Part shown: piece after piece, positions 1 through 38,152 of the stretch | Numbering within the stretch: the stretch's first letter is position 1 | Layout of the letters: each line of letters starts with the position of its first letter | Source of the DNA: Candidatus Uhrbacteria bacterium | GTDB lineage: Bacteria > Patescibacteriota > Patescibacteriia > 2-12-FULL-60-25 | Assembly: GCA_014728435.1 (NCBI GenBank) | Contig: WJLP01000096.1 | Location: forward strand, 1-38,152 | Length of the DNA: 38,152 nucleotides | Direction of reading: 5' to 3' | Notes under the pieces: generated by a model | Told to the model about the DNA's origin: nothing | Database searches by the model: none | What the model saw: the letters and a program-made list of their open reading frames with translations, nothing else | Position numbers and translations under genes: made by a program

Positions 1-118
1 ATGCCAGCTTAACTTTTCTATGACAAAATCGACAACGCAAACAACATTCGGGATGATGTGTAGAATCTTGTGGATCGCAATTGCAAAAGATCGATTGTTT
101 ATCCGTATCTTGCCGCAT
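1..118 (-). CDS. 5' end of a CDS running off the left edge; Cys-rich N-terminus (MRQDTDKQSIFCNCDPQDSTHHPECCLRCRFCHRKVKLA...)
   Basis: My own translation, not in the ORF track. ATG at 118-116 on the minus strand is preceded by GGAGGAG (complement of 121-127). The frame stays open to the window edge. Confidence 0.4.
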   Translation of the reverse strand, partial: MRQDTDKQSIFCNCDPQDSTHHPECCLRCRFCHRKVKLA

Positions 119-243
119 GTCTCCTCCGATTACAGCTTTTTATCAGTGTACGCGCTTTAAGTCAACCGATAAGAAGTCAAAATATCTTGACCAAGAGCGC
201 GTTTACTGCTAGGTTTTTGACAGTTCTTTAACAGGAGCAAAAC

Positions 244-1134
244 ATGCAACAAAGTAAAATTAAAGAAGCGGTTAATGTTTTTAAGCATAAAAATGCCACT
301 CGAGCGATTTTTTCGGATATCGACGGCACGGTCTATCAATGGCAATTGCTCATAGATCTTGTTCTGGCGATAGCCAAGAATTATCCTGAAAAGCGTTCAA
401 TAGTTAAGCCCCTTAGAGCGGTCATTGTGGGCTACAAAAGACGCGAAACTCCTTTCCGAGTCGTTATCGATGTACTCATCAGCATCATTCCCCATGTTTT
501 CAAAGGTGTAAATAAAAAACGAGTTCAAAAATTCGCGGCCGCCCGAGCGCGCAGCGTGCAAAGCAAGGTTTACGTTTTTCCAAAGGAAATGCTTAAAATC
601 GCGAAAAGCCTTGACGGCACGGATGACCCGTACGTGCTCATCGCCATCACCGGTGCCCCGCAAGAAGTGGCCGAACCTTTCTGCGCGCAACTTGGCTTTG
701 ACGTGGTTATCGGCTCTTACTATCAGGCCAATCGCCGCGGAACCTACACGGGCGAGCGCGATATCGATTCCGGAATTAACAAAGGTGCGTATATCGATGC
801 GATCGATTCACTTTACGCGATCGACTTTGAACGAAGTATCGCCAAAGGTGATTCGGAACACGATCATGACATGTTTGATCGCTGTGGTTATGCGTATGCG
901 ATTAATCCCAATACCACACTGGTTCACAAACTGCGTGAAAGCGCCAAAGATGAGAGTTGGTACATTGTTCGCGATGGGCAAAAATCAGGTGTTCAGATTA
1001 GTGCCGTTAATCAAGATGGAGCTTTGTACGAAGTCTGCGCCTCTTGCGCGATGCCGCCTGATATTGCAAGTGTTTTTCCTCTGCTGCCGGGCATGCTCGA
1101 TCCAGAAAACTGCGCTTGTTCGAGCAATGTCTAA
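244..1134 (+). CDS. HAD-superfamily hydrolase, subfamily IB (phosphoserine-phosphatase-like) with a Cys-rich C-terminal tail
   Basis: DxDxT motif (FSDIDGTVY) and a late GDSEHD motif. An AGGAG Shine-Dalgarno lies 6 nt upstream of the ATG. Confidence 0.8.
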   Translation: MQQSKIKEAVNVFKHKNATRAIFSDIDGTVYQWQLLIDLVLAIAKNYPEKRSIVKPLRAVIVGYKRRETPFRVVIDVLISIIPHVFKGVNKKRVQKFAAARARSVQSKVYVFPKEMLKIAKSLDGTDDPYVLIAITGAPQEVAEPFCAQLGFDVVIGSYYQANRRGTYTGERDIDSGINKGAYIDAIDSLYAIDFERSIAKGDSEHDHDMFDRCGYAYAINPNTTLVHKLRESAKDESWYIVRDGQKSGVQISAVNQDGALYEVCASCAMPPDIASVFPLLPGMLDPENCACSSNV

Positions 1135-1164
1135 CTTCGCGTCCATGCGAGGTTTTTTTGTTTT
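1135..1164 (+). terminator. Intrinsic terminator after the HAD gene
   Basis: Stem cttcgc/gcgagg (6 bp, one G-U), loop gtccat, followed by a T7 run. Confidence 0.6.
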
Positions 1165-1230
1165 AACGCCTCTTGGCTCTGCGTAAAGGCAATTTGCTCA
1201 ATAATTGCGCATCACGTAAGCTGTTTCGGT

Positions 1231-2748
1231 ATGAATTATAGTTACAAAACCGATGCAATCGGATCGTATAACACCGATATTTTGGTTGTGGGTCTATGGG
1301 CCGATGACGAACCGAAAGTTAAAATCACCGCATTACCGGAAGCTTTAAATAAAGATTTATCCGCCGAGCTCAAACGCCGCGGTTTTTCCGGCAGAGAAGC
1401 GGATACCGCCATGTTGCCGCTTTTGGGCAGAGGTAAAATCAAGCACATATTTTTTGCCGGACTGGGGGAGAAAAAGAAGTTTCATGACACAAGCTTAAGA
1501 TCTTTTGCGGCGCGCGTAGTTAAGCAGGCCAATGGCATTAAAGCCAAAGACGTTGTTTTGGATACGGGAATAGTCTCGATTATGAAAAAAACCCCTGAAG
1601 CCGCGCAATATTTGGCCGAGGGGTTTGAATTGGCATCATATCACTTTACCGGCTTTCGCAAACACACCAGAAAAGACGAAGAAAAGAAAAAGACGCTCAC
1701 CGAAGTTATCATCTCAATTAAAACCGCCAAACAACAAAAAGAATTACAGCAGGGTGTTGAAGTCGGGAAAATTTATGCCCGCGGCACGGCTTTGGCCCGC
1801 GATTTGGTTAACACTCCGGCCATGGATATGCATCCGGGTGAAATGGCTGGGGTGGCGCAAGCTCTCGCTGTTCGCGGTTCGGGCATCACATGCAAAGTCC
1901 GCGGCCAAGAAGAAATGCAGGGTTTGGGTATGCACGCGTCAATCGCTGTCGCGGCCGGCTCCAGGCACGAAGCCAAATTCATCCACCTAACTTATAAACC
2001 CAAGCCCGGGAAGGGGACGGTGAAAAAGATCGTTTTGGTCGGTAAGGCCGTTACTTTTGACGCGGGCGGACTTAACCTTAAACCTGAAAACGGCATCACT
2101 GACATGAAGATCGATATGGCGGGCGGAGCATCCGTGCTCGGCGTCTTCAAATCCCTCGCCGAACTCCGGCCCAACGTCGAAGTCCACGGCCTGCTCATCG
2201 CTGTCGAAAATATGCCCGGCGGCCATGCGTACCGCCCCGGTGACGTTGTCTCGGCCATGGACGGCACAACTATCGAAGTCGAAAATACGGACGCGGAAGG
2301 CCGTATCACGCTCGCCGACGCGCTCGCATACGCCTCGCAAAAAATCAAACCCGATTACATGATAGACCTCGCGACACTCACGGGCGCGGTTATTATCGCT
2401 TTGGGTAACGAAATTACGGGCATGCTCGGCACCAGTCCTGAAATTAAAAAAGCCTTAAACAAGGCTTCCAAGCAAGCCGGTGAAAATATCTGGGAGTTGC
2501 CCATGTACTCGCATTACCGCGACTTGCTCAAATCAAAAATAGCCGATGTTAAAAACGTGGGCGGCCGCCCCGCCGGCATCATTACAGCCGCCCAGTTTCT
2601 CGAAAAATTCATTCACGATACACCGTGGGCGCACCTCGACATCGCGGGCCCGGCCTATGCGGAGAAAGAATTCAAGCCCGAAATCCAGGTCGGCGGCACG
2701 GGTTGGGGAGTAAGGATGCTGTTAAATTACTTGCGTAATTTAAAATAA
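1231..2748 (+). CDS. pepA: Leucyl aminopeptidase, M17 family
   Basis: 505 aa. Carries the M17 signature NTDAEGR (VENTDAEGRITLADAL) plus VGKAVTFDAGGLNLKP and DMAGGA. Confidence 0.93.
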   Translation: MNYSYKTDAIGSYNTDILVVGLWADDEPKVKITALPEALNKDLSAELKRRGFSGREADTAMLPLLGRGKIKHIFFAGLGEKKKFHDTSLRSFAARVVKQANGIKAKDVVLDTGIVSIMKKTPEAAQYLAEGFELASYHFTGFRKHTRKDEEKKKTLTEVIISIKTAKQQKELQQGVEVGKIYARGTALARDLVNTPAMDMHPGEMAGVAQALAVRGSGITCKVRGQEEMQGLGMHASIAVAAGSRHEAKFIHLTYKPKPGKGTVKKIVLVGKAVTFDAGGLNLKPENGITDMKIDMAGGASVLGVFKSLAELRPNVEVHGLLIAVENMPGGHAYRPGDVVSAMDGTTIEVENTDAEGRITLADALAYASQKIKPDYMIDLATLTGAVIIALGNEITGMLGTSPEIKKALNKASKQAGENIWELPMYSHYRDLLKSKIADVKNVGGRPAGIITAAQFLEKFIHDTPWAHLDIAGPAYAEKEFKPEIQVGGTGWGVRMLLNYLRNLK

Positions 2749-2862
2749 CTAATCATCAAATCTCAATCACCGATAAATTACCAAATTTCAATCACCAAAT
2801 AACCAAATTGGTTATTATCAGTTATTTATTTGGATATTGGAGCTCGATGATTGGTTATTAGA
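2749..2862. repeat. Long imperfect low-complexity inverted repeat built from aatcaccaa/aataaccaa k-mers, centred on aaccaa-a-ttggtt (2801-2813)
   Basis: Read directly: the left arm is rich in atcaccaaataaccaa and the right arm in ttggttatt...gattggttatt. It lies between the pepA stop and the next promoter. Confidence 0.5.
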
Positions 2863-2871
2863 GTAATTTTA

Positions 2872-2880
2872 TGCTATACT
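2872..2880 (+). promoter_or_regulatory. Extended -10 promoter element TGcTATACT
   Basis: tgctatact. The same 11-mer tgctatactta recurs upstream of the major pilin (31891). It overlaps the ATG the ORF track used at 2871. Confidence 0.45.
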
Positions 2881-2897
2881 TAGTACTGTTGATAAGT

Positions 2898-3161
2898 ATG
2901 CATATAACTATCTATACAACGCCAACCTGCCCCTACTGCAAATTGGCCAAAGATTACTTCAAAGATAGAGATATTACTTATAAAGAAATCGATGTAGCCG
3001 CAGATCCTGCCGCGGCCAATGAAATGGTTAAAAAGTCCGGCCAAATGGGTGTTCCTGTAATAGAAATTGGTGATGAAATAGTCGTGGGCTGGAACGAATC
3101 CGCTGTTGAAGAAATCCTCAAAAAGTCCAAGTCATCCAAAAAAGAAAAGCAAAAAGCTTAA
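2898..3161 (+). CDS. Glutaredoxin-like protein (NrdH/YruB-type thioredoxin fold)
   Basis: MHITIYTTPTCPYCKLAKDYF carries a CPYC active site, and GVPVIEIGDEIVVGW is typical of Grx. I moved the start to the internal ATG at 2898 because 2871 lies inside the -10 box. Confidence 0.85.
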   Translation: MHITIYTTPTCPYCKLAKDYFKDRDITYKEIDVAADPAAANEMVKKSGQMGVPVIEIGDEIVVGWNESAVEEILKKSKSSKKEKQKA

Positions 3162-3180
3162 ACGCATAAACTAACAAAAT

Positions 3181-3393
3181 ATGCCAACACCAAAAAAACG
3201 CAAGCCCGCCACAAAACGCAGGGCAAATACTAAAAATTGCAGTTCCAAAAACTGCAAGAATCACGACGCCTTCGACGGCTTCTTGGCTGACTTTGTAGCC
3301 AATAAAACAACCGTGCTCGTGCTTATGGCTGCTGTCTTGGGCCTTGGCGCCATGTTTTCCATGATGCTGGGTGTCAGTGCCGCGAGTTTCTAA
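3181..3393 (+). CDS. Small tail-anchored membrane protein with a Lys/Arg-rich N-terminus; function unknown
   Basis: 70-aa ORF with a basic N-terminus and one C-terminal TM segment (VLVLMAAVLGLGAMFSMMLGV). Confidence 0.45.
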   Translation: MPTPKKRKPATKRRANTKNCSSKNCKNHDAFDGFLADFVANKTTVLVLMAAVLGLGAMFSMMLGVSAASF

Positions 3394-3404
3394 GCAAGAT
3401 CAAT

Positions 3405-3452
3405 TCAAAAAAACAAAAAACGCCACATGTATTTACAGTGTGACGCTTTTTT
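3405..3452. terminator. Possible bidirectional terminator between convergent genes
   Basis: A-run, then stem cgccaca/tgtgacg (one mismatch), then a T-run. Confidence 0.45.
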
Positions 3453-3496
3453 AATATCTATTAGCTCAGACACGCCTGAATCGCGCAGTATTTTCA

Positions 3497-4021
3497 TTAG
3501 GCCTTACCCAAGGTGTCTTTACCTCTCTCCCAAGCCATGGGGCATAGTTCTCCTGTTTGCAAAGCCTCCAAAACTCGGAGAGTTTCATCCACAGATCTTC
3601 CAACCGATCCGGCGCTGATCAAAGCATACTGAATTACACCTTCCGGGTCGATGATGAACAAACCTCGATGTGCCGAACCGTCAGCCTCTTCAAGAACATC
3701 ATATTCTCTTGCGACCGCATGATTGGTATCCGCTAAAATTGGGTATTTAACATCAGGCAAGTCTCGTTCAAACCAAGCTTTATGACTCCACTCGGAATCC
3801 GTCGATGCCGCTAAAACCTTTGCGCCCAAATCTTTAAAAGCTTGTTCCTTCTCGCCAAAGCCTTTGATTTCCGTTGGGCAGACAAAAGTAAAATCACGCG
3901 GGTAAAAGAAGAAAACCAACCACTTGCCTTTATAATCAGCCAAGCTGATATTTTTAAACTCTCCATTTTGATATGCCGTCACACCTTCAAAATTAGGTGC
4001 CGGCTGATTCATTTTGATCAT
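3497..4021 (-). CDS. Typical 2-Cys peroxiredoxin (AhpC/Tsa family)
   Basis: Peroxidatic motif FTFVCPTE and resolving Cys in GELCPMAW. 174 aa. Confidence 0.92.
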   Translation of the reverse strand: MIKMNQPAPNFEGVTAYQNGEFKNISLADYKGKWLVFFFYPRDFTFVCPTEIKGFGEKEQAFKDLGAKVLAASTDSEWSHKAWFERDLPDVKYPILADTNHAVAREYDVLEEADGSAHRGLFIIDPEGVIQYALISAGSVGRSVDETLRVLEALQTGELCPMAWERGKDTLGKA

Positions 4022-4051
4022 ACTGTATAGTTTGTAAAGAATAAAGTTACA

Positions 4052-4089
4052 AGTTCATCAAGAGTAACATTAGCGACTCTTGATGAACT
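4052..4089 (-). terminator. Intrinsic terminator downstream of the superoxide dismutase gene
   Basis: Perfect 14-bp inverted repeat agttcatcaagagt/actcttgatgaact, followed on the minus strand by a T-rich run. Confidence 0.65.
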
Positions 4090-4097
4090 TTGATCTT

Positions 4098-4694
4098 TTA
4101 ACTTTTAACTTGGAGGAAGCGTTCGTTCACAGCTTCCCAATTAACATGTTTGAAGAATTCTTCAATGTAGGTCTTGCGGTCCGATCCAAAGTCGATAAAA
4201 TATGCATGTTCATAAACATCCAGCACAAGCAGGGGAATGGCACCCCACACACCGCCATGGTTATGCGCGTCGCCCGTATAAATCCTTAATTCCTTGTCGT
4301 GCATGTCCCAGGCGAGCACCACCCAGCCGCGCGCGGCCATTGCGCAAGCCGAAAAACGTTTTACAAACGCTTCCACACTGCCGAAGCTTTCGGATAAAGC
4401 GCCGGCTATTTCTCCGGATACTTCACCATTGCCGCCCATGTTTTCAAAATACCATTCATGTAAGTATGTTCCGTTCACGGCAAAGGTTTCACCGTCTTTT
4501 AAGCCTCGCAGTTCCGAATAAGTTTGATTGGCCGCTTCCAGACCCGCCTCATTCATGGCGGCAAGCTTTTCCTGCACTTCATCCTTCTTTTTTACATAAC
4601 CCGCGTAAAGCTTGTCATGATGGATCTCAAGCGTCTTATCGCTAATAGAACCTTGCGCGCCCTCAAAGGGCATTTTTTGAATTTCAGTTGACAT
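4098..4694 (-). CDS. Fe/Mn-family superoxide dismutase
   Basis: N-terminal LEIHHDKLYAGYV and the C-terminal signature DVYEHAYF (the D-x-W-E-H-A-Y-Y class). Confidence 0.93.
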   Translation of the reverse strand: MSTEIQKMPFEGAQGSISDKTLEIHHDKLYAGYVKKKDEVQEKLAAMNEAGLEAANQTYSELRGLKDGETFAVNGTYLHEWYFENMGGNGEVSGEIAGALSESFGSVEAFVKRFSACAMAARGWVVLAWDMHDKELRIYTGDAHNHGGVWGAIPLLVLDVYEHAYFIDFGSDRKTYIEEFFKHVNWEAVNERFLQVKS

Positions 4695-4749
4695 AATTAT
4701 TCCATTAAATAGTTATTATTGGTTAATTATTAGATATAAGTAGTAAATG

Positions 4750-5208
4750 CTAAATACTTTTTGTTAGTGCTTTTAATATTTCAGTCTCTTTTGGCATGCC
4801 ATACTTGTAAAAAACTATTTTGCCATCTTTATCTATCACTGCCACCGTGCGTTTAATTACCGTGGCGGAAAACAATTTTTTTATAGCTCCGTATTTTTTA
4901 CTAACCTTTTTATCTTCATCTACAAGCAGAGGAAAGGGGAATTGGTGCTTTTCGGCAAATTTGGCATGGCTTTTGGCATCCGCGTGGTTAACTCCGTAAA
5001 CGGCCGCGTCAGTTTCTTCAAACTTTGGCCAATTATCGCGGATATTGCACAACTGTATGGTGCATCCCGGAGTCATGTCGCCCGGATAAAAAATTAAAAC
5101 AACCGGCCTTTTATCTTTAAAATCTTTTAAAGATACTTCCTTGCCCTTTTGCGTTTTAAGCGTGAATGGCGGGGCTTTATCGCCGGCTTTTAAAAAAGTA
5201 TCAGGCAT
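4750..5208 (-). CDS. bcp: Thiol peroxidase Bcp (atypical 2-Cys peroxiredoxin)
   Basis: FYPGDMTPGCTIQLC gives the Bcp-type CxxxxC arrangement. 152 aa. Confidence 0.9.
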   Translation of the reverse strand: MPDTFLKAGDKAPPFTLKTQKGKEVSLKDFKDKRPVVLIFYPGDMTPGCTIQLCNIRDNWPKFEETDAAVYGVNHADAKSHAKFAEKHQFPFPLLVDEDKKVSKKYGAIKKLFSATVIKRTVAVIDKDGKIVFYKYGMPKETEILKALTKSI

Positions 5209-5300
5209 ATTTTTTATATAAATTATTATTTAGCATGTGGCAATTGGCAATTATTTAATGCAAAACTTTGATTAAATTGCTAGTGGCTGATTTTTCTTTG

Positions 5301-5675
5301 TTAATTTTTTGAAAGGCACTGCTCGCAAAGTCCTTTGGCCACAAACTGGCATTCCTCAACATGCCCCGGCCACTTGCCGACTATTTTAAGCTCCGACACG
5401 TCTTTCATGCTCCGGCAATGATTGCAGTAAAAGTGCGCATGGCACTGTGTTGCCGCGTCATAGTGCGCCGGCCCGTCATCAACATGCAGTTCCAGAATCA
5501 AATTCTCATCAACCAACTTGGCCAAATGTCGGTAAACCGTGGAACGCCCTATTCCCGGAACTTTTTTAACCATCGCCAAATAACAATCCTGGGCGGTTGG
5601 ATGGTCGTAACGAGAACGAAGCATGTCTAGCAAGATATGCATTCGCTCCGGGTCTCTAACACGTGACTTACTCAT
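5301..5675 (-). CDS. Fur-family metalloregulator, PerR-like by genomic context
   Basis: Winged-helix region (GRSTVYRHL), paired CxxC motifs (CNHC ... CEQC) and a His-rich metal site (HAHFYC). I chose the start at internal ATG 5675 because the longer ORF would read through the promoter and operator. Confidence 0.85.
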   Translation of the reverse strand: MSKSRVRDPERMHILLDMLRSRYDHPTAQDCYLAMVKKVPGIGRSTVYRHLAKLVDENLILELHVDDGPAHYDAATQCHAHFYCNHCRSMKDVSELKIVGKWPGHVEECQFVAKGLCEQCLSKN

Positions 5676-5679
5676 AAAG

Positions 5680-5694
5680 TGAGAATAATTCTCA
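5680..5694. promoter_or_regulatory. Perfect 7-1-7 palindrome TGAGAAT-A-ATTCTCA; candidate Fur-family (PerR-like) operator
   Basis: Lies 5 nt upstream of the regulator ATG. It has the same TnnnAAT-N-ATTnnnA layout as the Bacillus Fur, PerR and Zur boxes. Confidence 0.5.
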
Positions 5695-5699
5695 TTTAG

Positions 5700-5728
5700 A
5701 GAATACAACAAGCCCGGTTAATCGTCAA
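5700..5728 (-). promoter_or_regulatory. Candidate sigma-70 promoter of the Fur-family gene
   Basis: On the minus strand: TTGACG (5728-5723), 17-nt spacer, TATTCT (5705-5700). The palindrome lies just downstream of the predicted start site. Confidence 0.45.
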
Positions 5729-5755
5729 ATACCACTGTGGACAATATAGACATTT

Positions 5756-5974
5756 ATGCCTAAGTTTACTATCATTAAACAAATGGAAACCAATATCCCG
5801 CAAACAGAAAACGCCTCAGCAGAACAAGAAAAGATTAAAAAAATTCCGAATGTTAAATTCGTTTACCAAAATCCGATGTGCCTGATACCATGCGCCACCG
5901 GTTTTTGTTCATTCATTTTCGTCATCGGTTTATTTGTTTTTTTAATGATTTTTGGGTATTTTTCCAAGCATTGA
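5756..5974 (+). CDS. Small hypothetical membrane protein
   Basis: 72-aa ORF divergent from the regulator, with a C-terminal hydrophobic segment. There is no motif support. Confidence 0.3.
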   Translation: MPKFTIIKQMETNIPQTENASAEQEKIKKIPNVKFVYQNPMCLIPCATGFCSFIFVIGLFVFLMIFGYFSKH

Positions 5975-6008
5975 CTTTTTAATGTTAATAAAGCAAGATT
6001 TCAAAAAT

Positions 6009-6959
6009 ATGAAGCGATCAGTTCTGTTCCTCGCTTTAATTGGGCTCCTCGTGGTAAGCGGCGCGGGCTGTTTTCTTTTTAAGGCACAAGATGAAACTCA
6101 TCCCGCGGGGCCCAGGCCGGCGGATCTGGAAGATGTGTCACCGGCGGAAGCCGCCAAGCGCATAAATTTGGTTAAAGGCAGCCGCATCGAAATTCGCCAA
6201 GGTGATCCGCAAGCAACAAAAAACGCTGAAACATCATCTGCGAGCGATAATAAAATCGGCTTGCGGATAATTACGATCGAACGTTTCGCTCCCATGAATA
6301 TCGCCGGCTTAAGCTGGAAGCTGTCGCAAAACGTGGAGACTAAAGAATCTATCAGCGCCCGTGAACGCTATCGGGAGCAAATAGCCGCAGGCGAAGAAGC
6401 GGATGAACCGGAAATTGAGACCGAAAGGCTAACGGTTATCGGTAATCTTAAAGATATTAACCTCAAAGGTTCGCATAAACTGTTTTTACCCGCATATTGG
6501 CCTACCGGAGAGGCGGCCGTCCCGGATTTAAGCGCGATTTGGGTATCGCAGGATGTTTATGAAGAAATTACCGGCACAAAGAATTCAACAATATATTTTG
6601 GCATCATGGATAGCGCCTTGTACGGCGCCATGTCCGCGGCCGACAGTTTTTTCTCAGCCATCGAGGCTCTAAGCTCTGACGCCTCATCCATCGCGGACCG
6701 CATCGATGCGGATTTGACTTCAGCTGAAGAGCCGAGCACGCAAATGCTTATGGTTAACGGTCAAGAGGTCGAAGTACAGGTAATTAAAGTTCGCAATTGG
6801 TTTGGTGAAATTACGGTTCTCGACAATCCTCAAAATCCGCTTATCCTAAAAATGGCTTTCAGCACTGAAGGCAAAGAAGCATTAAAAAACTCCGGCCAAG
6901 CGGATTTCTTAAAGTCTCTCATCGGCTACGAAGTGACTCAACTAAACGGTGTGCAATAA
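6009..6959 (+). CDS. Secreted or lipoprotein of unknown function
   Basis: MKRSVLFLALIGLLVVSGAGC looks like a signal peptide with a lipobox-like GAGC. Start taken at ATG 6009. Confidence 0.65.
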   Translation: MKRSVLFLALIGLLVVSGAGCFLFKAQDETHPAGPRPADLEDVSPAEAAKRINLVKGSRIEIRQGDPQATKNAETSSASDNKIGLRIITIERFAPMNIAGLSWKLSQNVETKESISARERYREQIAAGEEADEPEIETERLTVIGNLKDINLKGSHKLFLPAYWPTGEAAVPDLSAIWVSQDVYEEITGTKNSTIYFGIMDSALYGAMSAADSFFSAIEALSSDASSIADRIDADLTSAEEPSTQMLMVNGQEVEVQVIKVRNWFGEITVLDNPQNPLILKMAFSTEGKEALKNSGQADFLKSLIGYEVTQLNGVQ

Positions 6960-7014
6960 TAGCCGCTATCCACTCTCAACCGCCTTTGGCGGTATCCGCC
7001 AACGGTCAAAATCA

Positions 7015-7644
7015 TCAGTTATTAATATCAAAGGCCTTAAAATACATGGCCTCACGGATATTTTTTAGCATCTCCAAAACTCTTTTGGGTCGCCTGCTTT
7101 GCGGATGCATTGCCGAATTCATTTGCATTTCCACAATAGCTTCTTCGATGAATAATAACTCCTCATCATCCATCACTTCATTATGCGCGGACATGAGCCA
7201 CGCGACCCTGCGCCAGCTGTTTAATAAATATTCTTCATGTTCCGCGTCATCACCGGCTTCAAGTTTGCGCATGTATTCCCAATGCAGATTCCTAATCCGT
7301 CCGTGTATCAATTGATAAATTTCCCGTTGTTCCTTTTCCAAAACAGGATATCCGTTTTTAACGGCCGCGAGTAAAAGTTTGCGCAAACGCATTCTCTCAT
7401 CCGCGCTTTGAGCTTGAGCAATGTCGCTCATCAAAGCAGTTTCAATTCTTGGGGTGTTCAGTTTTCCCAAATTTTGTACCAAATCCGCTCTGTCTGTCTG
7501 CTTAAGGTAATCCTCGACATCAAAAATCGTGGGCATTATCTCGCCCCGCTCGGCTGTCTTTACTCTTACACGCGTATTCTCCGGCTTATCATCGAAAGAG
7601 CCGGGATCTATTTCTATTGCCGCAAACGGATTAAATTCCCTCAT
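7015..7644 (-). CDS. Hypothetical protein (209 aa)
   Basis: Long ORF immediately downstream of era. ATG 7644 is preferred over the TTG at 7689, which would overlap era by 35 nt. Confidence 0.6.
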   Translation of the reverse strand: MREFNPFAAIEIDPGSFDDKPENTRVRVKTAERGEIMPTIFDVEDYLKQTDRADLVQNLGKLNTPRIETALMSDIAQAQSADERMRLRKLLLAAVKNGYPVLEKEQREIYQLIHGRIRNLHWEYMRKLEAGDDAEHEEYLLNSWRRVAWLMSAHNEVMDDEELLFIEEAIVEMQMNSAMHPQSRRPKRVLEMLKNIREAMYFKAFDINN

Positions 7645-7654
7645 AATTCTTATT

Positions 7655-8512
7655 TCAAGCGCTAAACTTTTCCGGCCATTTGGGGTCAACTCTCACGTCC
7701 AAATCAAGATGCACCGGAGTATCAAGCGCGGCCTGCAATTCTTTGCGAGCCTTCATGCCGATCTCCTTGATGGTTCTGGCACCCGCCCCAATAATCATAT
7801 GCTTGTACCTGTCGTTGGTCGTCCAAATAGTGGCATCAATGAATCTGCCGCCGCCGTTTCTAAACTTTATATCATTAACCTTCACATTAACCGTATAAGG
7901 CAATTCTTGCGCAAGTGATAAAAACACTTTCTCGCGTATCGTCTCTTGTATCCACTGCTGGTGGCCCAAATCGGTTATTTGTTGTTCAGGGTAGTATCCC
8001 GGCCCCTCGGGTAAAATTTCAAAAATAGCGCTTACTAAAGTTTTTAAATGTTTTTGTTTGGATGCCGATATTTTTACAGTGGTAGCTTGGCCAATATCCA
8101 AATCTTCAAACTCCTCGGTTGCCGGGCGCTTTTTGGGCTCCACGTCAATTTTATTGATAGCCAAAATTACAGGCTGTTTAACTTTAGCCAGAATTGATTG
8201 AATATTTTTTTCTTCAGCGCCGACTTCACGTGTTGGATCCACAACATAAACCACAGCATCAATACCCTCAAGGCTTTTCTTTACGGCCGTATTCAATTTT
8301 TTCGATAAAATATCCTTTTTACCTAAAAAGATCCCGGGCGTGTCCACAAAAACAATTTGCCCGCGCTCATCATGCAAAATCCCGCGAATCGGCATCCTCG
8401 TCGTCTGCGCCTTTGGCGTAACAATCGCCACCTTGGAACCAACGAGCGCGTTTAAAAGCGTGGACTTGCCCACGTTTGATCTGCCGACTAACACAACAAA
8501 ACCTGATTTCAT
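7655..8512 (-). CDS. era: GTPase Era
   Basis: G1 GRSNVGKST, G3 DTPG and G4 NKID, with a KH-like C-terminal domain. Start at ATG 8512 (MKSGFVVLVGR), directly behind a TGaTATAAT box. Confidence 0.93.
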   Translation of the reverse strand: MKSGFVVLVGRSNVGKSTLLNALVGSKVAIVTPKAQTTRMPIRGILHDERGQIVFVDTPGIFLGKKDILSKKLNTAVKKSLEGIDAVVYVVDPTREVGAEEKNIQSILAKVKQPVILAINKIDVEPKKRPATEEFEDLDIGQATTVKISASKQKHLKTLVSAIFEILPEGPGYYPEQQITDLGHQQWIQETIREKVFLSLAQELPYTVNVKVNDIKFRNGGGRFIDATIWTTNDRYKHMIIGAGARTIKEIGMKARKELQAALDTPVHLDLDVRVDPKWPEKFSA

Positions 8513-8519
8513 ATGCAAT

Positions 8520-8528
8520 ATTATATCA
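8520..8528 (-). promoter_or_regulatory. Extended -10 (TGaTATAAT) 7 nt upstream of the era ATG
   Basis: Reverse complement of attatatca. The geometry suggests a leaderless or near-leaderless mRNA. Confidence 0.5.
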
Positions 8529-8576
8529 CGTACTTTACTACTCGTCATAATTCCATTGGATGCGTTCAAGTGAGTG

Positions 8577-8585
8577 TGATATAAT
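8577..8585 (+). promoter_or_regulatory. Extended -10 (TGaTATAAT) 10 nt upstream of ATG 8596
   Basis: tgatataat, divergent from the era promoter. Confidence 0.5.
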
Positions 8586-8595
8586 AAATTTAGCT

Positions 8596-9708
8596 ATGAA
8601 AACAGAAAATTTAGTCAAAATCATGTTAGGCGTAACCGGCCTGATATTTCTTTTAACAGCAGCAGCGATTGCAGCGATCTTTATATTTCCCAATAAAAAC
8701 GTCCCCGAACGGCAGATCTTCGTCCCTCACGAGGCTGGGCAGGTTAAAAACCAAGATCAAACAGATGTTGCGGCAGAAACACCCGAACTTATTGACGAAG
8801 AAACTGTTATGGAGAATATGGATGACGTAAGTATCTTAGAAGAGTGCCATGCTCCAACTAGAGATGAAATAGTGTATTTTGTTGATGTGCTTACGCCAAG
8901 CTCGTCATTACCCTTTATTGATTATAAAAATGTAGAACCACTTCAAGTTTGTAATTTGACCAATGATAAGCAGGTAGTAGTTTACTCATACGAAAAACTT
9001 ATCTTTCTAACAACCTTATATGTTAAGCAAAAAGCCATAAATATTGTTGGTAAAGATTATAAAACAGATGATAATCATTTTAACGAATTTTTATGCCAAG
9101 AATTATCTTTGGATGATGTAACGAGTGACAGAATAATCGGTCACTGCACCGCAAATATTCAAGGAGAGAGTAGAGATGTAAACTTTAGTATGGATTATGA
9201 ATATCATGATTGGGATGGCGTCGGATTGCCATCATATGATACGGATAGATATTATAGGCCAAGCTGGGAAACTATTGATTTTACTAATGATGAAGTTGCC
9301 GTAAAGAGCCCATCTATCATATATTGCTCAACAAGATCCAATGATGAGGAAAGATTTGAAAAAATCTTTAATCATGCTTTTGGTTATTATTACTACTGCC
9401 AGCTATCGAACGGTAATAAATTATTAGCACTTTACGGAGGAGATCATGGCGATTATGGATATGGATATCATTACTTGGCAGAATTAAACGTTTTCGGAGA
9501 TGTGGTTAATTTGTCACAACCTTTACAATGTCCTAGGCATTCAGAGTTACTTGATGTCAAAGGTCTTGAAGATGGTGTTATTACAACGTCCTGCGGGTGG
9601 GGTGATGGTCCTTGTACAAATACAACTGTGCACAAACTCAAGCTTAACAGTCTGGATTTGGTTGATACCATAAAGAAGCAATACTGCGATACCGAACACT
9701 TTAATTAA
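8596..9708 (+). CDS. N-terminally membrane-anchored, Cys/Tyr/Asp-rich extracytoplasmic protein of unknown function
   Basis: TM segment IMLGVTGLIFLLTAAAIAAIFIF followed by about 330 aa with roughly 12 Cys and GDYGYGYHY. The coding DNA is visibly more AT-rich than its neighbours. Confidence 0.7.
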   Translation: MKTENLVKIMLGVTGLIFLLTAAAIAAIFIFPNKNVPERQIFVPHEAGQVKNQDQTDVAAETPELIDEETVMENMDDVSILEECHAPTRDEIVYFVDVLTPSSSLPFIDYKNVEPLQVCNLTNDKQVVVYSYEKLIFLTTLYVKQKAINIVGKDYKTDDNHFNEFLCQELSLDDVTSDRIIGHCTANIQGESRDVNFSMDYEYHDWDGVGLPSYDTDRYYRPSWETIDFTNDEVAVKSPSIIYCSTRSNDEERFEKIFNHAFGYYYYCQLSNGNKLLALYGGDHGDYGYGYHYLAELNVFGDVVNLSQPLQCPRHSELLDVKGLEDGVITTSCGWGDGPCTNTTVHKLKLNSLDLVDTIKKQYCDTEHFN

Positions 9709-9732
9709 AAACGGACACCTAGTCCGTTTTTA
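9707..9732. terminator. Bidirectional intrinsic terminator between convergent genes
   Basis: aaaa-acggac-accta-gtccgt-ttttt. Confidence 0.7.
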
Positions 9733-9750
9733 GCTATCTGCCATCAGCTA

Positions 9751-11130
9751 TCAGCTATCAGCTTTCCGCTTGAGTGTAGTTACGGTTTCAATATGTCTGG
9801 TTTGTGGAAATAAATCTAATGGTTGAATTGATTCTATTTCATAGTGCTCCATAAAAGAGGGGAGTTCATGTTCGAGGCGATGATAATTGCAAGAAACGTA
9901 AATTATAGTCTGTGGATAAATAGGAGAGTCCTCCGATAGCAAAGTCTTAATCACCTTATGATGCAGGCCGCTTCTCGGTGGATCTAAGATTAACGTATCA
10001 GCTTCTACATCTTTCCATTCGAGCGCTTCTGCGGGGCCGGAGAAAAAACGACACCTCTCCCCTACACCATTCAAGTTCATATTTTGCGACGCAAGCTTTA
10101 TAGCTTCCTCATCCAATTCGTAGCCAATCACCTCTTCAATCTCCCCTATCTTTTTAGCAGCTGCGATTCCAAAGAACCCTAGCCCGCAATACAGATCCAG
10201 CAATTTTTTCGTCTTTGCGTCAGAAATCGCGCTAAGCACAACATCCTGCAAGCGAGCAGCCATCTTAGTATTGGTCTGAAAAAAAGAGTTTGGATGAATC
10301 TCATATGTCACATCATTCACAATCTCAGTAATAGACTCTTTACCACCCAAAACCTCAAAACTCTCCGCATACGAAAGGTCGGCCGGTTTCGGTTGCTCGC
10401 CGATAAGAAGGGACGACCACATGGGGTTCGTCCCTACGGCATTCTTTAGGCTTTGCTTAGCTTCGTTACTAAGTCTGCTCGCATCAGCAACAACTATAAT
10501 AACCATCCGCTCACCCGTCGCAACTCCATCGCGAATCACAACATATCTAACATCCCCGCTGTGGAATTTTACATCCCAGGGTTGCAAATCATGCTTTAGC
10601 ATCCACTCACGAACAATCTGTAAAATCTCACCAGCTCCAGGCTGTAGCAAATGACACTCTTTAACATCAACATATCGATTCCAACTTCCCGTTTCCTTGA
10701 GTCCAATTTCACCATTCCAACCAACCGCATAATCCATACGATTGCGATAGTAGAGCGTCTCCACCGCTGGGATTGCGTCAAGAACTTTATCCTCCAAATC
10801 CAACTTCGCAAACAACTCGCGCACTCCGCGCATCTTCTCAGCGGTCTGCGCCTCATAGCGCAAATGTTGCCAAATACAGCCGCCGCACTTTCCGGCATGC
10901 TCGCAAACCGGCTCAACTCTGTCAGCTCCGGCTTTTTGAATCTTATCAATCTCGCAAATCTTAACCGCATGATCGCGTTTAATAAAAACACACTCCAGCT
11001 CATCGCCTTTAGCAGAGTGCGGTACCGCGATGTCACGTTCAATCCCAGGAGCGATTTCAGCTTTAGCTAAACCGCGTCCTTTTTTGTCGTAACCATCTAT
11101 TTTTACTTGTAGTTTATGGCCAAATTTCAT
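9751..11130 (-). CDS. RNA (uracil-5-)-methyltransferase of the RumA/RlmD/TrmA family, with TRAM domain and Fe-S cluster
   Basis: Cys cluster CEHAGKCGGC, SAM motif LDLYCGLGFFG, DPPRSGL, and the catalytic YVSCN. Confidence 0.9.
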   Translation of the reverse strand: MKFGHKLQVKIDGYDKKGRGLAKAEIAPGIERDIAVPHSAKGDELECVFIKRDHAVKICEIDKIQKAGADRVEPVCEHAGKCGGCIWQHLRYEAQTAEKMRGVRELFAKLDLEDKVLDAIPAVETLYYRNRMDYAVGWNGEIGLKETGSWNRYVDVKECHLLQPGAGEILQIVREWMLKHDLQPWDVKFHSGDVRYVVIRDGVATGERMVIIVVADASRLSNEAKQSLKNAVGTNPMWSSLLIGEQPKPADLSYAESFEVLGGKESITEIVNDVTYEIHPNSFFQTNTKMAARLQDVVLSAISDAKTKKLLDLYCGLGFFGIAAAKKIGEIEEVIGYELDEEAIKLASQNMNLNGVGERCRFFSGPAEALEWKDVEADTLILDPPRSGLHHKVIKTLLSEDSPIYPQTIIYVSCNYHRLEHELPSFMEHYEIESIQPLDLFPQTRHIETVTTLKRKADS

Positions 11131-11207
11131 AATGTCTGAACCGTGGTTCGTATGATTTATCGATTAACCGGTTTTTTTAATAGATTCTGACTGCACGTTG
11201 TATCATT

Positions 11208-11275
11208 ATACGATGTACGCGATACGATGCACGAAGTACGATGCACGAAGTACGAAGTACGATGTACGAAATACA
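11208..11275. repeat. Degenerate tandem repeat built on gtacga(a/t)g units; gatgcacgaagtac occurs twice in tandem
   Basis: Read directly: tacgatgtacgcgatacgatgcacgaagtacgatgcacgaagtacgaagtacgatgtacgaaatac. Confidence 0.6.
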
Positions 11276-11392
11276 TACCACAAATCTCATAACAAAGAAA
11301 GATCATCGGCCGACAACCACTCTAAAGTCCGGGTCACAATGATCAGCTCAATCCCACCGTATCAGCAATCTCGAAAATCCTGTAAATCTTGG

Positions 11393-11419
11393 TAAAAAAA
11401 GACCCCCGAGCAGGGAGTC
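11393..11419 (-). terminator. Intrinsic terminator of the 244-aa orphan gene
   Basis: On the minus strand: gactccc-tgctc-gggggtc (7 bp, one G-U) followed by T7. Confidence 0.6.
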
Positions 11420-11431
11420 GAGCGCAAGCCT

Positions 11432-12166
11432 TCAGGCATTGCGTTTCTTGGGAAACCACGAGTGCGTATAGCGCGTGTCTTCGGTTACGGGCTTAACGGG
11501 CCGTGGTCTGTCCGGCTTGGGCGCGCGATAAGATCTCGCAGGTGTGGGTCGGGGATTTCGGCCCAAAAAGTCATCGCGCGACAGTGGTGGTTCGCTGTCC
11601 GGTACTCTGGGCGAGGTCGGCATCTCGCGATCCACGAAACTGCCCGTATTTCTCCTTATCTGCTGTGCGTTGTCACGCAGGACATCCAATGACGCGCAGT
11701 CATTGCGCAACAGCAGATAGTTGTTATTGCGATAATCAACAAAAACCTGTTCATGATTCTGAGCTCCGTATATCTTGCCCACCGTTACCAGGTTATGAAA
11801 TACGAACGGATCCCTCTGAGCGTCGATGTAAACGCACCACAGCGCTTTCTTTAGCGGAGGTACTTGTTCACAAAGCTCTTGCCTTGGCTTCAGGATCCCG
11901 TATGGTACGGATTCGGTCTTGATCAATAAAACAATCGCCCGCTCCAGTGTGGCTTGCTCCAGTCGGCTCACATACCGGATATAGCGTTTAAGCGCCTCTT
12001 CTTCCGGTAGATTTGGGTAGGCGTGGTCGATGAAACGCATCGGGTCCGCTCCGCAAAACAGCAGCATTTGCGCGGCTTTGTCGCGATCTTGCTCTGTAGC
12101 AAGGTTACCCTGTGGAAATAAAACTATTCTTTTCTTTTCACCATCAATAATCGACGAGGTGTGCAT
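11432..12166 (-). CDS. Orphan protein with a roughly 190-aa globular part and a Pro/Arg-rich disordered tail
   Basis: Strong AAGGAGGTG Shine-Dalgarno 5 nt before ATG 12166. The gene has its own promoter-like TTGACG-17-TGTACT and its own terminator. The coding DNA is visibly more GC-rich than its surroundings. Confidence 0.7.
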   Translation of the reverse strand: MHTSSIIDGEKKRIVLFPQGNLATEQDRDKAAQMLLFCGADPMRFIDHAYPNLPEEEALKRYIRYVSRLEQATLERAIVLLIKTESVPYGILKPRQELCEQVPPLKKALWCVYIDAQRDPFVFHNLVTVGKIYGAQNHEQVFVDYRNNNYLLLRNDCASLDVLRDNAQQIRRNTGSFVDREMPTSPRVPDSEPPLSRDDFLGRNPRPTPARSYRAPKPDRPRPVKPVTEDTRYTHSWFPKKRNA

Positions 12167-12347
12167 TACCACCTCCTTGAGGCCGGCCTCCTGTTAAGGT
12201 TCGATGTTTCAGTACAGCATTTTTTCTGCACCGCGTCAAGATTAGCACATGCGCGATTTATTCAAAATACTCGCCGATAGACATCCTGAATCATCTCCAT
12301 TAAGCTGTTAGCTAATAGCCTAAAGTTTTCCGCTATCCCATATTGTT

Positions 12348-12833
12348 ATGGATTTAGTCATTCTGGCTCACAACATTCGCTCTGCCGAAAACATTGGTTC
12401 GCTGTTTCGCGCCGCCGACGCTCTTGGCGTTCAAAAAGTCATCTTAACCGGATATTCACCGGATACGGATCATCCCAAAGTTAAAAAGACGGCTTTGGGA
12501 GCCGAATCCGCGGTCGCGCACGAAAAGTCAACAGACATTTTGCCCATACTGGATAAACTCAAAACCGAGGAGTACCATATATTGGGTCTTGAACTCGATG
12601 ACAGAGCGATAATGTTGGATGACTGCAAGCCCCAAACGCAAAAAGTCGCTCTACTGCTTGGCAATGAAGTTGATGGCATTCCCTCTTATCTCCGCGATGA
12701 GTGTGATGAGCTTGTTTACATCCCCATGCATGGCATCAAAGAATCACTAAATGTAACCATTGCAACAGCAATTACCGCATATCAACTAATAAATAACCGC
12801 ACTCGACCGCCTTTGACGGTAATTGCCAATTGA
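12348..12833 (+). CDS. SpoU/TrmH-family RNA 2'-O-methyltransferase
   Basis: NIGSLFRAADALGV, LLLGNEVDGIP and ESLNVTIATAI, the three SPOUT motifs. Confidence 0.88.
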   Translation: MDLVILAHNIRSAENIGSLFRAADALGVQKVILTGYSPDTDHPKVKKTALGAESAVAHEKSTDILPILDKLKTEEYHILGLELDDRAIMLDDCKPQTQKVALLLGNEVDGIPSYLRDECDELVYIPMHGIKESLNVTIATAITAYQLINNRTRPPLTVIAN

Positions 12834-12842
12834 TCAATAACT

Positions 12843-13604
12843 ATGCCTCACTTAAGTATCATCATCCCCACCAAAAACGAAGAGCAAAACCTTCCTAAAC
12901 TGCTTGAAAGTATCAAGTCGCAGGTATATACCGACTATGAAATCATAGTCGCTGACGCTGATTCGGACGATCGCACGCGTGATATTGCAACAGAGTTTGG
13001 CGCCAAGGTCGTGGACGGCGGCTTGCCCGGCCCCGGGCGTAACCGTGGTGCCGATGTCGCCCAAGGGCAAATATTGTTGTTTTTAGACGCGGATGTAGTG
13101 CTGGATGACCCGGAGTTTCTCAAAGCTAATCTTGAAGAAATGAAAAGCAGGGGAGTATGTGTCGGCACAACTTTCGTCAAACCCATCAGCGACAGCTATG
13201 TAGATAAAGCCATGCACGAAGTTTACAACGCATTCGCAATCGCTACCGACCGAGTTAAACCTCATGCTCCGGGTTTTTGTATCTTCATCAAACGGCACGT
13301 GCACAATGATATAGGCGGTTTTGACGAATCCGTAGTTTTTGCCGAGGACCACGAATACGTCCAGCGCGCTGTCCGTGAGGGGTACCGTTTTCGTGTTTTG
13401 CGCTCGGCTCCCATTTCTGTCTCGGTCCGCCGTTTGGAAAAGGATGGCCGCCTGGCGATCGCATTTAAGTATATGATGGCCGAATTGCATATGATGACAA
13501 AAGGCCCTTTTAAAGAAATGCCATATGAATATGAAATGGGCGGCGACCTTGAGGCTGAGCCTGAGAAGAATATCGAACAAGGAATGTCAAACTACGAATC
13601 GTGA
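12843..13604 (+). CDS. Family 2 glycosyltransferase
   Basis: LSIIIPTKNEEQNL, ADADSDD and FLDADV (DxD). Confidence 0.88.
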   Translation: MPHLSIIIPTKNEEQNLPKLLESIKSQVYTDYEIIVADADSDDRTRDIATEFGAKVVDGGLPGPGRNRGADVAQGQILLFLDADVVLDDPEFLKANLEEMKSRGVCVGTTFVKPISDSYVDKAMHEVYNAFAIATDRVKPHAPGFCIFIKRHVHNDIGGFDESVVFAEDHEYVQRAVREGYRFRVLRSAPISVSVRRLEKDGRLAIAFKYMMAELHMMTKGPFKEMPYEYEMGGDLEAEPEKNIEQGMSNYES

Positions 13605-13619
13605 TAAACGGATTACATA

Positions 13620-13628
13620 TGATAAAAT
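13620..13628 (+). promoter_or_regulatory. Extended -10 (TGaTAAAAT) 8 nt upstream of the murJ ATG
   Basis: tgataaaat followed by aatcgcaa and then ATG. Confidence 0.45.
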
Positions 13629-13636
13629 AATCGCAA

Positions 13637-15265
13637 ATGCTCAAGCTGCTTAAGAAAATCTGGAAGGTCGAATCGCCGAATATTACTTCGGCGGCTTTGT
13701 TATTGGGGCTGGCGTCGCTTGCCTCGCGCTTGGTTGGCCTCATCCGCGACCGCATGCTCGCCTCATCATTCGGCGCCGGCGACGCGCTGGATGCTTATTA
13801 CGCGGCCTTTCGCCTGCCTGATTTTTTCTATCAGCTCATAATTTTGGGTGCCATAACAGCCGGCTTTATTCCTGTCTTTACCGAATATTTACAACGCAAA
13901 GGCGATGAACAAGCTAAAGCCTTGGCCGCCAAGGTATTCTCCACAATTATGCTCGTACTGGTTGCGGTCTGTATTGCTTTTGCTATATTCGCTGATTTTC
14001 TTGTGCCTTATACCGTGCCCGGCTTTACCGGCGCGAAACTTCAAGAAACCATCAATCTGGCCAGAATACTGCTTATCTCCACAATTCTGCTTGGCATGTC
14101 GGCCGTGATGGGCGGCATCTTGCAAAGCATGCGCCGTTTTGTGGCATTTGCTTTCGCGCCCGTCCTTTACAACCTGGGCATCATCTCGGGCATTATCTTT
14201 CTGGTGCCGCTCTTCGGTGTGGCGGGCGTGGCCTGGGGAGTGGTAATCGGAGCGTTCTTCCATCTTGCCGTCCAAGCGATTGTTGCTCTGCCTCTCGGCA
14301 TGGGGCGCCCGCAGATACCCGCCTTCAAGGATAAAGGAGTCTTACAGATTATAAAGCTTACTGTTCCGCGGGTAGGCGCGCTCGCGGCCATGCAAATAAA
14401 CCTCATCGTGCTCATCGCTTTCGCCTCTTCTCTAAAATCCGGTTCAGTCGCCATCTTCAATTTGGCCAATAATTTGCAATTCGTACCCATCGGTTTAATC
14501 GGTATTTCTTTTGCCGTCGCTTCGCTGCCCGCTTTTTCCAAACTTGTTGCCGAAGGTGACATGCAGGGTTTGCGACAATCCTTTTTGGCAACCACGCGCA
14601 AAGTCTTCTTTCTAATCATACCGGCTACAGCCATCACTCTGCTTTTACGCGCGCAAATAGTCCGTATCCTCTATGGTGCCGGGGAGTTCGGCTGGGATGC
14701 GACCATTCGCACCGCCGATGTACTCGCCATGTTCGCCCTCTCTCTAATCGCGCAATCAGCGGCTCCTGTCCTAACCAGAGTCTTCTATGCCTTAAAAGAT
14801 AGTAAAACTCCATTTATCGTCGCGGCTATATCCATGACGCTTAACATAGTTATCGCTTATTTTTTCAAAGATCTCTATGGCGTCACGGGCTTGGCGGCCG
14901 CGTTCTCCATCGGGGCATTTACGCAATTCGGTCTGTTGTGGTATCTGCTGCGCAAACGTCTCGGTGGTCACCTTGAAGGCAAAGAACTTACAATTTCACT
15001 ATCAAAAACCATCCTCGCATCGCTCGCTTTATTCGGATTTGGCTGGCTGGCCCGCCAATACGTGGGCACAATCTTCCCGCTTCGAACATTCTTGCAGGTT
15101 GCGTCTCAAGCGGTCGCGGCCACTATTGTCGGAGTGGCGGCTTTTTGCACGCTGGCAACGCTCTTGAATGTTCAAGAGTTTCACGAATTCCTATCGGCCA
15201 TGAAGTCTAAGTTATTGCGCAAAGCCAAGATCTCCGAAGGCATCGATCAAGAACAGGGGATATAG
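13637..15265 (+). CDS. murJ: Lipid II flippase MurJ (MviN)
   Basis: 542 aa and polytopic, with the N-terminal signature ASRLVGLIRDRMLASSFGAGDALDAYYAAFRLPDF. Confidence 0.92.
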   Translation: MLKLLKKIWKVESPNITSAALLLGLASLASRLVGLIRDRMLASSFGAGDALDAYYAAFRLPDFFYQLIILGAITAGFIPVFTEYLQRKGDEQAKALAAKVFSTIMLVLVAVCIAFAIFADFLVPYTVPGFTGAKLQETINLARILLISTILLGMSAVMGGILQSMRRFVAFAFAPVLYNLGIISGIIFLVPLFGVAGVAWGVVIGAFFHLAVQAIVALPLGMGRPQIPAFKDKGVLQIIKLTVPRVGALAAMQINLIVLIAFASSLKSGSVAIFNLANNLQFVPIGLIGISFAVASLPAFSKLVAEGDMQGLRQSFLATTRKVFFLIIPATAITLLLRAQIVRILYGAGEFGWDATIRTADVLAMFALSLIAQSAAPVLTRVFYALKDSKTPFIVAAISMTLNIVIAYFFKDLYGVTGLAAAFSIGAFTQFGLLWYLLRKRLGGHLEGKELTISLSKTILASLALFGFGWLARQYVGTIFPLRTFLQVASQAVAATIVGVAAFCTLATLLNVQEFHEFLSAMKSKLLRKAKISEGIDQEQGI

Positions 15266-15315
15266 CTCGCACGGTAATCGATGGGTTGAGGGTTGTACCC
15301 CCGTCAACTCTCATT

Positions 15316-15321
15316 TATAAT
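15316..15321 (+). promoter_or_regulatory. TATAAT box 8 nt upstream of ATG 15330
   Basis: tataat followed by accagcat and then ATG. Confidence 0.4.
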
Positions 15322-15329
15322 ACCAGCAT

Positions 15330-16433
15330 ATGAAAACCGCACTCGCACCCCATGTCTCATACCTCGTACAACGCATCGGCGTGTCTCTTTTGCTATTTTT
15401 CGCGCTGGCAACAATTTTCGGCGCCGGCTGTAAAAGGACTCCGCCGCAAATTCCATCCGCAAATGAAAATCAACCCCCGGCAACTCAAGAAGCAAATAAT
15501 AAGCAGGATCAAGATCAACAAATGCAAGAAGTTGAAGTCGGCGACCCGGCCACTCTTGCCATCCTCCTGCTCACCCAAGAATCCCAAGTCACGGTCGCCC
15601 GCGGTGACGAAAGCACGGACGCCGTACATCAAATGGAGCTCTACGCCGGTGATGAAGTCAGTGTCATTAAAGGCGAGGCTCAACTCCTTTATCCCGAAGT
15701 CGGTATGTCCGTTCTCCCGGAAGGGACCAGAATCACCATCATCCCCGGTGAAGACGCGGAAAACGGCGGCTTTTCGTCACAAATCCTCCTTGAAGCCGGC
15801 AAAATCTGGACCAGGTTGGAACACGTGCTTGGCACGGATGAAGATTTCTCGGTCGAAGCCAGTAATGTGGTAGCCACGGTCCGCGGCACGGCCTTTGGAG
15901 TCTCGTTCGTCAACGGTGAAATCGATATCAAAGTCGCGGGCAACCAGGTTGCCGTTTCAACCCGAGAAGCTCTGAAAAATCTAAAAGAAACCGCGCAAAA
16001 AGCTGTTCTGGTTGCCTCCGGCAATGCGCTCAAAATCGACCCGGCAAATCTAAAACCCGGAGAAAACCCGCGCCCCAAACTGCTCGCAAAACTGCGCAAA
16101 GTTTCACAAACCGAAAAGAAAGATCTCTACTACAGATTCGGTACGCGTCGCCTAAACATCACTGATCTAAAAAAACCGGAACAAACATTCAAATGGTCCG
16201 CGCCCATCGGTCTCAAAGATAAGGTTAAAGAGCGCTTAACCCCCGAGCAGATCGAAAAGCTGAAAGCCATCCAAGACAAGCAAATCAGATTACGTCCCGA
16301 ATTACTGGAAGACGAGGCTCGTTTGCGAAATATTCTACAAGATTCTGTCCGCTTCCAAACTCCGCTCCGTCAGGTAATTCTTGAAGAAATGACAACCGAT
16401 GAAACGCCGTCAGCCACAGGTCCGAGCAATTGA
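15330..16433 (+). CDS. FecR-domain lipoprotein, paralogue 1
   Basis: Signal peptide with lipobox FGAGC. FecR-like core LYAGDEVSV..GEAQLLYPE..MSVLPEGT...AGKIWTR...FSVEASNVVATVRGTAFGV. Confidence 0.8.
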   Translation: MKTALAPHVSYLVQRIGVSLLLFFALATIFGAGCKRTPPQIPSANENQPPATQEANNKQDQDQQMQEVEVGDPATLAILLLTQESQVTVARGDESTDAVHQMELYAGDEVSVIKGEAQLLYPEVGMSVLPEGTRITIIPGEDAENGGFSSQILLEAGKIWTRLEHVLGTDEDFSVEASNVVATVRGTAFGVSFVNGEIDIKVAGNQVAVSTREALKNLKETAQKAVLVASGNALKIDPANLKPGENPRPKLLAKLRKVSQTEKKDLYYRFGTRRLNITDLKKPEQTFKWSAPIGLKDKVKERLTPEQIEKLKAIQDKQIRLRPELLEDEARLRNILQDSVRFQTPLRQVILEEMTTDETPSATGPSN

Positions 16434-16568
16434 GACCCGGAGTTGTCCCTCGAAGCTTTAGTGTAAGGGGATTAAATTTAATTTCATCATACTAGGAATT
16501 ATGATTAATTTGAGTTTATATTTTGGTGAATTTGGGTCCGGCGCCGTGTTGTGCTAAGCTCGCTTGGT

Positions 16569-17801
16569 ATGAAGTTAAGCAAAGTTTTACCGCTGGCACT
16601 CGCTTTGATTATTTTTGGAGCTGGTTGTAGCTGGTTTGGACAAACCGAACCAGGCTTAAAAGCGGAATTGGGCGGTTCGCTCACTCAGTCCGAAGTAGAG
16701 CGCTATAATGAGTTTCAAGATAAATTGCCCAAAGGCTTGGCTTATTTGAATATCCCAAGCGGCTCTAAAGTTTTCGTTAGCCGCGGTAAGGAACGGATGC
16801 CGGGCAAGCAAGACATGGCGCTTTATGCCGGAGACACGGTTCACGTTAACACCGGCGAAGCTAAGCTGTTATACCCGGGAAAAGGCATGTCACTCTTGCC
16901 CAAAGGCGCGGCTGTCACAATCTTGCCCGAGGGTGAGTTTGCCTCTGGTCAAGGTTTGGGTGCCTTAATTATCCTTGAAGCCGGCAAGATCTTCACTCGT
17001 TTTGAGCAAATACTCGGCCATGGCGAGGAGTTTTCCGTCCAAGTCGACAACGTGGTGGCCACGGTTCGCGGCACGGCATTCGCTGTCTTCAAAATTGAGG
17101 ACACTGTCGATATACAAGTCGCCGAATCTACAATAAAAGTTACAACTCGCGATGCCATGGATTATTTAAAACAAAGTAACTCCATGCTGGCTGATGTGGG
17201 CTGGGAGTTAAGCGCTGGCCGGCAAATCAGCCTGCAAGATATGGATGAATTCAGGGCATTGGCTCAAATTGAACCTGTCTCAGACGACAGCTTTGCTTAC
17301 TTTGACATGGATTACTATTATTCCAACCTGTTTGCCTCCGGCACGCAAGACGTCGTCATCAATACCGCAGATCGCCAAGGTTTCAACTGGATGTCGCGGC
17401 AAATGACCGCAACCGAACTCGCGATGCCGGAAAACCCTTATCACTGGACCAAGCCGCCCGTAATTGATCCGTACTATCTAAACTATATAAATCCTGAACG
17501 CTTGTCCGAATGGCAAAGTTACATTTTATGGCTGGAAACCAATCAAGATGAAGCCGCGCGCATGGAAGAAATCCGCTTGCAAATGCAATCCGAGGGCATG
17601 TTTAGCGCGCCGGTTGAATCGGCTGACAGCCAAGACGAATCACCCGCTTCAGTAAAACCTTCATCAGACGGTCCAACCGATGAACCACCTGAAAGCATAA
17701 TTTACTACGACGAAAACGGCCAGCCGCATTTTACGGATGAAGCCCTGGGAACTGATTCAAATAACGACAGCGTCGAGCTTTTGGGTGTCCCTGCTGAATA
17801 A
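16569..17801 (+). CDS. FecR-domain lipoprotein, paralogue 2, with an acidic C-terminal extension
   Basis: Lipobox FGAGC. The core LYAGDTVHV..GEAKLLYPG..MSLLPKGA...AGKIFTR...FSVQVDNVVATVRGTAFAV is collinear with paralogue 1. Start taken at ATG 16569. Confidence 0.8.
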   Translation: MKLSKVLPLALALIIFGAGCSWFGQTEPGLKAELGGSLTQSEVERYNEFQDKLPKGLAYLNIPSGSKVFVSRGKERMPGKQDMALYAGDTVHVNTGEAKLLYPGKGMSLLPKGAAVTILPEGEFASGQGLGALIILEAGKIFTRFEQILGHGEEFSVQVDNVVATVRGTAFAVFKIEDTVDIQVAESTIKVTTRDAMDYLKQSNSMLADVGWELSAGRQISLQDMDEFRALAQIEPVSDDSFAYFDMDYYYSNLFASGTQDVVINTADRQGFNWMSRQMTATELAMPENPYHWTKPPVIDPYYLNYINPERLSEWQSYILWLETNQDEAARMEEIRLQMQSEGMFSAPVESADSQDESPASVKPSSDGPTDEPPESIIYYDENGQPHFTDEALGTDSNNDSVELLGVPAE

Positions 17802-17826
17802 TTCGGTATCGTATAGCAGAAAAGGC

Positions 17827-17855
17827 TTGACATTTAAGCCTCTTTTTGTTATACA
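17827..17855 (+). promoter_or_regulatory. Near-consensus sigma-70 promoter: TTGACA, 17-nt spacer containing TGt, then TATACA
   Basis: ttgaca (17827-17832) and tataca (17850-17855), with TG at 17847-17848. Confidence 0.6.
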
Positions 17856-17861
17856 AAGCAC

Positions 17862-18135
17862 AGAGGTTTGAGCCGCGGTATCTCGGTTCAATCCGAGGGA
17901 ACCCGCCGGCACTCCGGGATTCGCCAAAGTAGATCGCTCTCTGGCAACAGCGATCTGCTAAGGCACTGCAAAGGTATGCCGCAGTATGCGGCTCCTTTGT
18001 CCGCAAAAGCGGTGCGGAATCTCCCGGCGCCTGCTGCCAATGGCCCTCTTAACAAGGGGGCTCGCGGGTTCATCCCGCTCTCGTGCGCCCGCGCATACGC
18101 GCTTAATTGCGACACATTGGCAAGCTTAAACCTCT
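17862..18135 (+). ncRNA. Unclassified GC-rich structured RNA of about 275 nt
   Basis: - A 12-bp closing helix, AGAGGTTTGAGC (17862-17873) with GCTTAAACCTCT (18124-18135).
- An 8-bp helix, 18035-18042 with 18115-18122.
- At least six local hairpins.
- Its own promoter and terminator.
- No plausible SD-led ORF. Confidence 0.6.
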
Positions 18136-18143
18136 CTATCTCT

Positions 18144-18175
18144 CCGGTCACAATCGTGGCCGGTTTTTCTTTTTA
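18144..18175 (+). terminator. Intrinsic terminator of the structured RNA
   Basis: ccggtcac-aatc-gtggccgg (8 bp, one G-U) followed by tttttcttttt. Confidence 0.75.
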
Positions 18176-18255
18176 ACTTATTTATATGACTTTCCTGGTT
18201 CAAGAACAGGTTGATTTATTATCTAAAATAAGATAATCTCCACTAACAAGTCCAT

Positions 18256-18304
18256 AGTACTTAGTCCATTGTCCTGGCTTCGATCAGCGCCAGGACTAAG
18301 TACT
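18256..18304 (+). other. Strong hairpin in the lepA upstream region
   Basis: agtacttagtcc pairs with ggactaagtact (12 bp) and tcctggc with gccagga (7 bp), with one 4-nt bulge. It ends 24 nt before the lepA ATG. Confidence 0.5.
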
Positions 18305-18327
18305 CAGGGCTAGGGACTGTTTTGATT

Positions 18328-20130
18328 ATGAATCAAAACCAGATTAGAAATTTCTGCATCATTGCGCACATAGACCACGGTAAATCCACTTTAGCGGACC
18401 GTCTTTTGGAAATTACCGGAACCATCGAGAAGCGCAAAATGAAACAGCAATTATTAGATACCATGGAACTGGAACGCGAGCGCGGCATCACCATCAAACT
18501 CCAACCTGCGCGAATGGACTACAAAGCGACTGACGGAAAAGAATATCAACTCAACCTCATCGACACACCTGGGCACGTGGATTTCACCTACGAAGTCTCG
18601 CGCTCACTTGCGGCAGTCGAAGGTGCGATCCTCCTAGTGGACTCAACTCAAGGTGTGCAGGCGCAAACAATCGCCAATCTCTACCTTGCTCTCGAACAAG
18701 ACCTCGCGATAATCCCTGTCCTTAACAAAACAGATCTTCCCAACTCCGAAGTCGAGCGCCGAGCCGAAGAACTCATGAAGCTCATTGGTTGTAAGCGTGA
18801 AGAAATCTTGGCCGTTTCTGCCAAAACCGGAGTCGGTGTCAGCACGATCCTTGAGAAAGTCGTTACAGAAGTTCCGCCACCCAAAGGAGATGGTCAAAAA
18901 CCCTTCCGAGCCATGATTTTTGACTCCAAGTATGATGAATACAAAGGGGTAGTCGCCTATGTTCGCATGGTTGACGGTGAATTGAACAAGAATGATGCGA
19001 TAAACTTTTTAGCAACCGGCCACTCCGGGGAAGCACTTGAAGTTGGTTGCTTAAAACCAAATTACTCATCACTTGAATCACTGCAAACAGGGGAGATAGG
19101 CTACATTGTCACCGGCTTAAAAGATATCGAAGCTGTCCGCGTTGGCGATACCGTTACACTAAAGGGGGATTCGAAAGTCGAGTCATTGCCGGGTTATAAA
19201 GAAGTGCGCCCCATGGTTTATGCGGGCATTTTTCCATCAGAAGGAAACGAATACGAACACTTGCGTGAAGCTCTGCTCAAACTAAAACTTTCCGACGCAT
19301 CACTCCAGTTCGATCCCGAGCACTCGGCCGCTTTGGGCTTTGGTTTTCGCTGTGGCTTTCTAGGTATCTTGCATCTGGAAATACTCAAAGAACGCTTGGA
19401 GCGCGAACACAACATGGAGATTGTTACCACAACTCCGTCTGTTGCATACGAGGTTACGCTTACAAACGGTGAAGCCAAAGTAATCAAGTCTCCACTGGAA
19501 TTCCCTGACGCTTCCCGCCTTGGCGAGGCCCGCGAACCTTGGGTCACGGTCGACATCGTCACTCCGGCTGAATACTTGGGTGCCATAATGTCGCTCGTTC
19601 AAGACCGTCGCGGAGTTTATAAAAATACTGAATATTTCGAAGAAACCCGCGCTGTCCTTCATTATGAAATGCCTCTCTCGTCCGTTATTGTGGATTTCCA
19701 CGACAAGCTGAAGAGTTCAACTGCCGGTTACGCATCGCTCAGCTATGAACTTCTTGAATACCGCCCCGGCAAGATCATGCGCATGGACATTTTGGTTGCC
19801 GAGGAACAAGTGCCCGCGCTCGCGACTCTTATCCACGAATCCGAAGCTTATCGCCACGGCCGCTATGTGGTTGAAACCTTAAAAGAGACATTGCCGCGCC
19901 AGATGTTTGTTGTTAAAATCCAAGCGGCCATCGGCTCAAAAATCATCGCCTCCGAGAGGCTGTCGGCTTATCGCAAAGACGTGCTCGCCAAACTATACGG
20001 CGGCGACCGCACTCGCAAAGATAAGCTCTTAAAGAAACAGAAAAAAGGCAAAGAACGCATGATGAGTCAAGGCAAGGGCAGAGTCGAAATCCCATCGGAA
20101 ACATTTATAAAAGTTTTAAGACGCAATTAA
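18328..20130 (+). CDS. lepA: Elongation factor 4 (LepA)
   Basis: IIAHIDHGKSTLADR, DTPGHVDF and NKTD, plus the LepA-specific C-terminus (KLYGGDRTRKDKLLKKQKKGKERM). Start at ATG 18328. Confidence 0.95.
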   Translation: MNQNQIRNFCIIAHIDHGKSTLADRLLEITGTIEKRKMKQQLLDTMELERERGITIKLQPARMDYKATDGKEYQLNLIDTPGHVDFTYEVSRSLAAVEGAILLVDSTQGVQAQTIANLYLALEQDLAIIPVLNKTDLPNSEVERRAEELMKLIGCKREEILAVSAKTGVGVSTILEKVVTEVPPPKGDGQKPFRAMIFDSKYDEYKGVVAYVRMVDGELNKNDAINFLATGHSGEALEVGCLKPNYSSLESLQTGEIGYIVTGLKDIEAVRVGDTVTLKGDSKVESLPGYKEVRPMVYAGIFPSEGNEYEHLREALLKLKLSDASLQFDPEHSAALGFGFRCGFLGILHLEILKERLEREHNMEIVTTTPSVAYEVTLTNGEAKVIKSPLEFPDASRLGEAREPWVTVDIVTPAEYLGAIMSLVQDRRGVYKNTEYFEETRAVLHYEMPLSSVIVDFHDKLKSSTAGYASLSYELLEYRPGKIMRMDILVAEEQVPALATLIHESEAYRHGRYVVETLKETLPRQMFVVKIQAAIGSKIIASERLSAYRKDVLAKLYGGDRTRKDKLLKKQKKGKERMMSQGKGRVEIPSETFIKVLRRN

Positions 20131-20133
20131 CAG

Positions 20134-20224
20134 TACGAATTACGAATCTGTTCGCTCAGCATACATTTTATCCCTTGGGATAAAATGTAAACCATTCGTA
20201 ATTCGCGCAGATTCGTAATTCGTA
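20134..20224. repeat. Nested perfect hairpins after lepA (probable terminator), built from tacgaat k-mers
   Basis: - Outer 17-bp perfect inverted repeat, tacgaattacgaatctg (20134-20150) with cagattcgtaattcgta (20208-20224).
- Inner 12-bp perfect inverted repeat, 20163-20174 with 20178-20189.
- attcgtaattcg also occurs as a direct repeat (20194 and 20211). Confidence 0.6.
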
Positions 20225-20226
20225 AT

Positions 20227-20325
20227 ATGAAGCCTAAAACCTGGAAAAAAATTAAAAAAGCATTTGTTACGGTAGTTATCACTTTTATGATAATCGCGCT
20301 TGTCGCGCCGATAATGTTTTTCTAA
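20227..20325 (+). CDS. Possible 32-aa membrane peptide (MKPKTWKKIKKAFVTVVITFMIIALVAPIMFF)
   Basis: My own translation. It has a basic N-terminus and one hydrophobic helix, and there is no SD. Confidence 0.25.
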   Translation: MKPKTWKKIKKAFVTVVITFMIIALVAPIMFF

Positions 20326-20512
20326 ACAGTCCACAAAGCACAACCTCCTAAATCCTCGTTATGAGGATGACTTGATTAATTAGTTTTACAGCCCCCAACC
20401 CGCCCGCCAATGGCAGGCGGGTGAGACAAAGCTTAGCTTAGCTTTGGATGTGGGGTTGTATATGTTATGTCCACAGGCAATTAATTGTCCGGCGTGATAG
20501 GGTGAATTTGCT

Positions 20513-22330
20513 ATGCAGAAGCACTGGCAAATTATTGATGTACCTCAAAATAACGATGCAGATCCTGAAATTGAAAACCTTCACCCCGTAGCGCAAAGAA
20601 TGCTAAAAAGACGGGGGATAATCGCACCCGAAGAGATCGATCGATTTTTGAATCCAAGCTGGGAGCGTGATATTCACGACCCGTTTTTATTTACCCAAAT
20701 GCGGGCGTGCGTGGAGCGGATTTTTAATGCCATCGATCGCGCCGAACACATTGTTATCCATGGTGATTATGACGCGGACGGAGTTACCGGCTCGGTCGTG
20801 CTCGCCTCCACCATCCAGATGCTCGCGAGCTCTTTATCGAACGAGGAACAACCATCAACCGATGACGATTCCGCTGTCGACGAGTCTACAAAGTTCCTTA
20901 ATGTTATTCCCATCTCCGACACCTCCATCTCGCTTGATATCTACATTCCGCACCGCGAACGTGAAGGCTATGGCTTAAACCCGCAAACCGTTGACCGCAT
21001 TATCGAACGCGGCGCGCATTTGCTCATCACCGTGGATTGCGGTATTGCCAACGCTGTCGAAATCGCGAAGCTTAAAGAGAACGATATCGACACCATCATC
21101 GTTGATCACCATCAGTTCGGCGACAAAATCCCGGAAGGCATTTGCATCCACCCGAGCGTGCCCAACGAATCCTACCCGTACAAAACACTGGCCGCGGTCG
21201 GTGTAGCCTGGAAGGTGGCGCACGCTTTGGTTATCGAAGCTCAAAAGCGCGGCATCAACATCCCGCCGGGCTGGGAAAAGTGGCTTTTGGACTTGGTTTC
21301 CATTGCCACGGTTACGGATATCGTGCCTCTTACCGGCGAAAACCGTGCTCTCGAAGTATACGGTCTTAAAGTTTTAAACAAACTCCGCCGCCCCGGCTTT
21401 AAGGCGCTGGTAAACATCGCCAACTGGAAAAAAGGCGAGTTAAACTCCGAATCGGTCGGCTTTGTCATCGGCCCGCGAATCAACGCGGCCGGCCGCATGG
21501 AACACGCTTTTTTGGCGGTCGATCTCCTGCTTGAACAAAACCATGAACGCAGTGCTCTAAAAGCATCCAAGCTGGAAGCTGTTAACAAAGCCCGCCAAAA
21601 AGCCACGGAAAATCTCATGAAAGAGGCCGAGCATTTTACCAAGACTCAAGATCAATACTCGCTTATCTTCGCCTGGTCCGAAGCTTGGTCGCCGTCACTG
21701 GTCGGCCTCGCCGCCGGGCGCTATACCGACAAATTCGGCAAGCCCGCAATCTTTGTAGGTAAACACGACGGAGTCTGGATTGGTTCCGGCAGGTCGATAC
21801 CCGGCTACAACATCACGGAAGCTGTCCGCAAAGCGGGAGAGAATCTGCTTACACGTTACGGCGGGCATGCTCAAGCCTGCGGTTTCAGCTTGGATTGCGA
21901 CGAAAATGTTAAACTCTTTGCCGAAGCCATGCGAGCGCACGCGGCCAAGGCTTTGCCCTTGGAAAAGCTCAAACCCATTTTACAGATCGAAACTCAAATC
22001 AAGCTCGCAGATTTAACCATGGGCTTTCTCGACACGTTAAATCGTTTCGAGCCTTTCGGTGAAGCCAACCCCAAGCCCCTGTTCATGACATCCGGTCTCA
22101 CGGTAGCTGACGCGTCCTTGGTCGGCGCCGGCCAAAATCACGTGCGCGCGCGGCTCACCGACGAATCCGGCATGCAACAAAAATTTATCGGTTTTTACAA
22201 AGCCGACCTCAAAGACATCTTTACCCCGGGCAACAAAGTCGACGTAGTTTACGAAATCAGTAAAACCGAATGGAACGGCCGCGCCGAAATCCAATGCAAA
22301 CTGATTGATGCAAGAACATCAATAAATTAA
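20513..22330 (+). CDS. recJ: Single-stranded-DNA-specific exonuclease RecJ
   Basis: DHH motifs (HGDYDADGVTG, ITVDCG, VDHHQ) and the DHHA1 motif (YGGHAQACGF). Confidence 0.92.
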   Translation: MQKHWQIIDVPQNNDADPEIENLHPVAQRMLKRRGIIAPEEIDRFLNPSWERDIHDPFLFTQMRACVERIFNAIDRAEHIVIHGDYDADGVTGSVVLASTIQMLASSLSNEEQPSTDDDSAVDESTKFLNVIPISDTSISLDIYIPHREREGYGLNPQTVDRIIERGAHLLITVDCGIANAVEIAKLKENDIDTIIVDHHQFGDKIPEGICIHPSVPNESYPYKTLAAVGVAWKVAHALVIEAQKRGINIPPGWEKWLLDLVSIATVTDIVPLTGENRALEVYGLKVLNKLRRPGFKALVNIANWKKGELNSESVGFVIGPRINAAGRMEHAFLAVDLLLEQNHERSALKASKLEAVNKARQKATENLMKEAEHFTKTQDQYSLIFAWSEAWSPSLVGLAAGRYTDKFGKPAIFVGKHDGVWIGSGRSIPGYNITEAVRKAGENLLTRYGGHAQACGFSLDCDENVKLFAEAMRAHAAKALPLEKLKPILQIETQIKLADLTMGFLDTLNRFEPFGEANPKPLFMTSGLTVADASLVGAGQNHVRARLTDESGMQQKFIGFYKADLKDIFTPGNKVDVVYEISKTEWNGRAEIQCKLIDARTSIN

Positions 22331-22410
22331 CAAATAACAAATAACAAAGCGGGCGGATGGGATTGACTTTATTATTTATTAATTATTATTTAATATTTTT
22401 GCGAAGCGAT

Positions 22411-22824
22411 ATGAATCTCCAAATCTACACAGACGGCGGGGCTCGCGGTAATCCGGGGCCGGCCGGCATCGGCGTAGTCATAGTGGACAAAGCTACAGGT
22501 GATATTGTCGATGAAATTTCCAAGTATTTGGGAGAAACCACCAACAATCAAGCCGAATACCAAGCCGCGATCGCCGGCCTGGCGCGCGCGCTCGAATTGG
22601 ACGCTCAATCCACGGAACTAATTTCCGATTCCGAGCTCCTAATCCGCCAATGCCGCGGCCAATATAAAGTCAAAAACCAAGACATTGCCAAGCGCTTTTT
22701 AGAGCTGAAAAACCTGGAAACTCAACTCGGCGGCCGTGTAGAATACCGCCACGTCAAACGCGAACTCAACAAACAGGCGGATGCTCTGGCAAATAAAGCG
22801 ATGGATGCTAAAAATAACCAATAA
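22411..22824 (+). CDS. rnhA: Ribonuclease HI
   Basis: IYTDGGARGNPGPAGIG, NNQAEY, SDSELL and NKQADALAN supply the DEDD residues. Start at ATG 22411 rather than 22357, which lies in AT-rich spacer. Confidence 0.88.
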   Translation: MNLQIYTDGGARGNPGPAGIGVVIVDKATGDIVDEISKYLGETTNNQAEYQAAIAGLARALELDAQSTELISDSELLIRQCRGQYKVKNQDIAKRFLELKNLETQLGGRVEYRHVKRELNKQADALANKAMDAKNNQ

Positions 22825-22825
22825 C

Positions 22826-22855
22826 CTCCGCCAAAGGCGGATGCGCCTATGGCGC
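22826..22855 (+). other. Two short GC hairpins (tccgcc-aaa-ggcgga and gcgcc-tat-ggcgc); possible terminator or repeat element
   Basis: Read directly. The first shares the ccgcc-NNN-ggcgg core with 6979-6993. Confidence 0.4.
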
Positions 22856-22860
22856 AAAGC

Positions 22861-22960
22861 TCCAATCATCAATAAATAACCAATATCCAAAAAAATAACA
22901 ATAATCAAATTGGTTTCTTGTATCTATTGGTTATTGTTTTGTTAATGATTGGTTATTCAG
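22861..22960. repeat. Low-complexity imperfect inverted repeat of aataaccaat/attggttatt k-mers
   Basis: Same k-mer family as at 2749-2862 and 31751-31775. Confidence 0.4.
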
Positions 22961-23008
22961 GTATTGAGTCATCCACAGTTTAGATGATGCCGCTTGTGGC
23001 GGTTTTTG

Positions 23009-23017
23009 TGGTATAAT
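23009..23017 (+). promoter_or_regulatory. Extended -10 (TGgTATAAT) 8 nt upstream of ATG 23026
   Basis: tggtataat followed by ttagccaa and then ATG. Confidence 0.5.
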
Positions 23018-23025
23018 TTAGCCAA

Positions 23026-25005
23026 ATGCCCCAGAGGAAAAATAAACGCAAAATAGCGAAAAATCGCAAGGCGCTTTATGATTACATGACACCCGCTTTT
23101 TGGCGCGCGCATTTTATTTTCCCGGCTGCCATTTTTTTCCTCTCCTTGGGCATAGCTTTGGGAATAGCTCATAACTCAACTTTTAAAGCAAGTCCCACTT
23201 TAGCCACTTCCGCGGATAATATTATTGGCTGGGCCTGGTCATCACACGTGGGCTGGTTCTCTCTAAACGACACGAATGCCGGAGCATGCGGAACACCTCC
23301 ATGCGGAACCTACGGAATTCACATCGACCCTAACACGACTACGCAACCGCACTGGGATCCGTCTCAACCTCCCGGATCAACCACCGACGGACATGGAATC
23401 AACGGCTTTGTTTGGTCCGATAATGTCGGCTTTGTTTGTTTTGGCGACTCATGCAACATTCCCGCTTGCACGGGCTCTTTCTATCCGGATCCGCCGGGGA
23501 ACGAATTCTATGCATATGCCGAGCCTATAGCAGGCACGAACACTGTTGAAGTCCACGGATGGGCTGTTATTTGCAATCAAAAAGACGGTGGTTGGATCTC
23601 GCTAAACTGCAACGATCTTGGCGCCTGTGATGGTTCAGCCGGTTCAACTTATTACCGCTTAACATATAACCCTGTTACGCAAGAATTCCATGATGCCGGT
23701 GTCCAAGGCTCGCCCTTTGGTTGGAATGGAAACACCGATGGCTCGGGCATCGGCTATATCAACTTTTTTGCCAGTTCTTTGGGCATGACTCTTAACGAAG
23801 ATCCAGAAGATGATTATCCCGAATGCCACGATGGAAATGATAACGATTTAAACGGGCTGGCCGATTGTTCTGATCCTGCCTGCGGAGCCGTATGTACCGA
23901 GATTTGCGATAACGGATTAGACGACGACGGCGACGGTGATATCGATTGCGCGGATTCTGACTGTGCTTGCACCGAGTCCATCTGCGACGACGGCATAGAT
24001 AACGATATAGACGGCGATATAGACTGTGCTGATTCTGATTGCGCCGCCGACCCGGCTTGCGTGCCTCCACAGCATCAGTGTCTTGATTTCGCCGGAGATC
24101 CCGACCAAGCCAACCTCTGCTGTAACGACCAAGATCCCAATGGCACCGCCTTTGTTGATTGCTTTGATCCGGATTGTCGCAATAATGCATCTGTTTGCGC
24201 GGCTTGGTTGCAGGTTTCAACCGGCAATATCTATGCCTTTCAAGGTATCGTTGGCACCACGCCGTCGGCTGAAACCGGTCTAACCAATACAAAATGGTGC
24301 CTCCGCTCGGATCAAAGTATAGAATGGACCTCATCAGAATCCTGCAAGCAAGAAGGAGTGGGGGAGATCGCTCTGCCTTCGCAAGAAACGCTGTACCGCA
24401 ATAAACTCGGCTTCCTCGATCTGGCCGGAATGCGCGTAAATAACCGTTACGCTCAGGTGATTCCCATCGCCGGCGCCACGGCCATACCCGATACGCTAAA
24501 TGGCGCCATCTACCACTACACGGGTGGAGGAGAGCTTGCCTTGCCCGCTAAAACTTTCCAAAACGGCACCGGCGCAACCGGTAACGGCGCAGGCCTTCTC
24601 CTTATCGACGGAGCTGATCTGCGCATCACCGGCGATATTTCCTACACAGCCAATCCTGTTCAAGACCGCCTTAAAAATCTTGCCTCATTCGGCGTAGTGG
24701 TTGTAAAAGACTCATTTGGTGCCGGTGGCAACATCAGAATCGATCCCGGCGTTGAGCTCGTAAGCGGCGTCTATTTTGCGGAAAGTGATATTTACACAGG
24801 AACATCAGCCCCTCCACCGGATTCTTATCTCGACATGGTCGGCATTTTCATTGCCAACCAGTTCAATTTGGAACGCGATAACAATACCGATCCAACCCGA
24901 CCGGCCGAACGTATTCTTTTTGACGGCCGCGCGGTCGTAAATCCTCCACCGGGCCTGTCCGACATCAGCAAATCTTTGCCTCGATCAACTCAAGTATCAT
25001 TCTAA
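23026..25005 (+). CDS. Membrane-anchored 659-aa repeat protein; first gene of the pilus operon
   Basis: - TM segment at aa 27-49.
- Four Trp-repeats: GWAWSSHVGWFSLN, GFVWSDNVGFVCFG, HGWAVICNQKDGGWISLN and GWNGNTDGSGIGYINF.
- Cys/Asp modules: CHDGNDNDLNGLADCSDPAC, CDNGLDDDGDGDIDCADSDC and CDDGIDNDIDGDIDCADSDC.
- A Gly/beta-rich C-terminal domain. Confidence 0.8.
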   Translation: MPQRKNKRKIAKNRKALYDYMTPAFWRAHFIFPAAIFFLSLGIALGIAHNSTFKASPTLATSADNIIGWAWSSHVGWFSLNDTNAGACGTPPCGTYGIHIDPNTTTQPHWDPSQPPGSTTDGHGINGFVWSDNVGFVCFGDSCNIPACTGSFYPDPPGNEFYAYAEPIAGTNTVEVHGWAVICNQKDGGWISLNCNDLGACDGSAGSTYYRLTYNPVTQEFHDAGVQGSPFGWNGNTDGSGIGYINFFASSLGMTLNEDPEDDYPECHDGNDNDLNGLADCSDPACGAVCTEICDNGLDDDGDGDIDCADSDCACTESICDDGIDNDIDGDIDCADSDCAADPACVPPQHQCLDFAGDPDQANLCCNDQDPNGTAFVDCFDPDCRNNASVCAAWLQVSTGNIYAFQGIVGTTPSAETGLTNTKWCLRSDQSIEWTSSESCKQEGVGEIALPSQETLYRNKLGFLDLAGMRVNNRYAQVIPIAGATAIPDTLNGAIYHYTGGGELALPAKTFQNGTGATGNGAGLLLIDGADLRITGDISYTANPVQDRLKNLASFGVVVVKDSFGAGGNIRIDPGVELVSGVYFAESDIYTGTSAPPPDSYLDMVGIFIANQFNLERDNNTDPTRPAERILFDGRAVVNPPPGLSDISKSLPRSTQVSF

Positions 25006-25009
25006 AAAT

Positions 25010-26083
25010 ATGGGATTATTTTCTAAAAAAACCACCAGCAACTTCATCGGCCTCGATTTGGGCCTCTCCGGCTTAAAGCTGGTCGAGTTGGCTAATGACG
25101 GCGGGCACGCCCGTCTGGTCACTTACGCCTACGTAGACCGCCCGATAGAAAGCTTTGATGCCATGTTCGGCGAACATCTGGAAGAAACGGCTCAGCTTAT
25201 CAAAGACATGATTGCCGAGTCCAAGGCCACCACCAAAAACACCATCGCGGCAGTACCTGTCTCATCCATTTTTACCTCCATTATCTCGGTACCCGCCAAC
25301 AATGACAAAGAACTTAAAGAATCTATTGCGCTCCAAGCTAAAAAGCTCATCCCGGTTCCGCTCGACGAAATCCAGCTGGACAGCAAAGTCATTGAAGGCG
25401 CTTTCAAAACCGAGGGCAAGAAAAAAGTCTCTCGAGTGCTGTTAACCGGCGCGCCAAAGTCGCTGGTAAATCGCTATATCGACTTGTTAAACAAACGCTG
25501 CGGCCTTAACCTGATCTCGCTCGAAACCGAAACTTTCGCGCAAATCCGCGCTCTTATCGGCAAAGACCGCTCCAGTATCATGGTTATAGACATCGGCTTT
25601 CACCGAACTAACATATCGGTCGTGGACAAAGGCGTACCATTTTTAAACCGCTCCATTGCCGTGGGCGGCGATGGCATTACGCAAACCATCTCGCAGATGC
25701 TCGGCATCCCATACCAGCAATCGGAAACAATGAAGCGGGATATTCGCTCCATGGCGTCATTCGCGCCCTCCGGCGACCTCACACCCATGCTCGAAAGCTT
25801 AATGGAACCCATCCTAAACGAAATCCGCTACTCATTTTCGCTCTATCAAGGCCAGGGCGATGCCGGAGAACAAAGGCGGATAGATAAAATCATCCTAACC
25901 GGAGGCTCGGCCTTATTACCCAATTTAACCGATTTTCTCACACAGCAGATGAATGTAAACGCCTATCTTGGCGACCCTTGGGCGCGCGTTGTTTATCCAC
26001 TGGATCTGCGTCCCATTTTAGATGAAATCGGATCCAGGTTCGGCGTGGCACTTGGCTGCGCCATGCGTGATATAACTGATTAA
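25010..26083 (+). CDS. pilM: Type IV pilus assembly protein PilM (actin-like ATPase fold)
   Basis: IGLDLGLSGLKLVEL near the N-terminus, and DIGFHRTNISVV and ILTGGSALLPNL, typical of PilM/FtsA-like proteins. Confidence 0.88.
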   Translation: MGLFSKKTTSNFIGLDLGLSGLKLVELANDGGHARLVTYAYVDRPIESFDAMFGEHLEETAQLIKDMIAESKATTKNTIAAVPVSSIFTSIISVPANNDKELKESIALQAKKLIPVPLDEIQLDSKVIEGAFKTEGKKKVSRVLLTGAPKSLVNRYIDLLNKRCGLNLISLETETFAQIRALIGKDRSSIMVIDIGFHRTNISVVDKGVPFLNRSIAVGGDGITQTISQMLGIPYQQSETMKRDIRSMASFAPSGDLTPMLESLMEPILNEIRYSFSLYQGQGDAGEQRRIDKIILTGGSALLPNLTDFLTQQMNVNAYLGDPWARVVYPLDLRPILDEIGSRFGVALGCAMRDITD

Positions 26084-26085
26084 TT

Positions 26086-27168
26086 ATGGCGGATATTTCT
26101 TTCCTTCCTGAAAATTTACGACAAAAGGAAGAGGAAATGAAGAAACAAGGTTCCCAAACCGCTTCATCCGAAGTGGTTAGTATGCATGTGCCCGAAACCG
26201 AAGAAGAAGATGTTGAAATTATCGAAGTGGATGCCAGCGAGGTGGATCAAATGCTTATCGGCGAGCCGCTTTACACCAGGCTTTATTACAAAGCCAGTCT
26301 TTTGTTTGAAACTTTGAAAGAAAAGTATTTTGCTCCTCGCCCTGAAGAAAGGCCCGCCAAAGCGCCTCCGCAATTTTTTAAGCCGCCCAAAGCCAAAGAA
26401 GCTCCCGCCAAGCCCGGCGAGGCACCCAAGCCCGAACCGGCGAAAGCTCCCGCCAAAGCCGAAGCCCCCGCCAAGGAAGAAAAGCCAACCGGCAAACCCA
26501 AAGCCCGCATACGCCCCGAGGCCGCCAAGCCGCGCACGGGCCGCAGGGTTCGTATCATCAAACGCGTTCGCAAACCGGTGCATGTCAGTCTTTTAGACGA
26601 GCAAACCATGCGCGATTTGCACATCAATATACCCAAGCGCAAATTCACCCTGGTCTTTTTAACAATATTCTTCGCGGTGGTATTCGCGGGCGCGTTTTTA
26701 CTGCTCGATCAAGCCATCGCTCAGGCCGCGGCGGAGAGCAATGCAGTACAACGGGAACTCGCCCAAGTTCGTTCCGATGTAAAATCCGAACAAGATAAAT
26801 GGCGCGCATTCCAAGATCTCGAACCCAGGCTTTTGGTGTTAAATGACTTACTCGACTCCCATGTATCAGCCAATAATGTGCTGGATTTTCTGGAACAAAA
26901 CACTCTTGTGGATGTTTCCTACAGCTCATTTATGATGAGTGAGGACGGTAGAGTAAATTTGGGAGTCACGGCCTCAAGCTATGCGGCGGCGGCTCGCCAG
27001 CTTCTAATCTTCGAAGAATCTCCGCAAATCGCCTCCGCGCAAAGTAATTCTTTTACCGCGGCCGAATTGGAGGGTGATGAATATGTAACTTTTCAACTAA
27101 TTCTTGAACTCGAGCCCGAGGCTCTCTTATTCAAATCAGCCACAAGCACTCCGTCGTTAACAGATTAA
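26086..27168 (+). CDS. PilN-like bitopic protein with a long acidic and Pro/Ala/Lys-rich cytoplasmic linker
   Basis: N-terminal ISFLPENLRQKE resembles the PilN INLLP motif. There is one TM segment (aa 187-207) and a coiled-coil periplasmic part. Position directly after pilM. Confidence 0.65.
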   Translation: MADISFLPENLRQKEEEMKKQGSQTASSEVVSMHVPETEEEDVEIIEVDASEVDQMLIGEPLYTRLYYKASLLFETLKEKYFAPRPEERPAKAPPQFFKPPKAKEAPAKPGEAPKPEPAKAPAKAEAPAKEEKPTGKPKARIRPEAAKPRTGRRVRIIKRVRKPVHVSLLDEQTMRDLHINIPKRKFTLVFLTIFFAVVFAGAFLLLDQAIAQAAAESNAVQRELAQVRSDVKSEQDKWRAFQDLEPRLLVLNDLLDSHVSANNVLDFLEQNTLVDVSYSSFMMSEDGRVNLGVTASSYAAAARQLLIFEESPQIASAQSNSFTAAELEGDEYVTFQLILELEPEALLFKSATSTPSLTD

Positions 27169-27223
27169 GATTCTTGTTTGCTCGGCTGAATTATTCGGCC
27201 CGGCAAAGTGATAATCTTAAATC

Positions 27224-27847
27224 ATGGTCAGAATTTCCCAAAAACCGGGCGAGAAACAAAAAAAAGCAGCGCCCGAGATAAAGAAACCATCCAGAGTATT
27301 CACCGAATATTATTCTTCGATTATTCTGATTTTAATCACGATCCTTATCGGAGCCGGATACTTTGTTATCAAACCCAAAATCGACGAATACAAAGATCTG
27401 CGCGCGCATTCCGAATCCTTACGCCAAAATATCAAAAACGAACAAACTTATTTGGCCGGATTAAGACGCTCTGTAAATGCCGCTCAATCAATTGCGCCGG
27501 GAGTATTGGAGAAAGTCGACCAAGCTCTGCCCAGGTCATTTAGCATACCCAAAACAATCGTACTCATTAACAGCGCCGCCACAGCTTCCAACGTATCCGT
27601 CTCCAGTATAGTATTCAGCCCGGAAACCGAGTCCAGAGCAAAGAAAACCTCTTTGCAAAGCGTGCAAATGACACTAAATGTTAGCGCTCCGGATTACGCG
27701 GCGCTGAAAAACTTTTTAAACACTTTAGAGGCCAGTTTGCGCTTAATCGATATTCAAATGCTTACCGTATCCGACTTTTCCGAAGGCCAAGCCAGCTTTT
27801 CATTACAGTTGAGGACATATTATTACCCCAAAGATGAAACCAAATGA
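27224..27847 (+). CDS. PilO-like bitopic pilus assembly protein
   Basis: A single TM segment (IILILITILIGAGYFVI) followed by a coiled coil and a roughly 100-aa domain. Gene order is pilM-N-O. Confidence 0.6.
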   Translation: MVRISQKPGEKQKKAAPEIKKPSRVFTEYYSSIILILITILIGAGYFVIKPKIDEYKDLRAHSESLRQNIKNEQTYLAGLRRSVNAAQSIAPGVLEKVDQALPRSFSIPKTIVLINSAATASNVSVSSIVFSPETESRAKKTSLQSVQMTLNVSAPDYAALKNFLNTLEASLRLIDIQMLTVSDFSEGQASFSLQLRTYYYPKDETK

Positions 27848-28212
27848 TTATGAAGATAAACGGAGCGCCGCCAATTTTTTCCCGCATCCTATTTGCCGTA
27901 TCAGCACTGGTAATGGTTGGTGTTGTATTTATTTTTGTTTCTCGCGCCTTGGAGCCGGCGAATATTATTCCCGTCGCACCTCCCAAAAAGGCCGAAAAAT
28001 TTAACCCTAAAGCCGATGTATCCAATAATCCGTCTTTCGACCAACTGCAAGAAGATCATATTAAAGATGTTCCGGACATGCCCATGGGCAGGGAAAATCC
28101 TTTTCAATCCATTGTAACTCCGGCCGCCACGACCACCAACAGCCAACGATCTGTCCCGCGCAGCGGGCTAAGATTGGCACCCGTAGCAACCAATACCGAA
28201 CAAGGCGGCTAA
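27844..28212 (+). CDS. Small bitopic protein of the pilus operon; possible PilP analogue
   Basis: ATGA overlap with the preceding gene, one TM segment, and GRENPFQS, which resembles the R-D/N-P-F motif of PilP-type proteins. Confidence 0.5.
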   Translation: MIMKINGAPPIFSRILFAVSALVMVGVVFIFVSRALEPANIIPVAPPKKAEKFNPKADVSNNPSFDQLQEDHIKDVPDMPMGRENPFQSIVTPAATTTNSQRSVPRSGLRLAPVATNTEQGG

Positions 28213-28272
28213 ACATAAAGCGCCAAGTTATGCGTCCTTGTGCGCAGTGCTTGTACGCTGTACGATTAACTT

Positions 28273-30099
28273 ATGAACCAACAAATACTCGATTTACTGC
28301 AAAAGCAAGGGGCGATAGACGATAAATCACGTGGCATCGCCGAGGATTTGGTTAGCCGCGGCAAAACTTTGGAACAAGCTTTGGTAGGGGGCAAATACGT
28401 CTCTGATACGGATTTTGCCAAAGCGCAAGCCCAAGTATATGGAGTGCCATACATGGATCTCTCCGAGATGGAGCCCAACCCCGAGGTTTTGGAGCTGATC
28501 CCCAAAAAGACTTTAAAAACATACAAAGCGGTTCCCGTTGAGTACACGGACGGCGTGCTGACCGTGGTTTTGCGCAACCCTCAAGATTACCGCGCTGTTG
28601 AGGCATTGGAATTCTTGGCCGGCGAACGCGAGTGGAAAATCAAAGTTGCCACCGCGCCCGCGTCGCAAATAAACAAAATGGTCAAATCGCTAAGCGGCTT
28701 GGAAGCTGAAATTGAAACCTCGCTCGAAGCCGCGCGCGGTAAATTCGAAAAAGAAAAAGAAGAAGAAATAACGGGTGATGGTAAAATCGAAGACATTATC
28801 AAAGGCGCCCCTGTTTCGCGCATGCTATCGGTTATTATGCGCCATGCCGTTGAGGGCGGGGCATCCGACATCCACATCGAACCCGTTGGCAATGAATCCA
28901 GAATTCGCTACCGCATCGACGGAGTTTTGCGCACATCTCTCACTCTGCCTGTTTACGTGCATCCAGCGCTTGTTTCACGCGTCAAAGTTTTGGCTAATCT
29001 TAAAATCGATGAAACGCGCATACCGCAAGACGGGCGCATTACCCAGGAAATCAACAATAAAAAAATCGACTTCCGCATCAGCACGCTTCCGGTCGTTGAT
29101 CATGAAAAGGTTGTAATGCGTATTTTGGATACAACGGCCGGCGCTCCCACTTTCGAGCAATTGGGTTTCCGTAAGCAATACATTGAGATCATGAAAGAAG
29201 AGCTTAAAAAACCGCACGGCCTTTTTCTTATCACCGGCCCCACCGGTTCCGGTAAATCCACCACTTTATTTTCCGGCTTAAACGTACTAAACTCCGACGG
29301 CGTCAACATCTCCACCTTGGAAGATCCCGTTGAATACTACATCGAAGGCGTGAATCAGTCCCAAGTCCGCCCCGAAATCAACTACACATTCGCCACCGGC
29401 CTAAGGTCACTTCTGCGCCAAGACCCGAACGTCATCATGGTCGGCGAAATCCGCGACCGTGAAACCGCCGAGCTGGCTATCCATGCTTCTCTCACCGGCC
29501 ACCTCATTTTTTCAACTCTGCACACCAATGATGTCTATGGCCTCGTACCCCGTCTGCTCGACATGGGCGTTGAACCTTTTTTGCTTGCGGCCACCATGAA
29601 TATCGGTGTAGCACAGCGTTTGGCTCGTAAAATCTGCCCGCATTGCAAAGAAGAAGAAGAAATTACCGATGAAACGCGCGATGAAATCATGCAGGTGTTA
29701 AAAGGTATTCCCAAAAAATATCTCACCGATATCGATCTCAATAAAAAAATCACTTTCTATCACGGAAAGGGCTGTCCCAAATGCGGAGATATCGGTTATA
29801 GCGGGCGCACCGCGGTTGCCGAGGTCTTCCAGTTCAACGATGCCGCTAAAAAATCAATTGAAAAAGGCTTTAGCCGCAAAGTCTTTAAGGCTGAATTCGA
29901 AAAGCAGGGGATGATAACGCTCTATGAAGATTTGGTGTTAAAAGCGGTTGAAGGAGTAACAACCGTGGAAGAGGTAAAGCGCTTGGCCCAAGAAACTTCC
30001 GAAAGCGAGGATTTGGATGAAAACGGTCAGCCAAAAGAACCGCACGCTCTCGATAAAGCTGAGCCGGCAGAGTCAAATAAAAAGAAAACCGGCCAATAA
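28273..30099 (+). CDS. pilB: Type IV pilus assembly ATPase PilB (GspE family)
   Basis: Walker A GPTGSGKST, the Asp/His boxes (VGEIRD, LTGHLIFSTLHTND), the tetracysteine CPHC...CPKC, and an N-terminal GspII_E_N-like domain. Confidence 0.93.
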   Translation: MNQQILDLLQKQGAIDDKSRGIAEDLVSRGKTLEQALVGGKYVSDTDFAKAQAQVYGVPYMDLSEMEPNPEVLELIPKKTLKTYKAVPVEYTDGVLTVVLRNPQDYRAVEALEFLAGEREWKIKVATAPASQINKMVKSLSGLEAEIETSLEAARGKFEKEKEEEITGDGKIEDIIKGAPVSRMLSVIMRHAVEGGASDIHIEPVGNESRIRYRIDGVLRTSLTLPVYVHPALVSRVKVLANLKIDETRIPQDGRITQEINNKKIDFRISTLPVVDHEKVVMRILDTTAGAPTFEQLGFRKQYIEIMKEELKKPHGLFLITGPTGSGKSTTLFSGLNVLNSDGVNISTLEDPVEYYIEGVNQSQVRPEINYTFATGLRSLLRQDPNVIMVGEIRDRETAELAIHASLTGHLIFSTLHTNDVYGLVPRLLDMGVEPFLLAATMNIGVAQRLARKICPHCKEEEEITDETRDEIMQVLKGIPKKYLTDIDLNKKITFYHGKGCPKCGDIGYSGRTAVAEVFQFNDAAKKSIEKGFSRKVFKAEFEKQGMITLYEDLVLKAVEGVTTVEEVKRLAQETSESEDLDENGQPKEPHALDKAEPAESNKKKTGQ

Positions 30100-30123
30100 T
30101 CGCTGGAGTATCATTAAAACATT

Positions 30124-30495
30124 ATGGAAAAGGTTAAAATAGTTTTTATCGAAGATGACGCGTTTTTGGCGCAAATTTATACCAAAGCTTTGGATCAAGC
30201 GGGGTATGACGTTGCGCTGGCTCAAAACGGCGAGGAGGGCTTAAAACTCATTGAACGCGAACATCCGTCATTAATTCTCCTGGATATCTTATTGCCCCAC
30301 ATGGATGGTTTTGAAGTCCTGGAAACACTGAAATCCAGGCCGGCTTTACAGCCCATACCCGTACTGGTAATAACCAATCTGGGCAATAAAGAGGATGTGG
30401 ACCGCGCCGCAAGCCTGGGTGCCGCCGGCTATCTCATCAAGGCGCACGCTTTGCCCAAAGATGTTGTCGGTAAAATCCAAACCATTCTCGGTTAA
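30124..30495 (+). CDS. Stand-alone response-regulator receiver (CheY/PilH-like)
   Basis: Acidic pocket IEDD, phospho-acceptor D54 (ILLDILLP), T in VITNLG and K in YLIKA. There is no output domain. Confidence 0.9.
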   Translation: MEKVKIVFIEDDAFLAQIYTKALDQAGYDVALAQNGEEGLKLIEREHPSLILLDILLPHMDGFEVLETLKSRPALQPIPVLVITNLGNKEDVDRAASLGAAGYLIKAHALPKDVVGKIQTILG

Positions 30496-30497
30496 TT

Positions 30498-31709
30498 ATG
30501 CCTTCTTTCCGTTATCAAGTACGTTTACCCGACGGCCGGATACAATCCGGTATTGTTGAAGCATCCGACAGCGACAGCGCGGCAGAGGCCTTGGAAGACC
30601 GCCAATACGAAGTTTTATCCATCGACACTTACGCGGGCGTGGAAGCCGGCACAGCTTCCATCATGAAGTATCTAAACACGGTTAAGCCCAAAGAATTGGT
30701 CGCCACCATTCGCATGCTATCGGTTATGGTATCGGCCTCCGTGCCACTTGTGGACGCTGTCCGCAACATAGTCCATCAAACCAAAAATCCTCGCCTCAAA
30801 TCAATCATGGCCGACATTGCCAATGAAATCGAAGGCGGCGCCAAACTTTCCGACGCGCTCGAACGCTATCCCCAAGTTTTTTCCGGCTTTTTTACCAATA
30901 TGATCCGCTCCGGTGAAACCACGGGTCAACTCTCCGAAGTTATGAATTATCTGGCCGACCAGCAGGAAAAAGATTATGACATGAAAGCCAAACTGCGCGG
31001 TGCCCTTATGTACCCGGCCTTCATTATTACGGGCATGTTTATTGCCGGCTTTATCATGATGGTGTATGTGGTTCCCAAACTTACCCAAGTCATCATCGAC
31101 GCCGGTGCCGAATTGCCGTTGTCAACCCGCATTCTAATCGGCACCTCCGACATACTGGTCAACTTCTGGTGGGTTATTCTCATCGGCCTTATCGCTCTTG
31201 GAGGATTTTTCTACGCTTGGGTCAGAACCTCCGAAGGCCGTTATACTTTTGATAAGCTCAAGCTCAAAATACCGATTTTCGGCGGTCTGCTCCGCGATAT
31301 CTATATAGTCCGTTTTTGCCAATCCATGCATACGCTTATGAAAGGCGGGCAAACGCTTGTCCAAGGTCTGGAAGTTGCGGCATCCGTTATCGGCAATGAA
31401 GTCTGGAAGCGTATGATTTTGCAAACCATCCAAGCCGTAAACGATGGTGAATCCATTACATCCGTCATGACCAACCGCAAGTTTGTACCGCAAATGGCCG
31501 TGCAAATGATTTCCGTGGGTGAAGATACGGGTCAGCTTACGGATGTGCTAAAACGCGTCAGCGAATTTTACTCCCGCAGTGTGGATAACGCCTCGGCAAC
31601 CTTACTAACCCTCATCGAACCGATCGTCATGGTCGTGCTCGGTGTTGGCGTGGGGCTTATGGTCTCGGCCATCATGCTCCCTCTCTACCGCATCTCCGGA
31701 GGTATCTAG
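30498..31709 (+). CDS. pilC: Type IV pilus platform protein PilC (GspF family)
   Basis: 403 aa with two GspF repeats (..EGGAKLSDALERYPQVF.. and ..NDGESITSVMTNRKFVP..) and three TM regions. Confidence 0.92.
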   Translation: MPSFRYQVRLPDGRIQSGIVEASDSDSAAEALEDRQYEVLSIDTYAGVEAGTASIMKYLNTVKPKELVATIRMLSVMVSASVPLVDAVRNIVHQTKNPRLKSIMADIANEIEGGAKLSDALERYPQVFSGFFTNMIRSGETTGQLSEVMNYLADQQEKDYDMKAKLRGALMYPAFIITGMFIAGFIMMVYVVPKLTQVIIDAGAELPLSTRILIGTSDILVNFWWVILIGLIALGGFFYAWVRTSEGRYTFDKLKLKIPIFGGLLRDIYIVRFCQSMHTLMKGGQTLVQGLEVAASVIGNEVWKRMILQTIQAVNDGESITSVMTNRKFVPQMAVQMISVGEDTGQLTDVLKRVSEFYSRSVDNASATLLTLIEPIVMVVLGVGVGLMVSAIMLPLYRISGGI

Positions 31710-31710
31710 G

Positions 31711-31775
31711 CAAAAGCAGAACTTTTGTAATAACCAATAACCAATCATCAATCACCAATCATTGGTTTGTGATTT
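31711..31775. repeat. Hairpin caaaag-cagaa-cttttg followed by an aataaccaat/attggt k-mer inverted repeat; probable terminator region after pilC
   Basis: Read directly. Same k-mer family as at 2749 and 22861. Confidence 0.4.
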
Positions 31776-31890
31776 TGAACATGAAGCTTAAAATTGGTCC
31801 GGCATTCTTTATTTAAGAATATGCTAAGCGATACCCGCCGTACGTCTTGATTATTTCGGTAATTAAATTTTGGTAATCGGTTATTAAATG

Positions 31891-31899
31891 TGCTATACT
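31891..31899 (+). promoter_or_regulatory. Extended -10 (TGcTATACT) of the major pilin gene
   Basis: tgctatact, with a weak -35 (tggtaa) 17 nt upstream. This leaves a leader of about 80 nt. Confidence 0.5.
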
Positions 31900-31987
31900 T
31901 ATACACAGCTAATAAATATTTTTTCTTTAACTTTGTATGTTGTAGGTTGTACTTTGTACAATATGCGCGTACATAAAAAATGATCCC

Positions 31988-32503
31988 ATGCTTATGAAAA
32001 ACAAGAAAGGTTTTACTCTAATCGAACTCTTGGTGGTTATTGCCATCATCGGCATCTTGGCCACGCTTGCTGTCGTCGCTTTTGGTAGCGCGCAAGAAAA
32101 AGCCCGCGACTCCAAACGCGTCGCCGACATGCGCGCCGTTGTTGCCGCCTTCGCCGCGGCAGAAACCGAAGGTAATTATATTTGTAATAGCTCATGTAAT
32201 TCTACTTTTACAGCGAATACCGACGTAGCAATCAGTGATGTAAAAATCTGTGACAATGACTGTGTAACGGGTGGTAACGATGTGACTAATAATTTCATTA
32301 ATTTGAGCCAAGTATTAGACCCGGAATACGGAGGTAGTGGTACTTTATGTGACGGTACTAATACGAATTGCGATTACGCAATAGACGCTTCACCCGCTGT
32401 TCCGACGATCGAAGATTTCGAGCTATATTTCTTCACCGAAGGCGAAGTACAGGGTCTGGGAGCCGGTGCGCACACAGCCGTCCAAACCGGTATTATCCAA
32501 TAG
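31988..32503 (+). CDS. Type IV pilin, probable major subunit
   Basis: Class III signal KKG|[17 protein letters not shown] with Glu at +5. The variable, Cys-containing C-terminal domain is AT-richer. A strong terminator follows. Confidence 0.88.
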
Positions 32504-32519
32504 ATTTGACAAAACAACT

Positions 32520-32558
32520 AAAATCCCCGATCGAGCTCAGCTCGACTGGGGATTTTTT
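32520..32558 (+). terminator. Intrinsic terminator after the pilin gene
   Basis: aaaatcccc...cgagct-c-agctcg...ggggatttttt. Confidence 0.8.
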
Positions 32559-32638
32559 GTATCTACTCCACCGGACTCGCTATCGCTCATCGTCCCCCTC
32601 ATAAATCAAGAGGAGGAATAGAAGGAGGAGTTATTACA

Positions 32639-32647
32639 TGTTATAAT
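32639..32647 (+). promoter_or_regulatory. Extended -10 (TGtTATAAT) 8 nt upstream of ATG 32656
   Basis: tgttataat followed by atctctat and then ATG. It overlaps a 2-codon mini-ORF (32638-32646) that follows GGAGGAG. Confidence 0.45.
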
Positions 32648-32655
32648 ATCTCTAT

Positions 32656-33123
32656 ATGATCAATCGTCAAAAATTGTTAAAAGGAATAACAATTCCCGAA
32701 CTTTTAATCGGAGTATTGGTTATCGGAATAGTAATCGCTATTTTTGTCTATGCCCTGGGTGTTCAGCGCGCCATGTCCCGCGATGCCAAGCGCGTATCCG
32801 ATATCAGCGTACTGCGCGCGGCCATCGGCCAGTACTACCTGCAAAAAGCCACTTATCCAACAACAGACGGTATTTTCCTCGGCCAGCCCGGCGGTGCCGA
32901 ACGTCTGGGCGGTAACGGCTTTACCACGGCAGACGACCCAACCAAGCCCATCTTTTTAGACCAAATTCCCACAGGTCCAACCGGAGATGAATACTATGCC
33001 TACCGCGGCAATCAATCCGGATACAGCCTCATGTTCAGCACTGAACGAGAAACCGCCTACGGGCCGCCCGGTACTTATTACGCGCACTCAATCGGAGTCG
33101 ATCAACTGGATGAGATAAAATAA
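32656..33123 (+). CDS. Second type IV pilin-like protein
   Basis: LKG|ITIPELLIGVLVIGIVIAI with Glu at +5 and Ile instead of Phe at +1. The ARDxKRxxD-type helix continuation (MSRDAKRVSDISVLRAAI) parallels the major pilin. Confidence 0.8.
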   Translation: MINRQKLLKGITIPELLIGVLVIGIVIAIFVYALGVQRAMSRDAKRVSDISVLRAAIGQYYLQKATYPTTDGIFLGQPGGAERLGGNGFTTADDPTKPIFLDQIPTGPTGDEYYAYRGNQSGYSLMFSTERETAYGPPGTYYAHSIGVDQLDEIK

Positions 33124-33249
33124 GAACAAAATGCAAAATGCATAATTCAAAATGCAAAATGACGGAATCTCTTCGAGATGATATTTATATATTTAATACC
33201 GTAAGGTATCGTAGATTTTGATTTTTGGTTTTTGAATTTTGAATTAATT
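33124..33249. repeat. Low-complexity inverted repeat of aaatgcaaaat/attttgaatttt k-mers flanking two small hairpins
   Basis: aattcaaaatgcaaaa on the left and ttttgaattttgaatt on the right, with atctc-ttc-gagat and tacc-gta-aggta in the centre. Confidence 0.45.
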
Positions 33250-34047
33250 ATGCAGTTTTTCGAAATTTTTTCAATCTTAATATCCGCGGCCGTCGTTGGC
33301 TCATTTTTTGGCTCTTTTATCAACGTGGTCGCCATCCGTACGCATGAAAATTCCGGCATTACCGGCCGTTCCAAATGCCCTAATTGCAAATCCAAACTCC
33401 ATCCGCGCCATCTGGTGCCTGTTCTGTCTTGGCTGATCCAACGTGGCAAATGCGCCATGTGCGGCAAACCTATCCATATCCAGTATCCGGTCATCGAGCT
33501 TACAGCCGCAATTCTCGCAGTTGTTGCCGTAACTCGTCACCTTCCCGACGGAGAATGGCTCTGGGCGGGTTTTGAGTTCTTCTTCATGGTCGGACTGCTT
33601 GTCTTTGTTGTTATGGATCTGCGCTGGATGGAACTGCCGCTGGAACTCATGGTCGGCACGGGCATAGTATTTTCGCTTTGGCACATGGTTTTGCAAAGCT
33701 CAACCGGCATGCCCTCTTTGCAGGTGCTTTGGTCGCATGCTGTTGGATTTGCCTTGGCGACCATGTTTTTCTTGTTTCAATACATTGTTTCGGCCAAGCG
33801 CTGGGTGGGAGCCGGCGACATCTGGCTCGCGGCCGTATTGGGCGCGGTCTTGGGCTGGCCTCTTGTGGGTATTGCTGTTTATTTTGCCTACATTTTTGGC
33901 GGCAGTGCCGCGCTAATCCTGCTTTTTACCCGTAAAATCAAAGCCGGCGCCCGCATACCCTTTGCGCCCGCGTTAATAACCGGCGCTTTTGCCGCAATCT
34001 GGTGGGGGCCCAGCGTCCTTGCCTGGATATCTCATGCAGTCTCGTAA
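33250..34047 (+). CDS. pilD: Prepilin peptidase (A24 family)
   Basis: N-terminal Zn-type CPNC...CAMC, polytopic, and the catalytic-Asp context GAGDIWL. Start at ATG 33250. Confidence 0.9.
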   Translation: MQFFEIFSILISAAVVGSFFGSFINVVAIRTHENSGITGRSKCPNCKSKLHPRHLVPVLSWLIQRGKCAMCGKPIHIQYPVIELTAAILAVVAVTRHLPDGEWLWAGFEFFFMVGLLVFVVMDLRWMELPLELMVGTGIVFSLWHMVLQSSTGMPSLQVLWSHAVGFALATMFFLFQYIVSAKRWVGAGDIWLAAVLGAVLGWPLVGIAVYFAYIFGGSAALILLFTRKIKAGARIPFAPALITGAFAAIWWGPSVLAWISHAVS

Positions 34048-34675
34048 ATCATCAGGATTCACAATCATAGAAATGTTGATCGGCGTATCAATCGTTATTT
34101 TGCTTGCCACTGTAACCGTCTTTGAACTTAGAAGCGCCAGGCGCGGCGATGAACTTAGAACTGCCGCCCGCCAGCTCGTGGGCGACATCCGTGCCATGCA
34201 ATCACGGGCGCTTGCCGCAAAAAATCTTAAAACTTGCGATACGGGAGGCCCTGATAAGGCCGTCTGTGAAATCGATGAATCGGCGTGCGGCGGCAACCCT
34301 TGCGAGGATGATATCCCGGCCGCCTACGGGGTGCGCTTGGAGTCCGGCACTTCCACTTATGTCATGTTTGCGGACATAAACCCGTCGGCCGCCGTGGATT
34401 ACCGCTACACCGATGCGGCCGAACTCTTTGAGTCGCGCAGTATCTTGCCGCTCGGCTCAACCGATGTAGTGCTCGATCAAATCATTTCCGGCACCTCCAC
34501 GAGCGTCACATTTGCAGACATTTCTTTCATGCGCCAAAATGGAGTTGTTAGAATGTACGACACCACAGTCCCTCCCGAACCCACGCTTATGAGATTCCGC
34601 CTTAGGCACACGGTTTCCAATCAGACTATGGAAATAGAGGTCAACCGCATAACCGGCCGAGTATCCATCTTATGA
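34034..34675 (+). CDS. Minor pilin, GspH/FimT-like
   Basis: SSG|FTIIEMLIGVSIVILLA with Glu at +5, followed by RSARRGDELRTAARQLVGDIRAMQSRAL, typical of the GspH/FimT helix. Overlaps pilD by 14 nt. Confidence 0.72.
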   Translation: MQSRKSSGFTIIEMLIGVSIVILLATVTVFELRSARRGDELRTAARQLVGDIRAMQSRALAAKNLKTCDTGGPDKAVCEIDESACGGNPCEDDIPAAYGVRLESGTSTYVMFADINPSAAVDYRYTDAAELFESRSILPLGSTDVVLDQIISGTSTSVTFADISFMRQNGVVRMYDTTVPPEPTLMRFRLRHTVSNQTMEIEVNRITGRVSIL

Positions 34676-35256
34676 AGATGCATTTAGCGCCCGGCCAAAC
34701 CATCATGGAAATGCTGGTCGTGTTTTTTATTATCTCTGTCGGCCTCTACGGCGCGGTTACACTCATCTTCTCCAACGTCCAACTGCAAGAGCAGGATTAC
34801 GACCATATCATTGCCATGAATTTGGCCCGCGAAATGCTGGAGCTGACCCAAAACGTACGCGATTCCAATTATCTGGCCAACTTCGCTTTCGACGACGGTT
34901 TGGGCACTGACACTGGCGCGGATTGCACTGCCGTACCCGATTGGGACGGAACCGGCGTGCCGGCCTTCGACTTTACGGTTGACGACATCGCAAACGGCGC
35001 GGTCAACCGCCAAGCTAACGGTATGTTTACCAACCAATCGGGGAGCAGTACCAGATTCTCGCGTCTAATCACATTTTCACCCATCTGCGCCGATCCGGCC
35101 GACCGTTCCGATACGCAAGTGCCGGCCGGCTGTGCTTGCGGGGGAGGCGCTTATACCGAACAAATCGGAGTCCGCGCCAAAGCCGATGTTGCCTGGACCC
35201 GCAAAGGCCGCTCCGATAGCTTAACCATTTACACCGATCTGTATGACTGGAGATAA
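34672..35256 (+). CDS. Minor pilin, PilV-like
   Basis: APG|QTIMEMLVVFFIISVGL with Glu at +5. ATGA overlap with the upstream gene. Confidence 0.68.
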   Translation: MKMHLAPGQTIMEMLVVFFIISVGLYGAVTLIFSNVQLQEQDYDHIIAMNLAREMLELTQNVRDSNYLANFAFDDGLGTDTGADCTAVPDWDGTGVPAFDFTVDDIANGAVNRQANGMFTNQSGSSTRFSRLITFSPICADPADRSDTQVPAGCACGGGAYTEQIGVRAKADVAWTRKGRSDSLTIYTDLYDWR

Positions 35257-35893
35257 CTTAAAAAGCTTAAAGTCGAAAGTCCAAAATCAAAAGCTTGTCA
35301 CCAAAAGACATTCAACTTTTAAACCGGGTTACTCTCTGGCCGAGCTGCTCGTGGTGATGCTCTTGTTTAGCTTTGCATTGCTGATCCTTGGCCAGACATA
35401 CATCCAGTTTATCCGGCTATCCAATAAAACCGCCAACGCGGCCACGGTTCAGCAGGATACGCGTTTTGTGCTGGAATACATAGCGCGCGCCGCCCGCAAC
35501 TCTGAGGTTGACTACTCAATCTCCATTGCATCGCCCACATCCAGTTTGCGTCTTATCAAAGAAAGCGGCGATTATGTTGAAATCAGCAAATCCGCGCCCG
35601 GCGACGCGCTTTGCGCCGATGAACCGTCCGTATCTTGCCTGCTGGTCACGGTCGATAGCGGAGCAACTTGGGCACCTCTTACCGCCAAAGGTGTTAACGT
35701 GGATAATTTTGACGTTTACATTTCGCCAACCGTCTCTCCGTTTGAACTGGCCGGCGTACCCGCCGATTACCCCAACAACCAACAACCTTTCATAACAGTT
35801 AATCTCGCTTTAACGTTAAATGCCAATAACCCGCGCGAAAGCTACAGCCAAATCGCGCAAACCAGCATTTCATCCCGTGTATATGTCCGATAA
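35243..35893 (+). CDS. Minor pilin, PilW-like, with an unusually long (27-aa) leader
   Basis: KPG|YSLAELLVVMLLFSFALLIL with Glu at +5. Overlaps the upstream gene by 14 nt. Confidence 0.68.
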   Translation: MTGDNLKSLKSKVQNQKLVTKRHSTFKPGYSLAELLVVMLLFSFALLILGQTYIQFIRLSNKTANAATVQQDTRFVLEYIARAARNSEVDYSISIASPTSSLRLIKESGDYVEISKSAPGDALCADEPSVSCLLVTVDSGATWAPLTAKGVNVDNFDVYISPTVSPFELAGVPADYPNNQQPFITVNLALTLNANNPRESYSQIAQTSISSRVYVR

Positions 35894-36797
35894 CTCAAAG
35901 AACTCAGAACATAGAACACGGAACATTGATTCAAAAAAATCCAAGTTCCAAGTTCCAAGCCTGCCCACCGAAGCTTCAGCGAAAGAGGGTTCCAAGTTCC
36001 TATCGGGCAACATAGTTGCTCTGGCTTTGATTTTGACGTCCGCGATTTTGATTACCGCGATCGGTGTCGGGATCGTCGTCATGCAAGGCGCCAGGCAATC
36101 GCGCACAATGGATGACGCGGTGGCGGCTTATTATTTGGCAAATTCAGGTATCGAGCTCCAGCTCTTTGGTATTCGTAAAGACAGCCGCACTTTGGCCGAT
36201 ATGGGCAACGCTTCCAATACCTATCCCGGAGGCACGAGTTGGGAATCAACAACAGGCTTGGAGCAAACCGGAGTCAAACGCATATCCTACCTTCCCGAAG
36301 AAGAACTGGCTTTTGTAGATCTCTTCAATCCGGATGATATTTCTGAAGCATCCAATGCCGCCAAAGTAAGTGTCACCTGGACAGCCGGGGATGATTGCGG
36401 CATGGAAACACCGGAAATAGAAGCCGCATATGCAGAATGGGAATTCTCCGGCGGCAGTGTCACTTGGCCCAGCGACGAAAATTACACAATCTGGCCTTTT
36501 ACGCCGTCCCCCATGGATATTGCACCACTCGACGTAAACAAATCCTATCGCTTGCGTTTACGTCCGTTTAACTGCTCGGTTAAAGATCTGCAAATCACCA
36601 TGTACGACGTAGGCGGCAACCAGCTCGATTACCCGGGCGACATCGTCCTCGGCTCCGAAGGAACCTACGAGGGCACGACTCAAAAACTCTCCGTATCCAT
36701 GCCACGCCAAGATGTACTCTCCGGTATTTTTAGCTACATCATCTTTTCTCAGCAACAACTCTGTAAAAAAGTCGGCTTAGCCGGCACCTGCCCGTAA
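35883..36797 (+). CDS. PilX-like protein: N-terminal TM helix without a processed pilin signal, then a roughly 240-aa domain
   Basis: GNIVALALILTSAILITAIGVGIVVMQGARQSR...AYYLANSGIE resembles the PilX N-terminal region. The start is uncertain (35883 or 35820), and the first roughly 110 nt is low-complexity (ccaagtt repeats). Confidence 0.58.
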   Translation: MSDNSKNSEHRTRNIDSKKSKFQVPSLPTEASAKEGSKFLSGNIVALALILTSAILITAIGVGIVVMQGARQSRTMDDAVAAYYLANSGIELQLFGIRKDSRTLADMGNASNTYPGGTSWESTTGLEQTGVKRISYLPEEELAFVDLFNPDDISEASNAAKVSVTWTAGDDCGMETPEIEAAYAEWEFSGGSVTWPSDENYTIWPFTPSPMDIAPLDVNKSYRLRLRPFNCSVKDLQITMYDVGGNQLDYPGDIVLGSEGTYEGTTQKLSVSMPRQDVLSGIFSYIIFSQQQLCKKVGLAGTCP

Positions 36798-36910
36798 CTA
36801 AATTTCAAATAGTAAATATCAAACTACAAATGTAGATTCTTTTGTTATTTTAGTCAAAAATCAACTTTTTTGCTATTTGCGATCAGCTATCTACTATAAG
36901 CTATCGAGGG

Positions 36911-36939
36911 TTGACAAATAGATATATTTTTGCTAGATT
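36911..36939 (+). promoter_or_regulatory. Near-consensus promoter: TTGACA, 17-nt spacer ending in TGc, then TAGATT
   Basis: ttgaca (36911-36916) and tagatt (36934-36939). The ORF track used the TTG of the -35 box as a start codon. Confidence 0.55.
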
Positions 36940-36970
36940 GACGTATTCTGCACTTTCAATTCAAACCATC

Positions 36971-37453
36971 ATGAGGTGGAACATGTTTACCGCATACGTA
37001 GGTTTAGTAGTAATTGGCTATCAACACGACTTTGTCATTCAGGTCTATTTCAACGAAGAGCCAAAGGGTTCTATCATTGAGGTAAGAGCTGACAACTTGT
37101 GGCACGCGGAAAAAGGTCACTTCCCACAATTCCGTTTGCCGCCAGGCAGGACTCGACTTGTAGTTGGTTCTGCAAAAACACCACTCGGTAAACTTACTCT
37201 AGATGGACGTAAGTTTATCGAAACAGAATTCCTCTGCATTGCCAGATCATCCAAAGCAGCAGCGCAGGCGTGGGTTGATTCCACGGTGCGACGCTTCATT
37301 ATTCACAATCGGAGCTGGAATGCGGTAAAGGAACTGGAAGATCAAACATACGACAGCGAAGCATACTGGGACTCGGCAAGATTAGGTAAAAGTCCAGAAG
37401 AATGCTTGGCCGACGCAAACGCCAAGTTTACTCAAATCCAATCTCGTTTCTAG
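36971..37453 (+). CDS. Orphan protein (about 157-160 aa); first gene of a two-gene operon
   Basis: Long ORF with ATG at 36971 or 36983. The second is preceded by GAGGTGG. No motif was recognised. Confidence 0.6.
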   Translation: MRWNMFTAYVGLVVIGYQHDFVIQVYFNEEPKGSIIEVRADNLWHAEKGHFPQFRLPPGRTRLVVGSAKTPLGKLTLDGRKFIETEFLCIARSSKAAAQAWVDSTVRRFIIHNRSWNAVKELEDQTYDSEAYWDSARLGKSPEECLADANAKFTQIQSRF

Positions 37454-37468
37454 AAGGAGGATGAGACG

Positions 37469-37840
37469 ATGAAATGGTCAGAACTATATTCGGAAATTTG
37501 GTTCGTTCATGAGTCGGATGATCCTAAGGAGCTGTTCATTGAGGCTCTGGAAGAAATCGAGGAAGGTGAAATTTTTCACTTCCAGCTTTGTCACCACAAC
37601 CCCGAAAAGGGCGCAAGTCTTGCTTGTAACGATACGCTAAGAGCCAGAATCATGAGAATCGAAGCATCCGGTAAGGGGTTGGCCGTCACACTCTCATTGG
37701 CTGCTTTTCCTCCAGGTATCAAGCCTGGAACGTACACCTTGATTTTTTCCGGCTCGGGTTGCCTCAACCCTCCTCAAGAGATGTTTGAAGATGGTGAGGT
37801 GAACCTAGCTCCAACAGATTCTTCTTGGTCAGTAGACTGA
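37469..37840 (+). CDS. Orphan acidic protein (123 aa); second gene of the operon
   Basis: Strong GAAGGAGGA Shine-Dalgarno 7 nt before the ATG, which lies 15 nt after the upstream stop. No motif was recognised. Confidence 0.65.
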   Translation: MKWSELYSEIWFVHESDDPKELFIEALEEIEEGEIFHFQLCHHNPEKGASLACNDTLRARIMRIEASGKGLAVTLSLAAFPPGIKPGTYTLIFSGSGCLNPPQEMFEDGEVNLAPTDSSWSVD

Positions 37841-37853
37841 CAATAATTCTGTG

Positions 37854-37879
37854 CCTTCCTAAATGGAGGGTCTTTTTTT
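37854..37879 (+). terminator. Intrinsic terminator of the two-gene operon
   Basis: ccttcc-taaat-ggaggg (one G-U) followed by tcttttttt. A TATAAT box for the next gene follows at 37882-37887. Confidence 0.6.
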
Positions 37880-37947
37880 AGTATAATGATTGACTGGTCT
37901 ATTTTTTTCTGCTTAACTTTGGTCAGCACCCTAAAAATGAGGTTCTC

Positions 37948-38152
37948 ATGAAAAAGATGAGAAGTCTGCCCCTTGCACGGAAACCAAAACCCGAGATGAT
38001 TGTACATAAGTCCTTGGAAGAAAAGGCCCGGCAATATGTACAAAGTAAATATTTTGGCACTTTTGTTCAGCGCTATGAAGATGGGCTGGTCGCTACAGGT
38101 GTAGTGTTGGGCTCGCTGGTCATCGGTTTGCCGTTTGCGCTTTTGTTGCCCG
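37948..38152 (+). CDS. 5' end of a CDS running off the right edge; a basic N-terminus followed by a TM segment
   Basis: My own translation: MKKMRSLPLARKPKPEMIVHKSLEEKARQYVQSKYFGTFVQRYEDGLVATGVVLGSLVIGLPFALLLP. GAGG lies 5 nt before the ATG. Confidence 0.45.
   Translation, partial: MKKMRSLPLARKPKPEMIVHKSLEEKARQYVQSKYFGTFVQRYEDGLVATGVVLGSLVIGLPFALLLP

Follow-up and report, generated by a model that had tools for sequence, protein, structure and literature searches.

The window (the whole stretch of DNA analysed in this work, 38,152 nucleotides) harboured a structured-RNA segment on the + strand, between a FecR-like gene and lepA (Table 1). Upstream of the RNA gene the gene order was Era, tRNA U5-methyltransferase, SpoU, GT2 glycosyltransferase, MurJ and two FecR-like genes; LepA, RecJ, RNase H and a type IV pilus cluster followed on its 3' side. 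All these neighbours were ordinary genes, and no reverse transcriptase, IscB, TnpB, recombinase, transposase or Cas gene was found in the window. The G+C content of the segment was 0.595, with respect to 0.37-0.38 in the adjoining spacers and 0.475 in the entire window, in agreement with the preliminary description, which had reported a GC-rich RNA in AT-rich flanks. The RNA body was approximately 272 nt long in the window, and 269-274 nt among the homologues.

Table 1. Features of the RNA gene and its flanks. Positions are those of the window; covarying pairs are those changed on both sides in the alignment of eight sequences.
Feature	Position	Strand	Evidence or remarks
Upstream terminator-like hairpin and T run	17823..17848	+	Terminator scan; would end the FecR-like gene
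-35, TTGACA	17827..17832	+	TTGAC invariant in 8/8 homologues; spacer varies
Extended -10, TGtTATACA	17847..17855	+	TG at 17847-48, TATACA at 17850-55; 17 nt after the -35
RNA body	17862..18135	+	z = -7.4; homologues; covariance model R1, 221-287 bits
P1, closing helix	17863-17873 with 18124-18134	+	11 pairs, 100% paired, 5 covarying
P2, encloses P3	17875-78 with 17903-06	+	Invariant or one-sided changes
P3 hairpin	17881-86 with 17893-98	+	3 covarying pairs
5' domain	17907..18033	+	P4, 17907-09 with 18031-33; P5, 17916-22 with 18019-25
P6, long hairpin	17923..17964	+	14 pairs, 6 covarying
Variable hairpin	17965..17999	+	Sequence differs; hairpin in every homologue (per-sequence folds)
Invariant block, UUGUCCGCA...GCGGARUCUC	17996..18025	+	Invariant alignment columns
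P7, UCCGC/GCGGA	18000-04 with 18014-18	+	Within the invariant block, as is the 3' strand of P5
3' domain	18036..18121	+	Closed by P8, 18036-42 with 18115-21; 4 covarying pairs
P9	18043-46 with 18058-61	+	2 covarying pairs
P10	18063-73 with 18083-93	+	5 covarying pairs
P11	18100-02 with 18109-11	+	1 covarying pair
RNA terminator	18144..18173	+	Stem CCGGUCAC/GUGGCCGG, then U run; invariant in 8/8
lepA promoter-like site, TTGATT-17-TAATCT	18211..18239	+	Downstream of the RNA terminator; delimits the RNA gene

Predicted transcription signals of the RNA gene and of lepA

The promoter proposed in the preliminary description (TTGACA and TATACA separated by 17 nt, with a TG extension) was read again in the sequence, and its TTGAC and TG-TATA stretches were invariant in the homologues (G, T, A, T and A in the columns of the -10). 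The distance between the -35 and the -10 was constant in the eight sequences. The final consensus T of the -10 was absent in six of them (the L033 homologue carries TATACT), and it was because of a hexamer lacking this T that the promoter was not listed by the consensus scanner. Scored by hand, it reached 10/12 plus the TG extension with respect to a sigma-70-type consensus, that of the host being assumed to be alike.

The terminator which had been placed at 18144-18175 was also recovered: the terminator scan found a stem at 18144-18163 (8 pairs, 6 of them G-C) followed by the T run, and the linker between P1 and this terminator was 7-10 nt long. The terminator-like hairpin at the end of the FecR-like gene was found in the window and in L022, L036, L002 and L038; the loop of this hairpin (17823-17841) contains the -35 of the RNA promoter. 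Downstream of the RNA terminator, the promoter-like site preceding lepA was kept in all the relatives inspected, with or without the RNA, and lepA appears to have its own predicted promoter. The RNA gene would therefore be bracketed by the predicted terminators on both sides. From these signals we infer the ends of the transcript: the sigma-70-type promoter (TTGACA, 17 nt, TGnTATAC) would start it at approximately 17862 and the intrinsic terminator would end it at approximately 18170, the product being a putatively stable, GC-rich transcript of some 305 nt.

Homologues and distribution of the RNA

The homologue search suggested in the preliminary description was carried out with blastn and nhmmer, and four genomes (L022, L002, L006 and L003) proved to carry the segment upstream of lepA. 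Scanning metagenomes for the invariant block (TTGTCCGCAN{4,10}GCGGARTCTCYC) gave seven matches, L033 alone being a homologue; the other six corresponded to coding regions of unrelated GC-rich organisms. Look-ups of FecR/LepA relatives added L036/L037, L038, L044 (the same as L022) and L072 (the same as L033), and the further relatives were otherwise loci without the RNA. The homologue set comprised eight distinct sequences from seven lineages, all of them in one Patescibacteria (Uhrbacteria-like) clade of genus or family level, from which alone the RNA family is known so far. The nucleotide identity of the homologues with the window RNA was 60-74%, and the corresponding values for lepA DNA, the FecR genes and the spacer between the terminator and lepA were 77-80%, 57-75% and 44-53% respectively. 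In all eight cases the RNA lay upstream of lepA and on the same strand. A covariance model (R1, scores of 221-287 bits) detected one copy per RNA-bearing locus; across 435 kb of related loci it revealed no further copy, divergent or otherwise.

The RNA was absent at the syntenic locus in L001, L004/L005/L008, L039-L042, L071 and L007. The order MurJ-FecR-lepA-recJ was the same in the loci without the RNA, and holds across the whole clade. In the LepA tree, the RNA-bearing lineages were interspersed among lineages without it, within one clade of LepA proteins at least 84% identical; relatives with lepA 84-88% identical were without the RNA at the locus. Since sister lineages do without the RNA at this site, its function can be dispensed with, replaced, or supplied from another locus. 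In L004 and L005, a homologue of the RNA's terminator was found right after the FecR stop codon, without the RNA, and this leftover looks like the result of a deletion of the RNA gene. In L001 a small membrane-protein ORF takes the place of the RNA, and in L002 an ORF of 217 aa lies between the RNA and lepA.

Variation in presence and absence at an otherwise syntenic site, including two loci which retain the terminator only, could also be produced if the RNA had come and gone in one piece as the cargo, or as the remains, of a mobile or defence element; it might then be an omega or HEARO RNA, a retron msr-msd, a bridge RNA or an ncRNA associated with a reverse transcriptase. An inverted repeat of 31-32 nt was located just 5' of the RNA in L003 and L006, and ORFs for homing-type DUF559 endonucleases were present near the locus in relatives; both would fit such an origin. 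However, no reverse transcriptase, IscB, TnpB, recombinase or Cas gene was found at the related loci inspected, as was the case in the window; no flanking direct repeats were seen; there was no match to HEARO, retron or any other Rfam family; and the RNA was single-copy at each locus, with no other copy in the related DNA. BLASTN against phage and plasmid records gave no match to the RNA, and the 25 matches from two scans of viral contigs were all due to chance, none being a homologue. Vertical inheritance accompanied by deletions would account for the pattern, and an origin in a mobile or defence element was considered highly improbable.

Fold, covariation and coding potential

The minimum free energy (MFE) of the segment was -135.9 kcal/mol (z = -7.38), a stability not reached by any of 200 dinucleotide shuffles. 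The opposite strand also folded well (z = -6.2), so folding energy alone cannot choose the strand. In the alignment of eight sequences (A2), 97.5% of the cells paired on the + strand vs. 88% on the - strand, owing to 69 G-U cells. These G-U cells, the promoter and the terminator all point to the + strand, and show that the RNA gene is encoded on it.

RNAalifold gave one and the same architecture with five and, later, with eight sequences, and most of the single-sequence folds agreed with it. Changes on both sides affected 26 of the 81 pairs in alignment A2, across 55 cells, many of which derive from few substitution events, since the seven lineages represent only two or three subgroups. When the 3' partners were moved by 1-3 columns, 0-5 two-sided pairs were obtained, and none of 500 shuffles matched the pairing and covariation values of the real alignment. 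The fold shown by this covariation consists of an 11-bp P1 which encloses the P2/P3 hairpin and two domains. In the 5' domain, P4 and P5 close a four-way junction with P6, the variable hairpin and P7; in the 3' domain, P8 closes a second four-way junction with P9, P10 and P11. Two-sided changes were distributed among P1, P3, P6 and P8 to P11 (numbers in Table 1). P2, P4, P5, P7 and the terminator stem were invariant or showed one-sided changes, with zero double-sided covariation, and are therefore backed by conservation, not by covariation. P4 and P5 were 94-96% paired, and two extra pairs at the foot of P5 appeared, on reading the alignment, to switch between CC/GG and UU/AA.

Nearly all the nucleotides of the RNA were either paired or invariant. 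Invariant unpaired positions included the P6 loop (CUGGCAAC, 17941-17948) and a G-N-A-C in the internal loop of P2/P3 (17875..17906). The P3 loop read UUCAAU in the window only, and varied in the other homologues. Extra conserved complementarity was detected between GGCAA in the P6 loop (17943-47) and UUGUC just before P7 (17997-18001), the sole hit of a search for anti-terminators and P4-like pseudoknots. These 5 bp, invariant on both strands and hence showing no covariation, could form a candidate pseudoknot.

Most of the helices listed in the preliminary description were recovered. Its closing helix (17862-17873 with 18124-18135) had 12 bp in the MFE structure, 11 of which were conserved, and its 8-bp helix (18035-18042 with 18115-18122) corresponds to P8, one pair shorter. 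The hairpins read at 17881-17898 and 18043-18061 are P3 and P9; that at 17929-17958 lies within P6; and that at 17969-17999, variable in sequence, was formed by every homologue. Other pairings were replaced. The AAAA-loop hairpin CCGC/GCGG (18001-18012) was absent in three lineages, and the conserved helix found instead was P7; the hairpin at 18064-18078 and the GC hairpin next to it gave way to a single covarying helix, P10. The long-range pairing of AACCCGC (17900) with GCGGGUU (18064) was abandoned: the first stretch does not vary and takes part in the local helix P2, and the second changes without compensation.

Two ORFs span the segment (102 aa on the + strand and 87 aa on the - strand), and a small protein gene, or else chance pairings of GC-rich DNA, would dispense with an RNA gene altogether. 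However, stop codons interrupted each frame in one homologue or another, and the lengths of the indels separating the homologues (1, 2, 5, 7 and 8 nt) were not multiples of three. Neither ORF had a match in Pfam, and 5.8 billion proteins contained no homologue of the 102-aa ORF. No frame was conserved among the homologues, and the ORFs, which according to the preliminary description have no SD and run on both strands, were taken as pseudo-ORFs. A protein-coding gene was rejected on these grounds; the 26 pairs with compensatory changes and the folding z-score stand against chance pairings, and covariation together with the frame analysis has already refuted this explanation, the chance of which is negligible. 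Compensatory structure combined with its own predicted promoter and terminator marks the segment as a genuine, independently organised gene for a structured ncRNA, with predicted transcription.

Comparison with known RNA classes and putative role

The Rfam check proposed at the outset was performed with the 4227 families of Rfam 15, and gave no match in the whole window at the gathering score. At E <= 10, in runs on short stretches which did not display scores under approximately 9-12 bits, the window RNA, L033 and L002 gave only non-recurring chance matches to miRNA, snoRNA and sRNA families. The raiA, OLE, ROOL, GOLLD and HEARO RNAs were rejected as identities of the segment, none of the 4227 families matching it.

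In the literature searched on structured RNAs of the CPR/Patescibacteria, diverged RNase P RNAs were the only ones encountered. In CPR genomes, the divergence of these RNAs is such that detecting them requires going under the Rfam noise cut-offs (PMC8172020), which favours, in principle, a very divergent version of one of the established housekeeping RNAs (RNase P, tmRNA, SRP or 6S RNA). Since CPR RNase P RNAs may escape the thresholds, this class was inspected by hand. The RNA resembles RNase P RNA in its closing P1, its strong predicted promoter, its multi-domain fold and its size, near that of the smallest ones, and a length of approximately 272 nt with a strong promoter would suit an abundant stable RNA. 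Unlike RNase P RNA (type A or B), however, it gave no RNase P match at the gathering score or at E <= 10 (window RNA, L033 and L002); CR-I (GAGGAAAGUCC-like) and CR-V (ACAGAA-like) were both absent from the alignment; an all-against-all search for conserved complementarity gave no long-range P4-like helix outside the nested fold; and the order of the helices was different, with nested junctions in place of a pseudoknotted core. For tmRNA, there were no tRNA-like ends, and both ARAGORN (in the window) and Rfam were blank. SRP RNA had no Rfam match, and the fold was multi-branched, not a rod-like helix 5/8. 6S RNA had no Rfam match either, and the covariation-supported fold, with its two four-way junctions, was not a long duplex. 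The preliminary description had likewise seen by eye no hallmarks of known RNAs, the B12 box among them. An essential RNA would not be expected to be missing from this site in sister lineages, unless its gene had moved, and a divergent housekeeping RNA was considered very improbable. The patchy distribution also weakens an essential housekeeping role as such, which the RNA probably does not have: in at least four sister lineages the genes follow the same order and the RNA is absent from the locus.

The position of the RNA, upstream of lepA and on the same strand in eight of eight cases, is compatible with a very large cis leader or riboswitch, in which read-through of the RNA terminator into lepA would depend on a fold that responds to a ligand. 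The cobalamin, lysine and T-box riboswitches likewise have a closed junction fold, aptamer-like in the present RNA, followed by an intrinsic terminator and a same-strand gene. In contrast to them, this RNA had no Rfam match and no B12 box, and its terminator was uncoupled from P1, the two not overlapping. A leader acting through a competing terminator was rejected: no conserved anti-terminator or other alternative pairing was found in the RNA body, and none complementary to the terminator arms was seen when the alignment was read. A leader with no intervening promoter was also rejected, a conserved predicted site lying between the RNA and lepA, 3' of the terminator, in relatives without the RNA as well. 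Furthermore, the 217-aa ORF separates the RNA from lepA in L002, the close relatives with lepA 84-88% identical keep this gene without the RNA, and the clade-wide gene order means that the position may be simply inherited. The uncoupled terminator, the lepA site, the L002 ORF and the relatives without the RNA all make a cis leader unlikely, and we regard it as quite improbable. Since every RNA found is located on the 5' side of lepA, a link of some kind with this gene would keep a small residual chance.

In summary of the earlier reading, its headline of a stand-alone, putatively transcribed multi-helix RNA of unknown class is supported by covariation, by the invariant predicted promoter and terminator, by the absence of a conserved frame and by the absence of Rfam matches; of the two identities it had offered, the lepA leader is disfavoured and the housekeeping RNA is weakened. 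It is likely that the segment is an independent gene, encoding a structured ncRNA which belongs to a new family, and not a leader of lepA.

Orphan RNAs of the raiA, OLE and ROOL type may be regarded as the closest analogues, with no homology to them. OLE, ROOL and GOLLD RNAs often form GC-rich islands or conserved intergenic blocks. The present RNA is similar to them in being an independent, heavily structured bacterial RNA, of a kind whose role is unknown or partly known, its own transcription being predicted; unlike them, it has no Rfam match, and they are two to three times longer, several of them being tied to phage or to specific proteins. The raiA motif RNA (ModT), found in Bacillota and Actinomycetota, is a stand-alone multi-stem RNA gene of approximately 200-270 nt, with many invariant unpaired nucleotides, no conserved ORF and a function which is not established (PMC10861870). 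The RNA described here shares with raiA its stand-alone multi-stem gene, a similar size, the invariant unpaired nucleotides and the absence of a conserved ORF. It differs from raiA in having no match in Rfam 15, in which the raiA motif is curated; in its two four-way junctions under one closing helix, without a covariation-supported pseudoknot; and in belonging to another phylum, with some seven lineages vs. more than 2,500 species for raiA.

In the mechanism proposed, the 11-bp P1 would clamp the P2/P3 hairpin and the two four-way-junction domains. The invariant unpaired P6 loop, the invariant block and the G-N-A-C of the junction probably build a tertiary core, possibly including the loop-junction pseudoknot, and the RNA might act in trans through this core by binding a protein or a small ligand, as a scaffold or RNP-type RNA of the same sort as raiA or OLE. 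Neither a base-pairing sRNA nor a cis leader of lepA seems to fit: an RNA in which nearly every nucleotide is paired or invariant fits seed pairing poorly, and no targets complementary to the invariant loops were found in the window. By elimination of the less likely readings, action in trans through the folded core would be the most likely mode, and the binding of a partner is put forward tentatively, at a little under an even chance.

Much of bacterial diversity belongs to the Patescibacteria, whose genomes are tiny and whose RNAs have hardly been studied. We lean slightly towards the view that the RNA represents an undescribed class, with a complex fold, of these ultrasmall host-dependent bacteria, having a biochemical task of its own and being neither a regulator of lepA nor a housekeeping variant; the task might be, for instance, to bind a ligand or a protein, to act as a catalyst or to assemble into higher-order structures. 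Maintaining 272 nt with two covariation-supported four-way junctions and stretches of invariant unpaired nucleotides is costly in a genome of approximately 1 Mb, and this argues that the RNA has a genuine biochemical role. The RNA family is new, without an Rfam relative; the kind of object is a familiar one, an orphan structured ncRNA such as raiA or OLE. If this view is correct, no orphan RNA class of the kind would have been reported from the CPR before, as far as we have found. Its narrow, patchy distribution limits its general importance; the same patchiness offers natural comparisons of presence and absence in near-identical neighbourhoods, which could help to find its partner or role.

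Overlap of the FecR terminator and the RNA promoter

The FecR-like gene upstream of the structured RNA gene ends in a terminator-like hairpin, and the RNA promoter has its -35 hexamer within the loop and stem of this hairpin. This overlap between the end of one gene and the promoter of the next was very compact, and was common to 5 of the 8 loci with distinct RNA sequences (the window included). In two related loci with the RNA (L003 and L006), an inverted repeat of 31-32 nt (AAATAGCAAATGGCAAATAGCAAGAGTT...), with 84-97% complementarity between its arms, flanked the FecR terminator on both sides; this repeat was not present in the window. The two tandem FecR-like paralogues of the window shared about 31% identity, and relatives carried one or two FecR-like copies, a number uncorrelated with the presence of the RNA. 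Across the entire window (1-38152), neither tRNA genes nor Rfam families at gathering score were found.

The locus in relatives lacking the RNA

Two syntenic relatives without the RNA (L004 and L005) retained, immediately 3' of the FecR stop codon, a homologue (CCGGTCACAGCAGTGACCGGTTTT) of the terminator that follows the RNA; judged from these sequences, the RNA gene body looks to have been cleanly deleted. In a third (L001), the position occupied by the RNA in other genomes held an ORF for a predicted membrane protein of 125 aa, with its own hairpin terminator on each side.

Variable sequences around the locus

The 5' UTR of lepA is a structured or repetitive leader that is quick to evolve: long hairpins or tandem 7-nt repeats were seen, wholly dissimilar between close relatives. 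DUF559/MTES_1575 endonuclease ORFs were inserted in some relatives, with MurJ on one side and FecR genes on the other, and in others the domain was fused with a tRNA U5-methyltransferase gene. These ORFs look like small insertions, mobile or homing-type, in this gene neighbourhood.

Positions of features in the window and in related loci (L-numbers)
Feature	Locus	Positions	Remarks
FecR-like paralogues	window	15330-16433; 16551-17801	tandem; at Pfam threshold
FecR terminator-like hairpin	window	17823-17848	
Inverted repeat	L003	5449-5553	immediately 5' of RNA promoter
Inverted repeat	L006	5407-5511	immediately 5' of RNA promoter
Terminator	L004	5833-5870	
Terminator	L005	2943-2987	
Membrane protein ORF	L001	5504-5881	
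lepA 5' UTR	window	18249-18311	hairpin, 19-nt arms, fold z = -3.6
lepA 5' UTR	L004	5918-5987	repeats AGCCTCT and AGCTGGT
lepA 5' UTR	L007	about 5880-5990	CAATCACCAA-type repeats
DUF559/MTES_1575	L039/L040	8350-8775	inserted or fused
DUF559/MTES_1575	L041	6489-6914	inserted or fused
DUF559/MTES_1575	L072	1667-2038	inserted or fused
DUF559/MTES_1575	L036	2623-4491	inserted or fused

Follow-up and report, generated by a model that had tools for sequence, protein, structure and literature searches.

The 659-aa protein encoded at the head of a pilus operon belongs to a family whose genes lie directly upstream of pilM in related genomes, and this family is defined by a conserved C-terminal domain that is preceded by a probable export signal and by modules which differ between lineages. 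We tentatively propose, as a plausible reading of these features, that it is a CPR/Patescibacteria-specific, Sec-exported accessory protein of type IV pili (T4P), functioning in the manner of PilY1/PilC, to which it is not homologous in the case of PilY1, or of the ComZ solenoid. The gene was found in a stretch of 38,152 nucleotides from a Candidatus Uhrbacteria bacterium (contig WJLP01000096.1), here called the window.

Much of bacterial diversity falls within the CPR/Patescibacteria, and those of them that have been cultivated live attached to other cells. No other surface machine of theirs is as well conserved as the type IV pilus, which is implicated in attaching to hosts and in DNA uptake. 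A family of proteins encoded at the head of the pilus operon in many related species is an obvious candidate for a function that is missing from the known components, either crossing of the secretin-less envelope or recognition of the host. The gene, its parts and the surrounding operon are arranged as follows.

22989-23003, + strand: terminator-like hairpin with a T-run, just upstream of the 659-aa ORF (consensus match only)
23009-23017, + strand: extended -10 box TGgTATAAT, after the hairpin and before the 659-aa ORF (consensus match only)
23026-25005, + strand: 659-aa ORF, stop codon included; alternative start ATG 23086 (M21)
23026-23205, + strand: putative N-terminal export signal, aa 1-60 (hydropathy, AF2 helix, conserved Ala60)
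23206-23811, + strand: beta domain of Trp repeats containing 8 Cys, aa 61-262 (alignment, AF2 model)
23227-23268, 23404-23445, 23557-23607 and 23716-23766, + strand: Trp repeats 1-4
23815-24201, + strand: four acidic double-disulfide modules of predicted Ca2+ type (teneurin C-rich-like), aa 264-392 (NF033662 and teneurin-4 matches)
24199-25002, + strand: C-terminal domain, aa 392-659 (~265 aa), a low-confidence linker (~aa 393-455) followed by a beta-solenoid-like core
24940-24981, + strand: NPPPGLSDISKSLP motif, within the C-terminal domain
25010-26083, + strand: pilM, 4 nt past the stop of the 659-aa ORF (HMM matches)
26086-27168, 27224-27847 and 27844-28212, + strand: PilN-like gene, pilO and, at the place of PilP, an ORF of 122 aa
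28273-30099, 30124-30495 and 30498-31709, + strand: pilB ATPase, receiver-only response regulator and pilC
31988-32503, 32656-33123 and 33232-34047, + strand: major pilin, pseudopilin-like gene and pilD prepilin peptidase
33989-36797, + strand: three N_methyl minor pilins and a 325-aa ORF

The boundary with pilM was verified as given in the preliminary description: the stop codon TAA (25003-25005) is followed by 'aaat' and then by the pilM ATG at 25010. The annotated public gene model begins at M21 and comprises 639 aa. The identity of pilM follows from matches to Pfam PilM_2 (4e-40) and TIGR01175 (1.9e-47); for PilO the Pfam match is 1.4e-5 and for PilN it is weak, with the same gene positions in relatives, and in related loci the counterparts of pilB, the response regulator and pilC bear T2SSE, Response_reg and T2SSF domains. 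In the window ORFs that were scanned, Pfam gave neither a secretin nor a PilY1 match, in agreement with the earlier claim that neither is encoded at the locus. No pilT was found among the same ORFs, PilB being the sole T2SSE-family ATPase detected. The gene of the 659-aa protein is predicted to be co-transcribed with pilM-N-O-B-C, and it is probably also translationally coupled to these genes.

Synteny of the family with pilM, which had been suggested as a check, is conserved across relatives. Of the 77 informative GTDB species loci, 72 have the family gene as the direct upstream neighbour of pilM (PilM start at most 400 bp from the ORF end), and the gap is at most 20 bp in 46 of them. Contig look-ups gave the same arrangement in 10 out of 10 informative cases, with homologues that range from 30 to 60% identity and from 498 to 1,887 aa; the count leaves out an eleventh contig (P0212), which stopped short of the informative region. 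At the P0071 locus, a 291-aa ORF is inserted between the family gene and pilM. The adjacency also holds with LemA/M48/ClpB upstream instead of lepA-recJ-RNaseH; since it survives such changes of the upstream genes, common descent of the lepA-recJ-RNaseH neighbourhood was rejected as the sole cause of the synteny. Judged by gene order, the 659-aa protein belongs with the pilus operon.

The same data bear on the explanation that the protein acts independently of the pilus, as an exported Ca2+-dependent adhesin or lectin for surface or host interaction which is merely co-regulated with the pilus genes. Modular, acidic, adhesin-like repeats such as those present here occur in many unrelated surface proteins, and the Trp module is also carried by small non-pilin exported proteins, both of which would fit such a role. 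However, the adjacency to pilM is maintained down to about 30% identity and across very different architectures and differing upstream contexts, and the conserved C-domain was found only in this operon position in the loci examined. Without a physical or functional link, such a pattern would be difficult to account for. We therefore consider an entirely pilus-independent function unlikely.

The preliminary description considered the protein to be membrane-anchored through one N-terminal helix. A single hydrophobic segment is indeed present (Kyte-Doolittle peak at aa 25-35 in 19-aa windows; AF2 helix 23-51), but its role as an anchor is doubtful in view of a conserved signal peptidase I site. 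The first 60 residues (pI 11.2) consist of a very basic n-region, an h-region (aa 28-48, nt 23107-23169) and a c-region with the putative cleavage site T58-L59-A60, before T61 and immediately preceding the first Trp repeat. Ala60 (position -1) is invariant among 60 homologues, whereas at position 58 (-3) 36 of them have A, 15 have V and 5 have T (56/60); such small residues at -3 and -1, together with the n-h-c organization, are consistent with a Sec signal peptide. Distant homologues possess textbook short signal peptides of the classic kind, and in short-variant operons a signal peptidase I gene is located between the family gene and pilM. Because of the A/V/T-x-A site with its invariant Ala60 and the classic signals of the distant homologues, the helix is more probably a Sec signal that is cleaved off than a membrane anchor. 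The c-region is unusually long here, with an 11-residue spacer between the h-region and the T58-L59-A60 site, so that cleavage could fail and leave an N-terminal anchor. No N_methyl match was found with Pfam in the 659-aa protein, and its N-terminus, MPQRKNKRK...FIFPAAIFFLSLGIALGIA, has neither a prepilin leader nor a prepilin motif; membership of the type IV pilins or pseudopilins was rejected on these grounds. The predicted mature form (~63 kDa, pI ~4) is disulfide-rich and strongly acidic. Disulfide-forming machinery of the MdbA-like and VKOR types is enriched in CPR genomes (PMC6744442).

Following the signal, the Trp-repeat domain was modelled with high confidence (AF2 pLDDT ~85-95). The four Trp repeats reported earlier were recovered at nt 23227-23766 (aa 68-81, 127-140, 178-194 and 231-247), and their register is kept in all aligned homologues. 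Foldseek gave no structural match for this domain, and in a six-frame translation of the window no further copy of the Trp-repeat motif or of the Cys/Asp motif was found. A profile of the Trp domain also matches CPR pilins and small non-pilin exported proteins. In four proteins (P0134, P0138, P0139 and P0148) the module is C-terminal and combined with a KGFTLLE prepilin N-terminus; a precomputed N_methyl Pfam match exists for two of these four, and one such pilin gene is separated from a PilM_2 gene further downstream by a distance of two genes.

The next segment contains the three tandem Cys/Asp modules noted earlier, and in addition a degenerate fourth (together nt 23815-24201). R1 (aa 264-291), R2 (291-316) and R3 (316-346) are canonical, with four Cys each (C267/281/286/290, C294/308/313/315 and C320/334/339/345, respectively), and R4 (aa 363-392) is degenerate. 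The NCBIfam model NF033662 'acidic double-disulfide repeat' matches three stretches with an E value of 8.5e-16 (57.4 bits versus a cut-off of 41), far beyond chance, and the four Cys and acidic run per module of ~27-30 aa that characterize this model are present. The segment contains 36 D+E versus 1 K+R. The family profile matches teneurin-4 (PDB 7PLP) with an E value of 1.7e-5, and Foldseek aligned the two at a probability of 0.91, with 52% identity and an rmsd of 1.1 Å over 29 residues. Residues E317, D322, D325, N326, D327, D329, D333, D336 and D338 of R3 correspond to E835, D840, D843, N844, D845, D847, D851, D854 and D856 of teneurin-4, i.e. eight acidic ligands and an Asn for three Ca2+ ions; these are mostly kept in R1 and R2 and degenerate in R4. 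The six-Cys, three-disulfide pattern of teneurin (1-3, 2-5, 4-6) is missing, the position of C858 being occupied by Ala or Gly. By profile, fold and ligand comparison, the modules are of a predicted Ca2+ type and homologous to the C-rich domain of teneurin-4. Thus, the resemblance to Ca2+- or metal-binding repeats that had been noticed is supported, while the suggested thrombospondin type 3 (TSP3) or MopE identity was rejected by the Pfam HMM tests: neither family was found in the 659-aa protein at E values up to 1, and MopE gave 0.028 in only one of 60 homologues. The Ca2+ coordination of the teneurin-4 C-rich domain is itself TSP3-like.

The conservation of Ca2+-ligand residues could also point to an extracytoplasmic sensor of Ca2+ or another ligand that tunes pilus extension, with the receiver-only response regulator whose gene separates pilB from pilC as its partner. 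The gene for this regulator is kept in most related loci, and there is a precedent in PilY1 of Pseudomonas, where Ca2+ binding controls both extension and retraction of the pilus. A sensor role nevertheless seems very improbable, since both the protein and the operon lack a histidine kinase and a transmembrane signalling domain, and short variants without Ca2+ modules keep the same operon position.

Within the alignments it is the C-terminal domain, rather than the repeats, that emerges as the family-defining element. The C-terminal region singled out in the preliminary description is a real domain and the most conserved part of the protein, with P640-P641-P642-G643 and L651-P652 invariant. 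The pattern FDGRAV-NPPPG-x6-SLP at its end is an invariant hallmark of the family, and the 659-aa protein extends 7 residues past '...KSLP'. The family comprises 1,554 cluster representatives in which the domain is always found at the extreme C-terminus. Full-length members range from ~450 to 1,900 aa and have very variable N-terminal parts, from short forms without Cys/Asp modules to giant forms with several extra modules and 68-77 Cys; one member of 1,887 aa carries DUF2341. Apart from this single DUF2341, Pfam searches of the 659-aa protein, 60 homologues and the giant and short variants were empty save for sub-threshold DUF7305 (PF23981). The latter was the most recurrent sub-threshold match, occurring in 7 of 69 family members (best E 3e-4; gathering cut-off 27 bits) and not in the 659-aa protein itself, and a literature search on this domain, itself uncharacterised, was without result. 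All named homologues are 'hypothetical' or 'DUF2341 domain-containing'. Word-index searches with the C-domain profile returned solely fragments of the same family, PDB sequence-profile searches (profiles A1, A2 and A4) returned teneurin alone and solely via the Cys/Asp modules, and in matches outside the family the Cys/Asp repeat is the sole common part. With Pfam empty and the named homologues uncharacterised, the statement that no characterised T4P component has this architecture still holds.

In a Foldseek comparison of the predicted structure, also suggested earlier, the full-length model had no significant match in the PDB or BFVD. The C-domain was modelled as a beta-solenoid (pTM 0.78), with ComZ (6QVI) as the top PDB match at a level below significance (E 0.018, probability 0.93, 176 columns, TMq 0.28). 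Solenoids of ice-binding proteins came next (TMt up to 0.45), none of the matches reaching an E value of 1e-3, and sequence searches showed no match of the C-domain to ComZ or to ice-binding protein (DUF3494).

If the protein is a pilus accessory factor as proposed, signal peptidase I would remove the N-terminal helix after Ala60, and the conserved, putative beta-solenoid domain may then dock onto a conserved part of the pilus, most likely the priming/tip complex of minor pilins. The lineage-variable N-terminal modules, held rigid by Ca2+, would form the binding or spacer end. The synteny with pilM, the export signal, the combination of a conserved C-domain and a variable N-terminal part, the ranking of ComZ as best fold match, the occurrence of the Trp module on pilins and the Ca2+ ligands count in favour of this accessory role. 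On the other hand, the gene stands beside pilMNO at the head of the operon, whereas PilY1 and ComZ genes normally lie at the other end, among the minor pilins, and the ComZ fold match is non-significant and has no sequence link. A DNA-receptor role as in ComZ is disfavoured, since the mature protein is very acidic.

The location beside pilM-N-O, often with translational coupling and with the short gaps mentioned above, would fit a collar, stator or conduit in the envelope. Such a protein, anchored by an uncleaved signal or retained in the wall or S-layer, would extend PilMNO outward and guide the pilus through a secretin-less, monoderm-type envelope as a stand-in for PilP/PilQ/TsaP or GspC. 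PilQ is missing from CPR pilus systems (PMC6744442), and the scanned ORFs of the window contained no detectable secretin. In this lineage, cleavage could be hampered by the length and basic character of the n-region and by the 11-aa spacer; differing numbers of rigid Ca2+ modules could determine how long a spacer is, and the aromatic Trp repeats could bind wall glycans. However, homologues keep the signal-peptidase site, the signal peptides of distant members are of the short, classic type, and short-variant operons include a dedicated signal peptidase I gene. Furthermore, the variable part is N-terminal, nearest to the supposed anchor, and the conserved part is the distal C-domain; the Trp module is displayed on pilins; and Foldseek revealed no similarity to secretin, PilP or GspC. 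A collar function seems somewhat less likely than the accessory role proposed above, but it is a serious rival.

A wider claim, which is equally to be treated with reserve and seems rather doubtful to us, is that the family is a core component of the secretin-less CPR pilus: a Ca2+-stabilised exported beta-solenoid that either acts as the host-binding tip which caps and primes the pilus, replacing PilY1/ComZ, or serves the passage through the wall or S-layer, with the variable N-terminal modules setting the host or surface. If true, these modules would decide to which host or surface an episymbiont attaches. In this family a conserved domain of predicted docking type is paired with rapidly varying modules that are putatively Ca2+-dependent. 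Two domains absent from current catalogues also follow from the analysis, namely the module of Trp repeats and the C-terminal NPPPG domain modelled as a solenoid, and adding both to domain databases could improve the annotation of CPR genomes.

Regarding known systems, PilQ with PilP, or GspC, of diderm T4P and type II secretion systems resemble the 659-aa protein in that their genes lie beside pilMNO. The protein has no sequence or fold match to them, and CPR cells, the pilus systems of which are without PilQ (PMC6744442), have no outer membrane to cross. Membership of the secretins (PilQ/GspD) was rejected as there was no Pfam, NCBIfam or fold match, including the N0/N1 domains. A 2026 preprint on a 'novel CPR pilus' describes an unrelated, chaperone-usher-like system. 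Modular type IV pilins with additional C-terminal domains, exemplified by PilB of S. sanguinis, are comparable through the GWAWSxNxGWISFNC-type Trp module of CPR pilins, but the latter start with a prepilin leader and KGFTLLE helix, which the 659-aa protein lacks. With the C-rich domain of teneurin, a eukaryotic adhesion receptor, it has the pattern C-x-D-x2-D-N-D-x-D-G-x2-D-C-x-D-x-D-C in common, although here the modules occur in a bacterial pilus operon, with four Cys (two disulfides) instead of six and in three to four tandem copies. ComZ of Thermus thermophilus (6QVI) is located at the pilus tip and its solenoid has been linked to the ice-binding-protein fold (PMC6561018). Among the fold matches of the C-domain, all below significance, ComZ ranks first and ice-binding solenoids come next, the same two folds as are linked in that paper, and ComZ and the 659-aa protein are both encoded in pilus loci. 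ComZ, however, belongs to the GspK-like pilins, with a hydrophobic N-terminal pilin helix and an inserted beta-solenoid, whereas in the 659-aa protein both the prepilin motif and the pilin fold are lacking. PilY1/PilC is a non-pilin, tip-associated adhesin of type IVa pili with a conserved C-domain, variable N-terminal modules and Ca2+ binding. Membership of this family was rejected since its beta-propeller HMM (Neisseria_PilC/PilY1) was not matched in Pfam at E values up to 1; the C-domain here models as a solenoid instead, and its gene precedes pilM instead of forming part of a minor-pilin operon. What the two proteins share is a Sec-type signal without a prepilin motif, a gene in a T4P cluster, and a conserved C-terminal domain joined to variable N-terminal modules with Ca2+-binding elements, the latter being predicted in the present case.

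The gene of the window protein heads a type IV pilus (T4P) operon, and members of its family do so with unusual constancy. Its open reading frame (ORF) is placed as follows:

23026-25005, forward strand: ORF of the 659-aa window protein, with TAA stop at 25003-25005

Only 'aaat' separates this stop from the ATG of pilM, which is a clear match (Pfam PilM_2, 4e-40; TIGR01175, 1.9e-47). It is followed by genes for a weak PilN-like protein, PilO, a 122-aa protein, PilB, a receiver-only response regulator and PilC, and further on by those for the major pilin, a pseudopilin-like protein, PilD, three N_methyl minor pilins and a 325-aa protein. The PilN-like protein (26086-27168; PilN match at E 0.027) has a long Lys/Pro/Ala-rich low-complexity insert (~aa 85-150) ahead of its transmembrane segment. 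The 122-aa ORF (27844-28212) overlaps the pilO stop by 4 nt, has an N-terminal hydrophobic segment and no Pfam match, and relatives carry an ORF of 79-148 aa at the same PilP-like position. The response regulator gene (30124-30495) keeps its place between pilB and pilC in most related loci. The window ORFs scanned gave no match to secretin or PilY1, and the sole T2SSE-family ATPase among them is PilB, so that pilT is lacking; this retraction ATPase is absent from the operon (28273-31709). A second T2SSE (PilT-like) gene lies 3' of the response regulator in two related loci, L087 (18502-19575) and L088 (8951-10024), one of them with a Kerfeldbacteria label.

The association with pilM, considered in the preliminary description as a matter for comparison, was borne out in related genomes. 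All ten informative contig look-ups, which spanned 60% to ~30% identity and 498 to 1,887 aa, placed the gene directly 5' of pilM-N-O-x-pilB; at homologue P0071 a 291-aa ORF is inserted between the two genes, and the contig of homologue P0212, too short to inform, is outside the ten. When GTDB species were scanned with one genome each, 80 loci were obtained, and in 77 of them the downstream sequence was long enough to judge. PilM begins no more than 400 bp after the ORF in 72 of these 77 (no more than 20 bp in 46) and 1-4 kb off in three. Two of these three are short variants, in which unknown ORFs and signal peptidase I come next; the available sequence of the remaining two of the 77 loci gave no PilM. 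The window's own lineage keeps the whole lepA-recJ-RNaseH neighbourhood, which taken alone is weak evidence for a link with pilM. The adjacency also persists behind different upstream genes (an ABC transporter or LemA/M48/ClpB), and since it survives this change the link is specific. Beside this synteny, a role as an adhesin independent of the pilus seems rather improbable. Two adjoining FecR-domain proteins are encoded 5' of lepA (window 15330-16433 and 16551-17801), and several related loci likewise have a FecR-like gene upstream of lepA.

The public gene call starts at M21 (ATG 23086; 639 aa). A hairpin resembling a terminator, with a T-run (22989-23003), precedes an extended -10 box, TGgTATAAT (23009-23017). 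As ATG 23026 follows this box by only ~8 nt, the choice of start codon is ambiguous: with ATG 23026 the mRNA would have almost no leader, or ATG 23086 would be the true start. Three direct ATTGGTT(AT) copies in the AT-rich intergenic region 5' of the operon (22909-22915, 22926-22934, 22948-22956) could be a regulator binding site.

The protein has one hydrophobic segment (Kyte-Doolittle peak at aa 25-35; AF2 helix 23-51). Its earlier description as a transmembrane anchor stands as far as a single helix is concerned, but the helix is probably a signal peptide, as the conserved -3/-1 site indicates. In the alignment of 60 sequences, position 60 is an invariant Ala and at position 58 Ala occurs 36 times, Val 15 times and Thr 5 times, which fits the classical rule of signal peptidase I, with the site directly before the first Trp repeat. 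Distant homologues have textbook signal peptides of 20-30 aa (e.g. MNRLRTLLFAVLALGGALLFISGAEA, followed by GQSD), and in operons of short variants a gene for signal peptidase I (S26) lies between the family gene and pilM. Since the window protein has an n-region of unusual length and basicity, and a spacer of 11 residues between the h-region and T58-L59-A60, cleavage after A60 is likely but not certain. A signal-anchor possibly retained in the window lineage, as well as the gene position adjoining pilMNO, favours the main rival explanation, in which the protein would serve as a collar or spacer in the envelope, prolonging PilMNO across the wall of a cell that lacks a secretin; we consider this possible, if somewhat doubtful. 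The mature protein is predicted to be ~63 kDa with a pI of ~4.05, and none of the 28 Cys falls in the signal region. The enrichment of MdbA-like oxidoreductase and VKOR in genomes of Patescibacteria (CPR; PMC6744442) is consistent with an exported protein of this kind, which is predicted to be acidic, disulfide-rich and equipped with Ca2+-type modules:

aa 264-291: Cys/Asp module 1, canonical
aa 291-316: Cys/Asp module 2, canonical
aa 316-346: Cys/Asp module 3, canonical
aa 363-392: Cys/Asp module 4, degenerate

The three tandem modules reported before were thus recovered, with a degenerate fourth. Their earlier assignment to Ca2+-binding repeats of TSP3 or MopE type was right in kind, the teneurin Ca2+-ligand positions being all kept in module 3 and mostly in modules 1 and 2; the family differs, as the Pfam TSP3 and MopE HMMs were not matched at membership level. 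From their sequence, the modules belong to a known Ca2+-type repeat, NCBIfam NF033662 ('acidic double-disulfide repeat'; 57.4 bits against a cut-off of 41 bits, E 8.5e-16, three stretches) or teneurin C-rich. Teneurins are the sole PDB sequence relatives (teneurin-4 C-rich domain 7PLP, E 0.012 for the sequence alone and 1.7e-5 for a family profile), and Foldseek places one module on 7PLP at an rmsd of 1.1 A and 52% identity. In the teneurin domain, three Ca2+ are coordinated by one Asn together with eight acidic residues, in a way that resembles thrombospondin T3 and LDL-A (PMC9058538); this domain has three disulfides, whereas the bacterial module has two. That the protein should act as a Ca2+ sensor seems improbable indeed.

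The four Trp repeats that had been noticed were confirmed, with their register kept in every aligned homologue:

aa 68-81: Trp repeat 1
aa 127-140: Trp repeat 2
aa 178-194: Trp repeat 3
aa 231-247: Trp repeat 4

These repeats and the Cys/Asp motifs are both absent from the rest of the window in all six reading frames. Another 45 proteins were found with a profile of aa 60-262 and form three groups: N-terminal fragments or truncated members of the family, small exported CPR proteins, some also with a Cys/Asp module, and true prepilins, among them P0134, P0138, P0139 and P0148. The last have a KGFTLLE-type N-terminus (with a precomputed N_methyl Pfam hit in two) and three to four GWAWSxNxGWISFNC repeats at the C-terminus; the gene of one (locus L091, 3683-4720, on a Paceibacterota contig) lies two genes 5' of that for a 506-aa PilM_2 protein. 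Because genuine prepilins carry the repeats, the Trp module is, as judged from these sequences, one that CPR bacteria display on pili.

The defining element of the family is the C-terminal domain. An HMM of aa 392-659 matched 1,554 proteins at E <=1e-3 (352 at <=1e-30) among 1.84 billion representatives, and in the 150 proteins listed at most a few residues follow the domain before the C-terminus. Full-length proteins have ~450-1,900 aa, shorter entries being fragments. The most conserved residues include E628, D633, G634 and R635, which are invariant or nearly so, N639, PPPG 640-643 and L651-P652. N-terminal parts differ by lineage:

Window form: signal, Trp domain, one to four Cys/Asp modules, C-terminal domain
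Short form, 450-500 aa: signal, Trp domain, C-terminal domain; merely 2-3 Cys
Giant form, 1,420-1,560 aa: 68-77 Cys, several more Cys/Asp modules than the window form, no Trp repeats
One 1,887-aa member: DUF2341 present

A motif scan found 3-6 modules per giant-form protein. This form (loci L053, L054, L058, L059, L063-L065, L071, L072, L074, L076 and L077; e.g. L054, 2470-6816) has a thrombospondin-T3-like stretch and the same C-terminal domain, and still adjoins pilM. Short-form loci are L055 (5359-8607), L069 (5251-10613) and L062 (633-2030), whose proteins have 450-480 aa and hardly any Cys, with unknown ORFs next; in L055 and L069 signal peptidase I (S26) is encoded ahead of pilM. The one recurrent Pfam signal is DUF7305, sub-threshold in 7 of 69 members (best E 3e-4), for which no published description was found in the literature.

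The family is large and was seen here only in CPR genomes such as that of the window: full-length homologues all come from Patescibacteria, Uhrbacteria or Parcubacteria MAGs, and are named, if at all, 'hypothetical' or 'DUF2341 domain-containing'. Among the TPA MAG records of loci L007-L086, many bear the title 'uncultured Gammaproteobacteria bacterium' and one 'Vicinamibacterales' although the locus is clearly of CPR type, likely by mislabelling or misbinning.

The AF2 model, built from the 60-sequence alignment, has a mean pLDDT of 78, mostly above 85-90 in the Trp and C-terminal domains, less confident in the Cys/Asp modules and low in the aa 400-445 linker. As a whole it had no significant match in PDB or BFVD, and the Trp domain matched nothing. 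Modelled alone, the C-terminal domain (pTM 0.78, short beta strands) is best matched in PDB by the three chains of the Thermus thermophilus competence pilin ComZ (6QVI; E 0.018-0.058, prob 0.72-0.93, 17-19% identity), then by a series of solenoids of ice-binding proteins (TMt up to 0.45) and, after these, by beta-helices of hemolysin and pectate lyase; none reaches E 1e-3 and TM-scores are low. The pairing is coherent, since the nearest fold of the ComZ solenoid is reported to be the ice-binding protein FfIBP (PMC6561018). No link to ComZ was found at the sequence level, and a ComZ-like solenoid is a lead from modelling rather than a demonstration. A ComZ-like DNA-receptor role is disfavoured by the pI of ~4.

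Given a conserved C-terminal domain with variable N-terminal modules, a Sec signal, a Trp module shared with pilins, Ca2+ sites and a ComZ-like solenoid, the best fit is, tentatively, a non-pilin pilus-associated adhesin or receptor. It would dock by its C-terminal domain, following the logic of PilY1 or of ComZ, which is argued to cap the competence pilus with PilA2 (PMC6561018). With the function that we infer, the family is a well-defined, widely conserved candidate for how CPR pili bind targets or cross the envelope. No member has been characterised, and Pfam lacks two of the three domain types of the window protein; already known are the system to which it belongs and the kind of role proposed here.
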